Source of the DNA: an uncultured Candidatus Saccharibacteria bacterium | Lineage (GTDB): Bacteria > Patescibacteriota > Saccharimonadia > Saccharimonadales > Saccharimonadaceae | Assembly: GCA_946406315.1 (NCBI GenBank) | Contig: CAMJKD010000002.1 | Location: 62,933 to 126,932 of the forward strand | DNA length: 64,000 nucleotides | Reading direction: 5' to 3' | Shown: piece by piece, positions 1-64,000 of the stretch | Numbering within the stretch: position 1 is the first letter of the stretch | Layout: each line of letters begins with the position of its first letter | Translations under genes and position numbers: made by a program | The notes under the pieces: model-generated | The model's input: only the letters and a program-made list of their open reading frames with translations | Databases searched by the model: none | Told to the model about the DNA's origin: nothing

Positions 1-109
1 TAATGACGCAAACTTTTTGTCCGCGTTCTTCATAATTGAAAGCAACCTGCAAGAGCTGCATCGTTTTGCCGCAACCCATTGCGCCATATCTGAAATATAG
101 TTGTGCCAC
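1..109 (-). CDS. tdk: thymidine kinase, N-terminal part (gene continues left of the window)
   Basis: Minus-strand translation from GTG (107-109) gives VAQLYFRYGAMGCGKTMQLLQVAFNYEERGQKVCVI. This is a thymidine-kinase-type N-terminus with a GxxGKT P-loop. AGGAGG (complement of 115-120) lies 5 nt upstream. Confidence 0.7.
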   Translation of the reverse strand, partial: MAQLYFRYGAMGCGKTMQLLQVAFNYEERGQKVCVI

Positions 110-207
110 GTAATCCTCCTGTTGATAATAGTTTAGCATTAATTGTCTATTAAATCTGGATATTCGTAACCGCGTCGATCGTTTCTTGCTTGTGGTAGAA
201 TGTAAAT

Positions 208-1620
208 ATGAAGCTATTTAGACATGATAGTGAGAATGGAAAGAATGGGTCTTCTAATTCTGGATGGGAAGATATGGATAAGCCTATCGATAGAGAACGC
301 GAAAAGAATGCGCGCCAGGAGCGTAAAATAATTGCAGCGTTTGCTTATGGTCGGGATGGTTGGCCGGACACATCGATTATGAATGATAGAGATGTCGATG
401 TTAGTGATGATATGTATAATGCGGTTATCGATGGCATGATTGAGGGCAAGATTACGCGTGCGCAGGAGCGTGAATTATTGAGCCATATAAAAGGACCATG
501 TAATTACGAAAATGGCGTAGTTGATGTAACTAGAAAATTGAGCAATTATGATAAGCGAGTGTTAGCCGATATGACGAGTATTGGTTTTGACAATTGGAGG
601 AATGTCAATGAGAGTTGCGTGAGTGAATTTATGCAGAAATTTGAAACGCCGATTGAATTCACTATTGCATGTGAACGTTTTTTGGATGGGATTGAGGCTG
701 CAAATAATCTTGGTGAACGTCAAAAGTACGAGCGCGCATTGGCGGATTTTCGTATGAAGGTTTATGGTAAGCGCGAGGAGTATTGGCAACGAATTCAAAG
801 CTTAGAAGATGAGGCGCACAAGCGTAGTCAATCGGCGCAAAATGTTGCAGTGCCACAACCGAGTGACTACCGTAGCTATGAAAACGAGCGTAGTCAAGAG
901 TGGCAGCCGGGTGAGGCTGGTTTTTGGCAGACATCAAGGGCGCAGGCACGTGACGGTTTAGTAACGAAAAAGAATATAGAGCAAGGGATGTGGGCTACGG
1001 ATGACTGTGAGGATAGTTATTTTGTTCGCCCAGATCAGCAATTTTATGGCGTATTTGATGGTGCTGGTGGTCATGAGGGCGGGCGCGAAGCGTCAAGAAT
1101 GGTGGCTGATGTAGTGCGTGAATGTAGCGACCGATATTCATTAGAAAATGGTAGCCATCTAGCATTTGTATTAAACAGAGCGAATGAGCGAGTGGCAAGA
1201 GATCCAAGAGCTGGCATATCGACTGCCGTATTGACGAAAGTAGTTAGAATTGATGGACGCCTAAAATTGGCTTATGCTTCGGTCGGTGATTCCCGAATTT
1301 ATGTCGTAGACAAAGAAGGTAATGCTCGACTTATCACGCGGGATGAAGGCGAAGGTAGGTATCTCTATAACGCAATTGGTGACGGCGATGGTAGCAAGGG
1401 TTGTACGCGGCAATACGGCGAGATTGACTTACATAAAGGCGATCGTGTCGTGCTCTGTTCGGATGGCATTACGGGTGACTATGGTGAAGATTTAATGAGC
1501 GAGCGCGAGTTGGGTTTTATCGTGAGCCGTTCTCGGGATGCGCGAAATGCATCGCAAAATTTGATTGCAAATGCACGTAAAAAAGACGATCGTACGGCGA
1601 TTGTGTTTGGCGAATTCTGA
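208..1620 (+). CDS. PP2C-family Ser/Thr protein phosphatase with an uncharacterised N-terminal region of about 260 aa
   Basis: The C-terminal 210 aa carry PP2C motifs: YGVFDGAGGHEGGREAS, SVGDSRIYVV, LCSDGITG and DDRTAIVF. The N-terminal half has no motif I recognise. Confidence 0.7.
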   Translation: MKLFRHDSENGKNGSSNSGWEDMDKPIDREREKNARQERKIIAAFAYGRDGWPDTSIMNDRDVDVSDDMYNAVIDGMIEGKITRAQERELLSHIKGPCNYENGVVDVTRKLSNYDKRVLADMTSIGFDNWRNVNESCVSEFMQKFETPIEFTIACERFLDGIEAANNLGERQKYERALADFRMKVYGKREEYWQRIQSLEDEAHKRSQSAQNVAVPQPSDYRSYENERSQEWQPGEAGFWQTSRAQARDGLVTKKNIEQGMWATDDCEDSYFVRPDQQFYGVFDGAGGHEGGREASRMVADVVRECSDRYSLENGSHLAFVLNRANERVARDPRAGISTAVLTKVVRIDGRLKLAYASVGDSRIYVVDKEGNARLITRDEGEGRYLYNAIGDGDGSKGCTRQYGEIDLHKGDRVVLCSDGITGDYGEDLMSERELGFIVSRSRDARNASQNLIANARKKDDRTAIVFGEF

Positions 1621-1676
1621 AAAAAGGTGTTATAATATCTCGGCTACTTTAGTGTTCTTTGAAAAGAGGTGATATT

Positions 1677-1997
1677 ATGGTTGAATTTAGTGAATTTGAG
1701 CGCAATCTGATTGAGATTTTAATGTTGCTCTACGGTTTGTCTGAAGAAGAGGCGAAACAGGCGGTAATTGACGAGCGCTTAGAACGATTTGGAGATATAG
1801 ATCATCAATTAACAGGAGAAGACCAGCGCGGCGTCCGCAGGGAACGATTGACTCCGATTTCTAAAGATCCGGAAGAGTTTCGAAAAGTCATTTCGTTTCG
1901 GGAGCATATAGGTGAGGATGTTTGGCGCGTGTTAGGTGGTGATCGCGCAAACCGGCGCCTGCTTGCGATGGCGATTGATTACATCTATAAGTCATAA
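1677..1997 (+). CDS. hypothetical small protein
   Basis: The ORF starts most plausibly at ATG 1677, after the AGAGGTGA RBS. It has no recognisable motif. Confidence 0.4.
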   Translation: MVEFSEFERNLIEILMLLYGLSEEEAKQAVIDERLERFGDIDHQLTGEDQRGVRRERLTPISKDPEEFRKVISFREHIGEDVWRVLGGDRANRRLLAMAIDYIYKS

Positions 1998-2008
1998 AAC
2001 CTCAAATT

Positions 2009-2033
2009 AAAAAGTGCCCCGATTATTCGGGGC
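2009..2033. terminator. bidirectional intrinsic terminator between convergent genes
   Basis: Hairpin GCCCCGA-TTAT-TCGGGGC (2016-2033) is flanked by an A-run on the left, which reads as a T-run for hisS on the minus strand. A weaker T tract lies on the right. Confidence 0.5.
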
Positions 2034-2038
2034 AACTT

Positions 2039-3325
2039 TTATGGGTCGATAGTGTCGCCAGTTTTGAGATTTTTAGCTTTATATTGTCCACTAATTATTT
2101 CGTCATTACCAATTACGATGGCGTAGTCGGAAATTTTACTAGCACGATTAAACTTATCGCCAAGCTTGCGGTCGGATAAATCAACGTCGACTAGTTTCCC
2201 CCGTTCACGTAGTTGGTTGGCGAGTTCGAAGCTGGCTTCATATTCATTTGCGCTGATTGGTAAAATAATATAATCAATTGGCTGTTTAGCTTCGATATTC
2301 AATAGATTAAATTCACGCAAAATAAAGAATAGCCGCGTCAGACCAATAGAGCCGCCAACGCCTGGAAATTTTTGGTCAGTAAAGTTGCTAGCGAGATTTT
2401 CATAGCGACCGCCACCAGAAATACTGCCAATTTCACGATAATCCTCGAGTACGATTTCGTAAACGGTGCCAGTATAATAATCCAGTCCACGAATAATCAT
2501 AAAGTCAATAATGCAATTGTCGGTGCCTTTTTGGGTGAGAATATCAAAAACGGTTTTGAGCTCGGCGAGACCTTCGGCTACTGGTGAAATATCGCCCATA
2601 ATTTCTTTCAGCTTCGCCTCGACTTCTTCATAATTGCCGTGCGTAAACATGAACGCTGTAACTTTATTAACTTGCTCGTCGGTAAGCTTGAGTTTACGTA
2701 AAGCCTCTGTACTCTTGTCGGTCGAGACTTTTTCGGCGTGATCGATAACGTTAGAAATATCACTGGTTTTTTGGGATAAACCGAGCGATTCTAGGAAGCC
2801 AGCTAAAACCTTGCGGTTGCTAATGCGAATGAGCATTTTTGGGAGATTGAAGGTCTTTAATGCGTCGTGGATGCAGGCGATAACTTTTGCATCATAGGCG
2901 ATTGGGAGTTTTTCGCGACCGACAATATCGGCATCGCATTGATAGAATTCGCGGAAGCGACCACGTTGGGCGCGTTCGCCGCGGAAATTGCGATTAATTT
3001 GAGTGACTTGGAATGGAAAAGCTAAATCATTGTTGTGCTCGACGACATAACGCGCGAGTGGTACGGTGTGATCGAAACGTAAAGCCTGATCGGCAGAATC
3101 GGCAGATTCGGCAGTTTTACTGACCATGTAGATTTGCTTTTCCGTATCGCCGCCAGCTTTTGCAAATAATATATCTGTACGTTCGATGATTGGCGTTTCG
3201 ATACTTAAAAAGCCATAATGATGATATACGTCGCTAATATTTTGCTTGAGCTGGTCAAAAACTGCCTGCTCGGTTGGTAGTAGTTCTTGCATGCCAGAAA
3301 GTGGCGACGTATTAAATTTCTTCAT
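2039..3325 (-). CDS. hisS: histidine--tRNA ligase
   Basis: 428-aa ORF with class II aaRS / HisRS motifs: LPTEQAVF, FRGERAQRGRFREFYQCD, GGGRYENL and a GVGGSIGLTRL-type motif 3. Confidence 0.9.
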   Translation of the reverse strand: MKKFNTSPLSGMQELLPTEQAVFDQLKQNISDVYHHYGFLSIETPIIERTDILFAKAGGDTEKQIYMVSKTAESADSADQALRFDHTVPLARYVVEHNNDLAFPFQVTQINRNFRGERAQRGRFREFYQCDADIVGREKLPIAYDAKVIACIHDALKTFNLPKMLIRISNRKVLAGFLESLGLSQKTSDISNVIDHAEKVSTDKSTEALRKLKLTDEQVNKVTAFMFTHGNYEEVEAKLKEIMGDISPVAEGLAELKTVFDILTQKGTDNCIIDFMIIRGLDYYTGTVYEIVLEDYREIGSISGGGRYENLASNFTDQKFPGVGGSIGLTRLFFILREFNLLNIEAKQPIDYIILPISANEYEASFELANQLRERGKLVDVDLSDRKLGDKFNRASKISDYAIVIGNDEIISGQYKAKNLKTGDTIDP

Positions 3326-3340
3326 AGCTATATTATATAG

Positions 3341-4471
3341 CTATTCATCAATCTTATCTATAATCTCTTGTACCTTTGCGATTTCTTTAACGAATGATTC
3401 TTTTGAATCTGGAGTACTAGTAGAAATGATGATGTCGATTGTCGCGTCGTTGTCATAGTAGTAACGGAAGCCTGGCATATTGTTGTACGTGAAGCTGCCG
3501 ATTCGCGGTTCTTTTGATGCGTCAGTAATAGCTACGCCTTCGATGCGTTTGTGAAAGATGTAGATATTATTATTTGTTTTGTCACTCGTATATTCAATTT
3601 TTATATATTGATGATTGACTTCGGTAATGTTTTCGTAAGATTTTACGCGTTTTTTGTTTGGCAGTTTGAAGAAGGTTGCGACATCGTAAACGTAAGGTTT
3701 TTTGCTTTCGCCAGACATAGTCATGGCGGCTTTAACCATAATGTTGCGCATAGTAGCTTCTTTAATGTTGTCGGTGGCAGTATAGCTATTTACGGTAGTA
3801 TATTTGAAGAGAATGTTATCACTTTTGCTATAGAAGGAGTAAACTGTATGAGCTATTTTGTCTGATTCGACTTTCGATTGAGAAGTAAATAAAGTTTTGG
3901 CGCCTTCAATATAGTCGCTTTCGCAGTCTTTGGCTTTTGTGCACTCTTTATCTATGCTTTGGATGTCTTTGTTGGCGATTTCGATAGCGATTGGAATATC
4001 CTTAATATCTTCATGCGTAACAAAAACTTGTAGAAGCTCATTGGGAGTATTAGTAGAAACGCGTTTGAATTTAACTGTTGGTGAGGCTGAAAAAGTATAT
4101 TTCCCTTCCTCGTCAAGGGTAATACCATTGTTTAAATCGTCGGCGGTGTATTCTTTTTTGGCGAGACGATCTTTGGCGGCATAAATAGTTTCGACATGAG
4201 GTTCTTCGGTGGTAGGATTTTCGGATGTTTCAGAATCATTTTGTTTTGGCTGCTCTGAATTGTTGCTATTGCTAATAATGACCGCTGCGACAATGACTGC
4301 GATTGCAACTACGATAGCTACGATTGTGATAATAATTGGAAAAAGATTTCTCTTCTTTTTCTCTGGTTTTGGCGTAATCGAAGTAGGTTCTGGCGCTGGT
4401 TGTGTGTTATTTATAGATTCGTTGGGCATATTCGCCGTTGCTTCGCCAAAAGGAATTTGGTTTGGATCCAT
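3341..4471 (-). CDS. type II membrane-anchored hypothetical protein
   Basis: Pro-rich N-terminal tail, basic KKKR, a single TM segment (LFPIIITIVAIVVAIAVIVAAVII), then about 300 aa of extracytoplasmic domain. Confidence 0.5.
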   Translation of the reverse strand: MDPNQIPFGEATANMPNESINNTQPAPEPTSITPKPEKKKRNLFPIIITIVAIVVAIAVIVAAVIISNSNNSEQPKQNDSETSENPTTEEPHVETIYAAKDRLAKKEYTADDLNNGITLDEEGKYTFSASPTVKFKRVSTNTPNELLQVFVTHEDIKDIPIAIEIANKDIQSIDKECTKAKDCESDYIEGAKTLFTSQSKVESDKIAHTVYSFYSKSDNILFKYTTVNSYTATDNIKEATMRNIMVKAAMTMSGESKKPYVYDVATFFKLPNKKRVKSYENITEVNHQYIKIEYTSDKTNNNIYIFHKRIEGVAITDASKEPRIGSFTYNNMPGFRYYYDNDATIDIIISTSTPDSKESFVKEIAKVQEIIDKIDE

Positions 4472-4558
4472 ATTGTGTATTATAACTTAAGAGTATGCGG
4501 ATGTGGTAGATTTTGCGTTTCCCTTTTGAGGTGAATTATGCTATACTAAGTGAAGTGC

Positions 4559-4634
4559 GGCTCTGTAGCTCAGTTGGTAGAGCAGAGGCCTGAAGAGCCT
4601 TGTGTCGACGGTTCAAGTCCGCCCGGAGCCACCA
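4559..4634 (+). tRNA. tRNA-Phe (anticodon GAA), CCA encoded
   Basis: I folded a 76-nt cloverleaf by hand. Acceptor GGCTCTG/CGGAGCC; D arm GCTC..GAGC; anticodon stem GAGGC/GCCTT with loop CTGAAGA; variable region GTGTC; T arm GACGG-TTCAAGT-CCGCC with one A-C mismatch; discriminator A plus CCA. Confidence 0.9.
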
Positions 4635-4647
4635 GATTATAAGAAAC

Positions 4648-4669
4648 TCGGCGTTTTCGCCGATTTTTT
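4648..4669 (+). terminator. intrinsic terminator after tRNA-Phe
   Basis: Hairpin TCGGCG-TTTT-CGCCGA followed by TTTTTT. Confidence 0.6.
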
Positions 4670-5066
4670 AGTAGTATTTTCCTTTAAGTGATGATTCGTG
4701 AAAGAATTATTTAAACGTACGATAGCGTCGATTATTATTATGCTTAATCCATTTGAGGCTGTAATTTCATTTACGACGCTTCTCGGTGTTATTATTATGA
4801 TTCATGTTGCCATTTGCGTTATTGACATGCTTATGATTAAGAAGGATGTTAGGAATTTGCCGAAAGCCTTCGAGAAATTTATTAAAGATACGAATTAATA
4901 AAATACTGCCCTAATTACGAGCAACTCAATTGGGGTGGTTTTTGTGGCAAATATTGTAGTTATGTGGTTTTATTATATAATTATTTTGAATCCTTAAATA
5001 TTTCAATTCCTAAGGAAGCGTAGTAAAGGGTTAGGTCTTTTATATTAGAAAGGAAGGTGTGTCTTA

Positions 5067-5690
5067 TTGGATAAGAAGTATTTGCAACTTGTACGTGATA
5101 TTAGGGACGCTGTTCGTGAGAAGGCGCAGGAAATACCCGAATTTCGCGATGACGGCAATGGTTGTGTTCGCGTTTTGTTTCGTCCGTATTGCAAAGAAGC
5201 GGATGACGATTTTGGTGGGTTAAGCGATTTTCGCTTTCATGATATTGCAGACTACGAATTCACATTTGCGATTACGCCTGGCGGAAGTCGTGTTATATCG
5301 TATGATACTAGTGATAGCGATGAGCGCAAGGTTGATTGTTATGCTTTCTCGGCTTTGAAAATCGCTCATTGCTCTGCAGCTCAGGATATGGATGAGGGAT
5401 TGCTTTCAGGCATCATAAAAGATCCGAATCTTACGGAAGAGTGTGGCTATGGTCCGTATGCTGGTGCTTTATGTGTTGAAGTGGAACGGATTAATACTGC
5501 TCAGGATACTGATGGTTTCTTTTCTTATACTAGTGAAAAGAAATATTGCAATATCTACGTCTCCGTGTCTGGCGCTGATTCTTTGTCCGATTTGCGTTGT
5601 GCGTTTGCGGCGATTGATGTAATCGTTGATTTTTTTGCTTCGACAACGGATAGCTTTAAGTATCATTATCCATCGTTTCCAGCTAAATGA
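5067..5690 (+). CDS. hypothetical protein
   Basis: 207-aa ORF with a TTG start after GAAAGGAAGG. No recognisable motif. Confidence 0.4.
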   Translation: MDKKYLQLVRDIRDAVREKAQEIPEFRDDGNGCVRVLFRPYCKEADDDFGGLSDFRFHDIADYEFTFAITPGGSRVISYDTSDSDERKVDCYAFSALKIAHCSAAQDMDEGLLSGIIKDPNLTEECGYGPYAGALCVEVERINTAQDTDGFFSYTSEKKYCNIYVSVSGADSLSDLRCAFAAIDVIVDFFASTTDSFKYHYPSFPAK

Positions 5691-5765
5691 GCGGGAGATA
5701 AGTTGATTATCTTTGATTTTCCTTTTTATGAATAACTTTGAAGTTCGGCTTTGGTCGAACTTCTT

Positions 5766-6161
5766 TTATTGGTCATACTTTTGATTTAGTAGGGTAACCC
5801 AACCATTCTTTGACATTTCGTCGATTTCGTCATAACAACCGCATTTTTTGTCTGGCCATTGGTAAAGATAGATATTTAAGTTTTCACCGTTCATTTTACG
5901 AACGACTAGATTGGACATTTCGGCGAATGTTTCGTAGCCGATATATCCTTTGATGCCTTTTTTATCTAAGTTTAGGACGAAAATATCATCGGCGTTTAGT
6001 AGTTCTTTATAGTAACATTCGTATAACTCGCGCCAAGTTTGAGGGTCATCATCTCTTTTAGGGTAAGATAAAACTTTATAGCCACTTTTCTCGAATTTTT
6101 TCTTATAAGATAGAGCTTCTTTCCAGAAACTCGAGGATCCGGCGATGATCATTTTACGCAT
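5766..6161 (-). CDS. hypothetical protein (small Rossmann-like; possibly nucleoside 2-deoxyribosyltransferase-like)
   Basis: The ORF most likely starts at MRKMIIAGSSSF. The functional call rests only on a weak pattern resemblance. Confidence 0.3.
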   Translation of the reverse strand: MRKMIIAGSSSFWKEALSYKKKFEKSGYKVLSYPKRDDDPQTWRELYECYYKELLNADDIFVLNLDKKGIKGYIGYETFAEMSNLVVRKMNGENLNIYLYQWPDKKCGCYDEIDEMSKNGWVTLLNQKYDQ

Positions 6162-6242
6162 AAAACAACTCAGGGTGCTTGCGCGTCTTAATGGTGCGCT
6201 GTTCAAGTTTGCTATTCATTTTTACATTGTATCGTAAATAAG

Positions 6243-6268
6243 AAAAAGCGCCTAGTCGAGCTAGGCGC
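6243..6268 (-). terminator. intrinsic terminator after the Gly/Pro/Met-rich ORF
   Basis: On the minus strand: GCGCCTAG-CTCGA-CTAGGCGC followed by TTTTT. Confidence 0.55.
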
Positions 6269-6281
6269 AGGTGGTTGCGTT

Positions 6282-6548
6282 TTAGTAGATGATATCGGCG
6301 AGAAACTCACCAAGGCGCTCGATGAGACTCTTTTTGCCTTTGGGATCTTTCTGCGTCCCGCCGTCGCCCCCGTGTGGGTGCGGAGAGAAGAAGAAGCCCA
6401 TAAAGCCGCCGCGCATTGGTCCCATCGGACCCATTGGGCCGCCACCCATCGGACCCATTGGACCGCCAGGTCCGCGACCGCCCATTGGGCCACCGCCAGG
6501 ACCGTGACCGAAAAACGCAATATTGCCATAAAGAGCGATTTCTGCCAT
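6282..6548 (-). CDS. small Gly/Pro/Met-rich repeat protein
   Basis: ATG 6548 is preceded by AAGGGGG. The protein reads MAEIALYGNIAFFGHGPGGGPMGGRGPGGPMGPMGGGPMGPMGPMRGGFMGFFFSPHPHGGDGG... and is followed by a terminator. The repeat makes spurious ORFs open in all six frames. Confidence 0.5.
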   Translation of the reverse strand: MAEIALYGNIAFFGHGPGGGPMGGRGPGGPMGPMGGGPMGPMGPMRGGFMGFFFSPHPHGGDGGTQKDPKGKKSLIERLGEFLADIIY

Positions 6549-6777
6549 CGTTGGCACCCCCTTTCAAAATATAATAGGTATATTTTACAATAAATACTGC
6601 ATATTTGCAAGAATGAAGATTTTAGGCTTAATATAGGTTGGAAAAGTGCCAAATAATGAATTATACTGAAATAAAGGTGGGCGGTGAAAATGAAATCAGA
6701 AGCTCATCAGGAGTATTAGCTATGATTTAAGAATATCCTCGCAATGGTGAAAATATATTTGAAAGGAGTTTTTTCTG

Positions 6778-8139
6778 ATGAAAGATAATAAAATATTCGA
6801 TTTAATCGAAGCGGAAAAACAGCGCCAAAGTGAAGGACTTGAGTTGATTCCGAGCGAAAACTATGTCTCGCGTGAAGTCTTGGATGCGATGGGGTCGGTA
6901 TTTACGAACAAATATTCTGAGGGCTATCCGGGGTTTGAACATCTCGATGGTTCGGATGATGAAGTATTGTCAGTTGAGCCAGCAAATCATCGTTATTATG
7001 GCGGTCAGCAGAATACCGATAAGGTTGAGCGTCTAGCAATAGCACGTGCGCGTAGGCTTTTTCATGCTGATCATGCAAATGTGCAGCCACATTCTGGCGC
7101 GCAAGCAAATAATGCCGTCTATAACGCTTGGCTGAAGCCGGGTGACACGGTATTAGGCATGAATCTTGGTCATGGCGGTCATTTGACGCACGGTTCTCCA
7201 GTAACGCAAAGTGCGAAAATCTATAATTTCGTGGCTTATGGTACTAATCCGGAAACTGGCGATATTGATTATGACGAGTTGGAGAAATTGGCGATTCAGT
7301 ATCAGCCAAAGATTATTCTGATTGGATATTCGGCCTTTTCGAAGATTCCGGATTTTGATCGTGTCGTAAAAATTGGTCAAAAAATCCCAGATTGTTTATT
7401 AATGGCAGATATGGCACATGTTGCGGGGTTAATTGCGGGTGGTGCACATCCGAATCCGCTAGACCACGGTTTTCATGTTATGACAACCACGACGCATAAA
7501 ACTTTGCGCGGTCCACGTGGTGGTTTGATTTTGAGTCGTGGCACGGTCGGTAGTCCGCTTAAGAAGCCGGAGCATACCCTTGAAAATATCCCAACCCTGA
7601 TTGATCGTTCTGTATTTCCGGGTACGCAAGGTGGACCATTAATGCATATTATTGCTGCAAAAGCGGTGGCATTTTATGAAGCTGAGCAGGTGTCGTTTCA
7701 AAATTATGCACATGATATCGTAAGTAATGCGAAAGTATTAGCCGATACTTTGACGACGCATGGTTTCAAGATTGTCGGCGGAGGCACCGAGAACCATCTG
7801 ATTTTGATTGATATGATGAGTTCGTTTGGTATAGATGGCAAAATTATGGAAGTCATGATGGATAAGGTTGGTTTAACTTTAAATGCGAATGCAATTCCGA
7901 ATGATACTTTGCCACCATTCACGCCGTCAGGCATTCGTTTGGGGACGGCAGCGATAACGACGCGTGGCATGAGTCGAGCTGAAATGATTAAGATTGGCGA
8001 CTGGATGCGTCGTTTAGCGGAAATATGTGTTGAGATTCATGACGGCAAAAAAACAGAGTCATCGTTTGCAAATGAACTTGAAGCAATTCGCGAAGAAGTG
8101 CGTCAGATCGCAGAAATATTCCCCGTTCCAGGTATTTAG
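6778..8139 (+). CDS. glyA: serine hydroxymethyltransferase
   Basis: 453-aa ORF with SHMT hallmarks: LELIPSENY, YGG, VQPHSGAQAN, and TTTTHKTLRGPRGG containing the PLP lysine. Confidence 0.95.
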   Translation: MKDNKIFDLIEAEKQRQSEGLELIPSENYVSREVLDAMGSVFTNKYSEGYPGFEHLDGSDDEVLSVEPANHRYYGGQQNTDKVERLAIARARRLFHADHANVQPHSGAQANNAVYNAWLKPGDTVLGMNLGHGGHLTHGSPVTQSAKIYNFVAYGTNPETGDIDYDELEKLAIQYQPKIILIGYSAFSKIPDFDRVVKIGQKIPDCLLMADMAHVAGLIAGGAHPNPLDHGFHVMTTTTHKTLRGPRGGLILSRGTVGSPLKKPEHTLENIPTLIDRSVFPGTQGGPLMHIIAAKAVAFYEAEQVSFQNYAHDIVSNAKVLADTLTTHGFKIVGGGTENHLILIDMMSSFGIDGKIMEVMMDKVGLTLNANAIPNDTLPPFTPSGIRLGTAAITTRGMSRAEMIKIGDWMRRLAEICVEIHDGKKTESSFANELEAIREEVRQIAEIFPVPGI

Positions 8140-8153
8140 TTAGGGGTTCTTTT

Positions 8154-8759
8154 CTATAGATTTGTGCGATTCTTTAATGCTGACGTGAGAGTGATTTGAT
8201 CTGCATATTCAAGTGAAATGCCGAGCGGAAGACCGCGTGCTAGACGGGTGATTTTGAGTTCTGGATATTTTTCGTGTAATAGTTTTTCGAGTAAAACTGC
8301 GGTCGACTCCCCTTCTACGGACGGATTGGTGGCGATAATGATTTCGTCGACGGAGTCTTTTTTGACGCGGTCGATTAATTCTTTAATATGAAGCTTGTCG
8401 GCCGTAATGCCATCCATTGGTGAAATAGCGCCGCCAAGTACATGGTAAGTACCTTTGAAAGCTTTAGTGTGTTCGATTGCGTAAATATCTAGCGGTTCTT
8501 CGACGACTAGGACGATGCTTTTGTCGCGCGTAGGGTCATCGTAGAGTGGCGAAACTTCCTCGCTGGCGTCCATAATAGCAAAAGTGACTGGGCAACTCTT
8601 GACGCCAGAATGAAGATTTTGGAGCGAGTTAGCGATTTTTTCCGAAATGTTACTATCGGATTTTAGCAAAAAATAAGCATAGCGTTCGGCTGTGCGCGAG
8701 CCAACACCAGGAAGGCGCCCGAGAGCGTCGATTAAATCATTAAGTGCGCCTGGGAGCAT
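8154..8759 (-). CDS. recR: recombination protein RecR
   Basis: LPGVGSRTAERYAYFLL helix-hairpin-helix motif and a Toprim-like VVEEPLD...ATNPSVEGE segment. Classic position downstream of ybaB. Confidence 0.92.
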   Translation of the reverse strand: MLPGALNDLIDALGRLPGVGSRTAERYAYFLLKSDSNISEKIANSLQNLHSGVKSCPVTFAIMDASEEVSPLYDDPTRDKSIVLVVEEPLDIYAIEHTKAFKGTYHVLGGAISPMDGITADKLHIKELIDRVKKDSVDEIIIATNPSVEGESTAVLLEKLLHEKYPELKITRLARGLPLGISLEYADQITLTSALKNRTNL

Positions 8760-8761
8760 AA

Positions 8762-9058
8762 TTACATGCCGAGACTACCAAGTGAGCCCATAAGCGGCTT
8801 CATCTTGTCGGTTGCGATTTCTTGCGCTTTTGCATAACCGTCGCGCATGGCGTTTTCGATCCAGCGTTCCAGTTCGTGAATGTCGTCGAGGTCGATTTTT
8901 TCTGGGTCGAGTTCGACTTTCTTGATTTTTAATTCACCAGTAATTTGAATTACAACAGCACCGTCGCCTGCTTCGACTTCGACGATTTCGTTCTTAAGTT
9001 CCTTTTGCGTCTTGCGCAATTGGTTGATCATTTTCATTTGGTCCATTGTTTGACCCAT
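8762..9058 (-). CDS. ybaB: YbaB/EbfC family nucleoid-associated protein
   Basis: 98-aa protein (QMKMINQLRKTQKEL...VEAGDGAVVIQITGELKIKKVELDPE). Typical size, sequence pattern and ybaB-recR synteny. Confidence 0.85.
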   Translation of the reverse strand: MGQTMDQMKMINQLRKTQKELKNEIVEVEAGDGAVVIQITGELKIKKVELDPEKIDLDDIHELERWIENAMRDGYAKAQEIATDKMKPLMGSLGSLGM

Positions 9059-9060
9059 AC

Positions 9061-10515
9061 CTAACTCCCTTGTTTATCTGTAGTATTTTTTTCGTATATG
9101 TATAGTCTAGCAGAATTTAACTTCTTTGGCGATGTTATAATCCGTTTTAATTTAAGATTCTCATCAGTAGATGGCTCGCCAATGGTGGCAATTGATAGAT
9201 TGTCGCGGTCGGGAATCTCTTGCATGATGGTGATATTTTGTTTATGTTCGAGTAAGCGATAAAACTCATAATCTGGATGATCAGCCGGCATGATTAAAAT
9301 AGTGCCGCTTTCGAGGTTTTCGCTAATTAGGGTAATATCGTTGTTGAAATTATTTGCCACTGCTGGCGTGTAATGGTAGCCAAAGATAAAATGCGATAAG
9401 TCGGCGAAGATAATAAAAAGAATAACAGCAACAACTGGTAAGGTGCCTACGATATGTGCATAAGGATTTTCCGGGAATAATGAATGCCATTTCTGGATAA
9501 TTGATTCGATACCGGCTGCAGTAAGGATGGCAATAGGAATGACGACTGAGATGGCGGCGTTTTGATTGAGGCCAGATACTAGGATGGCATAAATTACGAG
9601 TAAACTAACAACAGTATTGCGGGATGTGAATAGTTTGCCGATCGAGGCTAGAATACCAATGATAATTAGAGCAACCGTGGCAAGCCCAAATAGTGGAGCG
9701 AGAAAAACGCTGTCGTAAGCGGTGATAAAGCTAAAGAATGGTGCGAAAGCGGTCGATATGTTAAATATGAAATTGCTGAAGTCATGCGTAAAGACAAGTT
9801 GCACTAGGGTGCTCGTATTAGAGATACAACCAAGTGCGAGCGGGATTAATACGAGAATAAAAACAGCTACGCTGATGACTAATTGATAGACTTTAAGTTG
9901 TTTGATGCATTCGCGGAGATGTGGATGTGTAATGCCAGCTAGTGCAATGCCGAGCGAAATGTAGAGCATATGTGGCGTGTACAGAGATAAGGCTGTACAA
10001 AAAGCGAATGATATAACTAGCATCGGATGGGTATTATCGTTGCCGATAATCTTTGAGCCAAGCCAAAGAATAACCGCCAGCCAGAAAACGTACATAATAA
10101 TTGGCGCCCCAAAGCCTGATATGAACAAGAAGGCAGTAGATAAAGTGGTTAGCATAGAGCTGACAATAGCGACGTCGGATTTAAACCAGCGGTTAAGCAG
10201 TAAGATTAAAAATAGCGCCGTAAGAACAGCAATAATAATGGATGGAAGTTTAATCGTATATAGCGAGAGCCCAAAGATACTAATGCAGGCTTTTTGGAGG
10301 GCGTGATATGGTAAATCGATTACATGACCGTCGCTAATGAAGTTTTGGGTTACTTTCTGCGATTCGACGACTGATTGCATTTCGGTTGAGCTGATGCCGC
10401 CTGGTGCGATACTGGGCAAAAAACTCAGAAGGCCAAAAAACACTAAGAGTAACACAAAATAGCCCCAAATAAAACGATAGCGGTACAAAAAGGGTATTTT
10501 TAATTTAGTTTTCAC
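9061..10515 (-). CDS. polytopic membrane protein, GT-C (ArnT/PMT, GT39)-like glycosyltransferase candidate
   Basis: At least 10 predicted TM segments, and an N-terminal loop plus helix pattern (LPYHALQKACISIFGLSLYTIKLPSIIIAVL) resembling GT39/GT83 enzymes. The family assignment is tentative. Confidence 0.45.
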   Translation of the reverse strand: MKTKLKIPFLYRYRFIWGYFVLLLVFFGLLSFLPSIAPGGISSTEMQSVVESQKVTQNFISDGHVIDLPYHALQKACISIFGLSLYTIKLPSIIIAVLTALFLILLLNRWFKSDVAIVSSMLTTLSTAFLFISGFGAPIIMYVFWLAVILWLGSKIIGNDNTHPMLVISFAFCTALSLYTPHMLYISLGIALAGITHPHLRECIKQLKVYQLVISVAVFILVLIPLALGCISNTSTLVQLVFTHDFSNFIFNISTAFAPFFSFITAYDSVFLAPLFGLATVALIIIGILASIGKLFTSRNTVVSLLVIYAILVSGLNQNAAISVVIPIAILTAAGIESIIQKWHSLFPENPYAHIVGTLPVVAVILFIIFADLSHFIFGYHYTPAVANNFNNDITLISENLESGTILIMPADHPDYEFYRLLEHKQNITIMQEIPDRDNLSIATIGEPSTDENLKLKRIITSPKKLNSARLYIYEKNTTDKQGS

Positions 10516-10557
10516 TGATGATATTTTATCATGCTAAAGGCTCGGTATGCAAGCAAA

Positions 10558-11910
10558 CTACTCATGCTTATTGTCGAGTGACATGAAGCGCACGCGAGCT
10601 TTGTCGAAGTAGAGTTCAATATTGCCAGTAGCGCCACGGCGATGCTTGGCTAAAATAAGGTCGGTAATATTTTGTCGCTCAGTTTCGGGATTATAGTAAT
10701 CTTCGCGATAAAGAAACATGACAATATCGGCATCCTGCTCAATGGAACCGGATTCGCGTAAATCGGAAAGCATCGGAATTTGTGGGCTACGCGACTCAAC
10801 AGTACGCGAGAGCTGCGACAATGCGATAACGGGGACATTTAATTCGCGTGCGATTAACTTAAGGCCGCGGGAGATTTCGGAGATTTCCTGGACGCGATTA
10901 TCCATTGAACGTTTTGATGAGCCGCTCATGAGCTGAAGGTAGTCTACAACAATGAGGCCAATATCATTGTCGTGAGCAGCGCGACGGGCTTTGGTGCGCA
11001 TTTCCATGACGGTTAGCCCTGGCGTATCGTCGATGAAAATTGGTAATTCAGATAATTCAGACATAGCTTCGGATATTTGCGAAAAGTCATCGCCAGAGAA
11101 ATTGCCGGTCTCGAGCTTAAACGATTCAATACCAGAAGCGTCGGATAGCATACGGTTAATTAACTGCTGTTTGCCCATCTCGAGCGAGAAGACTAAGACG
11201 GCTTTGTTATTGATACGGGCGACGTTACTGGCGAAATTGAGTGCTAATGCGGTTTTGCCCATGGCTGGACGAGCAGCGAGAATAATAAGATCGGATTTGT
11301 GGAAACCAGCCGTAACGCGATCGAGGTCTGGATAGCCAGTTTTGAAGCCAGCAATACTACCTTTGTTTTCATGAAGATTTTCGAGTAAATCGAAAGTTTC
11401 AGACAGTAAATCGGAAATTGAGATTAGATCATTATGGACATTTTGCTCAGAAACTTCAAAAAGCGAGCGTTCAGCTTGGCCGAGTAATTCCATGGTTTCG
11501 GATTCTTCATTGTAGGCATTTTCAGTAATATTTGCAGCAGCGGCAATTAGACGGCGACGTACGGCAGCTTTGTTGATGATTTCGGCATAGGCTTTAGCAT
11601 GAGCGGCGGTGGGTACGAAGTTGGCGAGCTCGGATAGATAAGCCGAGCCGCCGGCTTTTTCGGTAAGCTTCTTCTTTTTAAGCTCGTCCCGAACAGTTAA
11701 AAGATCAACTGGCTGATGGCGTTCATAGAGATTCCACATGGCATTATAAATATGGCGATGGCGCTCATCGTAGAAGTCTTGCGGTTTAACTATTTCCGTA
11801 ATGTCGGGTAATGATTCCTCTGAGATTAAGATTGCGCCAAGGAGAGATTTTTCGGCGTCAAGATTTTGCGGCGGAATACGCTCTGCACTGTTCTTGTCTT
11901 TATTCGGCAT
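10558..11910 (-). CDS. dnaB: replicative DNA helicase DnaB
   Basis: PPQNLDAEKSLLGAIL N-terminus, Walker A ARPAMGKTALAL, Walker B LIVVDYLQLM, and the SQLSR and RESGSIEQDAD motifs. Confidence 0.95.
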   Translation of the reverse strand: MPNKDKNSAERIPPQNLDAEKSLLGAILISEESLPDITEIVKPQDFYDERHRHIYNAMWNLYERHQPVDLLTVRDELKKKKLTEKAGGSAYLSELANFVPTAAHAKAYAEIINKAAVRRRLIAAAANITENAYNEESETMELLGQAERSLFEVSEQNVHNDLISISDLLSETFDLLENLHENKGSIAGFKTGYPDLDRVTAGFHKSDLIILAARPAMGKTALALNFASNVARINNKAVLVFSLEMGKQQLINRMLSDASGIESFKLETGNFSGDDFSQISEAMSELSELPIFIDDTPGLTVMEMRTKARRAAHDNDIGLIVVDYLQLMSGSSKRSMDNRVQEISEISRGLKLIARELNVPVIALSQLSRTVESRSPQIPMLSDLRESGSIEQDADIVMFLYREDYYNPETERQNITDLILAKHRRGATGNIELYFDKARVRFMSLDNKHE

Positions 11911-13354
11911 CGAGTTGTACTTCCTCTCCCCCGCCCATTAATTCTGCGATATCGGCCATCACGGGGTCTTTATTCAGGGTTTGGTCACTTATTTCAATGG
12001 TGTATTTTCCGCCTAAAAATTCAGCAATCATAGGCGCTTTCGCGTCGAGTTTTTGTTTACTAAGAGACGGCTTGTTGGATGTTTTCTGGGCGTTGGAAGC
12101 GTTAGTGTAAATATTGAGCGTATCGCCGTCAAAAACATAATCGGCTTTTTGCATGAAGCTGGAAATGGCTGGATATTTATCATGTACGAAATTTAAAATA
12201 TTATTCCAAATTTCCGCATCATCGGCACTAGGTTCGGTCGCAATGGCTGCTGGCGCGGATTTTTCTTCTGGCGCTGGCGCAACTGGTTCGGCGGTTTCTG
12301 TCGGTTCTTCGACGGGCTTCGGCTTGGCGGTTAATGTTGGTTTAGGTGTGGTTTTTGGCGCTACGCTAGGCTTTAGCTGAACTGTTGGTGCTGATAAGAT
12401 GGCGTGACCGGGTGTGTTGGGCGTGATGTTTTGTGGGATGACGGCGAGCAGCAATTTGGCGTGAGGATAGGCAGAACGTGAAACATCGAGTAATTTGTCC
12501 AAGAGTTCAAGATGAATTGGCTGTGGATTAGCAAGAATTTCACTAATAAGATTTTCGGCAATTACGTCTGGCTTGATGCCGGAATCGAGCAGGCTTTGTA
12601 ATTGTTCGCGAATACGATTAGCGTCTCCGGCGGCGTAGCCATTGAGGATGTTAGTGATTGCTTCAGCTTGAGGTAAGCCGAGGGCTTTAGTGATTAAATC
12701 GGCGTCGATTTTTTCATCGCTAAGTGTGGAAATTTGGTCAAGCAAACTGAGTGAATCGCGGAAAGATCCGCCACCACGTTTAACTACAATTTTGAGCGCA
12801 TCGTCGGTGATATTGATATTCTCTTTTTTGGCGATTTGCTTGAGATAATCAAACATCGTGCTCGGGTCTGCAAGCTTAAAAGTGTAAGTTTGACTGCGCG
12901 ATGTAATAGTAATCGGAACTTTATATGCGTCAGTGGTTGCCATGATAAAAATAACGTGCTCGGGTGGTTCTTCTAGAGTTTTTAGGAGTGCATTGAATGC
13001 GGATTTAGAAAGCATATGCACTTCATCGATGATGTAAATTTTGTACTTTCCTTTAGTTGGTGCAATAATGGCACGTTCACGTAAGTCGCGAATATTGTCG
13101 ACGCCAGTATTACTGGCGGCGTCAATCTCGATAATATCTAAGTAATCATCTTCGAGTTCGTATTTGAATCCATTAATTTCGTGCGCCAAAATACGAGCAA
13201 CGGATGTTTTGCCAGTGCCGCGTGGGCCAATAAATAAATAAGCGTGTGCAAGTTTACCATTCTTCAATGAATTCTGAAGAATGTTAGTAATTTGTTCTTG
13301 CCCAATTACCTCACTTAGCGTTTTGGGACGATATCTACGATACAACGCCTTCAT
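11900..13354 (-). CDS. dnaX: DNA polymerase III subunit gamma/tau
   Basis: YRPKTLSEVIGQE, Walker A GPRGTGKTS, IIDEVHMLS, an SRSQ sensor, then a Pro/Ala/Lys-rich linker and C-terminal domain. Confidence 0.92.
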   Translation of the reverse strand: MKALYRRYRPKTLSEVIGQEQITNILQNSLKNGKLAHAYLFIGPRGTGKTSVARILAHEINGFKYELEDDYLDIIEIDAASNTGVDNIRDLRERAIIAPTKGKYKIYIIDEVHMLSKSAFNALLKTLEEPPEHVIFIMATTDAYKVPITITSRSQTYTFKLADPSTMFDYLKQIAKKENINITDDALKIVVKRGGGSFRDSLSLLDQISTLSDEKIDADLITKALGLPQAEAITNILNGYAAGDANRIREQLQSLLDSGIKPDVIAENLISEILANPQPIHLELLDKLLDVSRSAYPHAKLLLAVIPQNITPNTPGHAILSAPTVQLKPSVAPKTTPKPTLTAKPKPVEEPTETAEPVAPAPEEKSAPAAIATEPSADDAEIWNNILNFVHDKYPAISSFMQKADYVFDGDTLNIYTNASNAQKTSNKPSLSKQKLDAKAPMIAEFLGGKYTIEISDQTLNKDPVMADIAELMGGGEEVQLDAE

Positions 13355-13436
13355 GAGATAATTTTAGCATATTTTACTCTGTTGCGCCTGGCAAACGCTT
13401 CCGCTCCTGTTGAGATTATTCTAACATAAGCCGTTT

Positions 13437-13467
13437 AAAAAGGGCGCCACTTAACATAGCGACGCCC
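13437..13467 (-). terminator. intrinsic terminator after the aquaporin gene
   Basis: On the minus strand: GGGCG...(loop)...CGCCC followed by TTTTT. Confidence 0.5.
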
Positions 13468-13483
13468 TCCTTTTTTAGCGGCA

Positions 13484-14155
13484 TTATTGCTTATTGAGAT
13501 ATTTATAGGCACAGGCTGCAAGCGCTGCACCAACGAGTGGGGCTATGATGAATCCCCAAACCTGACTAAGCGCGTCGCCGCCCATTAAAATGGCTGGCGC
13601 TAGGCTGCGAGCTGGATTGACTGATGTGCCAGTCAAATTGATACCGAGAATATGAACGAAAGTAAGGGTTAAGCCGATAACAATGCCGGCGATATGTGCT
13701 TTATTTTTGTCGCTAGTTACGCCGAGAATTGTATAAATAAATACAAAGGTCAGGATTACTTCAACGATGAGCGAAGCCCAAATGCCGCCAGCGGTTGTAG
13801 AGATAAACGAGTTTGCACCTAGATTAACGATGGCTTTGTTTGCGCCGGTGAGGGTAAGAATTGCCCAAAGAAGTAGCGATCCGCCGAGCGCGCCGAGAAC
13901 TTGCGCCACGACATAACCGCAGAATTCTTTTGCTTTAAGTTTTTTATTGAGGAACATTGCTAGCGATACAGCTGGGTTGACATGGCAACCAGAAATGTCG
14001 CCAATTGCATAAGCTGTTGCAACAATTGCGAGACCAAACGCAAGTGCGGTTGGAACGATTTCCCCATGCGTTACGACTGCGGTGCCACAGCCAAAGAGCA
14101 CCAAAATGGCCGTGCCGATAAATTCGGCGATATATTTTTTGAGTTCTTTACTCAT
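13484..14155 (-). CDS. MIP-family channel (aquaporin / glycerol facilitator)
   Basis: Six TM segments and two NPA boxes (HVNPAVS and SVNPARS). Confidence 0.9.
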   Translation of the reverse strand: MSKELKKYIAEFIGTAILVLFGCGTAVVTHGEIVPTALAFGLAIVATAYAIGDISGCHVNPAVSLAMFLNKKLKAKEFCGYVVAQVLGALGGSLLLWAILTLTGANKAIVNLGANSFISTTAGGIWASLIVEVILTFVFIYTILGVTSDKNKAHIAGIVIGLTLTFVHILGINLTGTSVNPARSLAPAILMGGDALSQVWGFIIAPLVGAALAACAYKYLNKQ

Positions 14156-14231
14156 ATGTACCTCTTAGTTTAATACTACTTTGATTGTAACATGTCTTGA
14201 GAAAATAGCATAAGTATAATATAAATTAATT

Positions 14232-14558
14232 GTGACTAGAGTACAAAAACTAAAAGAGCGAAATAGATTGTTGAATGTTTTAGTTATCGTGATAGATACG
14301 GTGGTTTTTGTGCGGGTACTGTTTAATTTTGCGCTAACTCTAAATGGCAACTGGGACGATTTGAAGGCGCCGTCTTTGATGATTTTTGTATCTTCTGCGA
14401 TGGTTGCGTTGTTTTTTGCTTTACTGAATAATTATAAATATAAAGGTCATCCGAGTTATGTTTTGGCGGCAACTTTAGTGCTTGCTGCAGCGGCTTTGTT
14501 CTTTATGTATGTACTTATAGCCGTTTCTTACATTACATTAATGGGGGTGTATGGATGA
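14232..14558 (+). CDS. small membrane protein
   Basis: 108-aa ORF with 3 hydrophobic segments. It overlaps the next ORF by ATGA. Confidence 0.4.
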   Translation: MTRVQKLKERNRLLNVLVIVIDTVVFVRVLFNFALTLNGNWDDLKAPSLMIFVSSAMVALFFALLNNYKYKGHPSYVLAATLVLAAAALFFMYVLIAVSYITLMGVYG

Positions 14559-15154
14559 ATCCAAATCAGCCGGCTTCTATGGTAGATTCAACATTGGTTG
14601 AGCCGGCATTGCAGGCGCCGCAAATGCCGCCGACTCCGCCGGTAACATTGATGCCGCAAAATATGTCAGTACAACCAGAAGGTAAAAAGAGAGTCAATAA
14701 ACCATTAATAATAGCAATAATTGCTGGCGTTGTATTTTTGGTGGTTTTGCTAGTAGTGCTATTGGTTATGTTTGGTGGCAAAAGTGGCCAGTTTGTAGCA
14801 AATTATAAAAATAGCTATAGATGTTCGATTGAAGGATTAGGCGAAAACGGCGAGTATGAATTTGAGTTAAGTTTGAGTGATGATAATTCTTACAAGTTTG
14901 CTATGGCGAAGGAAGACTATTCGATTGGTACTTATCAAGAGACTGGTAGTGAAAGAATAACCGATAAGAATGGTGCAAGAGAGATAAATTATCATCTATT
15001 AATGAAACATGAAAAGGATTTTATGGGTGATGTTGACATAACTGAGCGCTCTGGTCAAGAAAATGAGTATGTTGTCAATTTTAGCGAAAATAGTGACATC
15101 GTCGTAATTAACAATGTTGGGGCTGGAACGATGTACTATTGCAAAGTAAAATAA
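14555..15154 (+). CDS. type II membrane-anchored hypothetical protein
   Basis: Pro-rich tail, KKR, a single TM segment, then a 120-aa ectodomain. The architecture matches the protein at 3341-4471. Confidence 0.45.
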   Translation: MNPNQPASMVDSTLVEPALQAPQMPPTPPVTLMPQNMSVQPEGKKRVNKPLIIAIIAGVVFLVVLLVVLLVMFGGKSGQFVANYKNSYRCSIEGLGENGEYEFELSLSDDNSYKFAMAKEDYSIGTYQETGSERITDKNGAREINYHLLMKHEKDFMGDVDITERSGQENEYVVNFSENSDIVVINNVGAGTMYYCKVK

Positions 15155-15156
15155 AA

Positions 15157-15182
15157 ATTCCACCAATTTGGTGGAATTTTTG
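15157..15182. terminator. bidirectional intrinsic terminator
   Basis: ATTCCACCA-ATT-TGGTGGAAT flanked by an A-run and a T-run, between convergent genes. Confidence 0.55.
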
Positions 15183-15194
15183 ATGCGAGGTGTT

Positions 15195-15713
15195 TTATAG
15201 ACTAGCTTCGACGGCAGCCCAAGTCGCGTCTTCGTTGTCGGCTGGAATTACGACCGTAACTTGATCGCCAACTTTGAGTCGGAAATAGGTAACTGATGCG
15301 TAGAGAATTTTAAATTCTTTACCGTTCACTTCGACGAAGTATTGATCGTCGTGGCTTGTAAGTGTGCCGATAACAGTCTTACGTTCAACTGGCCCGATCT
15401 GTTTATACAGGAATTTGCCACTTTCGCCGATGGTGAGTTTCAGAATATCGCCTTCGACAAGCTTGGATTTGCTAGCATAGTTGGCTGGAACTGGGTAATT
15501 TTTGCCGTCGGGTCCAATCATGATTTGACCATCAAAAACTCCTTCGACAATTTTTCCTTCTGGACTGTCAATAATCGTGCTGGCTGGGGCGGTAATAATA
15601 TCGCCATCGCCGAGCATTGATGTTAATAATTCCTTTGCTGCGGATAAATTAGTCTCTGCTTCCGTGAGGAGACTGCGCAGTCTTTTTATTTGTTTTTCTG
15701 ATATTTCAGACAT
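15195..15713 (-). CDS. hypothetical protein (coiled N-terminus plus beta-rich domain)
   Basis: The ORF probably starts at MSEISEKQ, after GCGAGG. No catalytic motif recognised. Confidence 0.45.
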   Translation of the reverse strand: MSEISEKQIKRLRSLLTEAETNLSAAKELLTSMLGDGDIITAPASTIIDSPEGKIVEGVFDGQIMIGPDGKNYPVPANYASKSKLVEGDILKLTIGESGKFLYKQIGPVERKTVIGTLTSHDDQYFVEVNGKEFKILYASVTYFRLKVGDQVTVVIPADNEDATWAAVEASL

Positions 15714-15863
15714 ACCTCGCATCCTGCCTGTGTTAGTTATTAATTATATAATATATTTTTGTCTTATTCTTGTCAATGTGAGATTTTGGAGGTTTTCCAC
15801 AACTTTTACAGAGGTAGTCGTAAAAATGTTGTCTTTTTTACCATTGACTTTTTTGCTTATGCT

Positions 15864-16988
15864 TTATTCATTAAACTTCCCGAGCGTCATTTTAGCCGCA
15901 AAACGATCGCCAGCAAAGAAGATTGCGATTTGAGCCGCCCAACTGAAGATTATAAGCATTTCTGTTGCCCCTCCACTAGGGCTAGTAATGAAGCTAATCA
16001 GGCTTGGTATGAGCAAGATGAAGACATAGGCTAACACGTTTAGGGCGACAGTTTCTTTGCTTGCAGGTATGTGATATTTAGCGAGAAAAGAATAATGCAA
16101 GCCTGAGCCAATAAATATACAAATAACAGTTCCCAGAATGCCGCCTAGAAATGGCACCGATGTGAAAATGGAGGTAATGACAATACGAAGTACCATGAAT
16201 GGTAGTATAGTGGCTAGCGTGAAGGCGTTTTCTTGATCGGAAGGTAGCTTTTTGTTTAGATAACGTTTGGATACCTGTTTAAGAATATAGTAGCTATAAA
16301 AACAAGCGACAGCAACACCGGCATAAAATAACAGTTTAATATACCAAGGGAAAAACGTATCTTCTAAGCTAGGTAACACTAATAGACCGAGCCCGATAGT
16401 CTGAAAGCCGAAAGATTTTAAAATACCGGAATGAAGCTCGGAATCGTAAACGTCTTCTAGTTTTGCGCGACCAGCGATTTGTGCGCCTTTGTCTTTGCGA
16501 CGTTGCCACAGTTCTTCCTCTACGTCACTTTGCTCTGGGATGGGGTCTGGATAGAGCTTTTGTAAGTTCTCTTCACTTTTCTCTGCGATGTGTTTTTCTT
16601 TTATAATTTCTGGATCGAGGTCTTGTGGTTTTTTAATCTCTTCGGCGACTTTTGCGGCTTTAGCATTGGCCAATTCTTTTTCGGCAAGAGCTTGCTTTTT
16701 GCGTTTTTGTTCGCGTTCTTCACGTTCGGCAGCTTCGCGAGCGTGCATTTTTTGTTCAAAATCTTTATCGATGATGAAATTCTTACCATCGTGGTGTGAA
16801 GCTCGTACTTCCTTCTGCTGAAAAGTTTGCTCAATGGCTGGACGCTCGTCGGTTCCATCGTAACGTGAGGCTAAGCTCTTGGACTGTTCCATAGCTTCAG
16901 GCAAGCGTGCATCGTCTTTTTGTGCCTGCGTCTTTTTCTCGGTATCTTCTGTTTTGTGGCCGGATAAATAACTCGTTTTATGCCCCAT
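15864..16988 (-). CDS. membrane protein with a Lys/Glu-rich cytoplasmic N-terminal half
   Basis: 374-aa ORF. The N-terminal 190 aa are highly charged (EREEREQKRKKQALAEKE), followed by about 6 TM segments. Confidence 0.5.
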   Translation of the reverse strand: MGHKTSYLSGHKTEDTEKKTQAQKDDARLPEAMEQSKSLASRYDGTDERPAIEQTFQQKEVRASHHDGKNFIIDKDFEQKMHAREAAEREEREQKRKKQALAEKELANAKAAKVAEEIKKPQDLDPEIIKEKHIAEKSEENLQKLYPDPIPEQSDVEEELWQRRKDKGAQIAGRAKLEDVYDSELHSGILKSFGFQTIGLGLLVLPSLEDTFFPWYIKLLFYAGVAVACFYSYYILKQVSKRYLNKKLPSDQENAFTLATILPFMVLRIVITSIFTSVPFLGGILGTVICIFIGSGLHYSFLAKYHIPASKETVALNVLAYVFILLIPSLISFITSPSGGATEMLIIFSWAAQIAIFFAGDRFAAKMTLGKFNE

Positions 16989-17019
16989 AATGCTTATAGT
17001 ATATTACTAATTAACATTT

Positions 17020-17042
17020 AAAAACAGGCGCCGAAGCGCCTG
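17020..17042 (-). terminator. intrinsic terminator
   Basis: On the minus strand: CAGGCGC-TTCG-GCGCCTG followed by TTTTT. Confidence 0.5.
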
Positions 17043-17072
17043 ACAATATTGTGAGAGAAACGGATGTGTATA

Positions 17073-17501
17073 TTAGCATGCGTACAGTCTACGTTTTTCG
17101 AGTTCTTCTTCCTCGATTCTTAATTCCTTTACTTTCTTCAAGGATCCAATTCTGACGTAGGTAAAGAATGCACAAATTAAGCTGGCGATAATAAATGCAG
17201 CGGCGTAACCATGCCAAATGCAGATGATTGCGACATCTATGGCTGCTCTTAAGCTGAAGAATGCCGACAGAGTTCGGCAATAGTTAATTCCTCCCCAGCG
17301 ATCAAAGCAGTTCCATCTGATTGGCGTGCCGGCAATAATAATGGCGATAAGGTAACTTCTAAGTCCGCTCCATATGCCGCCGTCCCAGACATTAATGCTT
17401 TCACTTGCCGCCCAGGCTAACGCTATGCCCAGAATAGTAACCGCGCAGGCGATCAGCTTTGCGGTGGTTGCGCGTTTATTGATGGTTTTGTGCTCTCTCA
17501 A
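17073..17501 (-). CDS. small membrane protein
   Basis: 142-aa ORF with 4 hydrophobic segments. Confidence 0.4.
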   Translation of the reverse strand: MREHKTINKRATTAKLIACAVTILGIALAWAASESINVWDGGIWSGLRSYLIAIIIAGTPIRWNCFDRWGGINYCRTLSAFFSLRAAIDVAIICIWHGYAAAFIIASLICAFFTYVRIGSLKKVKELRIEEEELEKRRLYAC

Positions 17502-17611
17502 TCATATCCCCCCCTTCCTGTGATCTAGGTACTAGGTAGTAATGCGACTATCTTGATAATATTATAACATTATTTACTAATAAATCAAGGAGTAGTAAAA
17601 ACGACGACACG

Positions 17612-17635
17612 AAAAAGCGACCCCCGTGAGGTCGC
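17612..17635 (-). terminator. intrinsic terminator after rplL
   Basis: On the minus strand: GCGACC-TCAC-GGGGGTCGC followed by TTTTT. Confidence 0.55.
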
Positions 17636-17672
17636 CGATTCGTAACGTTTTCTGACTAAAATTTGATAGAAC

Positions 17673-18053
17673 TTAAGCGAGTTCGACAGTTGCGCCGGCG
17701 TCTTCGAGAGCTTTCTTCATAGCTTCGGCTTCGTCCTTAGCAACCTTTTCCTTTACAGTGGCTGGAGCGCCATCGACAATAGCCTTAGCTTCGCCAAGAC
17801 CAAGACCGGTAGCTTCCTTAACAGCCTTGATAACTGCAATCTTTTGTGCGCCAGCATCTTTAAGAACAACGTTGTATTCGCTCTTCTCTTCAGCGGCAGC
17901 GGCACCAGCATCAGCTGGACCAGCGGCTACGGCAACAGCGGCAGCAGCAGGCTCAATGCCATATTCATCCTTAAGGATGGTTTTTAGCTCGTTAACTTCG
18001 AGGACGGTGAGCTTAACCAATTCCTCTGCTAGTTTCTTTACATCAGCAGCCAT
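17673..18053 (-). CDS. rplL: 50S ribosomal protein L7/L12
   Basis: The 126-aa protein has an Ala-rich hinge and a conserved C-terminal domain ([27 protein letters not shown]...EDAGATVEL). Confidence 0.95.
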
Positions 18054-18094
18054 GTTAGACTCCTTTATTTCTTATTGGTTGATAGTATAGTAAA

Positions 18095-18619
18095 TTAATT
18101 GGTTGCTTTGTCGGCAATGCCGTCGAGCAAAGCATGCAAGTTGCCGGAAAGACCATTGGTAACATCGTTGACTGGGCTGAGGAGCATATCCACAACTTGG
18201 CCAATGAGTTGATCTTTGCTTGGAAGGTCGGCAAGTGCTTTTACTTCTGTCTCGCCAAGAGTGGCGCCTTCGCCACTGAATGCACCTTTAAGTTCGAGAG
18301 CATTGTGCTCTTTCGCAAATTTTGCGAGAACCTGAGCTGGAGCAACTTCGTCGTCGTTAGAAACGGCGTAAAGTAGCTGACCTTCAAGGGCGCTAGTGTC
18401 GGTGTCTTTGTAGACTGCGATATTGCCCATTGCAACACGGACAAGGCGGTTCTTGACAATTTTAATTTTGACATTATTCTCACGCGCAGCTTTGCGAAGT
18501 TCTTGCATTTCCGCAACCGTAAGGCCTTGATACTTTGCAAAAACGGTCATCTTAGCGTCGCTGAGAAGCTCGTTTAAGTCGGCAACCAATTGTTGTTTCT
18601 TGTCTTTGCTAATTGCCAT
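18095..18619 (-). CDS. rplJ: 50S ribosomal protein L10
   Basis: 174 aa, located immediately upstream of rplL, with a typical L10 N-terminus (KDKKQQLVADLNELLSDAKMTVFAKYQGLTVAEMQELR). Confidence 0.92.
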   Translation of the reverse strand: MAISKDKKQQLVADLNELLSDAKMTVFAKYQGLTVAEMQELRKAARENNVKIKIVKNRLVRVAMGNIAVYKDTDTSALEGQLLYAVSNDDEVAPAQVLAKFAKEHNALELKGAFSGEGATLGETEVKALADLPSKDQLIGQVVDMLLSPVNDVTNGLSGNLHALLDGIADKATN

Positions 18620-18760
18620 AGATAGAAATCTCCTTTTGGTATTAGTTGGTAGCCAGAAAATGTTAAGGATTCGTCACCAATAATTACAAGAAAAAAAGAT
18701 TCTCCTCGGCGGCATGATTAAACCCGTTGGGTCGCCGCTGTCTTTGGTAACTTTGCATAT
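18620..18760 (-). promoter_or_regulatory. possible L10-leader-type attenuator in the rplJ 5' UTR
   Basis: The upstream region is long and untranslated. On the minus strand it contains the hairpin CGGCG...CGCCG followed by AGGAGAATCTTTTTTT, ahead of the rplJ RBS. I cannot run a covariance model. Confidence 0.3.
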
Positions 18761-18846
18761 TTTAACAAAATATTAATAGAAAATCAATAGGTGTGTTTTT
18801 CATAATGCTCATGTATAATTATTACAAATAGAGGTGAAGAAGAATA

Positions 18847-19521
18847 ATGGAAGAGGCGATAGATTTTGTCGATAAACATTATAAGTTAATAATATTTGGC
18901 GCTATTTTGGTTGGCATAGGTTTTGTCGTATGGGTGCTTGTGGCGGCGATATCTTTGGAAGTAAATAAAAAAACATACTTAACTTTGAGTTTTGCGCCAA
19001 CAGAGGCGGTACTAACGATAGATGGGGCTAATTATCGGACGGGTACGTACGAGTTTGAGCCAGGAAAATATACGGGCGAACTTCATTGTGAAGGATTCAA
19101 TTCAAAAACTATTGAAATAGACGTAAAAAGCAAGCAGGTGACTACGGTTACGGATTATTTGATCAATGAGGCGGAAGGTATGGCTTATTACGAAAAATAT
19201 GCGGCGGATATAGAGGTACTTAGATATGTAAGTAATGACGAAAACGTGAGTAACTTCTTGGATTCATACGATAAGAAATATTCATTAATGAAGTATTTGC
19301 CACTGGACGCATCTTTCGATAATCGCGCCGAAACGGGCTTCCCGAGTCAGGATTTGGTGTCCGTTAAGATAAAGAACGGTTTAATGCATAAAGACTGCGA
19401 GGGTACTCTTTGTCTAGTGATAGTGGGTCAGAAAGTTAAGGATGAAATTGTAAAAAGCGTTTTGATTGAAAAGGGTTATAAAATTGAGGATTACGAGGTG
19501 ATTTATGAAAAAGATTGGTAA
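18847..19521 (+). CDS. membrane-anchored protein with a PEGA-like domain
   Basis: N-terminal TM segment, then LTIDGANYRTGTYEFEPGKYTGELHCEGFNSKTIEIDV, which matches the PEGA pattern. Confidence 0.45.
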   Translation: MEEAIDFVDKHYKLIIFGAILVGIGFVVWVLVAAISLEVNKKTYLTLSFAPTEAVLTIDGANYRTGTYEFEPGKYTGELHCEGFNSKTIEIDVKSKQVTTVTDYLINEAEGMAYYEKYAADIEVLRYVSNDENVSNFLDSYDKKYSLMKYLPLDASFDNRAETGFPSQDLVSVKIKNGLMHKDCEGTLCLVIVGQKVKDEIVKSVLIEKGYKIEDYEVIYEKDW

Positions 19522-22500
19522 AATGTTTGGGCGCATTTTTTGCCTGTCCGCAGCTTTTATATTGTTCTTTTCGAGCGGCATGGTGACGGCTACGAGTAAT
19601 AGCAAAAACAAAGATGATTTTATTGATAAGTTTTCGCAGTATAGTATTAAGTTTTATAATCCTGATACCTGTAGTAATACGAGCGGTAGTACTTCGGCGG
19701 CGCCAGTTGGCGATAAGGCGGCCGTGAGTGGTTCGACGGCAAAAGAAAAAATATGGTCTGGTCTGAAATCGATGGGCGTTACCGATGAGGTTGCGGCTGG
19801 TATTATGGGGAATATGCAGGGTGAGAGTGGTTTTGGACCTACTCGTTACGAGAATGCGTATAAGAGCGAATGGGAGGGGCCTTTTGATTGGGAGAACGAT
19901 CCAAAAAGTGCGCACGGCGTAGGTTTAATTCAATGGTCTGGTGGTCGTCGCGTTAATTTTTTTAAATACGCGCGTGGCGTTAATAGTAGTTTAGTGGATG
20001 AGTACCTAAAAAAGCCGGGAACTTATGGCTCTTTAGATGGTGATAGTTTTATTAAAGCGGCAAAAAGCGAAGCTGACGCAGATGCCTTGTTTTCTACGGA
20101 AATTTCTTTTTTGATTGAAGAAATGAAGGGCGAGAGTTCCTATGCGCAAGTGTTTAATGAAACGACAGTATCTGGTGCGGCTGTATCATTTTCGGTAAAT
20201 GTGGAGGGATGCAGCACTTGCACGGCAACTTCAGAAAACACTAAAAATCGTAGAGAGAATGCAGAAGCGATATTTAAAGAATTCTCCGGTAAGTCTTCAT
20301 TTGGCTCAGGTTCGGCGGCGAATACTGGCGGCGGGAGCCAAGCGGCGGCTTCGGATGGTTCTGATGTAACTTGGATAGGCGACTCAATTACTGATATGGC
20401 GAAGAATGAAATATCGAGTAAGTTACCAAAAGCAGATGTGCATGCGCAGGTCAGTAAGAGCTGGTCCCACGAGTATGATTCGGGTAATACGAGTGGTCTG
20501 GATATCCTAAAAGACCTAGTTAGTAAAAACCAGTTGCGTGACAATTTAGTTTTTGCCTTAGGTACGAATGATGATGATATTTCGGAAGATTTAGTGAAGA
20601 AAATTATCGAAACGGCGCCTAGCGTGAAGCGTGTTGTGCTGGTAACTAATTATAAGATTAACGATGAGCATGCGTACGATAATAACAATAAAGCCATTAA
20701 AGCTGGGCCGACTATAGATTCGCGTTTCGTGGTTGCAGACTGGGAGCAAGCGGTCTCTTCCGATCCGGGAAAATATATTATTGCTGATAGCGATAGTGTC
20801 CATCCGACAAATGAGGGCATTCCGTTATTCGTTGAAACTATTACGAAGGCGTTGGGGAGTACTGGTGGTACGACAGTTAGTCAATCGGAAGATTGTGAAT
20901 GTGGTTCTGGCGTCAGTACTGATGGTATATGGGCTGGTCGGAAATATGATCTTACGGACGCGCAGCTTAGAGGTATAATATCGATGGTTAAGAACGAAAA
21001 CGGTGAGACGCTTGAGATGGTGAAGACCGAGGCGACGTTAATGGCTGGTGTTTACGAGTATTATAGGAAAGAACCATATACGGCTGATGGTCTCGTACAA
21101 TACTTGAGTACGCCCATTGCTGATGGCGGCTGGTTTGCGACGTGGCATAATTATGATGAGAGTTTTTCTGGTTTCTCTCAAGAAGAGTATGATGCCGTGA
21201 AAGATATTTTAGTCAATGGAAATAGGACGATGCCACCAGAAATCCTTGAGCATGACTGTATTGTTACTGAAAAATGCACTGGTGGCGTTGAGCGTGCTTT
21301 TAATGACGGTGTTGAGTTTGATATTTACGATTATTCTCAATACGTTAGTGGTAAAACGCTATTGAAGCAGGGGGGGGATTTGCACGGGCAATGGATTTTC
21401 TACAAATTCGCCGATGATCAGCTGAAGAAAGGTGATCCGTTTGGTTATTTAGAGGATAATCCGCCTTCTAATACAAATGCTCAAGCCGCAAGTTCGAAGA
21501 CTTCAAGTATCACTTTTGATGATGAGGGCTGGATTCAAGGTGGCATTGATGGTTATGTTAAAGAGCCGGCCGTAGGCACTATTATTGGATTGGATTCGTC
21601 GGCAAACCAAGATTTTCCGACCGATATGCCTAACGGTAAAGGTAAGGGTCCAAATAAGATTACGTTGCACTCTACGGAGGGGCCAAATGGTGGTGGAGGT
21701 AGCGGCTTACAGTTCTTTACGACAAATGGTGTGCCGCCGCACTTTACGATTGATATGCATGAAAAGAAGGTTTATCAGCATTTCCCTATCTATAAAACTT
21801 CGGGAGCCGTGAAGGCTCACGACGATACGGCGGGTATCCAGATTGAGATTATTGGCTACTCGGATGCGGCTTTGGCGGAGAGTAAAGGGCAATCGAAATG
21901 GATTTTGGCAACTGGTTTTGAGGATAATGAAATAGATTATCTAGCGGAGTTATTGATTGGTCTAGGCTCCGCTACTGGTATTCCGATGGAAAGTACCGTT
22001 GACTGGTCGGGTGGTTCAACTCCGGTACGTATGACGGACGTAAATGAATTCAAGGATTATAAGGGTATCTTAGGGCACCGTCATGTGCCAGATAACGATC
22101 ACTGGGATCCGGATGGTTTATGGGATAAATTGAAGGCTGCGCTTGGGCGTAAAAATACTCCTGCTTACGGTGGTTGTTCAGTAAGTGCGGCGTCGGGTGA
22201 TGTGGCTGCCTTGCAGAATTTAGTTTTAAAATGGGCTTGGCCGCAGTATGAGTCAAATAAGACAGCCAAGAAGCCGGAATATGACGCAGATATTAAAAAA
22301 TCGAAATATACTGGTGATAGTTGCTATGGTGGCGGTGTTGACTGTGGCGGTTTTGTGTATTCTTTAGTCACGTTGAGTGGTTGGGATCCGGATTTGCCAA
22401 CTGGTCCAACGCATGATATGCTGGCTGCACTGAATACTTCGACGACTTGGAAGGAAGTCACTTCGCAAATTCATTCGAATAAAGATGCGAAACCGGGCGA

Positions 22501-22672
22501 TATTATTATTAAAGATGGTCATGTCTTGATATTCGTTGGTAAAATTAATGGATTTGGTAGCGAAATGGCGTCAGCGTCACAGTGTGATCGTGCACCAATG
22601 GCGGATCGTGCGGATGATATTACTAATTACACCAACCAACCTGTGTATCATGTATTTAGAAAGGTAAAATAA
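19505..22672 (+). CDS. secreted multidomain peptidoglycan hydrolase (lysozyme-like + SGNH esterase + amidase_2 + NlpC/P60)
   Basis: Signal peptide; GIMGNMQGESGFG...GVGLIQWSGGRR (phage-tail-lysozyme-like, aa 80-260); VTWIGDSIT...GTNDD...DSVHPT (SGNH, aa 285-450); ITLHSTEG...GHRHVPDNDHWDPD (amidase_2, aa 715-875); VDCGGFVYSL...GHVLIFVG (NlpC/P60 Cys/His, aa 895-1055). Confidence 0.8.
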   Translation: MKKIGKMFGRIFCLSAAFILFFSSGMVTATSNSKNKDDFIDKFSQYSIKFYNPDTCSNTSGSTSAAPVGDKAAVSGSTAKEKIWSGLKSMGVTDEVAAGIMGNMQGESGFGPTRYENAYKSEWEGPFDWENDPKSAHGVGLIQWSGGRRVNFFKYARGVNSSLVDEYLKKPGTYGSLDGDSFIKAAKSEADADALFSTEISFLIEEMKGESSYAQVFNETTVSGAAVSFSVNVEGCSTCTATSENTKNRRENAEAIFKEFSGKSSFGSGSAANTGGGSQAAASDGSDVTWIGDSITDMAKNEISSKLPKADVHAQVSKSWSHEYDSGNTSGLDILKDLVSKNQLRDNLVFALGTNDDDISEDLVKKIIETAPSVKRVVLVTNYKINDEHAYDNNNKAIKAGPTIDSRFVVADWEQAVSSDPGKYIIADSDSVHPTNEGIPLFVETITKALGSTGGTTVSQSEDCECGSGVSTDGIWAGRKYDLTDAQLRGIISMVKNENGETLEMVKTEATLMAGVYEYYRKEPYTADGLVQYLSTPIADGGWFATWHNYDESFSGFSQEEYDAVKDILVNGNRTMPPEILEHDCIVTEKCTGGVERAFNDGVEFDIYDYSQYVSGKTLLKQGGDLHGQWIFYKFADDQLKKGDPFGYLEDNPPSNTNAQAASSKTSSITFDDEGWIQGGIDGYVKEPAVGTIIGLDSSANQDFPTDMPNGKGKGPNKITLHSTEGPNGGGGSGLQFFTTNGVPPHFTIDMHEKKVYQHFPIYKTSGAVKAHDDTAGIQIEIIGYSDAALAESKGQSKWILATGFEDNEIDYLAELLIGLGSATGIPMESTVDWSGGSTPVRMTDVNEFKDYKGILGHRHVPDNDHWDPDGLWDKLKAALGRKNTPAYGGCSVSAASGDVAALQNLVLKWAWPQYESNKTAKKPEYDADIKKSKYTGDSCYGGGVDCGGFVYSLVTLSGWDPDLPTGPTHDMLAALNTSTTWKEVTSQIHSNKDAKPGDIIIKDGHVLIFVGKINGFGSEMASASQCDRAPMADRADDITNYTNQPVYHVFRKVK

Positions 22673-22673
22673 T

Positions 22674-23390
22674 ATGCAAAATGAAACTACACTGATTAAA
22701 AATCGTAAGAAAATAGTTGTTGTATTATTAATTATTGCATTTGTAGTTATTTCTAGTTTGTTTATTATACGGGGGCTAGATAATAGAAGCATAATTGAGA
22801 ACTTGGATTCGGCAAAGTTGAGTTCTTTAAATAGAGAAGAATTAAATCAGATTGAACGGCTATTAAGAACTATGCTGAAAAGTAACTATGGATTGAAAGA
22901 TGATGCTTTGGAGAAAGTGAAAGCGGTGGCGCGCGAAAATTCAATGAAGATAGAACGCGATGAAAAAACTAAGAAAGTAAAGGCAGCAAAGTTCTTAATT
23001 GATTTAAACGATCCAAAGCTTACTTATGAGGTGGCTTTTAATAACGGGTTTAGCGATATGACTTTTACTTGTCCAGAATTAGGTTTGATGCAAGATGTGA
23101 ACGTATTCTGTATTGGTACCGATAAACAATCAACTATTGATGTAGCGCTTGATAAATATTTACCATATCGTGCAACTACAAAGAATGGCACGTTCTTTTC
23201 GGTTTGGCACGATTACGATGATGATAATAATCCGCGCATCGAGATGTATGCTAGTATTTGCGGTGATGAGGCGAAGGGTCAGGAGGTGTTGAGCACCGTT
23301 AAGACTTGGATTAAGGAAAAAGGCGTAAATCCAGATTCGATTCCGATTAACTATCAGTCATCGTATTGCGACCACGGTTCCGATGATTAG
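22674..23390 (+). CDS. membrane-anchored hypothetical protein
   Basis: 238-aa ORF starting 2 nt after the hydrolase stop codon, with an N-terminal TM segment. Confidence 0.45.
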   Translation: MQNETTLIKNRKKIVVVLLIIAFVVISSLFIIRGLDNRSIIENLDSAKLSSLNREELNQIERLLRTMLKSNYGLKDDALEKVKAVARENSMKIERDEKTKKVKAAKFLIDLNDPKLTYEVAFNNGFSDMTFTCPELGLMQDVNVFCIGTDKQSTIDVALDKYLPYRATTKNGTFFSVWHDYDDDNNPRIEMYASICGDEAKGQEVLSTVKTWIKEKGVNPDSIPINYQSSYCDHGSDD

Positions 23391-23811
23391 GATTATTGCG
23401 GGAGGCAAAAAGCACGTTAGTTGGCTGGCGGAAGCTTGCGCCGAGTATGAGAAGCGTTTACGTAAGCCGTGGGCGATAGAGTGGCAGTTTGTCGATGAAG
23501 ATAAGCTAGATGTACGCGTAGCGCGTTTAAAACCAGATGATTTTATGGTTTTACTGGACGAGAATGGTCAGATTTTGAGTTCGCCAGAACTATGCCAGAG
23601 GATGAAGCCGCCACTAGAGTCCGGACGTGACGTGGTGGTAGTGATTGGCGGTGCCTTTGGGCATTTCTCGCCAGACATTTTGAGCCGAGCGAATGTGATT
23701 TGGAGTTTATCAAAATTAGTCTTTCCGCATCAGATTTGTCGTTTAATTGTGACGGAGCAGATTTATCGAGCGCAAGAAATATATCTTGGACACGCTTATC
23801 ATCATGAATAA
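23383..23811 (+). CDS. rlmH: 23S rRNA (pseudouridine1915-N3)-methyltransferase RlmH
   Basis: SPOUT-type protein of 142 aa. The C-terminus SLSKLVFPHQICRLIVTEQIYRAQEIYLGHAYHHE is typical of RlmH. Confidence 0.85.
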   Translation: MIRIIAGGKKHVSWLAEACAEYEKRLRKPWAIEWQFVDEDKLDVRVARLKPDDFMVLLDENGQILSSPELCQRMKPPLESGRDVVVVIGGAFGHFSPDILSRANVIWSLSKLVFPHQICRLIVTEQIYRAQEIYLGHAYHHE

Positions 23812-23838
23812 ATAAGGTTCGGTTGTAGTGAGGCGAAG

Positions 23839-24042
23839 ATGAGAAAGGTTTTCAAAATAGTAGCAATTATGTCCGGAATTGCTCTTGCAGCTTTAGTTGG
23901 TGTGGTTTACTGCATTTCTACTAAAGTTGAAGATGGTTTGGTTAGTCCGGTTTTAATTCCGTTTGTATTAGTGCAGCTTGTGCTAATTATGATTTTGATT
24001 GCAGCTTTGTTTATTTTGTGCTTGCCGCCGAAAAAGCAATAA
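23839..24042 (+). CDS. small membrane protein
   Basis: 67 aa with two hydrophobic helices. Confidence 0.35.
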   Translation: MRKVFKIVAIMSGIALAALVGVVYCISTKVEDGLVSPVLIPFVLVQLVLIMILIAALFILCLPPKKQ

Positions 24043-24081
24043 ATGGCAAATATTTGCTAATTATTCTATAATATTACAGAG

Positions 24082-25131
24082 ATGGCTAATGTTTTTGATT
24101 ACATAGAACAGTATGGTAATGTTCGATTTGAAGATAAAGAATTTAATGAAGTGGATAACCTGATTTTTTCTGTGCTTGCCTATTTGGATTTTACGCATAC
24201 TAGGATTAATGATAATTGTTACTCACTTGAGGAAATTGGTCGCGAATACCTGCGCAAACATACACTAAAAGAGGCGCGTCGGTTGGGCATTGCAATTGGC
24301 ACAGCTTATGAGATTTTGAACATCATAGTCGAGAAAGAGCGGTATCGACATCTACGCGTATCGAATTATGTTTATGACACGAAGCGCGATATGCAATTCT
24401 CGGCGATGACCTTTCGAGTGACGCGAGGATTAGAGTATATTGCGTTTGAGGGTACAGACCAACTAATTAGTGGTTGGCGAGAAGATTTTGAGATGGCCTG
24501 CTCTTTTCCTGTACCGTCACATATTGAGGCGACAAAGTATCTGAACGAACATGTGCGTTTGTTTGGTCCAAAAGTGATTGTAGGCGGTCATTCTAAAGGT
24601 GGTAATTTAGCCTTAGTTGCGCCGATGTTTATGAGTCGCTTGAAGCGTCGACGCGTAAAGAAAATTTACAATAATGATGGTCCAGGTTTACGTCGAAAAG
24701 AATTTGAGTCCGAGGCTTATGCAAATATCCTGAATAAATATGTACATATCGTGCCACATTGCACGATTGTGGGTGCTATGATGCGCAACAGCAATTATGT
24801 AGTGATTAAGTCGGATAAAGAGAATATTTTGGGTCATTCGGCTGCAACTTGGCAGGTAACAGACGACCATTTTACGCGCGCAAAACGTTCGGAACATAGC
24901 TTAGAGATGGAGCGCCGTTTGTGGTCTTGGCTCGATAAGCACGATGATGCGGATCGCAAAAAAGTTCTAGAGGCGGTATTTGGCACGATTGAAGGCTGCG
25001 ATATTCTTGATACGATGTCGTTATTGAAATTTCGCACAATCGTGAAAGTAATTCGTCAGGCTAAAGACTTGGATAAAGAAAGCAAAGATTTAGTAATTGG
25101 TTTATTCAAGGAAATTGCGCTAAAAAAATAG
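24082..25131 (+). CDS. Mbeg1-like (DUF2974) alpha/beta hydrolase
   Basis: The N-terminus VFDYIEQYGNVRFEDKEFNEVDNLIFSVLAYLDF and the nucleophile elbow GGHSKGGNLA are characteristic of the family. Confidence 0.6.
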   Translation: MANVFDYIEQYGNVRFEDKEFNEVDNLIFSVLAYLDFTHTRINDNCYSLEEIGREYLRKHTLKEARRLGIAIGTAYEILNIIVEKERYRHLRVSNYVYDTKRDMQFSAMTFRVTRGLEYIAFEGTDQLISGWREDFEMACSFPVPSHIEATKYLNEHVRLFGPKVIVGGHSKGGNLALVAPMFMSRLKRRRVKKIYNNDGPGLRRKEFESEAYANILNKYVHIVPHCTIVGAMMRNSNYVVIKSDKENILGHSAATWQVTDDHFTRAKRSEHSLEMERRLWSWLDKHDDADRKKVLEAVFGTIEGCDILDTMSLLKFRTIVKVIRQAKDLDKESKDLVIGLFKEIALKK

Positions 25132-25231
25132 TGCCAACCTACCCCTCACGGTTGGCGCCAACGAATGGGTAGATTAGAATAATAGTATTTTTATTATAGC
25201 ACAGATTATGCTAAAAGTCAATGTTTCGGTG

Positions 25232-25259
25232 TTGACTTTTGGTCAATGTGTTCTATAAT
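25232..25259 (+). promoter_or_regulatory. near-consensus sigma70-type promoter
   Basis: TTGACT, a 16-nt spacer, then TATAAT. Confidence 0.4.
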
Positions 25260-25320
25260 AGTGATATTACAGTTATTCTTCGGAATTATTCTGATTGTTC
25301 TTTTTCAAGGAGGTTTAGTT

Positions 25321-25428
25321 ATGTCTACGTGTAATGATAGTTTTGGCGGAGCGTCGTCTTTTTGCGACAATGTTGAAGGGGAGTTTATACGGAAATTTTT
25401 AGACGCTTTTTTCTGTTTGAAACACTGA
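25321..25428 (+). CDS. 35-aa Cys-containing peptide
   Basis: The AAGGAGG RBS lies 7 nt upstream of the ATG. The peptide reads MSTCNDSFGGASSFCDNVEGEFIRKFLDAFFCLKH. Coding status is unproven. Confidence 0.3.
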   Translation: MSTCNDSFGGASSFCDNVEGEFIRKFLDAFFCLKH

Positions 25429-25550
25429 GAAGAAAGTTCTTCTATGGCAATTTCGATTGCAAAGAATGTAAAGAAGAATATGAAGAGAGGATTGGCGATT
25501 TTTTCACAAAGCTCAGACTTCCTAAGCTTTGCATTTCTGGAGATGCCGAT

Positions 25551-25856
25551 TTGGCGTTAGTGTCAATCGGTGTCAATGATCCCGATCACTGGGGGTCTGG
25601 TGCCTACATTTTTTTGGTAGATAGCAAATATGCAGATGACTTCAAGGAAGTCGGTGAGACTGCATTGGAGGAGTACTTCAGGGAAATTTGCTTCTATCGA
25701 CTGGTAACTGATATTGTCGATTGCGCTGATTTTGTGAGGATGAAAATTATTCGATATGCTCTCGAGCGCAATGCTGCCGTGTATCGGGAATTTTGTCCCG
25801 CCTTTTTCGACAGGAGCCAGAGAAGACTTCATATCTATGAAGAAATAGCCACGTAA
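25551..25856 (+). CDS. hypothetical protein (start uncertain)
   Basis: The frame is open from 25377 with no ATG, and upstream it encodes FYGNFDCKECKEEYEERIGDFF. This may be a frameshifted continuation of the peptide ORF. Confidence 0.35.
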   Translation: MALVSIGVNDPDHWGSGAYIFLVDSKYADDFKEVGETALEEYFREICFYRLVTDIVDCADFVRMKIIRYALERNAAVYREFCPAFFDRSQRRLHIYEEIAT

Positions 25857-25879
25857 TAAACTGTTAACTATGACTCTGT

Positions 25880-25911
25880 GACCCCACTCTTTTTGGAGAG
25901 GGGTCTTTTTT
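25880..25911 (+). terminator. intrinsic terminator
   Basis: GACCCCACTC-TTTTTG-GAGAGGGGTC followed by TTTTTT. Confidence 0.6.
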
Positions 25912-25961
25912 GTATTTGTGATCCCCTGCTAGGTCGGGGGCTGTATAGGTGTGATAATATA

Positions 25962-26489
25962 TTACTCAATTTTACGGCAATTTTTCCATTGAAAAATGGC
26001 GCCGACGGCGGCGAGCGCGATAAACAGAACTGGATACCATTCCGGTTTGCTCGTGTTCAGTAGGATGAGTGCATTGGTGGCAATAAGTGTGGCGCCTTGG
26101 ACGGAAGTAGCGAGGATAATCATCGGTTTAATTAGCCAGACGCCAACAACGCCAGCGACTACGCCGACTGCAACTGCTATAGCTGGTAAAGTCCAGTCTG
26201 TTATGGGACCGAAGTTTTCTATCATTGACCAGCCGAAGGCGACGCCAACCGTGACGAAGACGGCGAATTTTTCGATGGTCATACCGAACATACCAAGAAC
26301 GAGACCGCCGGCACACTCAAGAATGAGTTGCCAGGTTTGATCGGCGGTGATTTTATCGATAAAGAGCGAGACTAGCCAGAAGCCGACAATGAACCAGATG
26401 ATGGTAATGGCGATTTTTTTGACGCGGTAACCGAAGAATAAGAGGAAAAATCCTACGATTAAGGCAATAATTGCGGTTGGTATTTCCAT
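25962..26489 (-). CDS. integral membrane protein
   Basis: 175 aa with 5-6 TM segments. Confidence 0.5.
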   Translation of the reverse strand: MEIPTAIIALIVGFFLLFFGYRVKKIAITIIWFIVGFWLVSLFIDKITADQTWQLILECAGGLVLGMFGMTIEKFAVFVTVGVAFGWSMIENFGPITDWTLPAIAVAVGVVAGVVGVWLIKPMIILATSVQGATLIATNALILLNTSKPEWYPVLFIALAAVGAIFQWKNCRKIE

Positions 26490-26498
26490 AGAACTCCT

Positions 26499-27416
26499 TT
26501 ATTTAATTAATATTATACCAATTACGGCTAACGTAGTAGCAATTAAGTGCGCTACAACGACATGGCGGCTGAGTTCTTCGCGGCCGAACTTTGGCCAAAT
26601 AGCGGTTAGGATGATGCCGAGCATGAAAGTAAAGATGAGTTCGAGTACGCTGTAAGTAACGGATACGAGCGAGGCGACACCAATAATTAGTGCGTAGCGG
26701 CTGAGAAGCTCGGCGATGACACAAATTATTTGATTGAAACCTACCGTTAGGGCGAATTGCCATTTTTTGCGGCGCCAAATATATTTCATGCGTTGTTTCC
26801 AGTCGGAATGCGTAGCATAAAGTACGATATCCGAGACGCCGCGACCAATGAGGAAATAGAAGAAAATGCTTGGAAAATCATACATTTCACCTACGCGTGT
26901 CGAAAGGATGCCACTAATGGCGCAGAGGAAGACATAGATGATAAAAAGCAAAGCGGCGCTGAATGCAATACGGCGACTGCGCGGGCGTTTGCGTGAAAAC
27001 AAAATGACGGCTGGTGCGGTCGTAATAATGATGAAGCCCATGAGCTGGAGCGGCGTAATTGACTCGCCGAAGATGAGCCAATCCGCAAAGAGGTAGACTA
27101 CCGGTATTAGCTGACAAAAGATAGAAGCGCTGGTCGACTCTGCTTGGCTAAGCGCAAGATAATATGGAATAGAGGCAATTGAACTAGTAATGCCCGATAA
27201 AAGTACTAGAGCAATATGCTCGATTTGAATGTTTTTGATGCCAAATATAAGAAAGGTCAAGGCAGCAAAAAACAGGTAACTAATGCCATTGAAGATTTTC
27301 ATCGATTGAGGCTTTTTGCCCTTAAAGATGACGTCTGTGATGTAGTTATCGATAAAGGTGCTAAACGACCAGATTAGAGCAACTATGACGCATAAAAATA
27401 GCCACAACATATGCAA
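26499..27416 (-). CDS. DMT-superfamily (EamA-like) transporter
   Basis: 305 aa, 10 TM segments arranged as two 5-TM halves. Confidence 0.5.
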   Translation of the reverse strand: MHMLWLFLCVIVALIWSFSTFIDNYITDVIFKGKKPQSMKIFNGISYLFFAALTFLIFGIKNIQIEHIALVLLSGITSSIASIPYYLALSQAESTSASIFCQLIPVVYLFADWLIFGESITPLQLMGFIIITTAPAVILFSRKRPRSRRIAFSAALLFIIYVFLCAISGILSTRVGEMYDFPSIFFYFLIGRGVSDIVLYATHSDWKQRMKYIWRRKKWQFALTVGFNQIICVIAELLSRYALIIGVASLVSVTYSVLELIFTFMLGIILTAIWPKFGREELSRHVVVAHLIATTLAVIGIILIK

Positions 27417-27480
27417 TTATTATACATGAGCGTTTTAGATTTATGTGATACAATATTCTTATGCTAATGTGGGCTATTAT

Positions 27481-29448
27481 ATGAGTCTGTTTGGTGATAT
27501 TTTTAAGAAGCCGAAGGCTAGCGCTATTTATGAGATTAAATCGCCGAACGGGCAGCTTGATTGTGTTTTCGTGCTCGACCATGGGCAAATGTCATATTTT
27601 GCGAAGAAAAACGATAAGGTTGTTTTACGCAAGTCGCGTTTGGGCTTAGTTTTGAAGGATATGACGCCGATGGCGGATAACTTTGCAGTTGTTCGCGCCT
27701 ATACGCGTACGATGGATGAAACTTGGAAGGCAGAATGGGGCGAACAGCGCATTATTCGTAATAACTACAATGAAACTGCAATTTACCTTGAGGAATATGA
27801 GAAGCCGAATCGCCTTTTAACTTTGCGTTTTCGTGTGTATGATGATGGTTTTGCGTTACGTTATGAGATTCCAGCGCAGCCAGAGATGAAGAATATGGTG
27901 GTAGCGGATGAACTGACTGAGTTTTCGGTCGATACAAACTCGCGCTCTTGGAGTATTCCTGCTTATCAGCCAGATCGCTACGAGTATGATTATGTTGAAC
28001 ATCCGGTTTATGCTTTAACTGATTCGGTACATACTCCGTTGACGATTCAGTCTACTTCTGGTCATTTTTTGGCGATTCATGAAGCAGCGCTATATAACTA
28101 TGGCGGTATGACTTTAAAGCTCAATAGTGCATCTTTGAAGGCGGATATTACGCCGCTTTCGGATGGGATGCGGGCTTATGTGGAGTTGCCTTTCTCGACG
28201 CCTTGGCGTATGGTGATTATCGGTAATAATGCACTGGATTTGATTACTTCGCGTATGATGTTGAATTTGAACGATCCGCCGCGTGACGATTTCTCATGGG
28301 TGGAGCCAACCAAGTTTCTTGGTATCTGGTGGGCGATGTATGTTGGCGAATGGACTTGGGCACCAGGTGAACGTCATGGTGCGACAACTGAGCATGCAAT
28401 GCGATATATTGATTCCTGCAAAAATCTCGGTATCTCTGCCCTGCTAGTCGAAGGTTGGAATGATGGCTGGGAGGGTGACTGGCTGGAGAACGGTGTTAAT
28501 AATAAATTTATGGAATCGACGCCCGATTTCGACATGAAGGTCGTAACGGATTACGGTCATGCTAACGGCGTGGAGCTAATTGGTCACCATGAGACAGTTG
28601 GTTTTATTGATAATTATGAGGAGCAACTAGAGGATTCGTATAAGTATTTGAAACAGTATGGCATTCGTTATATTAAATCTGGATATGCTGGCTCTAAGAT
28701 GATGATTAATGGTCGACGCGAGTTTCATCATTCGCAGCTGGGTGTTTTGCATTACCAGCGTGCGCTAGAATTAGCAGCAAAGTACCATATTATGCTAGAC
28801 GTACATGAGCCGATTAAATCAACTGGTATTGAGCGGACTTGGCCGAACTTGATGACTCGTGAAGGTGCGCGTGGTCAGGAATATGAAGGCGGCGCTCTAT
28901 CGCCATCGCATGCTTGTTTTTTGCCGTTTACGCGCCTACTTGCTGGCGGTATGGATTATACGCCGGGTATTTTGGATGTTGGTAATTTTGCGAAGCGCGT
29001 GGCGTCGACGATTGCGCGTCAGTTGGCTTATTATATTACGATTTATTCCTCGATGCAGATGGCTTCGGATCGCCCTCAGATTTACGAGACGCAATATCCG
29101 GATTTGTTTGAATTTATCCGCGACGTACCGCTTCGTTGGGAGCGCACTTTGCCACTTCTCGGTGAGATTGGTAAATATTATGTAGTAGCACGTCAAGTTT
29201 GGGAGTCGGATGACTGGTATGTGGGTGGCGTAACAAATGAAGAAGCGCGCCGGGTTGAGCTTTATATTGATTTTCTAGAGCCAGGCGTAAATTATGTGGC
29301 TACGGTATATCGTGATTCTGATGATGCACATTACCGCGATCATCAGCTTGGTTATGTGATTGAAGAAAAGATTATTCGTAATGGTGACCGTATGGAGATG
29401 TATATAGCTCCAGGTGGTGGATTTGCGATGAAGCTGCATAGACAATAA
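27481..29448 (+). CDS. glycoside hydrolase family 97 (alpha-glucosidase/galactosidase-like)
   Basis: GH97-type blocks: FSWVEPTKFLGIWW, GVELIGHHET, IRYIKSGY and HEPIKSTGIERTWPNLMTREGARGQEY. I chose the ATG at 27481. No signal peptide is apparent. Confidence 0.75.
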   Translation: MSLFGDIFKKPKASAIYEIKSPNGQLDCVFVLDHGQMSYFAKKNDKVVLRKSRLGLVLKDMTPMADNFAVVRAYTRTMDETWKAEWGEQRIIRNNYNETAIYLEEYEKPNRLLTLRFRVYDDGFALRYEIPAQPEMKNMVVADELTEFSVDTNSRSWSIPAYQPDRYEYDYVEHPVYALTDSVHTPLTIQSTSGHFLAIHEAALYNYGGMTLKLNSASLKADITPLSDGMRAYVELPFSTPWRMVIIGNNALDLITSRMMLNLNDPPRDDFSWVEPTKFLGIWWAMYVGEWTWAPGERHGATTEHAMRYIDSCKNLGISALLVEGWNDGWEGDWLENGVNNKFMESTPDFDMKVVTDYGHANGVELIGHHETVGFIDNYEEQLEDSYKYLKQYGIRYIKSGYAGSKMMINGRREFHHSQLGVLHYQRALELAAKYHIMLDVHEPIKSTGIERTWPNLMTREGARGQEYEGGALSPSHACFLPFTRLLAGGMDYTPGILDVGNFAKRVASTIARQLAYYITIYSSMQMASDRPQIYETQYPDLFEFIRDVPLRWERTLPLLGEIGKYYVVARQVWESDDWYVGGVTNEEARRVELYIDFLEPGVNYVATVYRDSDDAHYRDHQLGYVIEEKIIRNGDRMEMYIAPGGGFAMKLHRQ

Positions 29449-29536
29449 TTGCTCTTGCTTTTTTCGCTACGCATATGAGAGAATAAATTTAGAGAGTTGT
29501 GGAGTTACTCGTTAACTATAAGGAGGAGTAACTCAA

Positions 29537-31201
29537 ATGATAATAAAAAGAAACATTAAAACTATAGTTGGGAGTTTATCGGTTTTGTTTTTTGCCTGTT
29601 TTTTAGGTGCAAATTCTTATGCTGCGACTGGCGAATATGATTATGGAGCTAAGTATACTTACGACGGTGATACACTTACAGTTTCTCCGGGTTCGGGAGA
29701 TTTTATATTCGCAGATTCTACGTTTGATTGGATGGTGAATAATAAAAGCGACATTAAAAAGATTATTATATCAGAAGGTATAAAGAGCATTTCTGCTAAC
29801 GCATTCAAAGATTATGTAAATCTGGAAGAGTTGGTATTACCGAAAACTATGCCTGGCCAAATTGGCGACTATGCATTCAGCGGATCGCCTAAGTTAAAGA
29901 ATATTTTGATCCCAGACGGCTTAATACGAATTGGTGAATATGCTTTTTCTGGCACAGGTATTACAAGAGTGGAAGTACCAATTTGGACGGATTGGATTGC
30001 GGATAACGCATTTAACGATAACACTGAACTTATTATGGTAAAGGAGCAAGAAGGGATTATAGCGGCTGGTACTGCTGGAGCATTAAAACAGGTTAATTTT
30101 AGGCCGAATGGCGAGGGAACTCCTCAGGGTGGTAACTGTTACGATAAGTCATACTTTGGTAGCGTTTATGATACGACTGCATGGTGGAAGTTGGATACAG
30201 AAGGAACGCTAACTATTTATGGTACATTATTGCACGATAGTTATAGTAATAGTCGCGTGCCTTGGGGGTGTTACGAGGAGCAAATTAAAAGGGTTGTTAT
30301 AAATGATGATAAAACTGGGAAATTAACGAATAGTAACAAATTAGATAATTCTCAGAAATTGCCAAATTCTAAATATGCAATATACGCTTCGAGGCCAATC
30401 GATGAGATAATGGACGACCGCATTAAAATCTTAAAGGATGGTTACCCTCTGTTTGGCGACTCTCGTCATAAATATGCTTTCGGTCTGCAGAATTTGGAAG
30501 AAATTATCGTAAATCGTGGTGTGGAGAAAATTGGGCGAACTTCTCTTACTAATCGCGGCATTGAACAACCGGAAATTCATTATTATATCTCGAAGTACGT
30601 AAAGACGATTGCTGAGGATCAGGTTGCGGTTAACTCTGCGAATTATGCACCAAGACAAATTCACCTGGAAATATCAAATGAAGATTATCTTGCTAACGGG
30701 TATGATTATACGGAATTTGCAGATGAGAATGGCATCAAAGATAGTCTTGATAATGGAATTTACGGTAAAGCTATTATTCATAGTAATACTGATCCTTACT
30801 ATGTTTCTGTCAATGATACTTCTGCGCCAGATACTATTTCGCATAATGGCAGAACTTTATATAAATATGAAACTTATATCACAGGAGAGAATGGCTCAGT
30901 CGATGTGAGTTTGCCGAATATGGAAGGTGTTGAATATTTTGTTAAAGAAATTGAGGCTCCGGAAGGTTTTCAAATCGATCCGGATGTGTATAGAGTAGAT
31001 ACGTCTGGAAAGACTATTGATATTCAAGTCGCGAATTATCCAATTGAAAATCAAAAATCGGAAGGCGATCCTAAAAAAGCCGATGTCGAAAAGAATCCAA
31101 ATACGGCCGCCTCGGCGCCGGTTGTGTATTTCGTATTATTTGGCGCATTGTCTGCTTCTGTAGTATTAGTTGTCCGTCGGGTATCTAAACTTGCGAGATA
31201 G
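29537..31201 (+). CDS. cell-surface protein with BspA-type leucine-rich repeats, a Cna-B/SpaA-like fold and a C-terminal sorting-signal-like anchor
   Basis: Signal peptide; LRR_5-like repeats (ISANAFKDYVNLEELVLP, IGDYAFSGSPKLKNILIP, IGEYAFSGTGITRVEVP); VKEIEAPEGFQIDPDVYRV; C-terminus NPNTAAS followed by a hydrophobic helix and RRVSKLAR. Confidence 0.65.
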   Translation: MIIKRNIKTIVGSLSVLFFACFLGANSYAATGEYDYGAKYTYDGDTLTVSPGSGDFIFADSTFDWMVNNKSDIKKIIISEGIKSISANAFKDYVNLEELVLPKTMPGQIGDYAFSGSPKLKNILIPDGLIRIGEYAFSGTGITRVEVPIWTDWIADNAFNDNTELIMVKEQEGIIAAGTAGALKQVNFRPNGEGTPQGGNCYDKSYFGSVYDTTAWWKLDTEGTLTIYGTLLHDSYSNSRVPWGCYEEQIKRVVINDDKTGKLTNSNKLDNSQKLPNSKYAIYASRPIDEIMDDRIKILKDGYPLFGDSRHKYAFGLQNLEEIIVNRGVEKIGRTSLTNRGIEQPEIHYYISKYVKTIAEDQVAVNSANYAPRQIHLEISNEDYLANGYDYTEFADENGIKDSLDNGIYGKAIIHSNTDPYYVSVNDTSAPDTISHNGRTLYKYETYITGENGSVDVSLPNMEGVEYFVKEIEAPEGFQIDPDVYRVDTSGKTIDIQVANYPIENQKSEGDPKKADVEKNPNTAASAPVVYFVLFGALSASVVLVVRRVSKLAR

Positions 31202-31223
31202 AGTGTAAAATTATACTTTACAA

Positions 31224-31263
31224 AACAACCATACTTGAAATAATAAGTATGGTTGTTTTTTTT
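31224..31263 (+). terminator. intrinsic terminator
   Basis: AACAACCATACTT-GAAATAAT-AAGTATGGTTGTT followed by a T-run. Confidence 0.65.
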
Positions 31264-31298
31264 ATACCCTAAAACCCTAGGCTAGGTTGTTGAATGCT

Positions 31299-31655
31299 TT
31301 ATCTGTCAATTAAAATCGAGACAACCGTATCATAGCCAAAACGAGCACGAACTTCGTAGCCGTAAGAGCGAAGCTCCTTCTTCTCTGCTTCGGTAAGTGT
31401 AGCGCGACCGGAATTTTTTACAGAGATTTTGATCGTATGCGCATTGGCGGCTTCGGCGAGCGTAATTTTGTCGCCAGCGGTACAATTTTTCAAAGCGCGT
31501 TTTATTTCTGAATCCAAAAAATCTTCCACAGAGGCAACGTCGTGAATATTGACGGTTAAATCTTGGACGTCTAGATTAACGGAAATTTTACGGCGTTCGC
31601 AACTTTTTAATAGTTCTTGATAATGTGGTTCGAGAATTTCGATAAAATGCGGCAT
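31299..31655 (-). CDS. hypothetical protein (resembles a degenerate histidine-kinase ATPase fragment)
   Basis: 118 aa. Its start overlaps the upstream stop codon by 1 nt. The resemblance to a histidine-kinase ATPase is only a weak pattern match. Confidence 0.4.
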   Translation of the reverse strand: MPHFIEILEPHYQELLKSCERRKISVNLDVQDLTVNIHDVASVEDFLDSEIKRALKNCTAGDKITLAEAANAHTIKISVKNSGRATLTEAEKKELRSYGYEVRARFGYDTVVSILIDR

Positions 31656-32752
31656 TAGGAGATGTGCTCCACGGGCTTAAGGTCGATATATTTAGTATCC
31701 CAATCTGGATTGGCCGGCTGATGTGAGCCGTCGTATGGTACGCCGTTGGCGAGATCGTTAGCGATTTCGAGGATAAGATTTTTTTGCTCAATATTATCTT
31801 TGAAATATGGCGGAATAGAATTAATGCCGAGGCGAGCACCTGTGATGTTGCCGGCGATAATTCCGGTGGAATCGCTATCGCCGTCGTGGTTGACGGCGGC
31901 GATGATGGCGTCGTAAAAATCATCAAGATGACGAAGACAACAGTAGATTGCGATAGCAACGGTTTCTTCGGCGACCCAGCCTTCTCCGAGTTCGCGAATG
32001 TTTTCTATATCGTGTGTGCCGTTTCTGGAAAGCGTAAAAGCTTTGCGCATGAGTTTTGTGAAATCGTCTTGGTATTGTTTGTGGAAATTTTTAGTCGCAA
32101 ACTGATTGGCATATTCGAAAGCAATATGAAGTTGCTCGGTGAAATTATGCTTGACATCATGGACAATTTCGAAATAGAGTGCACCAAGGAAGGCGGCTGG
32201 AATAATTGCTAGAGGGTGGCCATGCGTAAGTGCGGCGGATTCGGCGGAAACTTTGACGGCGTCTTCGATAGTATGCGCGACTAGGCCGATTGGAGCGACG
32301 CGCATAACGGAACCGCAACCCTTACTTTGGTTAATGGGCTGTTTAATGGTTCCTTGAGTGCCGTGCGAGAGAGCTTCTATACAAGTAAAGCCGGGCGCGC
32401 GACGGTGATTCATGGCTTCAATTTTATCGATCCAGGAGATGTTGGTGGCGTCAGTTTTAGTTTCGTTTTGAGTTTGATACCAATCGCAGTAAGCACGACG
32501 AATGCATTCAGTGGGGGTTGGAGCTTCGCCGTGGAGGGTGCCGTAGGTATTGCGCCAAAGCAAAGCGTTGGCGGTAAATAGCATCATTTGGGTATCATCG
32601 GAAAAAATACCGTAATCGTCTTTGAATGTTTTGTATTCGCGTTCTTTAATGCCGCGGGTAAACTCGCACTGGTAGCCTAAAGCGTCGCCGATAGCGCCGC
32701 CCATCAAAGAGCCAACAATGCGATCTTTTGTACTTAAGCTAGAATTATCCAT
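31655..32752 (-). CDS. ADP-ribosylglycohydrolase family protein
   Basis: DRIVGSLMGGAIGDALGYQCEF near the N-terminus and HDGDSDSTGIIAGNITGARLG near the C-terminus (binuclear metal site motifs). Confidence 0.85.
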   Translation of the reverse strand: MDNSSLSTKDRIVGSLMGGAIGDALGYQCEFTRGIKEREYKTFKDDYGIFSDDTQMMLFTANALLWRNTYGTLHGEAPTPTECIRRAYCDWYQTQNETKTDATNISWIDKIEAMNHRRAPGFTCIEALSHGTQGTIKQPINQSKGCGSVMRVAPIGLVAHTIEDAVKVSAESAALTHGHPLAIIPAAFLGALYFEIVHDVKHNFTEQLHIAFEYANQFATKNFHKQYQDDFTKLMRKAFTLSRNGTHDIENIRELGEGWVAEETVAIAIYCCLRHLDDFYDAIIAAVNHDGDSDSTGIIAGNITGARLGINSIPPYFKDNIEQKNLILEIANDLANGVPYDGSHQPANPDWDTKYIDLKPVEHIS

Positions 32753-32767
32753 TAGCTTTATTATACA

Positions 32768-33313
32768 CTAAACGCCTGGAGAAAAGGACTTCAATAGTTT
32801 GCGGTGGCGTTTATATTGAGGATCGTGCGTTTCGACTTCTGCCCAAAATGCTGCAGAATGATCCATGTGATTGATGTGGGCTAACTCGTGCAGAATGACA
32901 TAGTCGCGGAGTGGTTCGGGAACCTTCATGAGGCCGATATTGAGCGAGATGGTACCAGAACTTGAGCGGCTTCCCCAACGCGTGTTAGCGTGCGAAAGAC
33001 GTAGCCCTGAGTAATGGTAGCCATATTTCTTAGCCCAAAATTCAAGCCGATACGGCAAATATTCTTTCGCCTTTTTGGCGAGGATTTTTTTCTGCGCATC
33101 GCGAGCACGTTGAGTGCTAGGGTCTTTAATGGGGAGTTTTTCGCGGATTTGTTTGCGTGAGGCATTAAGCCAACGCTTGGCGAGAAATACTGTAGTATGT
33201 TTTGGCCCAGAGATGGTGAGTTTTCCGGAAGTCGAGACGGAAAACTTTGGATTGGTTGACCAAGCGCTTTTGCGTATTATTACCTCGCCGAATTCGGGGT
33301 CATTAAATTTCAT
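32768..33313 (-). CDS. YgjP-like (DUF45/M48-type) metal-dependent hydrolase
   Basis: HELAHINHMDHS (HExxH) sits in a 181-aa protein with typical YgjP layout. Confidence 0.6.
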   Translation of the reverse strand: MKFNDPEFGEVIIRKSAWSTNPKFSVSTSGKLTISGPKHTTVFLAKRWLNASRKQIREKLPIKDPSTQRARDAQKKILAKKAKEYLPYRLEFWAKKYGYHYSGLRLSHANTRWGSRSSSGTISLNIGLMKVPEPLRDYVILHELAHINHMDHSAAFWAEVETHDPQYKRHRKLLKSFSPGV

Positions 33314-33316
33314 TGA

Positions 33317-33817
33317 TTATTTAAGGTTGCGTTTACGCTCGGAGAGGCCAGCTAAGACGTTTTTACACTGAGTTTGAAAAGTATGCTTACCGGAAATAAC
33401 TAGTGGTTGTTCGAGTTCAGACGGGGCTTCGATTTTTTTGTATTGTTCAGCAAGAGCATTTTTGGCATCTTCGAGTTTTTTATACTTGTGGCGCATACGG
33501 TGCTTGATAGCGTTAAGATCGGTTTGCACCCAGATTAGAACAGGCTTATATCCAGATTTCATGAGGATTTCTTTAATTTCGTTACGTTGCTTTTCAGTGT
33601 CGAGTCCGCCCTCAAGTATTAAGGTCTGCTTGCACTTTGTTAGCTGTTGAATAAGGACTATAGTGAGCTTACGGGTAAGCTTGTGCTCGATGTAGAGTTC
33701 GGATAGGTTTAGAAATGGTGCATTAAAACGCGCGCTGAATTGCTCCGCGAAGGTGGTTTTGCCACTCATTGGCGCACCGAAAACCAAGATAGCGTAAGGT
33801 TTCGACTTCCCATTCAT
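33317..33817 (-). CDS. P-loop kinase-like ATPase
   Basis: Walker A GAPMSGKTT at the N-terminus of a 166-aa protein. Confidence 0.5.
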   Translation of the reverse strand: MNGKSKPYAILVFGAPMSGKTTFAEQFSARFNAPFLNLSELYIEHKLTRKLTIVLIQQLTKCKQTLILEGGLDTEKQRNEIKEILMKSGYKPVLIWVQTDLNAIKHRMRHKYKKLEDAKNALAEQYKKIEAPSELEQPLVISGKHTFQTQCKNVLAGLSERKRNLK

Positions 33818-33840
33818 AAGATAAGTTTACTCTATTGTAG

Positions 33841-34551
33841 CTATTTCCGCAAACTTTTTGCGGTCTTATGTATTTCGGGCATGGTTGAGCTGTTTGCGAT
33901 GAGGACTTGAGATGGGTAATAGAAAAACCAGACCAGGAAATTGACAATTGGAAGAATATTTAGCGGTAGGATGTCGTCGAGAGCGAAGAAGCGTAAAGCT
34001 ACGCAACAATCGCAACAAAGAAAGGCGACAAAGCCATAAAAAGCGCAACGGGCGCGAAAGTCATTTCTGCGTTCGTGGTAGCGAACGGTAGATAGGCAGA
34101 GATTACTAATGAGAGTAATAGCGTAAATGCTGCCGATGGCATAAATTGGTTTGAGACCGCAAATAATGGTGACGCTAAAAGCCAGAATGACAATAGTAGC
34201 CCTGGCGAATATATACTTAACTTTGGCGCGGCTGAGGCGGAGAAAATGCATAAACTGAGCAAGACTGAAGATGCAGACGCCAGTAATTAGCCAATTAGTC
34301 CAAACTAAGATAGTGTCGGCGAGGAAAGTTAGTAGTAGTGCCATAGTGAGCATAATGTCGTTGTGATGTTTCGTGTAGGCATAAACGACACAAAGAAAGA
34401 TGCCAACGTATTTTATCAAATTGGTTGGCGGCCAACCGGGTAGAACGATGTCCATTAGCAAAAAACTGATATAGATCATTACCCATACTGCAGCCCATTG
34501 CGCATCTAGATATGGTATGCGCTTTAAGTCTTCCCACCAGTTCTTGAACAT
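33841..34551 (-). CDS. integral membrane protein (possibly YhhN-like)
   Basis: 236 aa with about 7 TM segments. The family call is weak. Confidence 0.4.
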   Translation of the reverse strand: MFKNWWEDLKRIPYLDAQWAAVWVMIYISFLLMDIVLPGWPPTNLIKYVGIFLCVVYAYTKHHNDIMLTMALLLTFLADTILVWTNWLITGVCIFSLAQFMHFLRLSRAKVKYIFARATIVILAFSVTIICGLKPIYAIGSIYAITLISNLCLSTVRYHERRNDFRARCAFYGFVAFLCCDCCVALRFFALDDILPLNILPIVNFLVWFFYYPSQVLIANSSTMPEIHKTAKSLRK

Positions 34552-34565
34552 AGTTTAATTATATA

Positions 34566-35276
34566 TTATATATCGTTAATTATGCGTTTTGGATTATCTT
34601 CAAGGAGTTCTTTAAGTTCGCTAGTAGTATAATAGCGAAGAAGTTTTTGTTGCGCTTTGGTAATTTCGGAGAAGTCGCGTACGCGGTGCGTATCGGAGCC
34701 GAAACAGAAGATAAGCTTTTCTTTAGCGAGCTTTTTGAGCACTTTTTTGGAATGGCGTCCGTACTGGCCTATAATGCTGCCGAGGTTGCATTGCAATAAA
34801 ATGCCCTGCTCCGTAAGGTTATAGAGCTTTTTGTAATCTTCATGATAAGTGTGATAGCGTTCGGGGTGTGCAAGGATGACTTTCCAGCCCTCATACTTAA
34901 GGCTAAGTAGGATATCTTCAAAATCCGCAAATTCACCGCTCATTGGTAACTCGACGAGGATATAATTGCCGTCGGCGAGCGGACTGATTTTGCCTTTTTT
35001 GAGTAAGTCACTAATGTTGTGGTCGATGTAGATTTCGTTGCCGAGATAAAGTGTAATATTGATGCTGGCTTCGTCAACTCTCTTTTGGAGTTGTCGATAG
35101 AGTTTAAGATTAGTGCTACGAGGGCTGGCATAAGCGGAGCTAGTAACGTAATGTGGTGTCAAAATAACGTGCGTAACATCTTTTTCGGCGAGACCTTGGA
35201 GAATTTTGAGGCTTTCGTCAAAATTACGAGATCCATCGTCAATACCTGGCAGAATGTGCGTATGGATATCAATCAT
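34566..35276 (-). CDS. PHP-family tyrosine-protein phosphatase (CpsB/YwqE type)
   Basis: MIDIHTHILPGIDDGS N-terminus, further His/Asp metal ligands (LTPHY, AHPERY, GSDTH), and location next to a BY-kinase. Confidence 0.85.
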   Translation of the reverse strand: MIDIHTHILPGIDDGSRNFDESLKILQGLAEKDVTHVILTPHYVTSSAYASPRSTNLKLYRQLQKRVDEASINITLYLGNEIYIDHNISDLLKKGKISPLADGNYILVELPMSGEFADFEDILLSLKYEGWKVILAHPERYHTYHEDYKKLYNLTEQGILLQCNLGSIIGQYGRHSKKVLKKLAKEKLIFCFGSDTHRVRDFSEITKAQQKLLRYYTTSELKELLEDNPKRIINDI

Positions 35277-36721
35277 TGTTTTTTGCGTACTCGTGTAGCA
35301 GTTGGGGTGTTATGTCGAAGAGGAATGGCGCTGGCATTTTTTTGTGTATTGTTGCTAGATTCGTGTTCACTATAATAATAGTAGTAGCTTGCGTTTTTCT
35401 TGTTAACACCGTTAAGGACAACGCCAGCAATCGGGGCGCCAACCTTTTGGAGGGCTTCCTTGGTGCTTTCGAGAGTACTCTTTGGCGTGTTAGCATCTTT
35501 AGTGACGATTAGAACTTCATCGACTAGAGTGGACATAATAACAGAGTCGGTAACGCCATTGCACGGAGCGCCATCAAAGATGATGATATCGAATTTGCGC
35601 TTGAGCTTCTCGATGAGGGTGCGATTCTTCATAGAGCTAAGTAATTCACTTGGGTTTGGCGGATAAGTGCCACGTGTTATTATGCTTAGACCTTGAATGT
35701 CTGTTCTTTGGATATATTTACCGTATTTGGCGATGTCGTCGGTTAAGAGATGACTAAGACCAAGCGTGTTTGGTACCTGAAAAATTTTATGAAGACGTCC
35801 TTTTCTGAGGTCGCAGTCGACAATGAGAACTTTCTTATTATTTTGCGCAAAGCTAACGGCGAGATTAGAACTAACAAAGCTCTTACCTTCACTGGCGAGT
35901 GAGCTAGTAACTAACACCGTTTTGAAGCCACTATCGACGCTAGAGAATTGTAGGTTCGTGCGTAGAGCTTTGATGCTTTCGCTGACGGCGGATTTCGGAT
36001 ATTTATTAGTCATAAGTTCATCGGTGCTACTGCGATGTCGTTGGTTAGTTTTAATGTTGGATTTAATAATTTTTCCGGCGATTGGGAGACCAATTTTCTT
36101 CTCAAGATCTTCGCTGTACTTAACAGTATCGTCAAAATAGAAGATAATGAAGGCAATGGCGAGAACGCCAAAGACGGCAATAATAGCAGCAATTATGAGG
36201 TCGCGTTTGAGCGTGTTATTGCTTGGGCTATCTGGAAGCTGGGCGACTTCGTACGGCTTGACGTTATCGATGCCCGTAAGTTCAGTAATCTCTTTGGCGA
36301 ATACGGCGGTAGTTTTATCCGCGATTTTTTGAGCGTTTTCTGCACTAGCGTCGGTAACGGTGATTTTTAACACTTGAGTATCTTCGATATTCGTCACCGT
36401 GATGTGCTTAGCGAGCTCGTCGGCTGTGTAATTGAGACGAAGGTCGTCGATGACCTGTTGTAGAACTAGGCGGCTTTTGACGAATTCGCTATAAGTAGCA
36501 GCTAGTTTTTGGTTGACATTAACGTCGTTGAGCGTGGCGCTGGAGTTTGTATCTTTGTTTTCCTGCGCTAAAAGAACTTTAGTGTAGGTGCTATACATTG
36601 GTGTTTTAACTTGTGTTTCGTAGATATAAGTTCCGCCGATAGCAAGAATAGCAACAACAACCATTGCAACGACAAATTTTTTAAGATATCCGAGGAAATC
36701 TTTAAGGTCGATTTCTTCCAT
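35273..36721 (-). CDS. fused Wzz/CpsC-like transmembrane modulator and CpsD-type BY tyrosine kinase
   Basis: N-terminal Wzz domain with two TM segments; Walker A SSLASEGKS; Walker A' VDCDLRKG; Walker B IIIFDGAP; C-terminal tyrosine cluster SYYYYYS. Confidence 0.85.
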   Translation of the reverse strand: MEEIDLKDFLGYLKKFVVAMVVVAILAIGGTYIYETQVKTPMYSTYTKVLLAQENKDTNSSATLNDVNVNQKLAATYSEFVKSRLVLQQVIDDLRLNYTADELAKHITVTNIEDTQVLKITVTDASAENAQKIADKTTAVFAKEITELTGIDNVKPYEVAQLPDSPSNNTLKRDLIIAAIIAVFGVLAIAFIIFYFDDTVKYSEDLEKKIGLPIAGKIIKSNIKTNQRHRSSTDELMTNKYPKSAVSESIKALRTNLQFSSVDSGFKTVLVTSSLASEGKSFVSSNLAVSFAQNNKKVLIVDCDLRKGRLHKIFQVPNTLGLSHLLTDDIAKYGKYIQRTDIQGLSIITRGTYPPNPSELLSSMKNRTLIEKLKRKFDIIIFDGAPCNGVTDSVIMSTLVDEVLIVTKDANTPKSTLESTKEALQKVGAPIAGVVLNGVNKKNASYYYYYSEHESSNNTQKNASAIPLRHNTPTATRVRKKQ

Positions 36722-36851
36722 AATTTCTATGCCTTTTCGATGCCCTTTGTATTAATTTGCGACTACATGGAAAAGTCGCAGTTTTTGCTAATTTATTGTG
36801 TAAATTTTATCATTTTATCTTTGCGCCGTCTAGTCTTTGAAGTAACCAATG

Positions 36852-38342
36852 TTACGACTCTTTTAGGTATTCGGCAATCTTCTTTTGAGCGTCGCTAACC
36901 GTCTTCGCGTTTGGCTGCATAACATAGAGTGGCTGGGCGCCCATGGAATAAGTTGGGAGCATGGCGCCGGTGCCGTCAAGAGAGACGCTTTCGACTTGCC
37001 AGCTGCGAAGTTCGGAGAGCTGGTAGCGAGCGAAGGAGGTGATTTCGTCGAAAGTAAGTGATGTCTCAAAGGAATCCTGAGCGGTCTCGAGGATTTTTGG
37101 ATAGCGAACAAGATAATGAGGGTCGGAAACCTTATGAATGAGAGCGGTAAGAATTTGCTGTTGATTTTGACCGCGATGGCGATCGCCGGAACTATAAGTA
37201 TAGCGTTCGCGAGCGTAAGCGAGGGCGCATTCGGAGTTTAGGTGCTGCTTGCCTTCGATGAAGTTGCAATCGCCGCGTTTAAATGCGGTATCAGAATCAA
37301 TATCGACACCGTCGACTGCATCGACGACTTTCAGTAAAGTATTGAAGCCGACTTTAATTGTATAGTTAATCTTAATATCGAGGAGGTCTTGGATAGTATT
37401 CTTGCTCATGTCGATACCGTAGACGCCGGCATGGGTAAGCTTGTCCTTGGTGCCAGTAGTGCCGTGCAGTTGGACGTAGTAATCGCGCGGGATGGAGACG
37501 AGGAGAATCTTGAAGGTCTTAGGGTTGATGACGGCGAGAATATTGACGTCGCTACGGGCGGTTTCAGTAATATCGCCACGAGAATCGGAACCGGAAATAT
37601 AGAGAATAAATGGTTCAGTTGCGACGTCGACGGTCTGATGGTTGTCTGGGGCATCCATGCGAACTTCGAACTCGAAGATTTTTTCACTTTCCTCGACGAA
37701 TTTGTTGTCGGATTCTTCAAGGAAGTCGAGATAGCTTTGATTTAAGACGACGGCGGCAACATCAAAATCATAAATGGCAGCGATAAGGGAGCCGATTTCG
37801 GCGTAATTTTTATCTTTGTAATCGACGGTAGATTTAAGGGTATGCTTGGTGTTTTCGAGGTTTGGGTTAGTGCTCAAGAAGCCGACATGTTGACGAGCAA
37901 GTTGTTCAACTTCCTTGTAACTGCTGCTTTTAAGGACGCGGACTTGATAAATCTGAGTTTCGTAGCGGCTGCCAGTAACGTTTTCGACGAAGTCGATGGT
38001 TTGACGGGCATATTTATAGCCAAAAGCTCCGGCAATGGTGAAGAAAATGGCGCTAACGATGCAAATGATTTTCGAAGCGCGACTAGCGCGTTTACTAATG
38101 ATTAACTTATAGAGGTTAAGCAGAAAAATTCCGCCAAATAGCAGTACGACAAGTAAATATTGCCAAGTTTGAAGCAGATTTAATTTGGCGAGCGCGTTAA
38201 GAATTAGGAAGCTCGTAATAGCTTCGGCGGCTAGTATGATGCCGAATATAATCTTATACTTCTTAAAATCGTCAGCTGTATCGATTTTTTCTTTTGATTT
38301 GGTCATATTATATATTTTGACATATTTGCGAGATGGTGGCAA
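36852..38342 (-). CDS. LytR-CpsA-Psr (LCP) family phosphotransferase
   Basis: TM segments plus the LCP core (ILYISGSDSRGD, RSDVNILAVINP, LVSIPRDYYV, KLTHAGVYG). The start is either TTG 38342 or ATG 38306. Confidence 0.85.
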   Translation of the reverse strand: MPPSRKYVKIYNMTKSKEKIDTADDFKKYKIIFGIILAAEAITSFLILNALAKLNLLQTWQYLLVVLLFGGIFLLNLYKLIISKRASRASKIICIVSAIFFTIAGAFGYKYARQTIDFVENVTGSRYETQIYQVRVLKSSSYKEVEQLARQHVGFLSTNPNLENTKHTLKSTVDYKDKNYAEIGSLIAAIYDFDVAAVVLNQSYLDFLEESDNKFVEESEKIFEFEVRMDAPDNHQTVDVATEPFILYISGSDSRGDITETARSDVNILAVINPKTFKILLVSIPRDYYVQLHGTTGTKDKLTHAGVYGIDMSKNTIQDLLDIKINYTIKVGFNTLLKVVDAVDGVDIDSDTAFKRGDCNFIEGKQHLNSECALAYARERYTYSSGDRHRGQNQQQILTALIHKVSDPHYLVRYPKILETAQDSFETSLTFDEITSFARYQLSELRSWQVESVSLDGTGAMLPTYSMGAQPLYVMQPNAKTVSDAQKKIAEYLKES

Positions 38343-38359
38343 TCTTGAGCGGTAAGGGG

Positions 38360-39436
38360 TTACGCCGAATAGAACGTTAGGAAGTCTTGGAGATTATTGA
38401 TACCGTAATCGGCGAAGCTATATTCGTGTTTATTGTTAGTAACTTTGCGATACCAATCCATGGTTCCCTTCATGTTTGGAATATCGAGGCCGAGAAAATC
38501 GCCGATTTGTACAAGAATGCTTAAGCCATAAGGAAAGTCAGCAGTAAAGTAGCGGGATTCAAAATCTGGAACGAAGCCCTGAAGTGTTTTGCGAGTCGGC
38601 GAAGTGAGCCCTTTGAAACCTTCGATGCTGCGAATCTTGGCAGTGAGCGCTTCTGGCGTAGGGCTCTCATAATGCTCGCGAAGCGACTTGACGTAGCCGA
38701 GGTCGAAATCTTTTAGTGCGGCGCAGATGTTTTGTACTTCTTCGTCGCATTTGAATAGCAAACGTGAAGTTTTATTGTCCCATTCTTCATAGAAAAGTGG
38801 CACACGATTATAAAATATTCCTTCGTGGTAGCCATCAAAGAGAGTTTTGAGGCGGGTGGTATGAAGAATTGGGTTGGATGGTGTTAAGGTTAGATTGAGA
38901 TAGTTTGACATAGCCTTGCATGGAATGCTAATAAATTTAGCGACGGCGGTGGCGACCTCGGAGGCTTTAGATGATGGCAATGCGGCAACATAGAGCTGAT
39001 TACGATAGCCGACGGCGCGGACTTTTTTGCCCTTCTCTATTAAGCGCGCAACACTTGGGACACGCTGAAGTCCGAAGATGGTGGCGCCGTGTTTGAGATG
39101 GTCTTTGAAAGCGCATTCTCCCCCACCAGTGCCCGGCACGATACCGATGTGCATTTTAGGATTGGCATATGGCGATAACTCCTGCGCAATAGTGTCAAGC
39201 ATGAAGGCTGGATAAGTAATGAAAATATAGTCAGCGCTAGCAAAGGCGGTTTTAGCGTCTTTGGTAGCAATGATATTTTTGCCAGTAAGAGTGATTTCGT
39301 TGTTTTCGTTGACGATTTGGATATTTGGTACAAATACTTCAGGGGTAGATGTATAGATATAGGTTTCGTTTTCTTGCGAACAATGAACGGCGAGTTGAGT
39401 GCCAATGTTGCCGCCGCCAATGATAGTAACTTTCAT
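38360..39436 (-). CDS. NAD(P)-dependent opine-dehydrogenase-family oxidoreductase
   Basis: N-terminal Rossmann motif MKVTIIGGGNIGT, with a size and C-terminal helical domain typical of the octopine/nopaline dehydrogenase family. Confidence 0.55.
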   Translation of the reverse strand: MKVTIIGGGNIGTQLAVHCSQENETYIYTSTPEVFVPNIQIVNENNEITLTGKNIIATKDAKTAFASADYIFITYPAFMLDTIAQELSPYANPKMHIGIVPGTGGGECAFKDHLKHGATIFGLQRVPSVARLIEKGKKVRAVGYRNQLYVAALPSSKASEVATAVAKFISIPCKAMSNYLNLTLTPSNPILHTTRLKTLFDGYHEGIFYNRVPLFYEEWDNKTSRLLFKCDEEVQNICAALKDFDLGYVKSLREHYESPTPEALTAKIRSIEGFKGLTSPTRKTLQGFVPDFESRYFTADFPYGLSILVQIGDFLGLDIPNMKGTMDWYRKVTNNKHEYSFADYGINNLQDFLTFYSA

Positions 39437-41242
39437 CTAGAGAGTCCCCTTTAACGCTTCAATTAGTTTGTCGTTATCTTCTTGATTGCGAATGGCGATG
39501 CGGATATAATTTTTGCCATTTGTTTTCTTTGTAAGGTCTTTAATGAGGATGCCGTAGTTATTGAGTAGTTTATCGACAATTTCGGCGGCAGTATAGCCGT
39601 TGGTGATTTCGATCATAAAGAAATTAGCTTGAGATGGGATAGTGCGTAGTCCTTTAATTTTGTTGAGTTTTTTGCCAAAACGGGTACGTTCTTTGCGAAA
39701 TTTAGCTAGAGCAGCAGCATAATCGTCATTGTATTTTTCGGCAATTTGAAGATAGAACTCGGCGAATGAGTTGATATTCCAAATGGAAACGTCTTTCTTG
39801 ATTTTTTCAATTAACTTGGTGTCGCCAGAAGCGAGAATGCCAAGGCGAAGACCAGGCACGCCGTAAGATTTGGAAATACTCTTGATAACATATAGGTGCT
39901 TGTTTGCATCGAGGATATCTTGAGTGATAATGGAGGCGTCTTCTTCGTCGGCAAAATCGACAAAGGATTCATCGATTATTAGGTTAATATGCTTTTGATT
40001 AGACCATTTAATTATCTTTTTGATGCCAGATTTTTTAATATAGTTGCCGGATGGATTATCTGGATTGACTATGACTAAATTATCAACGTGTTTAGTGTCG
40101 AAGAATTCGATAATATCTTCTGCCTTGTACGAGTAGTTTTTATTATTAATATCAAGATAGACGGAACTTTTGGCTGGGTAACGATTTGGATATTCTTCAA
40201 AGGTTGGGCGGATATAGCCGGTTTTACCAGTTAGGTGATTAGAAAGCGATTTGATTAATTCGGCGGCGCCGTTACCGACTACGATATTTGCCTTCTCGAT
40301 ACCAAAGTTTTTCGCAGCGAGAAGTGAATTAACATCCATGCCGGAAGGATATTGCGTTAGGAGTCTTTCGGAGCTGGCTTTGATTTCGTCGATAAGTTTC
40401 TGTGGGGGAAAATATGGATTGATGAGATAGCAGGCATCTATGAGTTTTGGATAACGCCAGTAGCCGCCGTAGCGGGTTTGGAGCATTTTTACACGTGCGT
40501 GATTGTTCGGGGCGAAGATAGATTCAGCAATATCGAGATCCTGGATGTCATCTATCTCGTACCAGGTCTGACCAGAAAGTTTTTTGACTTTAATTTCGGC
40601 ATGATCGAGCATGGCAATAACCCTTAGAACTTGTTCGTAGTATTCGTTCTCGCCAAGAGCTTTAACATAAGCGTCTAGGAATGGTACATATTTGTTTTTG
40701 GAGAAATTTTTGCTGAATTTATAGATATTTACAGTTTTGTAGTAGTTGTTAATATCTTCGTATTTGAAATGGTTACCTGGAATAAAAGCTTTAATAGTGT
40801 TATCGTCGCGGATTTTGACACAAGTGCCATCCATCCAGCTTTGGTATTTGTCTACGAGGGCGAGAGTTTCGCGTGGGTCGTTGAGTAATTCGTCGATAAT
40901 ACTATCCTCGAAAATGAGATCCGATTCAAATAATAACGTGTCGTCTTCGTAAAGTTCTCTTTTGGCAAGTGAGAGCGAGTAAATATTGTTGGTTTTATAA
41001 TAAATTGGGTTTTCGATATATTTGATTGGTGTTTTAATGTTGAGTGTGTCAATATAATCAATAAGTTCTTGACCTTTGTAACCTACGACGATAATAATTC
41101 TTTTGAGCTTTTTGGCATCAATTTGGTGTAGCATACGGTCGATTAGTGAGATGCCGTTAACCTTAATCATGCATTTGGTATTGTTTTTAGTCAGAGCTTT
41201 GAGACGTTTACCCATACCGGCGGCTAGGATGATTGCTTGCAT
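39437..41242 (-). CDS. bifunctional LicC-like nucleotidyl(cytidylyl)transferase / class I-II PLP-dependent aminotransferase-fold enzyme
   Basis: N-terminal ILAAGMGKRL...WYEIDDIQDLDIAE (NTP_transf_3/LicC type). C-terminal NPDNPSGN, IIDESF and SISKSYGVPGLRLG (PLP lysine; HisC/CobD-like). Confidence 0.75.
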   Translation of the reverse strand: MQAIILAAGMGKRLKALTKNNTKCMIKVNGISLIDRMLHQIDAKKLKRIIIVVGYKGQELIDYIDTLNIKTPIKYIENPIYYKTNNIYSLSLAKRELYEDDTLLFESDLIFEDSIIDELLNDPRETLALVDKYQSWMDGTCVKIRDDNTIKAFIPGNHFKYEDINNYYKTVNIYKFSKNFSKNKYVPFLDAYVKALGENEYYEQVLRVIAMLDHAEIKVKKLSGQTWYEIDDIQDLDIAESIFAPNNHARVKMLQTRYGGYWRYPKLIDACYLINPYFPPQKLIDEIKASSERLLTQYPSGMDVNSLLAAKNFGIEKANIVVGNGAAELIKSLSNHLTGKTGYIRPTFEEYPNRYPAKSSVYLDINNKNYSYKAEDIIEFFDTKHVDNLVIVNPDNPSGNYIKKSGIKKIIKWSNQKHINLIIDESFVDFADEEDASIITQDILDANKHLYVIKSISKSYGVPGLRLGILASGDTKLIEKIKKDVSIWNINSFAEFYLQIAEKYNDDYAAALAKFRKERTRFGKKLNKIKGLRTIPSQANFFMIEITNGYTAAEIVDKLLNNYGILIKDLTKKTNGKNYIRIAIRNQEDNDKLIEALKGTL

Positions 41243-41322
41243 ATAAAGTTATAACTCCTTTTGCTCATTATATCATTGTCGTTTTTTTGATGGGGCTGGA
41301 TATTTTGTGATAGAAATAGTGA

Positions 41323-41344
41323 AGCCCCACCGATTGGTGGGGCT
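41323..41344 (-). terminator. possible terminator hairpin
   Basis: AGCCCCACC-GATT-GGTGGGGCT. The downstream T tract is weak. Confidence 0.35.
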
Positions 41345-41348
41345 GTTG

Positions 41349-41993
41349 TCAGAAGTATTTTATGATTGATAGATATTCATCTTTCCAGTACGGACTTTTA
41401 TGTAATGCCACTTTGCACTCGCGGCAATAAGCGTCGGCATCGAATTGTTGTTCATAAGAAGCTAATCTTTGAATATCGCGGTATTCTTCCATTGGTGTCA
41501 TAATGCAGTCTCTGCGTGAGCAATGACGATAAATATTTTGCTGCATGAAGAAGTGTCTCATAATATGCTCTAAAAGTATGGCGGATATATTGCGAATATC
41601 GCTGCCAGTTTCGCAATTCTTGAGCGTAATTATGGCGGCGCGCGAAGTGTGATGCTTGTAGTTATCCTGAGGTTTGTGGCAGATGATGTTTTGGCGCGTA
41701 AGTAGGATGATATAATCTGTATTGGCGTCTTGATGATTTAGAATTTCGTCAAGTTTTTTGGTGGCTTTGTGTGGGTCGATAATCAAGCCGACGTGGCATG
41801 ACATTTCGGCGCAGTTTTTGAGGATATCATCGGCCGTATAGTGGCTGTTGGCAACGTTGTTGGTGCCGTGAATACGATAATGGCAAGCCGGCAAGGCTAT
41901 GGCGCAATCGTCGATGGCGCGTCTTAAGTGGCCTTCGTAATGAGCCAAATCCGATGTCCAGCCAATAGAGATTGTAATAAAATCTGAATCCAT
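41349..41993 (-). CDS. archaemetzincin-like (M54-type) Zn-ribbon protein with a non-canonical HIxxH site
   Basis: LEHIMRH...RHCSRRDCIM...CRECK resembles the archaemetzincin signature HExxHxxGx3Cx4CxM...CxxC, but the catalytic Glu position is Ile. Confidence 0.4.
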   Translation of the reverse strand: MDSDFITISIGWTSDLAHYEGHLRRAIDDCAIALPACHYRIHGTNNVANSHYTADDILKNCAEMSCHVGLIIDPHKATKKLDEILNHQDANTDYIILLTRQNIICHKPQDNYKHHTSRAAIITLKNCETGSDIRNISAILLEHIMRHFFMQQNIYRHCSRRDCIMTPMEEYRDIQRLASYEQQFDADAYCRECKVALHKSPYWKDEYLSIIKYF

Positions 41994-42104
41994 AGTGACC
42001 CCCCTCCTTTCGTACTGTGGTAGATTTGGTGATATACTAAACTTCCAAAATGAAAATGAGCAAGCTTTCTAGTGCTTACCTATTATTATGCACTATTGTT
42101 ATTA

Positions 42105-42632
42105 TTATGTCAATTTTTCTTGGGTTTTGATAAAATCGTAAAATTCATCGCAGCTGAGGTGATATTTGGGCTGGCGGTATTTGTAGATGAAGGTATCGTA
42201 GTTTGCGTTGGGATCGATTTCGTCTTCTCTGCTTTGAAGGAATTTTGCTTTAACATCAGTTAAGAGTGCTTCTATACTATCGTAGGCGTGAATTCCTTTC
42301 ATGTCGTACCAGGAGTGTTCGAACCAATAGAATTTACCGTCTAATTGAAATGTAAGAAAAGTATGCGATGGTAGATTGGCGTGGTCATCGATGTAGATAA
42401 AATAGGTGTCGCAATCGATATGTGAATCGTTAAAGAGTTTTCGTTCAAGTTCGACTTGATCCCAGCAAACTCCGCATTTAGTTTCTAATAATTCTGCAGG
42501 ACTTAATAAATAATAGAAATTAGAAAAATCATTTTCCCAGTGTTTCCCGCACATTAAGTTGTTGCCGTTTTCGTCTTTGAAACCGTATTCGATGTCGTCG
42601 AGTTGGTCCATGATTTTTTGGATTTTATCCAT
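42105..42632 (-). CDS. hypothetical protein (possible papain/transglutaminase-like fold)
   Basis: 175 aa with a Cys (KCGVCWDQ) and downstream His residues (SHTFL, FEHSW). The fold call is weak. Confidence 0.35.
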   Translation of the reverse strand: MDKIQKIMDQLDDIEYGFKDENGNNLMCGKHWENDFSNFYYLLSPAELLETKCGVCWDQVELERKLFNDSHIDCDTYFIYIDDHANLPSHTFLTFQLDGKFYWFEHSWYDMKGIHAYDSIEALLTDVKAKFLQSREDEIDPNANYDTFIYKYRQPKYHLSCDEFYDFIKTQEKLT

Positions 42633-42637
42633 GGTAA

Positions 42638-43639
42638 TTATTTCCTTAGATTAAGAAATTTTAACGTGTCACGAATCGCGTCCTCGATAGTGAGTTTGGC
42701 TTTCCAGCCGAGTTCAGTATTGGCGCGGGATGGATTGGCCCAGACGGCGGCAAGGTCGCCAGGGCGGCGATTGGTGATAGTGTATGGGATTTCGTGGCCG
42801 GAAATTTTACCGAAGGCATTGACTAGTTCGAGGACAGAGTTTGGTCTACCAGTGCCGAGGTTGTAGATCTGAATGCCAGGATGAATGTGATTGATAGCGC
42901 AGGTATGCCCGCGCGCCAAATCTTCCACATGTATGAAATCACGTTGGCAGGTGCCGTCGGGTGTGTCGTAATCGTTACCGAAGATTTGTAGTTCTGATAG
43001 CTTGCCAGTAGCAACACGGGTAATAACTGGCATGATATTATTCGGAATGCCATTTGGGTCTTCGCCGATGAGGCCGGATGGATGGTTGCCAATTGGGTTG
43101 AAGTAGCGCAAAAGTGTGACGGAAAAATCTGGATGCGCGATGCAAACGTCTTTGAGGATTTCTTCAATCATATATTTAGTACGGCCGTAAGGATTAGTAA
43201 TGCCAGAGCCGGTTTGCATATTTTCGAAACATTCAGGAGAATCTTGCTCGCCGTAGACGGTAGCGGAACTACTGAAGATGATTTTATTTACGTTATGTGC
43301 CAACATGGACTCGACTAGGTTGATAGTGGTACCGAGATTGGCGTGGTAATATAGCAAAGGATTTTCGACTGATTCGGCAACGGCTTTGAGGCCGGCGAAA
43401 TGTAGGACGGTGTCGTATTGGTTGTTTTCAAAGATTTCGTTGAGTTTTTCTCTTTCGAGCAGGTCGAGTTTGTAGAGGGTTGGCTTTTTGCTAGTAATTT
43501 TTTCAATTTGATCAATGACGGCGGCTTTGCTGTTGCAGAGATTGTCGATAATATCTACGTCGTAGCCAGCATTAAGGAGCTCAACGACAGTATGTGAGCC
43601 AATAAAACCAGTACCGCCTGTAACTAAAATTTTGTGCAT
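42638..43639 (-). CDS. galE: UDP-glucose 4-epimerase
   Basis: [17 protein letters not shown] Rossmann motif, SSSATVYG, YGRTKYMIE (YxxxK), and a length of 333 aa. Confidence 0.92.
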   Translation of the reverse strand: MHKILVTGGTGFIGSHTVVELLNAGYDVDIIDNLCNSKAAVIDQIEKITSKKPTLYKLDLLEREKLNEIFENNQYDTVLHFAGLKAVAESVENPLLYYHANLGTTINLVESMLAHNVNKIIFSSSATVYGEQDSPECFENMQTGSGITNPYGRTKYMIEEILKDVCIAHPDFSVTLLRYFNPIGNHPSGLIGEDPNGIPNNIMPVITRVATGKLSELQIFGNDYDTPDGTCQRDFIHVEDLARGHTCAINHIHPGIQIYNLGTGRPNSVLELVNAFGKISGHEIPYTITNRRPGDLAAVWANPSRANTELGWKAKLTIEDAIRDTLKFLNLRK

Positions 43640-43710
43640 GATTGGGTATATTTTAACATTTGTTAGAGTAAAATCGGCTAATTAGTATTTCTTGAGTGAA
43701 GTATTCGTGT

Positions 43711-43739
43711 AAAAACCCGGGCATTTATTGTGTCCGGGT
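43711..43739 (-). terminator. intrinsic terminator
   Basis: On the minus strand: ACCCGGACA...GCCCGGGT followed by TTTTT. Confidence 0.5.
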
Positions 43740-43757
43740 TTGGTAGTTTTTGTGCCG

Positions 43758-44369
43758 TCATCTTCTTATGCACTCGACCAGCGGAAGACCGTCAAACGTT
43801 CCCCAGTGGGTGACTTCCAGATTTTCATTGGATATGTCGGAAAGTGCGTTGTTGATGGATTTTCTTAATGTTAGGAGTACATCTTCCGCGCGATCGCTGA
43901 ACTCTACTTCGTCGATGTCTCCATTGTCATAATCTATGACGCAGAGAATCGTGAAGTAGGTGAGATATTTATCGGAGATATCAAATATGACGCCTGGTGC
44001 GTATTTTTCGTCTCTTCCTATTTCGTACTGTTTTAGCAGATAGCCCATCTCTAATGTTAGGTGGAGTTTTGAATCGTCGTCTAATTCAGCCCCATGCTCA
44101 CTGCGGAAATAATATACCGGCTTGGTGTACTTGTCGTCTGGGTCAATGATTGATAGGACGTCTGGTGCTGAAATTATCGCCATCGCCATCGAAATAGCGG
44201 CATCATCGTTGCCAGCTGCATGGATAGTGGCATCCATAATCTTCTCTTGCACATTGTCTTCAATAGACTTCGCTATTGCTTTGATTGTTGCTCGGATTTG
44301 GTCGTAGTCAATCGTCATTCTCTTGTATGCGGCTATGTCTTCGTAGAGTGATGTATCCATCGCAAACAC
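43758..44369 (-). CDS. hypothetical protein
   Basis: 203-aa acidic protein preceded by a GGAGGAGG RBS. No motif recognised. Confidence 0.45.
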   Translation of the reverse strand: MFAMDTSLYEDIAAYKRMTIDYDQIRATIKAIAKSIEDNVQEKIMDATIHAAGNDDAAISMAMAIISAPDVLSIIDPDDKYTKPVYYFRSEHGAELDDDSKLHLTLEMGYLLKQYEIGRDEKYAPGVIFDISDKYLTYFTILCVIDYDNGDIDEVEFSDRAEDVLLTLRKSINNALSDISNENLEVTHWGTFDGLPLVECIRR

Positions 44370-44605
44370 CTCCTCCTTTTGCGAAAAATATGATTATTAT
44401 GTACAAAAAGCTAAAATGCTTCTCAGTCTCGTCAGTATAGCATGAAATGCCTAAGGGTGTAAATAAGCCTATTTAGGTTGGATTTTTCTAGTCTATTAAT
44501 TAAACTTACGTTTTTGTTGCCACCCGTTGCACGGTTAATATAGGCTATATGAATAAATAGTATAGAATAGTATGCTCAAGTAAGAGACTTATTCATGATC
44601 ATGAG

Positions 44606-44923
44606 ATGATGGCGGCAATAGCTCTAATCACTAAAGGCGATGTACGATTTCTTGAAGAGGCGAGTTATAGAACTCCTGATATTTATTATCTAGGTGAGAA
44701 ATGGGAAATTAAATCACCGACTGGCAATAGTAGCCGTACGGTAGAAAATAACATTAGAAATGCCTTGCGTCAGTCGGATAATATAATAATCGATTTAAGA
44801 TGTATACATGTTAATGAGAGTAAATGTCTAAAAGAAGTTGAGAGACAGGTTAATTTATTCGGAAAGAGGGTGCGAAAAATGCTTGTTATAGTTAATGGCG
44901 ACAAGATAAAAGAAATAAAGTAA
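44606..44923 (+). CDS. small PD-(D/E)xK nuclease-like protein (orphan toxin-module-like)
   Basis: TPDIYYLGEKWEIKSP gives a PD...ExK arrangement in a 105-aa protein. It resembles the restriction-fold C-terminal toxin domains of polymorphic toxins. Confidence 0.35.
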   Translation: MMAAIALITKGDVRFLEEASYRTPDIYYLGEKWEIKSPTGNSSRTVENNIRNALRQSDNIIIDLRCIHVNESKCLKEVERQVNLFGKRVRKMLVIVNGDKIKEIK

Positions 44924-45024
44924 ATTGACTATAGTATTGCATTGATATATCATAGTTTTATGAGGTACATCACTGCTGGATAGCGGAGCCGAGGCCTCAT
45001 TTTTTGATTATTTATGTAGTGTTT

Positions 45025-45168
45025 GTAGGTGCCGTCATATGTGTCGTAGTCGTTATCGAAGATTTGTAGCTCGGACAGCTTGCTGGCAGCGATGCGGGTA
45101 ATAATCGGTATGATATTATTTGGAATACCATTTAGATTTTCGCCCATGAGGCTGGATGGATGGTTGGT
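45025..45168 (-). pseudogene. galE: internal fragment of a second galE copy
   Basis: Nucleotide and protein similarity to galE at about 42930-43085: GENLNGIPNNIIPIITRIAASKLSELQIFDNDYDTYDGT versus GEDPNGIPNNIMPVITRVATGKLSELQIFGNDYDTPDGT. Flanking galE sequence is missing. Confidence 0.75.
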
Positions 45169-45184
45169 TGGCGAGTGCGGGTTG

Positions 45185-45736
45185 TTAGTTAATATACTTT
45201 GAGAATGTTCTTTTTAGTATTTGTTCCAGTTGTACGGTGAAGATAGCATGAGTACGTATGCTATCTTGGTGGGAGAAAGCGATATATGAAGTTCTTTTAA
45301 ATAATGAACTTGGGAAATCTCTGTAATTTTCGGTTAGTATGCCGACGTTATTATTTCTATACTGATATGCAGTAACTGCTAATTCGGTATCTGTAAAGCT
45401 TGCCCTTTTAGCTTCTTGACAATAAGCGATTCTGAATAGGGCATTTTCTTTGGAAGTAAATAGTACTTCGGTATTTTTTAAGACTTCTATACCTAGCTCA
45501 TCGAACATTTTAATGAAATCGTTATTTTGAACTAGATTTTTTGCACCTCTAATAAATTCATGATGCACAGACGGTGTTGTTATGAGGTCGCAATTCAAAT
45601 TGCTTAAGATATCAAGGAATTGAAGCATAGGATTATTGTGTTCTCGAGAAGATTCGATAAGCGCCGTATTATCTACGAGTATATAACCGCCAGAGAAATG
45701 AGAGATACTTTCTTTATCGTAAATCAGATTCTTCAT
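45185..45736 (-). CDS. PIN-domain ribonuclease (toxin-like)
   Basis: Four acidic PIN positions lie in canonical contexts: YILVDNTALI, TTPSVHHEF, FTDTELAV and ILTENYRDF. Confidence 0.7.
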   Translation of the reverse strand: MKNLIYDKESISHFSGGYILVDNTALIESSREHNNPMLQFLDILSNLNCDLITTPSVHHEFIRGAKNLVQNNDFIKMFDELGIEVLKNTEVLFTSKENALFRIAYCQEAKRASFTDTELAVTAYQYRNNNVGILTENYRDFPSSLFKRTSYIAFSHQDSIRTHAIFTVQLEQILKRTFSKYIN

Positions 45737-45881
45737 GGTCGCTATCTGGAACTGAATCTTTTATTTTATCAATTAAAACATTGACGGCATCAATATTGAT
45801 GCTTTTCTTGATCTTTTTCTTATTGCCAATTGTGGTATATGTGGGTTCAAGTATAGCCGTTTCGCTCATGTCTGTCTCCAT
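45714..45881 (-). CDS. putative cognate antitoxin (55 aa; absent from the ORF track)
   Basis: My own translation gives METDMSETAILEPTYTTIGNKKKIKKSINIDAVNVLIDKIKDSVPDSDHEESDLR. Its 3' end overlaps the PIN start by 23 nt. Confidence 0.35.
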   Translation of the reverse strand: METDMSETAILEPTYTTIGNKKKIKKSINIDAVNVLIDKIKDSVPDSDHEESDLR

Positions 45882-46004
45882 ATTTATATTATATACTAGT
45901 TAAGTTTAAAATATGGCTGCTTAAGAATTAAAACACGAGTTCAATAATAATGTTATTGATTATGGCTTTAACTACGTCGTTAGTAATTCATCAATGTTTT
46001 TTAG

Positions 46005-46460
46005 CTACATGAGTGAGGATTCTATCTTTAAGATTTGTTCTGGAGACCAACGTAACTTCAATTTTTCTAGTACATATTCTTTGGTTTTCGTATACTTTGG
46101 CGTATCGAGACGTAATCCTTGCGCCTTAGTACGATTAGAAGCCTTCTTATTAGCATCTTTAGCAACATATCTAGGCTTATTAAATTCTTTTAGTCTTTTA
46201 TGGTAATTATCCTTCTTCAGACGAATCGTATCTACATAGCTTTTGCCTCTATAGTGTCTACTATCTAAATTGAGTTCTTTAGGCTTATTTACTCTAGTTC
46301 TCTTTACCTTTATGCCGTTCCTTATTAATTCTCGAGAAAGCGATGAGACTGTACGATCTAAACATCTAGCAATTCTTCTTAAACTTTCTCCAGATTTTAA
46401 TCTATTCTCAATTACTACTCGCTCTTCAAACGAAATATGTGTATACTTACCTTGAGACAT
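46005..46460 (-). mobile_element. truncated IS30-family transposase (N-terminal HTH part only)
   Basis: MSQGKYTHISFEERVVIENRLKSGESLRRIARCLDRTVSSLSRELIRN and ...LRWSPEQI match the IS30 N-terminal region. The DDE catalytic domain is absent. Confidence 0.65.
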
Positions 46461-46610
46461 CTGTTTACTCCTTTTTAGTTTATGCAAATTTAATTCTAAC
46501 AGGGTAGACGCAAAGATGTCTCTTTTTTGTTACTAACTGGTTTCCTAGTTAAACTATACAATACTGAGGGTTATTTTGATGAGAAAAATTCTCATATGTA
46601 TGTTAATCTA

Positions 46611-46706
<96 letters not shown>

Positions 46707-46871
46707 TTATTTAATTTTCTCTGCTTGTTTCAGGAGTTTTTCTTGCTCTTTGGCGGCTTTTTTTAGAGCGCGACGATAGATGCGATCTACATCTGGATCC
46801 GAGCTCCGAGTAACAAGATCTGAAAGGTCGTAATGTTTCTTTTTTCTCGTAAGTGTAATTGTATTATTCAT
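46707..46871 (-). CDS. 54-aa basic ORF coupled to the zeta-like kinase (absent from the ORF track)
   Basis: Its ATG overlaps the kinase stop codon (GATGAATAA). It encodes MNNTITLTRKKKHYDLSDLVTRSSDPDVDRIYRRALKKAAKEQEKLLKQAEKIK. Confidence 0.25.
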   Translation of the reverse strand: MNNTITLTRKKKHYDLSDLVTRSSDPDVDRIYRRALKKAAKEQEKLLKQAEKIK

Positions 46872-47439
46872 CACTCAGCATCCTTTCCAAGTCTTTAATA
46901 TTATATTCTAATTTTATATATTTGTCAAGTTCACAACTTTTGACGTCGATTATTCTTTTACCGACGTCATTATGCTTATCTTTTATTATTATATCAACTT
47001 TTATATTTTTATATTTTTTAAGACTTAATAAGTTATTTATTGTTAAGCCGTAGCATTTTATGAATCCATTTTTATCTATTGCTCGATGCTCGACTTTTTC
47101 GCGCGCTTTTGTGAATTTCCAGGCTCTTAAAGGGTCCTGTTTTATATATACTATTTTTATCGCATATCCCCTGTTAAATAAGGACTTTATACAATTCATC
47201 GATGTCTCATGCGAGAGTGTCCCATCCATAATGAATGGATAATATTCTTTTTTGCATTTTTGATAGATTGAATTTTGGAGTGAAGTTGCGCCCGATCTAA
47301 ACATATTAGCATGCTCTGGCTTATAAGTATCTATCATACTTGCTATCTCGTCCATATCAATACGAACTACTTTTATGTTTAATTCTTTTATAATAGTTTT
47401 CGTAAACTCAGTTTTCCCCGCTCCTGGCAGACCCGCCAT
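46864..47439 (-). CDS. zeta-toxin-family P-loop kinase (possibly 5'-truncated)
   Basis: GLPGAGKTEF Walker A, DGTLSHE, and RGYAIKIVYI...AREKVEHRAI. The frame stays open for 34 codons upstream (to 47541) without any start codon. Confidence 0.6.
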   Translation of the reverse strand: MAGLPGAGKTEFTKTIIKELNIKVVRIDMDEIASMIDTYKPEHANMFRSGATSLQNSIYQKCKKEYYPFIMDGTLSHETSMNCIKSLFNRGYAIKIVYIKQDPLRAWKFTKAREKVEHRAIDKNGFIKCYGLTINNLLSLKKYKNIKVDIIIKDKHNDVGKRIIDVKSCELDKYIKLEYNIKDLERMLSDE

Positions 47440-47724
47440 AAAGATACACGACGGTTTGTCTTGGTTGGGCTTTGCGCCAGATTCTCGAATATATTTAGCC
47501 GTGAATTCTTTTTTGTGATTTTTTACCCAATTGCGAAATGTTCATTGTTCATTTTTTATTAATATTAGCATTCATACTTAATAGAATAGTAATATTGATA
47601 ATTATTTTAAAGCATGAATGCGTTTGTATTATAAGTAATTATGAGATCGGTGCGCTTATAGTCGGAGTCGACAAATAGTATTTTAAGTTTTGTTGCGTAA
47701 CTTTTGTGCGAAGAATGCCACAAG

Positions 47725-48411
47725 TCACTCTATGACAAGCTTAACTTCAACTGAGTATTTGTCGTCGTAGTTTTGAGGTTCTTCGATTACCTTTTTAACT
47801 AAGGCAGAGTATTTTGCGCCGTTGTCTAGATGGTCGGCGAGATACTGAGCGTAATAACGCGGTACGTAGCCGATGAAATAGTCTTTTGCGATTTTTTTGA
47901 AATGGATCTCAATAGCATTTGTGTCGAATGGGTTATTTTTATTGTGGATTAATTCTAATTTCGCGTTAGCAACAAGGTCGACGGCGCAGTTTTCTAGATC
48001 CTTCTCTCTATATCTCGTACCGGCAATGTTAAACTCGAGCCTTTCGGTATTCGTAATCGCGGGGACGAATTCGAAGTTATCTGTTGGTAGTCTTCCTTTT
48101 GTTGCAGCTAAGATATCGATGTCTGATGAGTTTGGTGAAAGGTTGAAAGTATTAATGATATCTAAAAAATCTATTCGCTCCCTGTCTGGGATTCTGCTCT
48201 TGATATTCTTAAATAATGTTTGGGACTTATATTTTTCGTATCTATTATCAAAACCAGGATATAACTGAAACCCATTTTTGGCGGCTTCGTCGACGTCATC
48301 AGAATATTCGAAAATGTAGCCATTGCTCGTCGCGGAGAGCTTCCCTACCTTATATCTACGTCTGCTACTATTTTTTGGATTTTTCCAAATTAGCCATAAT
48401 TCTTTATTCAT
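47725..48411 (-). CDS. HIRAN-domain protein with an uncharacterised N-terminal domain
   Basis: The C-terminal 100 aa (FNIAGTRYREKDLE...LELIHNKNNPFDTNAIEIHF...IGYVPRYYAQYLADHLDNG) match the HIRAN pattern. Confidence 0.7.
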   Translation of the reverse strand: MNKELWLIWKNPKNSSRRRYKVGKLSATSNGYIFEYSDDVDEAAKNGFQLYPGFDNRYEKYKSQTLFKNIKSRIPDRERIDFLDIINTFNLSPNSSDIDILAATKGRLPTDNFEFVPAITNTERLEFNIAGTRYREKDLENCAVDLVANAKLELIHNKNNPFDTNAIEIHFKKIAKDYFIGYVPRYYAQYLADHLDNGAKYSALVKKVIEEPQNYDDKYSVEVKLVIE

Positions 48412-48566
48412 AGATAATTCCTCGAAGTATTTCTAATCTTCTTAAGATATATTTAATTATATAGTTTTTATGCATATCCGTTAAGTATATATCCGGTATA
48501 TTGTGGACTATTTTGGCAACGCTATACTTAGTTAACGAATCTCCTCTTTGATAGGAAGTTCCATTA

Positions 48567-49244
48567 ATGTGCTATTTTGTTAGTATGTTATCGAAATTAA
48601 CTCTTCGTAAACGTAAAGACGTTTGTGATAATTTTTCGTTTTATGAAAATGAATATAGAATAAGGCGAATAGTCAATAGAAAAATTAAAGACAAGGGTCG
48701 AGATGGAGCGAAAAAGAAAAGAGAGCTATTTCATCTGCTTGTTTTTCGCGAATTATCGGATAAGTATTTTAGGTGTAGATACAGAAATAGAGAAGCTCCT
48801 GATGCGGAAATTGTATATAGGAGACATAAAATTGGCGTCGAGATTACAGAAGTTTTCGATAATTCTGATAGTTATAATGGTTTTAGAAGCAATCTTAATT
48901 CTTTTCTGTCAGGAAACGCCGTGGGTAAATTTATTCAATCGGATCCACGCGAAGCTTCGGTCAAAATGGAAGAAATATTTAGACAAAAAACAGAGAAGCT
49001 ACGGTCGTTTTATACTAGCGAATATGAAAAAACTATTTTATTAATAGTGACCTCTGAATGTGCGAAAAATCCAGAGCATTTAATTAAGCATTGGTATGAA
49101 CGTTATTGTTGCGTTGATCGATTAAGAGAAATGAATGGTATATTTTTTGAGGTATATTTTTTAAACTATGGTGCTTCTGGAAAAGATAGTGGCCCGGTTT
49201 TAATCGACTTAGATAGTGCGATTATGTCGGCGACACTTAAATAG
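48567..49244 (+). CDS. hypothetical protein with a possible PD-(D/E)xK-like motif
   Basis: APDAEIVYRRHKIGVEITEV could be a D...ExT/K core. Otherwise there is no recognisable motif. Confidence 0.35.
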   Translation: MCYFVSMLSKLTLRKRKDVCDNFSFYENEYRIRRIVNRKIKDKGRDGAKKKRELFHLLVFRELSDKYFRCRYRNREAPDAEIVYRRHKIGVEITEVFDNSDSYNGFRSNLNSFLSGNAVGKFIQSDPREASVKMEEIFRQKTEKLRSFYTSEYEKTILLIVTSECAKNPEHLIKHWYERYCCVDRLREMNGIFFEVYFLNYGASGKDSGPVLIDLDSAIMSATLK

Positions 49245-49394
49245 ATTTCTCTTTTACGATAATTTGACATATTTATATCTAAAGTCTGATGGTATTGTTG
49301 CCATATATGCTAGTATAGGGCTAGTTTAAAATGCTAGCCAGGTGGAAGGTGGAATAATTTTGCGCTGTTAATAAGTATAGGCGGCAGAATATTA

Positions 49395-51254
49395 TTATTG
49401 CGTGTCTTTCAGTTTTTTAATGATAGCTTTTCCGGTTTCGAATAAACGTTTATCATTTTTGTCTATTCCAATTTTTGAGACAGCTATTTTTATTCTGTCT
49501 AGTATTTTTCTGGCGTCCTCTTTAGTGTTTTCTTTAAGTATGCTATTTAACTGAGCCATAAAAGGAATATCATCCCGCATAGCCTCGATTCGGTCTTTTA
49601 TGTCGGGCACTATCTCGATTGCCTCTTTTTTAAGTTTTGCAAATGAAATGCAATCTTCAATTGTTGATCCGTCTGGTAGATTTGGATTTAGTTCTTTTAA
49701 AGTAAATACCTTATCTTCATATTCATTCGATATGGTCTTTATTTTATTCTTACTAGCTCTCCCCTGTGCGTCGTCGTCGGTAATAATTAGTGGCGTTATG
49801 TTATGTTTGATTGAAAAAGATGCCAGAGCTTGAATATTATTGCCCTCTCCATTAATGATCTTAGTTTCCGTCTCGAGTGCTACATCTATTGTCTTCAATA
49901 TGCCAGATATTAGTATTTTATCGCACTGCCCTTCTACTAAGATTTGATATTTAGATATAAAATCGCGTATTGGATCTATGCCGAACGCTCTATCTAGAAT
50001 TTCGTCACCTAAAATACTAGCCGTGTCAGCTACTGGTATTGCTTTAGTTATTCCGTTACTGTTTTTCTCTATGATAAAATGTCTCGTCTTCGATTTCTTA
50101 TCTATTAGAAAATTAGAGTGAGTAGAGATTAAGACATTATTATTTTCGCCTATTCTTAACAGTTCATTCAGAAGCCATCTTATACCTGATGGATGTAAAT
50201 GTATTTCTGGCTCATCTATGATTATGATAGCATTGCTAATTCGAGATTCGTGATTGTCAATTGAAATACTCAATAATAGGGAGACGAATGACTTGAAACC
50301 TTGGCTTCTTTCTTCCATAGAGTAATGCGTGTCTTCATTCTGTTCGTCTATTATGCTTATGGATGCAATTCCGGTAGATTCAATTTCTATAATTACTTTT
50401 GCATTAATTTCTTTCCATTTTTCTTTCAGAAAATCGCTTGCCACCTTTGACAATTGCTTAGCGAGGGTTCTTCTTGTAGGGCTGCCGGCGCAAATGCTGT
50501 CTATTTTGGCAAGTATACTATTCTTATCTTTTTCTCCATGAAGAGCAAATATGTTTTTTAATGGTATGCATTTTGATGGATTTTCTGCGAACTGCTTTAA
50601 ATTGATTTCCTCTGGAAGAAGATACTCTGGACTGGGGCTCCATGCTCCTCCTCTTTTTTGATTATCAATTATGGAGATAAACGTATCTTGTAATATCTTT
50701 TCCAGCGTAGCGGAGTCTAACTGTTTATATCCGGTAACGCCAAATGGTGCCAGCTCGTTTTCGTGCACTATCTCGTATTTATATTTCGGAATGTTGTCTG
50801 AATTCCTATTAGGGAATAACTGGGTAGTTTGGATGTAATAGTTGTCGGCTTTTACTTTGTTATGTTGTAGCAGCACTTCATGGTTGAATTTTACTTCGTT
50901 TTTATTGAGGGTATATATGTCGGTTAGTTTAGCTATACCTAGCTTTTTCGTTAATGATTCGGTCATATATAGACCTTTATTTTCAAATTCATCTTTGATG
51001 TTTAAGTTTCGGGTATTATATGTAAAAGAAATTACTATTTTATTTGGCTGTAATATCCTATTAGATATTTTTTCAAAATTATATGTTTCTTTATTATTGA
51101 AAATAGCAATATTAATCGCTTCGAGTATATTACTTTTTCCAGATTCATTTTTTCCCAATAAAGTAACAAGTTTACTTCCATTTATTTCTTTTATGGGAAT
51201 AGAGATATCCTCGATCGACTTAAAACCTTTTATATTAATACCCTCTAGCTCCAT
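49395..51254 (-). CDS. OLD-family nuclease (ABC-type ATPase + Toprim), stand-alone
   Basis: Walker A GKNESGKS, Walker B/D-loop IIIIDEPEIHLHP, and Toprim motifs ILVEGQCD and IITDDDAQG. No adjacent helicase. Confidence 0.8.
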   Translation of the reverse strand: MELEGINIKGFKSIEDISIPIKEINGSKLVTLLGKNESGKSNILEAINIAIFNNKETYNFEKISNRILQPNKIVISFTYNTRNLNIKDEFENKGLYMTESLTKKLGIAKLTDIYTLNKNEVKFNHEVLLQHNKVKADNYYIQTTQLFPNRNSDNIPKYKYEIVHENELAPFGVTGYKQLDSATLEKILQDTFISIIDNQKRGGAWSPSPEYLLPEEINLKQFAENPSKCIPLKNIFALHGEKDKNSILAKIDSICAGSPTRRTLAKQLSKVASDFLKEKWKEINAKVIIEIESTGIASISIIDEQNEDTHYSMEERSQGFKSFVSLLLSISIDNHESRISNAIIIIDEPEIHLHPSGIRWLLNELLRIGENNNVLISTHSNFLIDKKSKTRHFIIEKNSNGITKAIPVADTASILGDEILDRAFGIDPIRDFISKYQILVEGQCDKILISGILKTIDVALETETKIINGEGNNIQALASFSIKHNITPLIITDDDAQGRASKNKIKTISNEYEDKVFTLKELNPNLPDGSTIEDCISFAKLKKEAIEIVPDIKDRIEAMRDDIPFMAQLNSILKENTKEDARKILDRIKIAVSKIGIDKNDKRLFETGKAIIKKLKDTQ

Positions 51255-51719
51255 AGTCCAATTATACCAAATAGCCCAGTAGGCTCCTCGCCTATTTATC
51301 TATCTAGTCAGTACTAGATAGGGTGCTTTGTATCGATGGATGGTAATTTATATTACGCGATATCTCTATTACATTATCGTACAAATATCTTTATTGCCCT
51401 ACGTATAGAAATAGGCCTCCTCTATAATCGCATAATTGCTGTTAGTCTTGTCGTTCTAGAAGCTCTAGTGAAAAATGACTAATTTATTGTGAGCAATTTA
51501 TTCTGCTGAGTCGACAAAATGGTATATGTTACTTCCCCTGTCGCTTAGACGATGATCTATAGGTCTTCGCGGAACTTGCTATTCATTAGTGTGGAAAATA
51601 GTTAATCATAGAATAGCGACATGTTGTGAATATTCTTAATGCTAGAGATTGTAAGGTGTCTATGCTTGCATTTCATTGAGGAGCAATTTATGTCTGTTAT
51701 AAGATACGGAATTAAAAAT

Positions 51720-52470
51720 ATGAACGAGAGTCCATTAGTTAGTGTTATTATTCCCGTTTATAACGTGGAAGCTTATTTGAAGCGTTGTCTTGATTCTGTC
51801 GTAAATCAGACTTATAGGAATTTGCAGATTATTTTAGTAGACGACGGTTCGCCGGATAATTGCGGAGTAATTTGCGATCAGTATGCCGCTAAAGATAAGA
51901 GAATAACGGTAATTCATCAAGAGAATGGCGGGCTGTCAGTGGCGAGGAATGCGGACATTAAGTTAATCAAAGGCGACTATACGACTTTTATCGATAGTGA
52001 TGACTGAATTCATTTGAGTATGATTAAAACGATGGTAGAGGTGACGCTAAGGAAAAGCGTTGATGTCGTAGCTTGTAATCATCTTTCAATACGGAACGAT
52101 GATGTCGTGGCGCAAATTGACAATAAAGACAATAAGGTTACTATTACTCAAGTTGATGATTACCTAAAACAATATTTTAGAGTGCCGGATGAGAAGATAT
52201 TATATTATGCTTGGGAAAAACTATATAAAAGTACTCTGATTATATATGATATGTATCCAGTTGGCTTAACTCATGAGGATATTCTGGGAATATATAGGGC
52301 AATTAAGAATATTCGAAGGGCTGCAGAAATTGATTTTGTCTATTATTACTATTATTAGAATCGAAACGGCATTACTCGTACTAAATTTTCGGAAAGGAAT
52401 TTTGACTATTTTCCTGTTTTTGACATTTTGATTTCCGAGTGCGAGGGAGCGTGAGAATTATGCTAGATAT
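51720..52470 (+). pseudogene. family-2 glycosyltransferase pseudogene (in-frame TGA and TAG, 3' end lost)
   Basis: VSVIIPVYNVEAYLKRCLDSVVNQTY...LVDDGSPDNCG...DSDD, then TGA at 52005 where GT2 enzymes usually have Trp. TAG follows at 52356, and the frame continues as NRNGITRTKFSERNFDYF. Confidence 0.7.
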
Positions 52471-52557
52471 AATAAAGTTTTGTATGCTTATGGCGTCTTA
52501 TTAGGAATGGCAAGGGGGGGTGTTGCTGGGGCAAACTAATTTTTTGTCTGCCGCTTT
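52371..52557 (+). repeat. direct repeat copy A (about 187 bp, GT2-derived)
   Basis: Aligned by eye to 60488-60676. There are long identical runs, for example AATTTTCGGAAAGGAATTTTGA and TTTCCTGTTTTTGACATTTTGATTTCCGAGTGCGAGGG. Confidence 0.8.
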
Positions 52558-53125
52558 CGAAAGATGCGAAAGAAAAAGGCATCCAGATTGTGTACTTGCC
52601 TGGAAATGGCGAGATTGTTCTGGACGACTTCGTGGTGGATGACATTACTGTCGAAAAAGCCGTGGATCCTGACAATCGTTTTTATCAGCAGCCGGCTGAC
52701 GATGGATACTTTCTGGAGTTCGGAGTGAACTACGTGAAGTATGCGCATGTGCTGCCGGATGACGCGTTGCTGTTAGTACGCATCTGCTGGACTTGCCGGA
52801 AGAATCTATCGATTTACTGCTGAAATCACTGGGAGCATTCGACAAGAAGTTCTCCATGGGCTTGGTGCACTATCCGCTCGCGATTGCTCCAGTTGGTGGC
52901 GCGTTCGATTTCTGGGCACTGAACAAGTCCGACGCGTCGCGTACGGAAGCGTTGGGCAAGGTTCTGGCGAAGCTGCGGCTGTGCGATGGTGCAATGGTCT
53001 ACTTTGGTCGCATTCACCTTGGCGCCAATGACGCGCATGGACTGCTATTCGTTCAGTATGACGTTTCTGACGAGCGAATTCGGCGGTTGCGTCTGGATGA
53101 AGCCCGGTACTGTTATGAAACTGTA
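52558..53125 (+). other. high-GC foreign fragment carrying a frameshifted gene remnant
   Basis: I counted 58% GC at 52861-52920, against about 32% in neighbouring island DNA. The ORFs at 52590-52823 and 52793 onward are two frames of one broken gene. Confidence 0.5.
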
Positions 53126-53230
53126 GCCTTAATAATACTCTCCAGTCTACAAAAAGCCCTTCAATCGGAGAGCTTGTTTTTTTCGGTTTTTAAATCTCTT
53201 ACCATAGGTGCGTTCAGAGCGGTATCGAAT

Positions 53231-54250
53231 ATGATATATAATGGTGATATGAAATATTCCCATTCTATGATTGATAAAGTTGGCGAAATTGTGCGACATG
53301 AACGGATGGACGATGAATACAACGATGCGCTTAATATTTTGAATGAGTGGCGCGAAGCGCATGGGCGAGTATTGGATGATTATTTTGATAAATGCGTTAG
53401 ATTTGCGCGTAAAATGGATAAAGAAATAATTGTTGCTCAGAGACTTAAGCGTCTACCTACGATAATAGACAAGTTAAACCGTCTTAATGATTTGGCGTTA
53501 TCTAGGATGCAAGATATAGCTGGCGTACGAATAATTGTTAAAGATATGGAGCAATTACGTATTGTAGATAGAAAGATTAGAAGGTGGAAGTATTTAAAAC
53601 GTATAAAAAATTACATAGATAGCCCTAAAGCTAGTGGCTATCGCGGTGTTCACTATATTTTCAAGATTGATGATTTCTGGATAGAAATTCAATTAAGAAC
53701 GCAACTTCAACATTTATGGGCAACATCAGTTGAAACTGTAGATGTTTTCCGTGGTACGAATATGAAAACACGCGGAGATAATACGTATTGGAATGATTTC
53801 TTTTTGGCTGTTTCGAATGTGTTTGCTTTTGCCGAAGAATCTTCTACGCTGTCCGATTATTCTGAATTAGGACTCCTTGGAACTATTTCGAGGATTCATG
53901 AATTTCAAGATAAATACAACATCTTGAAATCACTTGAAGCTATGGCTTTTACGGATATAGTTTCTAGGGATAACCGTTTTAAGGAGGCTTATTATATATT
54001 GATGGACTTAGATTTCTCTAAAAAAGAGTGCTCGGTTTTCTGTGTTAAAGAAGAAGACTTTGAATCGGCGATGGCGGAATATATTAAATATGAGTCCGAT
54101 AAAACTAGAAAACATAGTGCCGTATTTGTAGCAGTAAGTGATTTTAATAAATTAAAAGACGCATATCCAAATTATTTTGTAGATTTAAATAAGTTTTCTA
54201 GTATGATTAAGTTTATGCTTGAAAATTCTAAGAATGAGGTTAAAATATAA
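53231..54250 (+). CDS. stand-alone RelA/SpoT-homologue synthetase-fold protein with a C-terminal extension (toxSAS/CapRel-like)
   Basis: Complete synthetase motif set: RLKRLPTIIDKL, DIAGVRIIV, GYRGVHYIF and EIQLRTQLQHLWA. I chose the start at ATG 53231, where GC drops. A C-terminal domain of about 130 aa follows. Confidence 0.7.
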   Translation: MIYNGDMKYSHSMIDKVGEIVRHERMDDEYNDALNILNEWREAHGRVLDDYFDKCVRFARKMDKEIIVAQRLKRLPTIIDKLNRLNDLALSRMQDIAGVRIIVKDMEQLRIVDRKIRRWKYLKRIKNYIDSPKASGYRGVHYIFKIDDFWIEIQLRTQLQHLWATSVETVDVFRGTNMKTRGDNTYWNDFFLAVSNVFAFAEESSTLSDYSELGLLGTISRIHEFQDKYNILKSLEAMAFTDIVSRDNRFKEAYYILMDLDFSKKECSVFCVKEEDFESAMAEYIKYESDKTRKHSAVFVAVSDFNKLKDAYPNYFVDLNKFSSMIKFMLENSKNEVKI

Positions 54251-54559
54251 TTATGAATATGGAGAATATGAAAAAGATTATTTTAAAGGCTATTAAAAAG
54301 GCCGAGAGGGCTAATCATTAGTTTTTGTATTTAAGTATTCGTAAGAGAGGTTTCGCGCTTAATATAAAACCACCAGCTAGGTCTGTGGTTCTGTTTAGGT
54401 TTACCGATGAGTCAGAAAACTCCTTTTTGTTATGCTTTTCGTATAGCCTGTCAGCTAGATAAACATACAAAAAGGAGTTTTCTGTCCGTTAACGATATAA
54501 ATAGTTTAAGTCATACGAAGTGGAATTGTAAATATCACCTAGTTTTTGCGCCGAAATAT

Positions 54560-55464
54560 GGTTTACTTAACTAATTTGGAACAAGCCCTAAATTTTAAGT
54601 AGTTATCTACAGTATAAAATATTTCAGGATTATTGTACCTATTCTCCCATTCTCGAAGAATTAAATTTAAATCACTCAACTTAAATGTTAAATCTCTATA
54701 GATATGCCTAAGAGCTCGTTTAATGACGCTCCAAAGATTCTCAATGTGATTGGTTGGTCCAAAGATATATCTATCATGATCGCATCTCTCGTGGTCATAA
54801 CCGTAAAGCGAGACTGTATTATATGAAGCTAAGCCGTCAGTTCTAATTAGGCTACCTCGCTTTATGTAGGTGTTTACGAAATCTTCTACAGCTTCAGAAT
54901 CTCTAGCACCAACCATTTCTAGTACAATTTGTTTTGAGCCTGGATTAATAGCGCCTGCTACTAATTTTTGGCTACCATATTTAAGTCTCCCAAAGAAGCT
55001 ACCGTCTATCTCTACAATATCTTCTAGAACCGTTTTAGAACGTTCCAGTGACGCCCTAAAACGCCTGAACCATCTTTCTATTGTTGGATAGGATAATTCG
55101 ATCATCTTCGAGATTTCGCCTATGCCGAATTTATTCTGCCAAGCCCAAATGAGCATATATATCTTACGATACGAAAGATTGCTACCCTTAAATATAGTCT
55201 CGCTTTTAACAGACATTTTCTTCTTGCAGTGTGGACAATATTCGTAATTCTTTCTGAATTTAATATCTTTAAAGCCACAACGATAGCAGCTAATCTCGCC
55301 CCAAATACTACGATAAAAATTACGATGACAATGGTACTCGTTTGGTAAATCTGCTAAACTCTTCATTAGGAACATTCCTTTCTATTAGTTGTTATTGCTA
55401 ACTACTATTTTACGGGAATGTTCCTTTTTTGTTTCTGGTTCTTTCTAGATTCGTTAACTAAGCC
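54560..55464 (-). mobile_element. IS1595-family insertion sequence inserted into the IS200 tnpA
   Basis: The 905-bp unit has imperfect 21-bp terminal inverted repeats (GGTTTACTTAACTAATTTGGA / GGCTTAGTTAACGAATCTAGA, 16 of 21 matching). It is flanked by the direct duplication CCGAAATAT (54551-54559 and 55465-55473). Confidence 0.75.
54563..55375 (-). CDS. IS1595-family (ISXO2-like) transposase
   Basis: N-terminal zinc ribbon CYRCG...CPHCKK, followed by a DDE domain pattern (VEIDGSFFG...IRTDGLASY...HIENLWSVIKR). Confidence 0.8.
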   Translation of the reverse strand: MFLMKSLADLPNEYHCHRNFYRSIWGEISCYRCGFKDIKFRKNYEYCPHCKKKMSVKSETIFKGSNLSYRKIYMLIWAWQNKFGIGEISKMIELSYPTIERWFRRFRASLERSKTVLEDIVEIDGSFFGRLKYGSQKLVAGAINPGSKQIVLEMVGARDSEAVEDFVNTYIKRGSLIRTDGLASYNTVSLYGYDHERCDHDRYIFGPTNHIENLWSVIKRALRHIYRDLTFKLSDLNLILREWENRYNNPEIFYTVDNYLKFRACSKLVK

Positions 55465-55975
55465 CCGAAATATCGTTGCCTTGTGTTTTACAAAAATAAG
55501 AAGATATTTATTGGGAAAATTTTGCGGGAACTCTGCGAATGGAAAGGAGTGAATATTGTGGAGGCTGAAACATGCCCCGACCATATTCATATGCTCGTAG
55601 AGATCCTGCCAAAATTTTCTGTCTCGAGTTTCATGGGATATCTGAAAGGTAAAAGTAGCACAATGCTCTATGAACAGTTCGGCGAGCTGGGAGAAAATAG
55701 ATGCACCCGTAGTTCCAACAAGCGCAGGGATGACGAAGAATCCGGACACGGCAGTTACGACGCCGGCGATATATTGCGTGCTGTTTGGGGCGTTGTCGGC
55801 GGTGATTGGGTAGGTTGCGCGCAAAAGATTGGGTCAAATATAAGCTTGACTATTTTAATGTCTATTTTATGATATAATATGGACATTAAAGGAGGCAGAT
55901 GAAAATGAATGACAAAGAGTTAAAAAAAACGATCTGTCACAATGCCGGTATATATGCAGACATTGTCTTCTGAAG

Positions 55976-56497
55976 ATGACGATGACGATAACAATAAGTA
56001 AAAAGGTCATTAATGGAAAAAATGAGTTCATCCAAGGTAAAGCTGAGGTAATAGATTCTCTATCTAATATACGGAAAGCTTCAAGTGACAGCTATAACAT
56101 GACGCAGGAGAGCTTAACTAATAGTTTATTTACGGCTGCAACTGCATATATTGCAATTATTTTAGCGTTTGCTAATAATATGCAAAATACCGTAAAGGAT
56201 TACTCATGGATTATAGTAGCTAGCATATTGGCTTTCTCTGTTTCTTTAATTCCATGGGCGGTTGAAAAAATAATTGCCAGCATAGCGCATGGGAAAAATA
56301 TAGCGATTAGTTCGAAATTGTCAAATATCGCAATCAACGATGTATGGGACAAAAAAGAGCTTGTTGTATTGGATAAGATTGCCGCAAAGCTATTGCATGG
56401 CGGAAAGACTAGTATTATTCCAATTTTACTTCAAATAGCACTTTTTTCCATCGGTGTTATATTTGCCGTAATAGCTATAATGATTGCCTTATTGTAA
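55976..56497 (+). CDS. membrane protein of unknown function
   Basis: 173 aa with 3-4 TM segments, convergent with the 848-aa gene. Confidence 0.45.
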   Translation: MTMTITISKKVINGKNEFIQGKAEVIDSLSNIRKASSDSYNMTQESLTNSLFTAATAYIAIILAFANNMQNTVKDYSWIIVASILAFSVSLIPWAVEKIIASIAHGKNIAISSKLSNIAINDVWDKKELVVLDKIAAKLLHGGKTSIIPILLQIALFSIGVIFAVIAIMIALL

Positions 56498-56940
56498 TTT
56501 ATTAATGCTGTTTCATAGGAACCCTAATAATAATTGAGGCTACTATGGCGAGATATATATTTTCACAAAGCGTGCTCGTGGTATTTTAAAAAAGGGTAAT
56601 TTCTAGAGCCACAATTGGTAATCGTAGTGAAATATTAAATTGATTAAGAACGATTACTGAAAAATGCTGGCTTTTTGAGATTTTTGGCGGACATGGCGCG
56701 TGAAGATATTTTTCAAAAGTAAATTTCTTCTAATAATAGTAAGCTCGATATAGTCGGCTAGAATGGCTGATGGGGTATGATGGGGTAAGAAACTGTTTTT
56801 TACTAGAGGCGTTATGTAAATAGCTGAATTATAACGACTGAACGATAAATGGCGCAGATATCGGGGGCTTGGTTAAAATAACGACCTAGATCAGATAGTG
56901 AAAAAAGAATTATATTTCGAGTGATTATTATGGCGATTCA

Positions 56941-59487
56941 CTAATCGTATGTGACGGATCTCTTCTTAAGATGCTCTGTCATTCTATTGATATCGTTTTC
57001 AAATTCTTTTGCTATATTTCTATATAATCTCGCTGTGTTTTGGTATCCTATCGCGTCAATTTCATTAGCGGCCTGATTCCAGATTTTAATTAGGTCTTTT
57101 TCCTCTTCAAATTTTTCATCTACCGAAATAACACCCCTTGAATTTGTTACGCCGATAGCAAAACCGTTACGATATTCCGCGTTTTCTTCTTTATTGAGCA
57201 ATTCTAGATAATATTTTTCACTTTGAGGTTCGTGGCAGTTGTTTGATGCCAAATTCTGCCCAATTGCATTTTGAACTGCGACCAATTTATTTTCGTCGTT
57301 TTTGTAATGAGACTCTACGCTATTAATCCACATTTTTAGTCTATTTTTTGTAACTTTATTATACTTATTAATACCTGGACGTATGTGTAGATTATGGGTT
57401 ATTTTATAATATTGGAAGGAATTATTGTTTTTGGTATATAGCAGGTCGTACATAGCATAAAATACCTCTGGAGCTTTGCCTAGTAATGATATTAAACTAC
57501 TAGGTGTATTTTTTTTATCCCATTCATTAAATAGTGATATGAATTTTAACTCTACCATGGCTAGCTGATATTCTGGGCATTTTTTACTTTTTAGGTAATT
57601 AATAATATCTAATATTTCGTAACCATGCCTATAGTCAACATATTCGCCGTTTTTTACTGAGTAATTAAGTAACGTAGTGATTATTAAGTCTGTTTTTATA
57701 TCAATACTTCTAAGTATGGCAATTGATAGTATCTCTACGGATATTGAACTCCTTTTTACCTTGTTTAGCATGTGTACTGAATATTCTATCTCTTTCGCAT
57801 CCCAATTGGCTTGCGGATAAATATTTGCTTTTTTCCAATACAGTCTTTCTATATGGTCTTTCCTTGCTGTATGCCAAACAGACATATCTGGCCTCGCGCA
57901 TAATAAAACTTTAAGTTTTGTTGCCTTATCTTGCTGATTGTATGAAATGGTTTTTAGTCCTTGGTCTATCGTCTCTTTTTCGCAGATTTGATATGTTAGC
58001 CCTTCTGCAAATCTTTTTTCTTTTTTATTGGTAGAATTTAGCAATTGATATAGTCTCGGTAGAAATTCATTTCTAATTTTAGAATTTCCTACGGCATATG
58101 AAACTTTATCTGTATACTTTGACAGATGAACCAGCGACATTATTTTATCGATTCCTCCGTTTTCGTAAATGTCCATAATAGCTTCTACTAATTTGTTGTG
58201 TATTCTGTCAATTTGTTCCGTATATCTTTCTTTTTTGTTTGTTAACTCATAATCCGGTTGGTCAAAAAGAATTTTTGCCCTAAAGAAGACATCTTTTGGT
58301 TCATATATGTCGCATAGCTCGTCTATTAAGTTGATTGTTGGGGTATTTTTTGTTTTATTTTTGGCTATTATCAAATGTTGCCATATGCTATTTTTATTAT
58401 CTTCCGGCTGGTCCGTTAAGCTTTTTGCTAAAAATGCTTCACGAACATTGACTAGATATCTTTCATTGATGTATGGGATTTCGTTTAATAAAATGAATAT
58501 ATTCCTACGATTACTTGTTGCCTTAATGAATGCTTGCGCATATAAGTCAAAATGATTCCAACAGTTTTTGTTGATTCCGTTTTGATTTAGAGATATAGCG
58601 TTTTTATATAATGCACCATCTTTTAGCCATGTTGGTCTCATTAAGTCGAACCATGACCTATAGTTGTTAGGAAGCAATCTTTTATATATATATAGTTTAT
58701 CTTGATTGTTAGATATCGTTTTAAGTATTGCGTTTGGGATGTCTTTTTCTGGAAAATTCGTTTGAGGTCGATAGGGGTTAATAATGCTTACGATTGTGTT
58801 TAGGCTTTTATTCTCTTTTGTATCTTTTTCTTTTTTCGATAGTTTTTGTAGCAGTTGTATGCATTGAGTGAAAAACTCTTCGCTATATGCCAGAATTTGC
58901 ATTGAGAGCCGTATTTCGTACAACGAATCGTCTGTGAACGAGAACACAGTTTTGGTTTGTTGATTTAGTATCGAAATAAGCTCATCATTGTCTATCACTT
59001 TTTTGATCGTATCAATGTATAATTGCGAGTTGATTTGTGCGAGCGTATGTAGGTTTTTGCGATTTGTATACCAAAATTTCCAATTATTTAAATTAGCGTT
59101 ATATAGGTTTTTTAGCGATTCGGTAATGTTTTTCTGGATGTATGATGTGCTACAATTCCTAAACTGCTCCTGATTGTTATATAGTACGGCTAACGATTCC
59201 GTAACTGTTTTTCTTAGATTTTCAGAATATATAGGCTCGATGTTGTTGAGGAGCCTATGCGCTTCTCTATTTTTTGGTTCATATTCGAGACTAGGGTCTG
59301 AATATCCGATCACTTTTATTGCCTTGGCGACGAAAGCGTCTATTATGGTATCTGTAATGGAGTCTCGATATTCTAATATATAGCTACTATGGTGCGGTAC
59401 ATAATAGTCTTTATTTAGTTTATTTATACCGTTACTCGCGGTTATTCTATCGAGTTTTTTCTTTGCGTTAGTATTGTCTATTTCCAT
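56941..59487 (-). CDS. 848-aa protein of unknown function (predicted mostly alpha-helical), second gene of a two-gene operon
   Basis: Uninterrupted 2.5-kb ORF in 32%-GC DNA. Its start lies 3 nt after the stop codon of the 312-aa ORF. I could not find Walker A/B, DExH, HNH or GIY motifs. Confidence 0.6.
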   Translation of the reverse strand: MEIDNTNAKKKLDRITASNGINKLNKDYYVPHHSSYILEYRDSITDTIIDAFVAKAIKVIGYSDPSLEYEPKNREAHRLLNNIEPIYSENLRKTVTESLAVLYNNQEQFRNCSTSYIQKNITESLKNLYNANLNNWKFWYTNRKNLHTLAQINSQLYIDTIKKVIDNDELISILNQQTKTVFSFTDDSLYEIRLSMQILAYSEEFFTQCIQLLQKLSKKEKDTKENKSLNTIVSIINPYRPQTNFPEKDIPNAILKTISNNQDKLYIYKRLLPNNYRSWFDLMRPTWLKDGALYKNAISLNQNGINKNCWNHFDLYAQAFIKATSNRRNIFILLNEIPYINERYLVNVREAFLAKSLTDQPEDNKNSIWQHLIIAKNKTKNTPTINLIDELCDIYEPKDVFFRAKILFDQPDYELTNKKERYTEQIDRIHNKLVEAIMDIYENGGIDKIMSLVHLSKYTDKVSYAVGNSKIRNEFLPRLYQLLNSTNKKEKRFAEGLTYQICEKETIDQGLKTISYNQQDKATKLKVLLCARPDMSVWHTARKDHIERLYWKKANIYPQANWDAKEIEYSVHMLNKVKRSSISVEILSIAILRSIDIKTDLIITTLLNYSVKNGEYVDYRHGYEILDIINYLKSKKCPEYQLAMVELKFISLFNEWDKKNTPSSLISLLGKAPEVFYAMYDLLYTKNNNSFQYYKITHNLHIRPGINKYNKVTKNRLKMWINSVESHYKNDENKLVAVQNAIGQNLASNNCHEPQSEKYYLELLNKEENAEYRNGFAIGVTNSRGVISVDEKFEEEKDLIKIWNQAANEIDAIGYQNTARLYRNIAKEFENDINRMTEHLKKRSVTYD

Positions 59488-59490
59488 ATA

Positions 59491-60429
59491 TTATCCTATC
59501 TCTTGATCTAGCTCATCGAATAATTCAAGATCGCCTTTTTTACTTGAATCGATTCCACCTAATAGGATCGTCGCTAAATTTGTGGGCTCTATTGCTAGTT
59601 GTTTTTGCTTCAAGACTGCGCTGTTTACTAAAAATTTCTCGCATATTTCCAATAGCTGTAATGGCGGCTCGTTTATATCTATGCTGTTTGATATGTTGTC
59701 GCTATTTGTAATTATGTCCTTAAGTAGTATCCATATACTATGTGGGTCTATTCCATCTCTGCAGTTATCTCTAATTATGCTATATATTAGTGAGAGTATT
59801 CCCGGATATCCTTTTTTGTCTATAGTTTGTCGTATATCCATTGATAAAATATCGAAATTTCTTAATAATATATACACATCATCATCTGTTGCGTCTATTT
59901 TTTTCTTTTTTAGGGCTTCTTTGATTGTTTTTAGTGCTGATTCTTCGGCACTATCCCTATTCCCCAGCAGGAATGCTTCTTTGTAGCTGTGTGTGTTTTT
60001 TGCGATGTTGGCTATTCTTATTAAAGAGCTCTTTTTAGCGTCGATTGATCGAGTCGCCAATAAAACTATATCGTTTTCTTGATTAAAAAAATCTCCATTT
60101 ATATCTACATACGCGTTTTTGATAACATCATTAAATTGAGAACTCTTTACCTCAATCTCCTCCTTAATATTAACGAGTATTTTAATGTCGCGCGAACCAA
60201 CGTTTGCATACGCAACTAAGTCGTCAGTATTATATCTTGGGCCATATTCGCCATCATGTTGCTTATATTGAAAAACTAATTTATTTATTTTTGTATTTGG
60301 GTCAATAAAAGGTGGAGTTTTTCCTAGTATCATTATTAATAAAAAATATGCTTGTATTATGTGCTCAAAATCTATTCCTGGAATGGCGGTCATTGATGCT
60401 GGATATTGATTTGCTGGATGCCGACTCAT
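59491..60429 (-). CDS. 312-aa protein of unknown function with a possible N-terminal PD-(D/E)xK (Mrr-cat/DUF4297-like) pattern
   Basis: PGIDFEHIIQAYFLLIMILG ... TDDLVAYANVGSRDIKILVNIKEE resembles the GxxFE...D-D...[IV]x[IV]K nuclease pattern. The remainder appears helical. There is no SD sequence upstream. Confidence 0.55.
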   Translation of the reverse strand: MSRHPANQYPASMTAIPGIDFEHIIQAYFLLIMILGKTPPFIDPNTKINKLVFQYKQHDGEYGPRYNTDDLVAYANVGSRDIKILVNIKEEIEVKSSQFNDVIKNAYVDINGDFFNQENDIVLLATRSIDAKKSSLIRIANIAKNTHSYKEAFLLGNRDSAEESALKTIKEALKKKKIDATDDDVYILLRNFDILSMDIRQTIDKKGYPGILSLIYSIIRDNCRDGIDPHSIWILLKDIITNSDNISNSIDINEPPLQLLEICEKFLVNSAVLKQKQLAIEPTNLATILLGGIDSSKKGDLELFDELDQEIG

Positions 60430-60435
60430 ATATTC

Positions 60436-60464
60436 AGTATAAACTAACGATTGAGTTAATGTAA
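60436..60464 (-). promoter_or_regulatory. candidate promoter that would give a leaderless transcript for the 312-aa ORF
   Basis: On the minus strand: TTACAT, 17 nt, TATACT, 6 nt, ATG. No RBS lies between them. Confidence 0.25.
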
Positions 60465-60487
60465 TGAGATGAAAAAATCAGGACAGT

Positions 60488-60676
60488 ATTACTTGCACTT
60501 AATTTTCGGAAAGGAATTTTGATTATTTTCCTGTTTTTGACATTTTGATTTCCGAGTGCGAGGGGGTGTGAGAATTATGCTAGATATAATAAAGTTTTGC
60601 ATGCTTAAGGTGTCCTATTAGGAATGACAAGAGAGGGTGTTGCCAGGTCGGACTAATATTTTTGTCTGCCGCTTCA
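60488..60676 (+). repeat. direct repeat copy B (about 189 bp, GT2-derived)
   Basis: Roughly 90% identical by eye to 52371-52557. Confidence 0.8.
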
Positions 60677-60949
60677 GCAATAGTACTGAGGGATTAGCGA
60701 AGTTCGATGTTACTGATGTCCTGAGCGTATAGGCGCAGGCGATTTCGGCGCCTTTGTCGACAAAGCATCCTTAGTGTCGGTTACGGTGTCTAGCGTTTTT
60801 TGAGATTTTTGGCAAGGCCTATATCTCAACCACATCACCGCCCAAATAGTCTTCCATTACTTTGCAGATGGCGATGGATTCTTCTTCGGTGACGTAGCTA
60901 TAATTAGTTTTGCCGTCTTGAGAGCCCATAGTAAAGGCGACTAATTCAT

Positions 60950-61169
60950 TTTAGTGGATGACGGTTCGCCGGATAATTGTGGCGCAATTTGCAATCGGTA
61001 TGCTGCTAAAAATAAAGAATTCGCTCAATTCGATAAGGTCTTATTCGCTTATACCACCTTATTAAGGATGGCTAAATATGGCGTCGCTGGGTCTAAAAGA
61101 TACAGCAAGCAAAAAAGCCGAGTTATCAAGAATAGTGAAAGATGGAGAGAAAATCTTCAAAAAATATAA
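60950..61169 (+). pseudogene. chimeric GT2 remnant
   Basis: VDDGSPDNCGAICNRYAAKNK is homologous, at nucleotide level too, to 51838-51905. It then jumps to an unrelated tail, and the upstream GT2 start is missing. Confidence 0.5.
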
Positions 61170-61229
61170 CCATACCGTGAAACGGGCCATCTTTAGGTCA
61201 ATAGTGAAAATATATTATAGAGTATAGAT

Positions 61230-61691
61230 TTATTTGGTCTTTGAGCTTTTATGCTCGTCTGAAGTTTCAGGTATTTGATTTTTGGAGTTGTCTGGGTTTT
61301 GTAGTCCGAGATCCTTTTTGATTTTTGTAGTTGAAATACCTTCTGTGCGTGGTAGATAAATAACGTCGCAGACATCGCGGAGGCATTCGAAGTTTTCGTT
61401 GCCTTCCCAGTCAGAGCCCATAACTACTGCGTCGATATGGTATTCTTTGACGTCATTATGTTTTTGCTCCCAAGTTTTTTCTGGAATTACTAAGTCTACG
61501 TACCTTACGGCTTCGAGCATCTTTTTTCGAGTCTCGTAGTCATGGTAGGCTTTTTTATGTTTTATAGCGTTAAATTCGTCGGTAGATACTGCGACAACTA
61601 GATAATCGCCGAGCGCTTTGGCACGGCGAAGTATTTCGATGTGACCAAAATGGAGTAAATCGAAGGTGCCGTATGTTAGGATTCGTTTCAT
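61230..61691 (-). CDS. tagD: glycerol-3-phosphate cytidylyltransferase
   Basis: MKRILTYGTFDLLHFGHIEILRRAK (HxGH) and RTEGISTT motifs. The C-terminal tail is slightly extended. Confidence 0.9.
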   Translation of the reverse strand: MKRILTYGTFDLLHFGHIEILRRAKALGDYLVVAVSTDEFNAIKHKKAYHDYETRKKMLEAVRYVDLVIPEKTWEQKHNDVKEYHIDAVVMGSDWEGNENFECLRDVCDVIYLPRTEGISTTKIKKDLGLQNPDNSKNQIPETSDEHKSSKTK

Positions 61692-61743
61692 TTATGTATT
61701 ATACCATATTTCTCACAAATATGGTAATGTTGAGATGCTAGTA

Positions 61744-62895
61744 TTAATTGATTATTTCATCAATGTATTTTGCGGCTTCGCCGCACTTTTCAATGAATTT
61801 ATTTTTAAATTTAACAGTCCGTTTTTTCTGATTGGCGAGGTTGATTGTTTTAATTTTGCGAATTATTTCGTCTTCAGTCTTCTGAATACCATTCGGCAAA
61901 GTTTTATTTAAGTCGAAGTATAATCCGCGCTTTTCGTCGTATTCTTCTAAATCATAGCCGTATGCGAAAATGGGACGTTCAAGAATGGAATAGTCAATCA
62001 TAATACTGGAATAGTCAGAAACCAATATATCTGATGCTATCATTAATTCATTCAGGTTTTCGTATGCAGTCGCATTTTTAACGAAGTCGTCATATTTTAT
62101 ATTGGCTACTTTGCTTACGGCATAATGAGCACGAAAAAGTATTACATATTCTTTCGATAATGCTTTTCGCCATTTCTCGATATCGAAAGGTGGAGCTAGA
62201 TAGTTTCCCTTAGTATCAGTGGCGTAGTCTCTAAAAGTAGGTGCGTATAGGATAATTTTCTTATTTTTAGGTATATTTAGCTTTTGTCGAATATCTGAGA
62301 TTTGTTTATCGGTAACATGTGCCAGTTCGTCATTTCTTGGCAAACCTACAATACGCATGCATGATTCTGGATATCTAAATGCGCGTACAAAAGTTTCTTT
62401 ATCATATTCACTTTGACAATAGAAAATGTCTGGTTTTGATACCTTGTATTTCTTGGTAGTTTCCCCAGTATCGTAGCCCATCTTCTTTAATGCCGTGCCG
62501 TGCCAAGTATCTATGTAGATGGTTTTCTTTTTCTTGAATTTAAGGCCACGCTCCATGGATGAGTTAGTGATCCAATATTTAGCTTTCAAGGCTGTCTTGA
62601 AGAATTTTATTGAGTTATTTTTAACCCATTTTATGTTTTTTGGTGCGTTTTTTGGCTGCCCATCGAAAGCCCAAATAATTTGATAGTCGTCATATTTGGG
62701 GTTAGATTTTATGTACTCATAGATAGCTCTTGGTGAATCGTTGTATTTTGCGCCGCCGTATGAATTTATTAGTATTAGTTTTTTGTCTATTCGCAAAAAC
62801 AATCCCCAAAAATGCAGGAACGTAGAAAGTATCCTATTGTACAGGAAATATGCAGTTTTTGATCCTTTTAGAACCCATTTGATTTTATTGTTCAT
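61744..62895 (-). CDS. CDP-glycerol glycerophosphotransferase (TagB/TagF family)
   Basis: ILYAPTFRD, SDILVSDYSSIMIDY and the conserved DTWHGT histidine block. Confidence 0.85.
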   Translation of the reverse strand: MNNKIKWVLKGSKTAYFLYNRILSTFLHFWGLFLRIDKKLILINSYGGAKYNDSPRAIYEYIKSNPKYDDYQIIWAFDGQPKNAPKNIKWVKNNSIKFFKTALKAKYWITNSSMERGLKFKKKKTIYIDTWHGTALKKMGYDTGETTKKYKVSKPDIFYCQSEYDKETFVRAFRYPESCMRIVGLPRNDELAHVTDKQISDIRQKLNIPKNKKIILYAPTFRDYATDTKGNYLAPPFDIEKWRKALSKEYVILFRAHYAVSKVANIKYDDFVKNATAYENLNELMIASDILVSDYSSIMIDYSILERPIFAYGYDLEEYDEKRGLYFDLNKTLPNGIQKTEDEIIRKIKTINLANQKKRTVKFKNKFIEKCGEAAKYIDEIIN

Positions 62896-64000
62896 GTTTC
62901 TTTACCTTTTTATGAATCATTTTTTTGAGATTTATTATCCAGTAATCGCGCATAAGTATCATTTCTAGGAAGTAAATAGTGAACCCTATTATTATGAGTC
63001 CGATTGTATGTAGCATTGTAGGTGATGAAAATATGTTTTGTCGAAGAAGAAATAGCGTTACGCCCATTATCATAGCGGCAATTAGGTATTTGGATAAGCT
63101 TATCAAAAATGAGCTTATATTGAAGTATTTTTGACTTATTGTCATGTAGGTTATACATTTAAATAGTTCTGACAATAAAGTGGCTACGGCCGCTCCATAA
63201 GATAGATATTTTGGTATGAGGATTGCGTTCAATGCTAGATTAATTATGGTCGAAATAATATTTACGATTAGTATTGTTTTTTCTTTATTTAGTGCTAACA
63301 GAGTTTGAGTGCCTATGAGATCGCTGATTCCCATGAAAATATACATTGGCGCAAATATTTTTAGCAATATTATTATCTTTTCATATCCTTCACCATAAAA
63401 CCATGGAACTAAGGAATTGCTAATTATGATGCACCCGATAGCTATTGGGGCGGACAATAAACACAGTACGCTTAGTCCTTTATTAATATATTTTTTAAAC
63501 GCTTCTTTATTTCCTTGACTATATAATGCTGTAAGGCGAGGCATCAAGACTGCACCCAGAGAGGTAATAACCGCCAAGCTTACGGTGACTATTTTCTGTG
63601 ACTGCTCATAATATCCCACTTCTGACATGTTATTAGTCATAGCTCCTAGCATAGTTTTGTCAATAACTGCGTAAATGGCAGTAACCATGCTTGGCAATAG
63701 TATAAACGCTGCCGGCTTTAGGTGTTTTAATGTGTTTTTAAAGCTTGGTAATTTGAAATGAATTATTTTTTTTGAATTTATGAATAACCATAAGTTGCAT
63801 ACTAGATTCGTTGCCATTAAAGAAAAAGCATATGTATACAAACCAGTTTCGTCTTTTACTAAGAGAAATATCAGTAAGATACTTATTGCCTTAAATATAA
63901 TGCTTCGTTTGACTATTGTACTAAAATCTTCTATTCCCTGGAATAGCCAGGAAACGTCAAATAATGCCGCAAAAATACCAATTCCGCACATCATAAACAT
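62885..64000 (-). CDS. Wzx-type polysaccharide flippase (MOP superfamily), partial; N-terminus lies beyond the window
   Basis: The ORF is open to the window edge, has more than 10 TM segments, and sits in a polysaccharide locus overlapping the tagF-like start. Confidence 0.7.
   Translation of the reverse strand: MFMMCGIGIFAALFDVSWLFQGIEDFSTIVKRSIIFKAISILLIFLLVKDETGLYTYAFSLMATNLVCNLWLFINSKKIIHFKLPSFKNTLKHLKPAAFILLPSMVTAIYAVIDKTMLGAMTNNMSEVGYYEQSQKIVTVSLAVITSLGAVLMPRLTALYSQGNKEAFKKYINKGLSVLCLLSAPIAIGCIIISNSLVPWFYGEGYEKIIILLKIFAPMYIFMGISDLIGTQTLLALNKEKTILIVNIISTIINLALNAILIPKYLSYGAAVATLLSELFKCITYMTISQKYFNISSFLISLSKYLIAAMIMGVTLFLLRQNIFSSPTMLHTIGLIIIGFTIYFLEMILMRDYWIINLKKMIHKKVKKHEQ

Follow-up and report, generated by a model that had tools for sequence, protein, structure and literature searches.

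A split gene pair for a predicted nuclease and an α-solenoid, probably a member of an unnamed defense family, in an uncultured Saccharibacteria bacterium

We studied two adjacent genes, encoding proteins of 312 and 848 amino acids (aa), in the window, i.e., the whole 64,000-nucleotide stretch of a Candidatus Saccharibacteria contig analyzed here. Our favored reading, which we hold with moderate confidence and which includes the mechanism proposed below, is that the pair is a split member of a large unnamed NTPase-free "effector + α-solenoid" family acting in defense against phages or other mobile DNA. Because its effector heads are interchangeable and its members frequently lie inside R-M and BREX loci, the family is a probable anti-phage immune sensor. 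A preliminary description of this DNA had proposed a nuclease-like effector with a large helical sensor or scaffold, forming an undescribed conflict system, and all the tests run (fold, motif, solenoid, swapped heads, and R-M/BREX context) support this core reading. A search of the literature found no experimental result on any family member.

Gene pair and surrounding island

Two intact minus-strand ORFs, 3 nt apart, lie within a low-GC variable island (Table 1). They correspond exactly to the operon described earlier (312 aa plus 848 aa, joined by TAA-TAT-ATG), but on the minus strand. The junction reads GGA-TAA-TAT-ATG, both ORFs share one frame, and AGGA is located 6 nt upstream of the large-gene ATG. 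At the small-gene ATG (60429), there is no SD sequence, and a TATACT hexamer ends 6 nt before it, as had been noted. However, the leaderless transcript deduced from these two features is without statistical support, since promoter-like matches in the region (22 found versus 21.3 expected after shuffling) are at chance level.

The GC content was 0.32 to 0.35 across 57 to 60 kb, compared with 0.42 to 0.46 across the first 44 kb of the window. The AT-richness attributed to the pair is therefore real, but the core GC content is ca. 44% and not the 50% given for a core gene. Given that the low-GC zone (ca. 44 to 64 kb) also takes in the flanking polysaccharide genes, this composition characterizes the island as a whole rather than the pair. 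Pfam recovered nearly all of the neighbors listed in the preliminary description: the CapRel-like toxSAS (RelA_SpoT), the OLD nuclease (AAA_15+TOPRIM), the zeta kinase (Zeta toxin), the HIRAN protein, and the IS elements (IS1595 and IS200 fragments). The "PIN TA pair" was the exception, with motif-level support and no Pfam or PDB sequence match. The tagD-like gene of the polysaccharide operon ends at 61230, and the spacer that follows contains the peptide 'DDGSPDNCGAICNRYA', which we take to be a GT2 N-terminal motif.

Table 1 Features of the gene pair and its neighborhood (window coordinates)
Feature	Position	Strand	Basis or remark
Large subunit gene, 848 aa, ATG start	56941..59487	-	ORF list; dN/dS 0.11
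Central, more variable solenoid part, residues 321-640	57568..58527	-	Column entropy; candidate ligand-binding region by inference
Gene junction TAA-TAT-ATG: small-gene stop, one codon, large-gene start, single frame	59485..59493	-	
Small subunit gene, 312 aa, ATG start	59491..60429	-	ORF list; dN/dS 0.11
Small subunit layout: predicted Cap4-like PD-(D/E)xK effector, helical middle region, C-terminal adaptor element	59491..60429	-	
Adaptor element L285-L307 (LATILLGGIDSSKKGDLELFDEL), borne by the effector subunit in the window pair	59509..59577	-	Junction alignment
Predicted nuclease core, residues ~14-200, alpha-beta-beta-beta-alpha-beta order	59830..60390	-	AF2 + Foldseek
N87-I88-K89 codons, "(D/E/Q)xK" equivalent, end of strand 3	60163..60171	-	K89 invariant
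D69-D70 codons, "PD" equivalent, start of strand 2	60220..60225	-	Invariant in 74/74
E22 codon, predicted catalytic acid, helix 1	60364..60366	-	E in 95% of 74 aligned sequences; invariant in the 50-sequence A6 alignment
Non-coding or decayed spacer, 800 nt, between polysaccharide operon and pair	60430..61229	.	
Promoter-like match ATTACA, 18 nt, TATACT	60436..60465	-	9/12 matches; putative; ends 6 nt before small-gene ATG
GT2 gene fragment inside the spacer	60954-61169	+	
"PIN TA pair," probable location	45185-45736 plus 45714-45881		Motif-level support only
Zeta toxin	46864-47439		Pfam
HIRAN	47725-48411		Pfam
OLD-type AAA_15+TOPRIM	49395-51254		Pfam
RelA_SpoT protein	52793-54250		Pfam

Predicted structures of the two subunits

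The 312-aa protein is probably a DNA-cutting enzyme, at the fold level a Cap4/LmuA-like PD-(D/E)xK (REase-fold) nuclease. Its AF2 model (low confidence, pLDDT of 55.5) has the secondary structure H21-37, E47-54, E69-77, E80-89, H97-110, and E121-126. Foldseek ranks 1 to 26 were all Cap4-type defense nucleases; the best matches were LmuA (9nxx_D, first with an E value of 1.8e-4), Cap4, Avs3 (8dgc), and HamA, with E values from 1.8e-4 to 1e-2 and TM scores of only 0.30 to 0.34. The motif E..DD..(Q/N)xK is kept across 74 homologues, in whose alignment E22, D69, D70, K89, and D109 show little or no variation. At position 87, 88% of the sequences have Q, the window clade has N, and P0008 has T. The resemblance of the start of this protein to PD-(D/E)xK nucleases, pointed out at first by eye, is thus borne out by the fold search, by the conserved motif, and by homology to a published predicted REase effector (see below). 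Nevertheless, the nuclease-fold matches come with the model confidence and TM scores just given, and the Pfam DUF4297/Mrr models and PDB sequences gave no match, even with a 50-sequence profile.

The 848-aa protein is, in its AF2 model (pLDDT of 88.1), an NTPase-free HEAT/ARM-like α-solenoid of ca. 49 helices. The model is all-helical with no α/β domain, and no Walker A motif was found in the sequence, in agreement with what had been proposed from the letters. This solenoid may be the constant sensor/scaffold of the family. Its Foldseek matches are generic solenoids only (CAND1, karyopherins, and FANCI; TM of ca. 0.2). In a 35-member alignment, column entropy was 2.3 to 2.6 bits at residues 321 to 640, versus 1.8 to 2.1 bits at residues 41 to 280 and 641 to 848, and the more variable central part is a candidate ligand-binding region.

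Relatives with fused, split, and swapped effectors

Neither protein had a significant match in Pfam, NCBIfam, or PADLOC, and the pair remains undescribed as initially claimed. However, it is not an orphan without a recognizable family: the large-protein profile retrieved 4,305 protein clusters at an E value of ≤1e-3, and PHROGs contains one unknown-function family for this protein (phrog_18693; E value of 9e-25). These relatives are mostly single chains of ca. 1,165 to 1,280 aa with the solenoid module at the C terminus. Among the best 150 of them, ca. 70 are matched over their N-terminal ca. 310 aa by the small-protein profile (E values down to 1.6e-31), while free-standing homologues of the small protein amount to only four clusters. 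Since the fused relatives carry the 312-aa homologue N-terminally and the solenoid module C-terminally, the pair is, on this sequence evidence, a conserved split version of what is mostly a single-chain protein.

The split itself is maintained. Homologues of the two genes occur as pairs in five further loci, with a stop, 3 to 4 nt, and an ATG in L003, L095, L096, and L097 and, in L004, a TAATG overlap. Two Nitrospirae loci (L078 and L079) are cleanly split at the same point, and another such split is found in L088 with a different, 215-aa head. The dN/dS ratio was ca. 0.11 for both genes against homologues 63 to 74% identical, and 0.23 and 0.25 (small and large gene, respectively) against a homologue 94 to 96% identical. 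Thus, the two-gene arrangement is real, but the system is not intrinsically a two-gene one.

The N-terminal slot is highly variable, with at least 15 classes among the best 150 relatives, ca. 35 of which are free-standing modules. Besides the nuclease, the heads on the solenoid module include SIR2, TIR, GT4-conflict, calcineurin-like phosphoesterase (Metallophos), and HTH_3. In a Photobacterium contig (plasmid-borne according to the NCBI protein name) and in P2-like prophages, modules of 928 to 932 aa have a HetE-N gene of its own directly in the upstream region. HTH-fused relatives are annotated as regulators, so that the module is also coupled to a DNA-binding head; these forms fit less easily into a simple "sensor + toxin" scheme.

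The constant module opens in every architecture with a short adaptor element, its first conserved element (consensus L..A.L.G.WD.....D; given as L..LLG.(W/I)D.....D for the C-terminal element of the 312-aa protein), and the cut in the window pair falls just past it. In the junction alignment, the element directly precedes the solenoid in nuclease, SIR2, TIR, GT4, and phosphoesterase fusions, and it is also present at the N terminus of the HetE-N-type large proteins. Free-standing large proteins of 850 to 870 aa are without it, and the independent split loci are alike in this respect.

Proposed mechanism

By analogy with DSR2, Avs3/Avs7, Lamassu LmuA, and Cap4, we propose that the 848-aa HEAT-like solenoid would act as the constant sensor/scaffold, onto which the Cap4/LmuA-like PD-(D/E)xK DNase would dock via its C-terminal adaptor element, the opening piece of the constant module in single-chain relatives. 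At rest, the solenoid would hold the nuclease inactive. The solenoid would change its conformation or oligomeric state upon binding a ligand from the invader, most likely a phage protein, or upon losing a host complex that it guards. The nuclease domains could then form an active oligomer and degrade DNA, which would stop the infection and probably sacrifice the cell.

Genomic context and alternative explanations

In 22 of 80 genomes (17 loci with type I R-M and 5 with BREX), fused relatives lay within a type I R-M or BREX operon in the same orientation as its genes; this raw tally is based on ORFs called by a custom script and on fused relatives ca. 20% identical to the window protein. In 11 of the 80 loci, the HsdS gene is immediately upstream and the relative occupies the slot X of hsdM-hsdS-X-hsdR, while the five BREX-embedded relatives lie between pglX and brxL. 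The window pair has OLD, RelA_SpoT, zeta toxin, HIRAN, and IS elements as neighbors, and the window clade itself adjoins polysaccharide genes and not R-M.

The exact location between hsdS and hsdR is the classical position of prrC, and both PrrC and PARIS work as guards. The guard logic of PARIS is summarized in reference PMC12839542. A similar role here would have the solenoid monitor the type I R-M or BREX complex, or sense anti-restriction proteins, and free the nuclease when this first line is inhibited, binding no phage structural protein. Such a guard is unlikely, given that 58 of the 80 loci are without adjacent R-M or BREX genes, as are the window, L003 to L005, and L095 to L097. Moreover, prophages and plasmids also carry family members as solitary genes, and R-M embedding is common for unrelated stand-alone defense genes.

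Relatives in a defense context also occur on mobile elements. On a Shewanella plasmid, a relative adjoins an Abi protein and a superinfection-exclusion protein; in Escherichia coli A28, another occupies the moron position of a lambdoid prophage, at the prophage end; and copies in P2-like prophages adjoin ogr. The presence of family members on conjugative plasmids and prophages would also suit selfish addiction or inter-element competition, where a nuclease toxin and a solenoid inhibitor stabilize the island or exclude rival elements with no dedicated anti-phage sensor. Along similar lines, the island is full of TA-like genes (zeta toxin and RelA_SpoT, with Panacea+Fic in L003), and the N-terminal XRE HTH of some relatives has led to their annotation as "HigA family antitoxin." We nevertheless regard addiction as quite unlikely. 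In most members, "toxin" and "inhibitor" are one polypeptide, which is incompatible with addiction by differential stability; the conserved solenoid of 850 aa far exceeds any known antitoxin in size; and the variety of effector heads matches that of immune sensors.

In the window, L003, L004, L005, and L096, a polysaccharide cluster on the same strand has the pair at its 3′ edge (in L096, only 108 nt after the final biosynthetic gene). This location would fit an accessory of the adjacent eps/cps/teichoic-acid-type operon that, e.g., regulates polymer synthesis or controls its quality. Yet the biosynthetic gene content differs at every locus while the pair is unchanged, so that the location looks like a variable-region boundary. 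In addition, the decayed spacer parts the pair from the operon in the window, L095 has no cluster directly upstream, and the recurrent neighbor families across the family (R-M, BREX, RhuM, Schlafen, and ABC-F) include no polysaccharide cluster. A DNase-like head also has no evident role in glycan synthesis, and we find an accessory function highly improbable.

Finally, a decaying pseudogene, i.e., a former single-chain gene broken by a nonsense mutation, is hardly credible: although the ORFs in the window, L003, and L095 share a frame and are parted only by a stop and one codon, and obviously broken, frameshifted copies exist (L023, L041, L067, L070, and L071), both halves are intact and under equal purifying selection down to 63% identity, they are still intact in L004 at 31 to 35% identity, free-standing modules are frequent among the best relatives, and three unrelated lineages share one domain boundary as the site of the cut, while the breaks in the broken copies are randomly placed.

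Comparison with known systems

We compared the effector-solenoid family with described systems. TPR-GreA/B-C-PIN, a counter-invader system predicted by Kaur, Iyer, Burroughs, and Aravind in 2021 (eLife 10:e70394; PMC8195603), is likewise encoded mostly by a stand-alone gene, in which a variable N-terminal effector position precedes a constant C-terminal region of helical repeats, and its effector pool overlaps with that found here (REase, SIR2, TIR, GT4, and rare HetE-N). The REase head of WP_124919377.1, listed by Kaur et al. as REase+TPR+GreAB-C+PIN (PMC8195603), is homologous to the 312-aa protein; hhalign to its N-terminal domain gave 94.6% with the small-protein profile and 99.3% (E value of 1.3e-20) with the fused profile. 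However, no relationship was detectable between the constant regions. With the solenoid profile, WP_124919377.1 scored a probability of 0.06%, the fused profile aligned over the REase only, and BLASTP of a solenoid-family protein against WP_124919377.1 returned nothing. The constant region is also shorter in our family (ca. 880 versus ca. 1,090 aa), and the purely helical 848-aa model is without an FKBP-like GreA/B-C or PIN α/β domain. No accession of the solenoid family is present in the table of Kaur et al.; their supplement mentions Thiorhodococcus drewsii, the source of one member (L014), solely in connection with other systems.

DSR2 (defense-associated sirtuin 2; PMC11850899 and PMC11263360) is a single-chain, NTPase-free protein in which an N-terminal effector is followed by an α-solenoid that binds the phage tail tube and switches the effector on. 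This layout resembles that of our family, some relatives of which also bear a SIR2 head, but the window system uses a predicted nuclease and is split into two genes. The PADLOC DSR models matched neither a SIR2-fused relative, nor a nuclease-fused relative, nor the module, and the 50 best Foldseek matches of the solenoid included no DSR2 chain.

Avs3/Avs7 are antiviral STAND NTPases whose Cap4-type nuclease is activated by tetramerization after binding of a phage protein (PMC13581612). They share with the window pair a Cap4-like PD-(D/E)xK head, predicted in our case, and a large helical-repeat sensor but differ in the STAND NTPase, which is absent here. Weak matches to PD-Lambda-4_A (Avs8) in 6 of 35 members (E values of 3e-4 or weaker) probably reflect repeat-level similarity. 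Lamassu is also multigene (LmuA and LmuB, with or without LmuC): a large partner holds its Cap4-type nuclease, LmuA, which becomes active upon oligomerization. However, its LmuB is an SMC-like ATPase, whereas the partner in the window is not SMC/Rad50-like, having neither Walker A nor a long coiled coil, and PADLOC LmuA/LmuB gave no match to the window proteins.

PrrC combines an ABC-type ATPase with an anticodon nuclease. The fused relatives occupy the same slot in type I R-M operons as PrrC-type embedded genes but have no sequence or fold relation to PrrC, and the window pair adjoins no R-M genes. Together, sequence, models, and context suggest a new sensor-effector defense family whose logic is already known from other systems.

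The gene pair and its composition

Both long open reading frames were recovered as given in the preliminary description, with 312 and 848 codons and a gap of 3 nt; on the coding strand the junction reads GGA-TAA-TAT-ATG, and both share one common reading frame. The pair is indeed AT rich (GC of 0.32 to 0.35), but the 50% used for comparison was too high, the GC of positions 1 to 44 kb of the window being 0.42 to 0.46. The low-GC zone extends from ca. 44 kb to the window end and takes in the flanking polysaccharide genes. As had been described, a TATACT hexamer ends 6 nt 5' of the first ATG, which is not preceded by a Shine-Dalgarno sequence; the large gene has AGGA 6 nt upstream of its own ATG. 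Promoter-like matches in the region appear at the chance rate (22 found versus 21.3 expected).

Neither protein had a match in Pfam, NCBIfam, or PADLOC. In PHROGs, the large protein hit one family of unknown function, whose profile (1,258 positions) was matched only from position 434 onward. Absence of a recognizable family, as first proposed, therefore holds for Pfam, NCBIfam, and PADLOC, but not for profile searches, which retrieve thousands of relatives.

A two-piece version of a usually single-chain protein

A word-indexed search covering 5.8 billion proteins returned only four clusters for each of the two proteins, and repeating the homologue search with a 35-sequence profile added only two new proteins. 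Far more relatives emerged when HMMER was run exhaustively with a profile of four large-protein sequences: 4,305 clusters at an E value of ≤1e-3, 1,888 of them at ≤1e-30. Among the best 150 of these 4,305 relatives, most were 1,165 to 1,280 aa long, with the region corresponding to the 848-aa protein (here, the solenoid module) at the C terminus, and the full-length 312-aa profile matched the N-terminal ca. 310 residues of about 70 of the best 150 (E values down to 1.6e-31). Given these N-terminal matches, and since 312 and 848 aa add up to 1,160 aa, the window pair is a two-piece version of a usually single-chain protein.

When the window proteins were concatenated and aligned with examples of all the architectures, a short adaptor element became apparent with the consensus L..A.L.G.WD.....D..(I/L), which in the window reads LATILLGGIDSSKKGDLELFDEL and occupies residues 285 to 307 of the small protein. 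It stands directly before the solenoid in proteins fused to nuclease, SIR2, TIR, GT4, or phosphoesterase domains, is N-terminal in 928- to 932-aa proteins that have a separate upstream HetE-N gene, and is absent from free-standing modules of 850 to 870 aa. Because the element is common to these architectures, the cut between the two window genes lies within the constant module, whose first element is carried by the effector subunit. We infer that this element may be a docking piece holding both subunits together.

The same clean cut was found, independently, in two Nitrospirae genomes (a nuclease of 321 to 324 aa plus a protein of 863 aa) and, with another head, of 215 aa, in a Thiodiazotropha genome. 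The remaining short genomic copies were broken at random positions and are clearly pseudogenes with frameshifts. By our own ORF calls, the effector and solenoid ORFs overlapped by 11 nt in all three of the split loci L078 (3813-7368), L079 (9986-13532), and L088 (9337-12553), the first two being Nitrospirae. Among the close split relatives, the stop-start junction was kept, either as a stop codon, 3 to 4 nt, and an ATG or as a TAATG overlap. Compared with the window, the dN/dS ratios of the small and large genes were 0.106 and 0.112 in L003 (73 to 74% amino acid identity), 0.112 and 0.108 in L097 (63 to 66%), and 0.232 and 0.252 in L095 (94 to 96%), and in the much more distant L004 (31 to 35% identical) both ORFs were intact. 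Judged from these sequences, the split form is functional. Two other accounts of the arrangement were discarded. Tandem paralogues beside a core gene were rejected, the extra matches being split forms or frameshift fragments. Stop-codon read-through as a conserved route to a single chain was likewise rejected: the two ORFs are in frame only in the window, L003, and L095 and out of frame in L004, L096, and L097, and since the frame relation is not conserved, read-through is no conserved feature either.

The large protein

The AlphaFold2 model of the large protein, built from a 35-sequence alignment (pLDDT, 88.1; pTM, 0.66), has ca. 49 helices and essentially no strands, in agreement with the original all-helical assignment. 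No Walker A motif was found in either protein, and the large one had neither helicase motifs nor Pfam matches. Foldseek comparison of this solenoid with the PDB retrieved only generic HEAT/ARM proteins (CAND1, karyopherins, FANCI, and SF3B1) at a TM score of ca. 0.2, with no defence proteins among the top 50 matches, and nothing below an E value of 1e-3 in BFVD. Column entropy was 1.8 to 2.1 bits for residues 41 to 280 and 641 to 848 and 2.3 to 2.6 bits for residues 321 to 640, a pattern compatible with a putative diversifying central binding surface. PADLOC produced weak matches to PD-Lambda-4_A in 6 of 35 family members (best E value, 2.7e-4), which we take as repeat-level similarity.

The small protein

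Although the model of the small protein was poor (pLDDT, 55.5), its first half was ordered alpha-beta-beta-beta-alpha-beta, that is, the order of the restriction endonuclease fold. Foldseek ranks 1 to 26 were all Cap4-type defence nucleases, namely, Lamassu LmuA, CBASS Cap4, the Avs3 N-terminal domain, and Hachiman HamA (E values from 1.8e-4; probability, 0.8 to 1.0; TM, 0.30 to 0.34, with a query model of pLDDT 55). Over 74 homologues (5 split and 69 fused), Q54, D69, D70, K89, and D109 were invariant and E22 was present in 95%; position 87 was Q in 88%, N in the window clade, and T in the small-protein homologue P0008. In the model, E22 lies on helix 1, D69-D70 at the start of strand 2, and N87-I88-K89 at the end of strand 3. 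The predicted site is an E...DD...(Q/N)xK version of the PD-(D/E)xK site.

The proposed kinship with Mrr-cat/DUF4297 nucleases was thus upheld by the fold order, the Foldseek matches, and the catalytic residues, but not by any sequence match to Pfam or to solved members: there was no hit to DUF4297 or Mrr_cat at an E value of ≤1, hmmsearch of 5- and 50-sequence profiles against PDB sequences gave no nuclease, and PDB sequence searches with profiles of 4, 5, and 50 sequences gave nothing relevant. Plasmids supplied an independent link, in that the nuclease domain alone matches the N terminus of a Burkholderia cepacia protein of 1,500 aa (WP_124919377.1) that is called a "tetratricopeptide repeat protein." With hhalign, the small-protein profile aligned to WP_124919377.1 at a probability of 94.6% (E value, 7e-8) and the fused profile at 99.3% (E value, 1.3e-20); this protein is listed as REase+TPR+GreAB-C+PIN (Kaur et al. 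2021, PMC8195603).

Alternative heads on the same module

The N-terminal effector domains (heads) carried by the relatives were diverse. They included SIR2 of the pAgo-associated type in PADLOC (E value, 1e-101), a ThsB-like TIR, a GT4-conflict domain (E value, 4.7e-80), a calcineurin-like phosphoesterase (22 of the best 150 relatives), an XRE-type HTH, and at least 10 further unannotated classes among the best 150 relatives. In Photobacterium and in P2-like prophages, a separate gene of 106 to 120 aa coding for HetE-N (PF20701; E values, 1e-38 to 1e-40), an uncharacterized effector domain (Kaur et al. 2021, PMC8195603), precedes a module of 928 to 932 aa. Such a pattern, in which a constant module is paired with a variety of toxic heads, is the hallmark of sensor-effector proteins in immunity.

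The Photobacterium damselae pair (L001) adjoins RnlAB and a DUF4238 gene, and in all five viral contigs (L006 to L010) the gene sits ca. 1.4 kb from the contig end. The HTH-headed proteins of L092, L093, and L100 (1,350 to 1,370 aa) consist of an N-terminal XRE HTH, ca. 400 unannotated residues, and the solenoid module; the RefSeq names "HigA family antitoxin" and "HTH transcriptional regulator" probably mislabel these large multidomain proteins. In RefSeq, relatives are otherwise called "hypothetical protein" or take their name from the HTH head only.

Genomic context of the relatives

Scanning species-representative genomes with two peptide patterns, derived from eight closer fused sequences, yielded at least 600 stretches, 588 of which were confirmed. 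The 80 loci examined span Proteobacteria, Bacillota, Planctomycetota, Cyanobacteria, Chloroflexota, Bacteroidota, and CPR and also include methanogenic or methanotrophic archaea. Neighbours were recorded as raw counts over these 80 loci, from our own ORF calls clustered by blastp, and no universal partner gene emerged among them. In all, 22 of the 80 loci were inside type I R-M or BREX operons. Co-oriented neighbours were HsdS (11 loci, always immediately upstream), HsdM (14 loci, upstream at -2 to -10 in 12 and downstream in 2), HsdR (12 loci, downstream), a PglX-like methyltransferase (5 loci, immediately upstream), and BrxL (4 loci, downstream), while RhuM (6 loci) and Schlafen (5 loci) occurred at various positions.

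Mobile elements also carry the gene: on a conjugative Shewanella plasmid it comes after an Abi protein and a superinfection exclusion protein, in Escherichia coli A28 (fused homologue WP_044867624.1; NZ_CP028747.1, 3805625-3809167) it is located past the tail-fibre genes in a lambdoid prophage, and in P2-like prophages it adjoins ogr. A fused member is present in 8 of 5,426 complete E. coli genomes.

The island around the pair

Pfam bore out most of the neighbours named at the outset, i.e., the OLD protein (AAA_15 plus TOPRIM), HIRAN, the zeta toxin, and the IS elements (IS1595 and IS200 fragments). The CapRel-like toxSAS does contain a RelA_SpoT domain, but its domain order differs from that of CapRel, leaving it as a candidate fused toxSAS of CapRel-like logic with another order. 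Its true start is probably different from that listed, as the ORF opens with TTG and the exact sequence is absent from the protein collection. The PIN toxin-antitoxin pair, presumably the 183-aa ORF with the PIN-like motifs YILVDNTALIE ... TENYRDF and the 55-aa ORF overlapping it upstream, found no Pfam or PDB sequence support. The OLD-family protein is the sole member of its own 90% cluster, and the CdiA_C-like ORF lacks a CdiA body and could represent either a remnant or a toxin module left on its own (coordinates are listed in the table).

Table. Positions of the pair, of its neighbours in the window, and of related genes in other loci (window coordinates unless a locus is named)
Feature	Location	Strand	Remarks
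Large gene	56941..59487	-	848 aa ORF
Small gene	59491..60429	-	312 aa ORF
RelA_SpoT protein	52793-54250	+	485 aa; domain central, residues 216-311, E 6.7e-18; N-terminal ~215 residues unannotated
OLD-family protein	49395-51254	-	Single gene, 619 aa; AAA_15/AAA_21 ATPase + OLD-like TOPRIM
CdiA_C-like ORF	44606-44923	+	105 aa; CdiA C-terminal toxin domain PF18451, E 8e-15
PIN-like ORF + upstream overlapping ORF	45185-45736 + 45714-45881	-	183 aa + 55 aa
Truncated family-2 glycosyltransferase (GT2) fragments	51639-52007, 60954-61169	+	Strewn through the island
Ribosomal protein L10 leader	18683-18765	-	Rfam RF00557
tRNA	4559-4631	+	Rfam
HetE-N + solenoid pair	L001 4891-8003		Photobacterium damselae contig; plasmid-borne by NCBI protein name
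HetE-N + solenoid pair	L006-L010 ~745-3905		Five P2-like prophage contigs, beside ogr/delta
XRE HTH-headed proteins	L092 152-4264; L093 3615-7679; L100 1624-5676		Shewanella, Rhizobium, and Cupriavidus replicons

At higher window coordinates, and on the pair's own strand, are genes for a TagD-like cytidylyltransferase, a CDP-glycerol glycerophosphotransferase, and a Wzx-type flippase, with 800 nt of decayed DNA between these polysaccharide or teichoic-type genes and the pair. The tagD-like gene, which flanks the pair upstream, is a CTP_transf_like cytidylyltransferase by Pfam; the downstream flanking ORF (55976-56497) had no Pfam match. The GT2 fragments suggest that a former polysaccharide cluster, which once spanned ca. 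39 to 64 kb, received insertions of defence and mobile genes and was eroded by them.

The close split relatives of the window clade have a different setting from that of the relatives surveyed above. The pair is at the 3' edge of a same-strand polysaccharide cluster, the content of which is different each time, in the window and likewise in L003, L004, L005, and L096; in L096 it is only 108 nt past the last biosynthetic gene, and in L095 it is near an epimerase and a G5 protein. LytR-CpsA-Psr and G5 genes are present on the related contigs L003 and L005 and, along with the L10 leader, the tRNA, and the TagD/TagF-like genes of the window, were tentatively taken as hints of a Bacillota host. Toxin-antitoxin or defence-type genes flank the pair as well, namely, Panacea and Fic in L003 and OLD, RelA_SpoT, and zeta toxin in the window. 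We take this to mean that the pair has long resided at the boundary of a variable region within one lineage; a functional tie to the capsule is also conceivable.

Proposed function and significance

The pair is probably a defence or conflict system. The preliminary reading of a nuclease-like effector plus a large sensor or scaffold agrees with the conserved two-subunit effector-solenoid form, the intact nuclease motif, the lack of an NTPase, and the modular heads. Effector swapping, embedding in R-M, BREX, and prophage regions, and the island context point indirectly to anti-phage defence as the candidate functional class. By analogy with DSR2, Avs3/Avs7, Lamassu LmuA, and Cap4, the solenoid would keep the nuclease inactive until an invader-derived ligand is bound or a guarded complex is lost, either of which would change the conformation or oligomeric state of the solenoid; the nuclease domains would then assemble and cut DNA, and the infection would be aborted. 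A split effector-solenoid defence pair working in this manner is the picture that we moderately favour, while the specific activation steps, drawn by analogy, are less secure than the assignment to defence or conflict.

A wider claim is put forward only tentatively, and we consider it somewhat doubtful: the 848-aa protein might represent a major class of immune receptors, bacterial as well as archaeal, that has so far had no name. These receptors would share a HEAT-like solenoid chassis that works independently of NTP, comprise at least 4,305 clusters (50% identity), and occur in at least 588 species-representative genomes, E. coli and methanogens included. They would deploy at least 15 heads and exist both as single chains and as two subunits, the two-subunit form being held together by a detachable adaptor element, and would sense either conserved phage proteins, without an NTPase switch, or R-M/BREX integrity. 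If it is a defence system, it would be among the larger ones still without a name, with thousands of clusters in most bacterial phyla and some archaea. The NTPase-free chassis would join, alongside DSR2, the list of pattern-recognition-type sensors. The family would also illustrate how a sensor made as one chain can be divided, at a defined adaptor element, into an effector and a sensor subunit, which would help in engineering and in explaining how effectors are exchanged. Given the fused member in E. coli, the hypothesis is directly testable in a tractable host.

Comparison with known systems

The module is unnamed in Pfam (2025), NCBIfam 20.0 (June 2026), PADLOC-DB 2.0.0, and the RefSeq annotation (September 2026), although a newer DefenseFinder or PADLOC release may cover it, and our literature search found no description, although a recent paper under another name may exist.

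Several systems differ from the pair in their basic components. Hachiman HamB is an SF2 helicase, whereas the large protein has no helicase motifs, and HamA is only a distant fold match of the small protein. In CBASS, Cap4 has SAVED/CARF on the nuclease and a CD-NTase gene; the small protein had no SAVED match in Pfam or PADLOC, and no CD-NTase was found among the scanned window neighbours, flanking genes included. Lamassu LmuB, whose gene adjoins that of LmuA, is an SMC/Rad50-like ABC ATPase with a coiled coil, while the large protein has neither a Walker A motif nor an ATPase head and no PADLOC match. Avs proteins, of which Avs3/Avs7 show Cap4 tetramerization after sensor binding (PMC13581612), have a central STAND (NACHT/AP-ATPase-like) P-loop NTPase, unlike the pair, which lacks a Walker A motif and has an all-helical large protein. 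PD-lambda-4 corresponds to Avs8, in which a STAND NTPase is combined with a sensor of helical repeats (PMC13581612); in spite of the matches to its model, equating the module with it was rejected, as those matches are weak and the module has no NTPase.

The closest described system to the pair's family is TPR-GreA/B-C-PIN (Kaur et al. 2021), with which it shares the same logic, the REase family, the rare HetE-N and GT4 heads, and the HetE-N gene in trans. In contrast, the constant region is unrelated: hhalign of the solenoid profile against WP_124919377.1 gave a probability of 0.06%, BLASTP of a solenoid-family protein against this protein found nothing, and the fused-profile alignment stops at the REase. 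The constant region of the Kaur et al. system is predicted to contain TPR, GreA/B-C (FKBP-like), and PIN domains, whereas the 848-aa model is all-helical and lacks the GreA/B-C and PIN domains. Identity with the system of Kaur et al. was therefore accepted for the REase head and rejected for the constant region. The REase family, HetE-N, GT4, SIR2, and TIR being common to both, effector cassettes evidently move between unrelated chassis. As a side observation, the Kaur-type REase+TPR+GreAB-C+PIN gene of B. cepacia ATCC 25416 (L099, 4893-9395 and 9948 onward) is clustered with a PDDEXK nuclease, an FRG-domain protein, a SIR2-family protein, and a phage integrase, in what looks like a plasmid-borne defence island.

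In principle, the closest counterpart of the solenoid family is DSR2, another NTPase-free solenoid sensor, consisting of SIR2 plus a solenoid that binds the phage tail tube (PMC11850899 and PMC11263360), but by sequence and fold searches it is no relative. The PADLOC DSR models matched neither the window proteins nor the 35 modules nor the SIR2-fused relative, and no DSR chain was among the top 50 Foldseek matches of the solenoid; the head of DSR2 and DSR1 is SIR2, while that of the window is a predicted nuclease. The pair would thus be a sensor-effector defence protein on a new chassis, in a notable split form.
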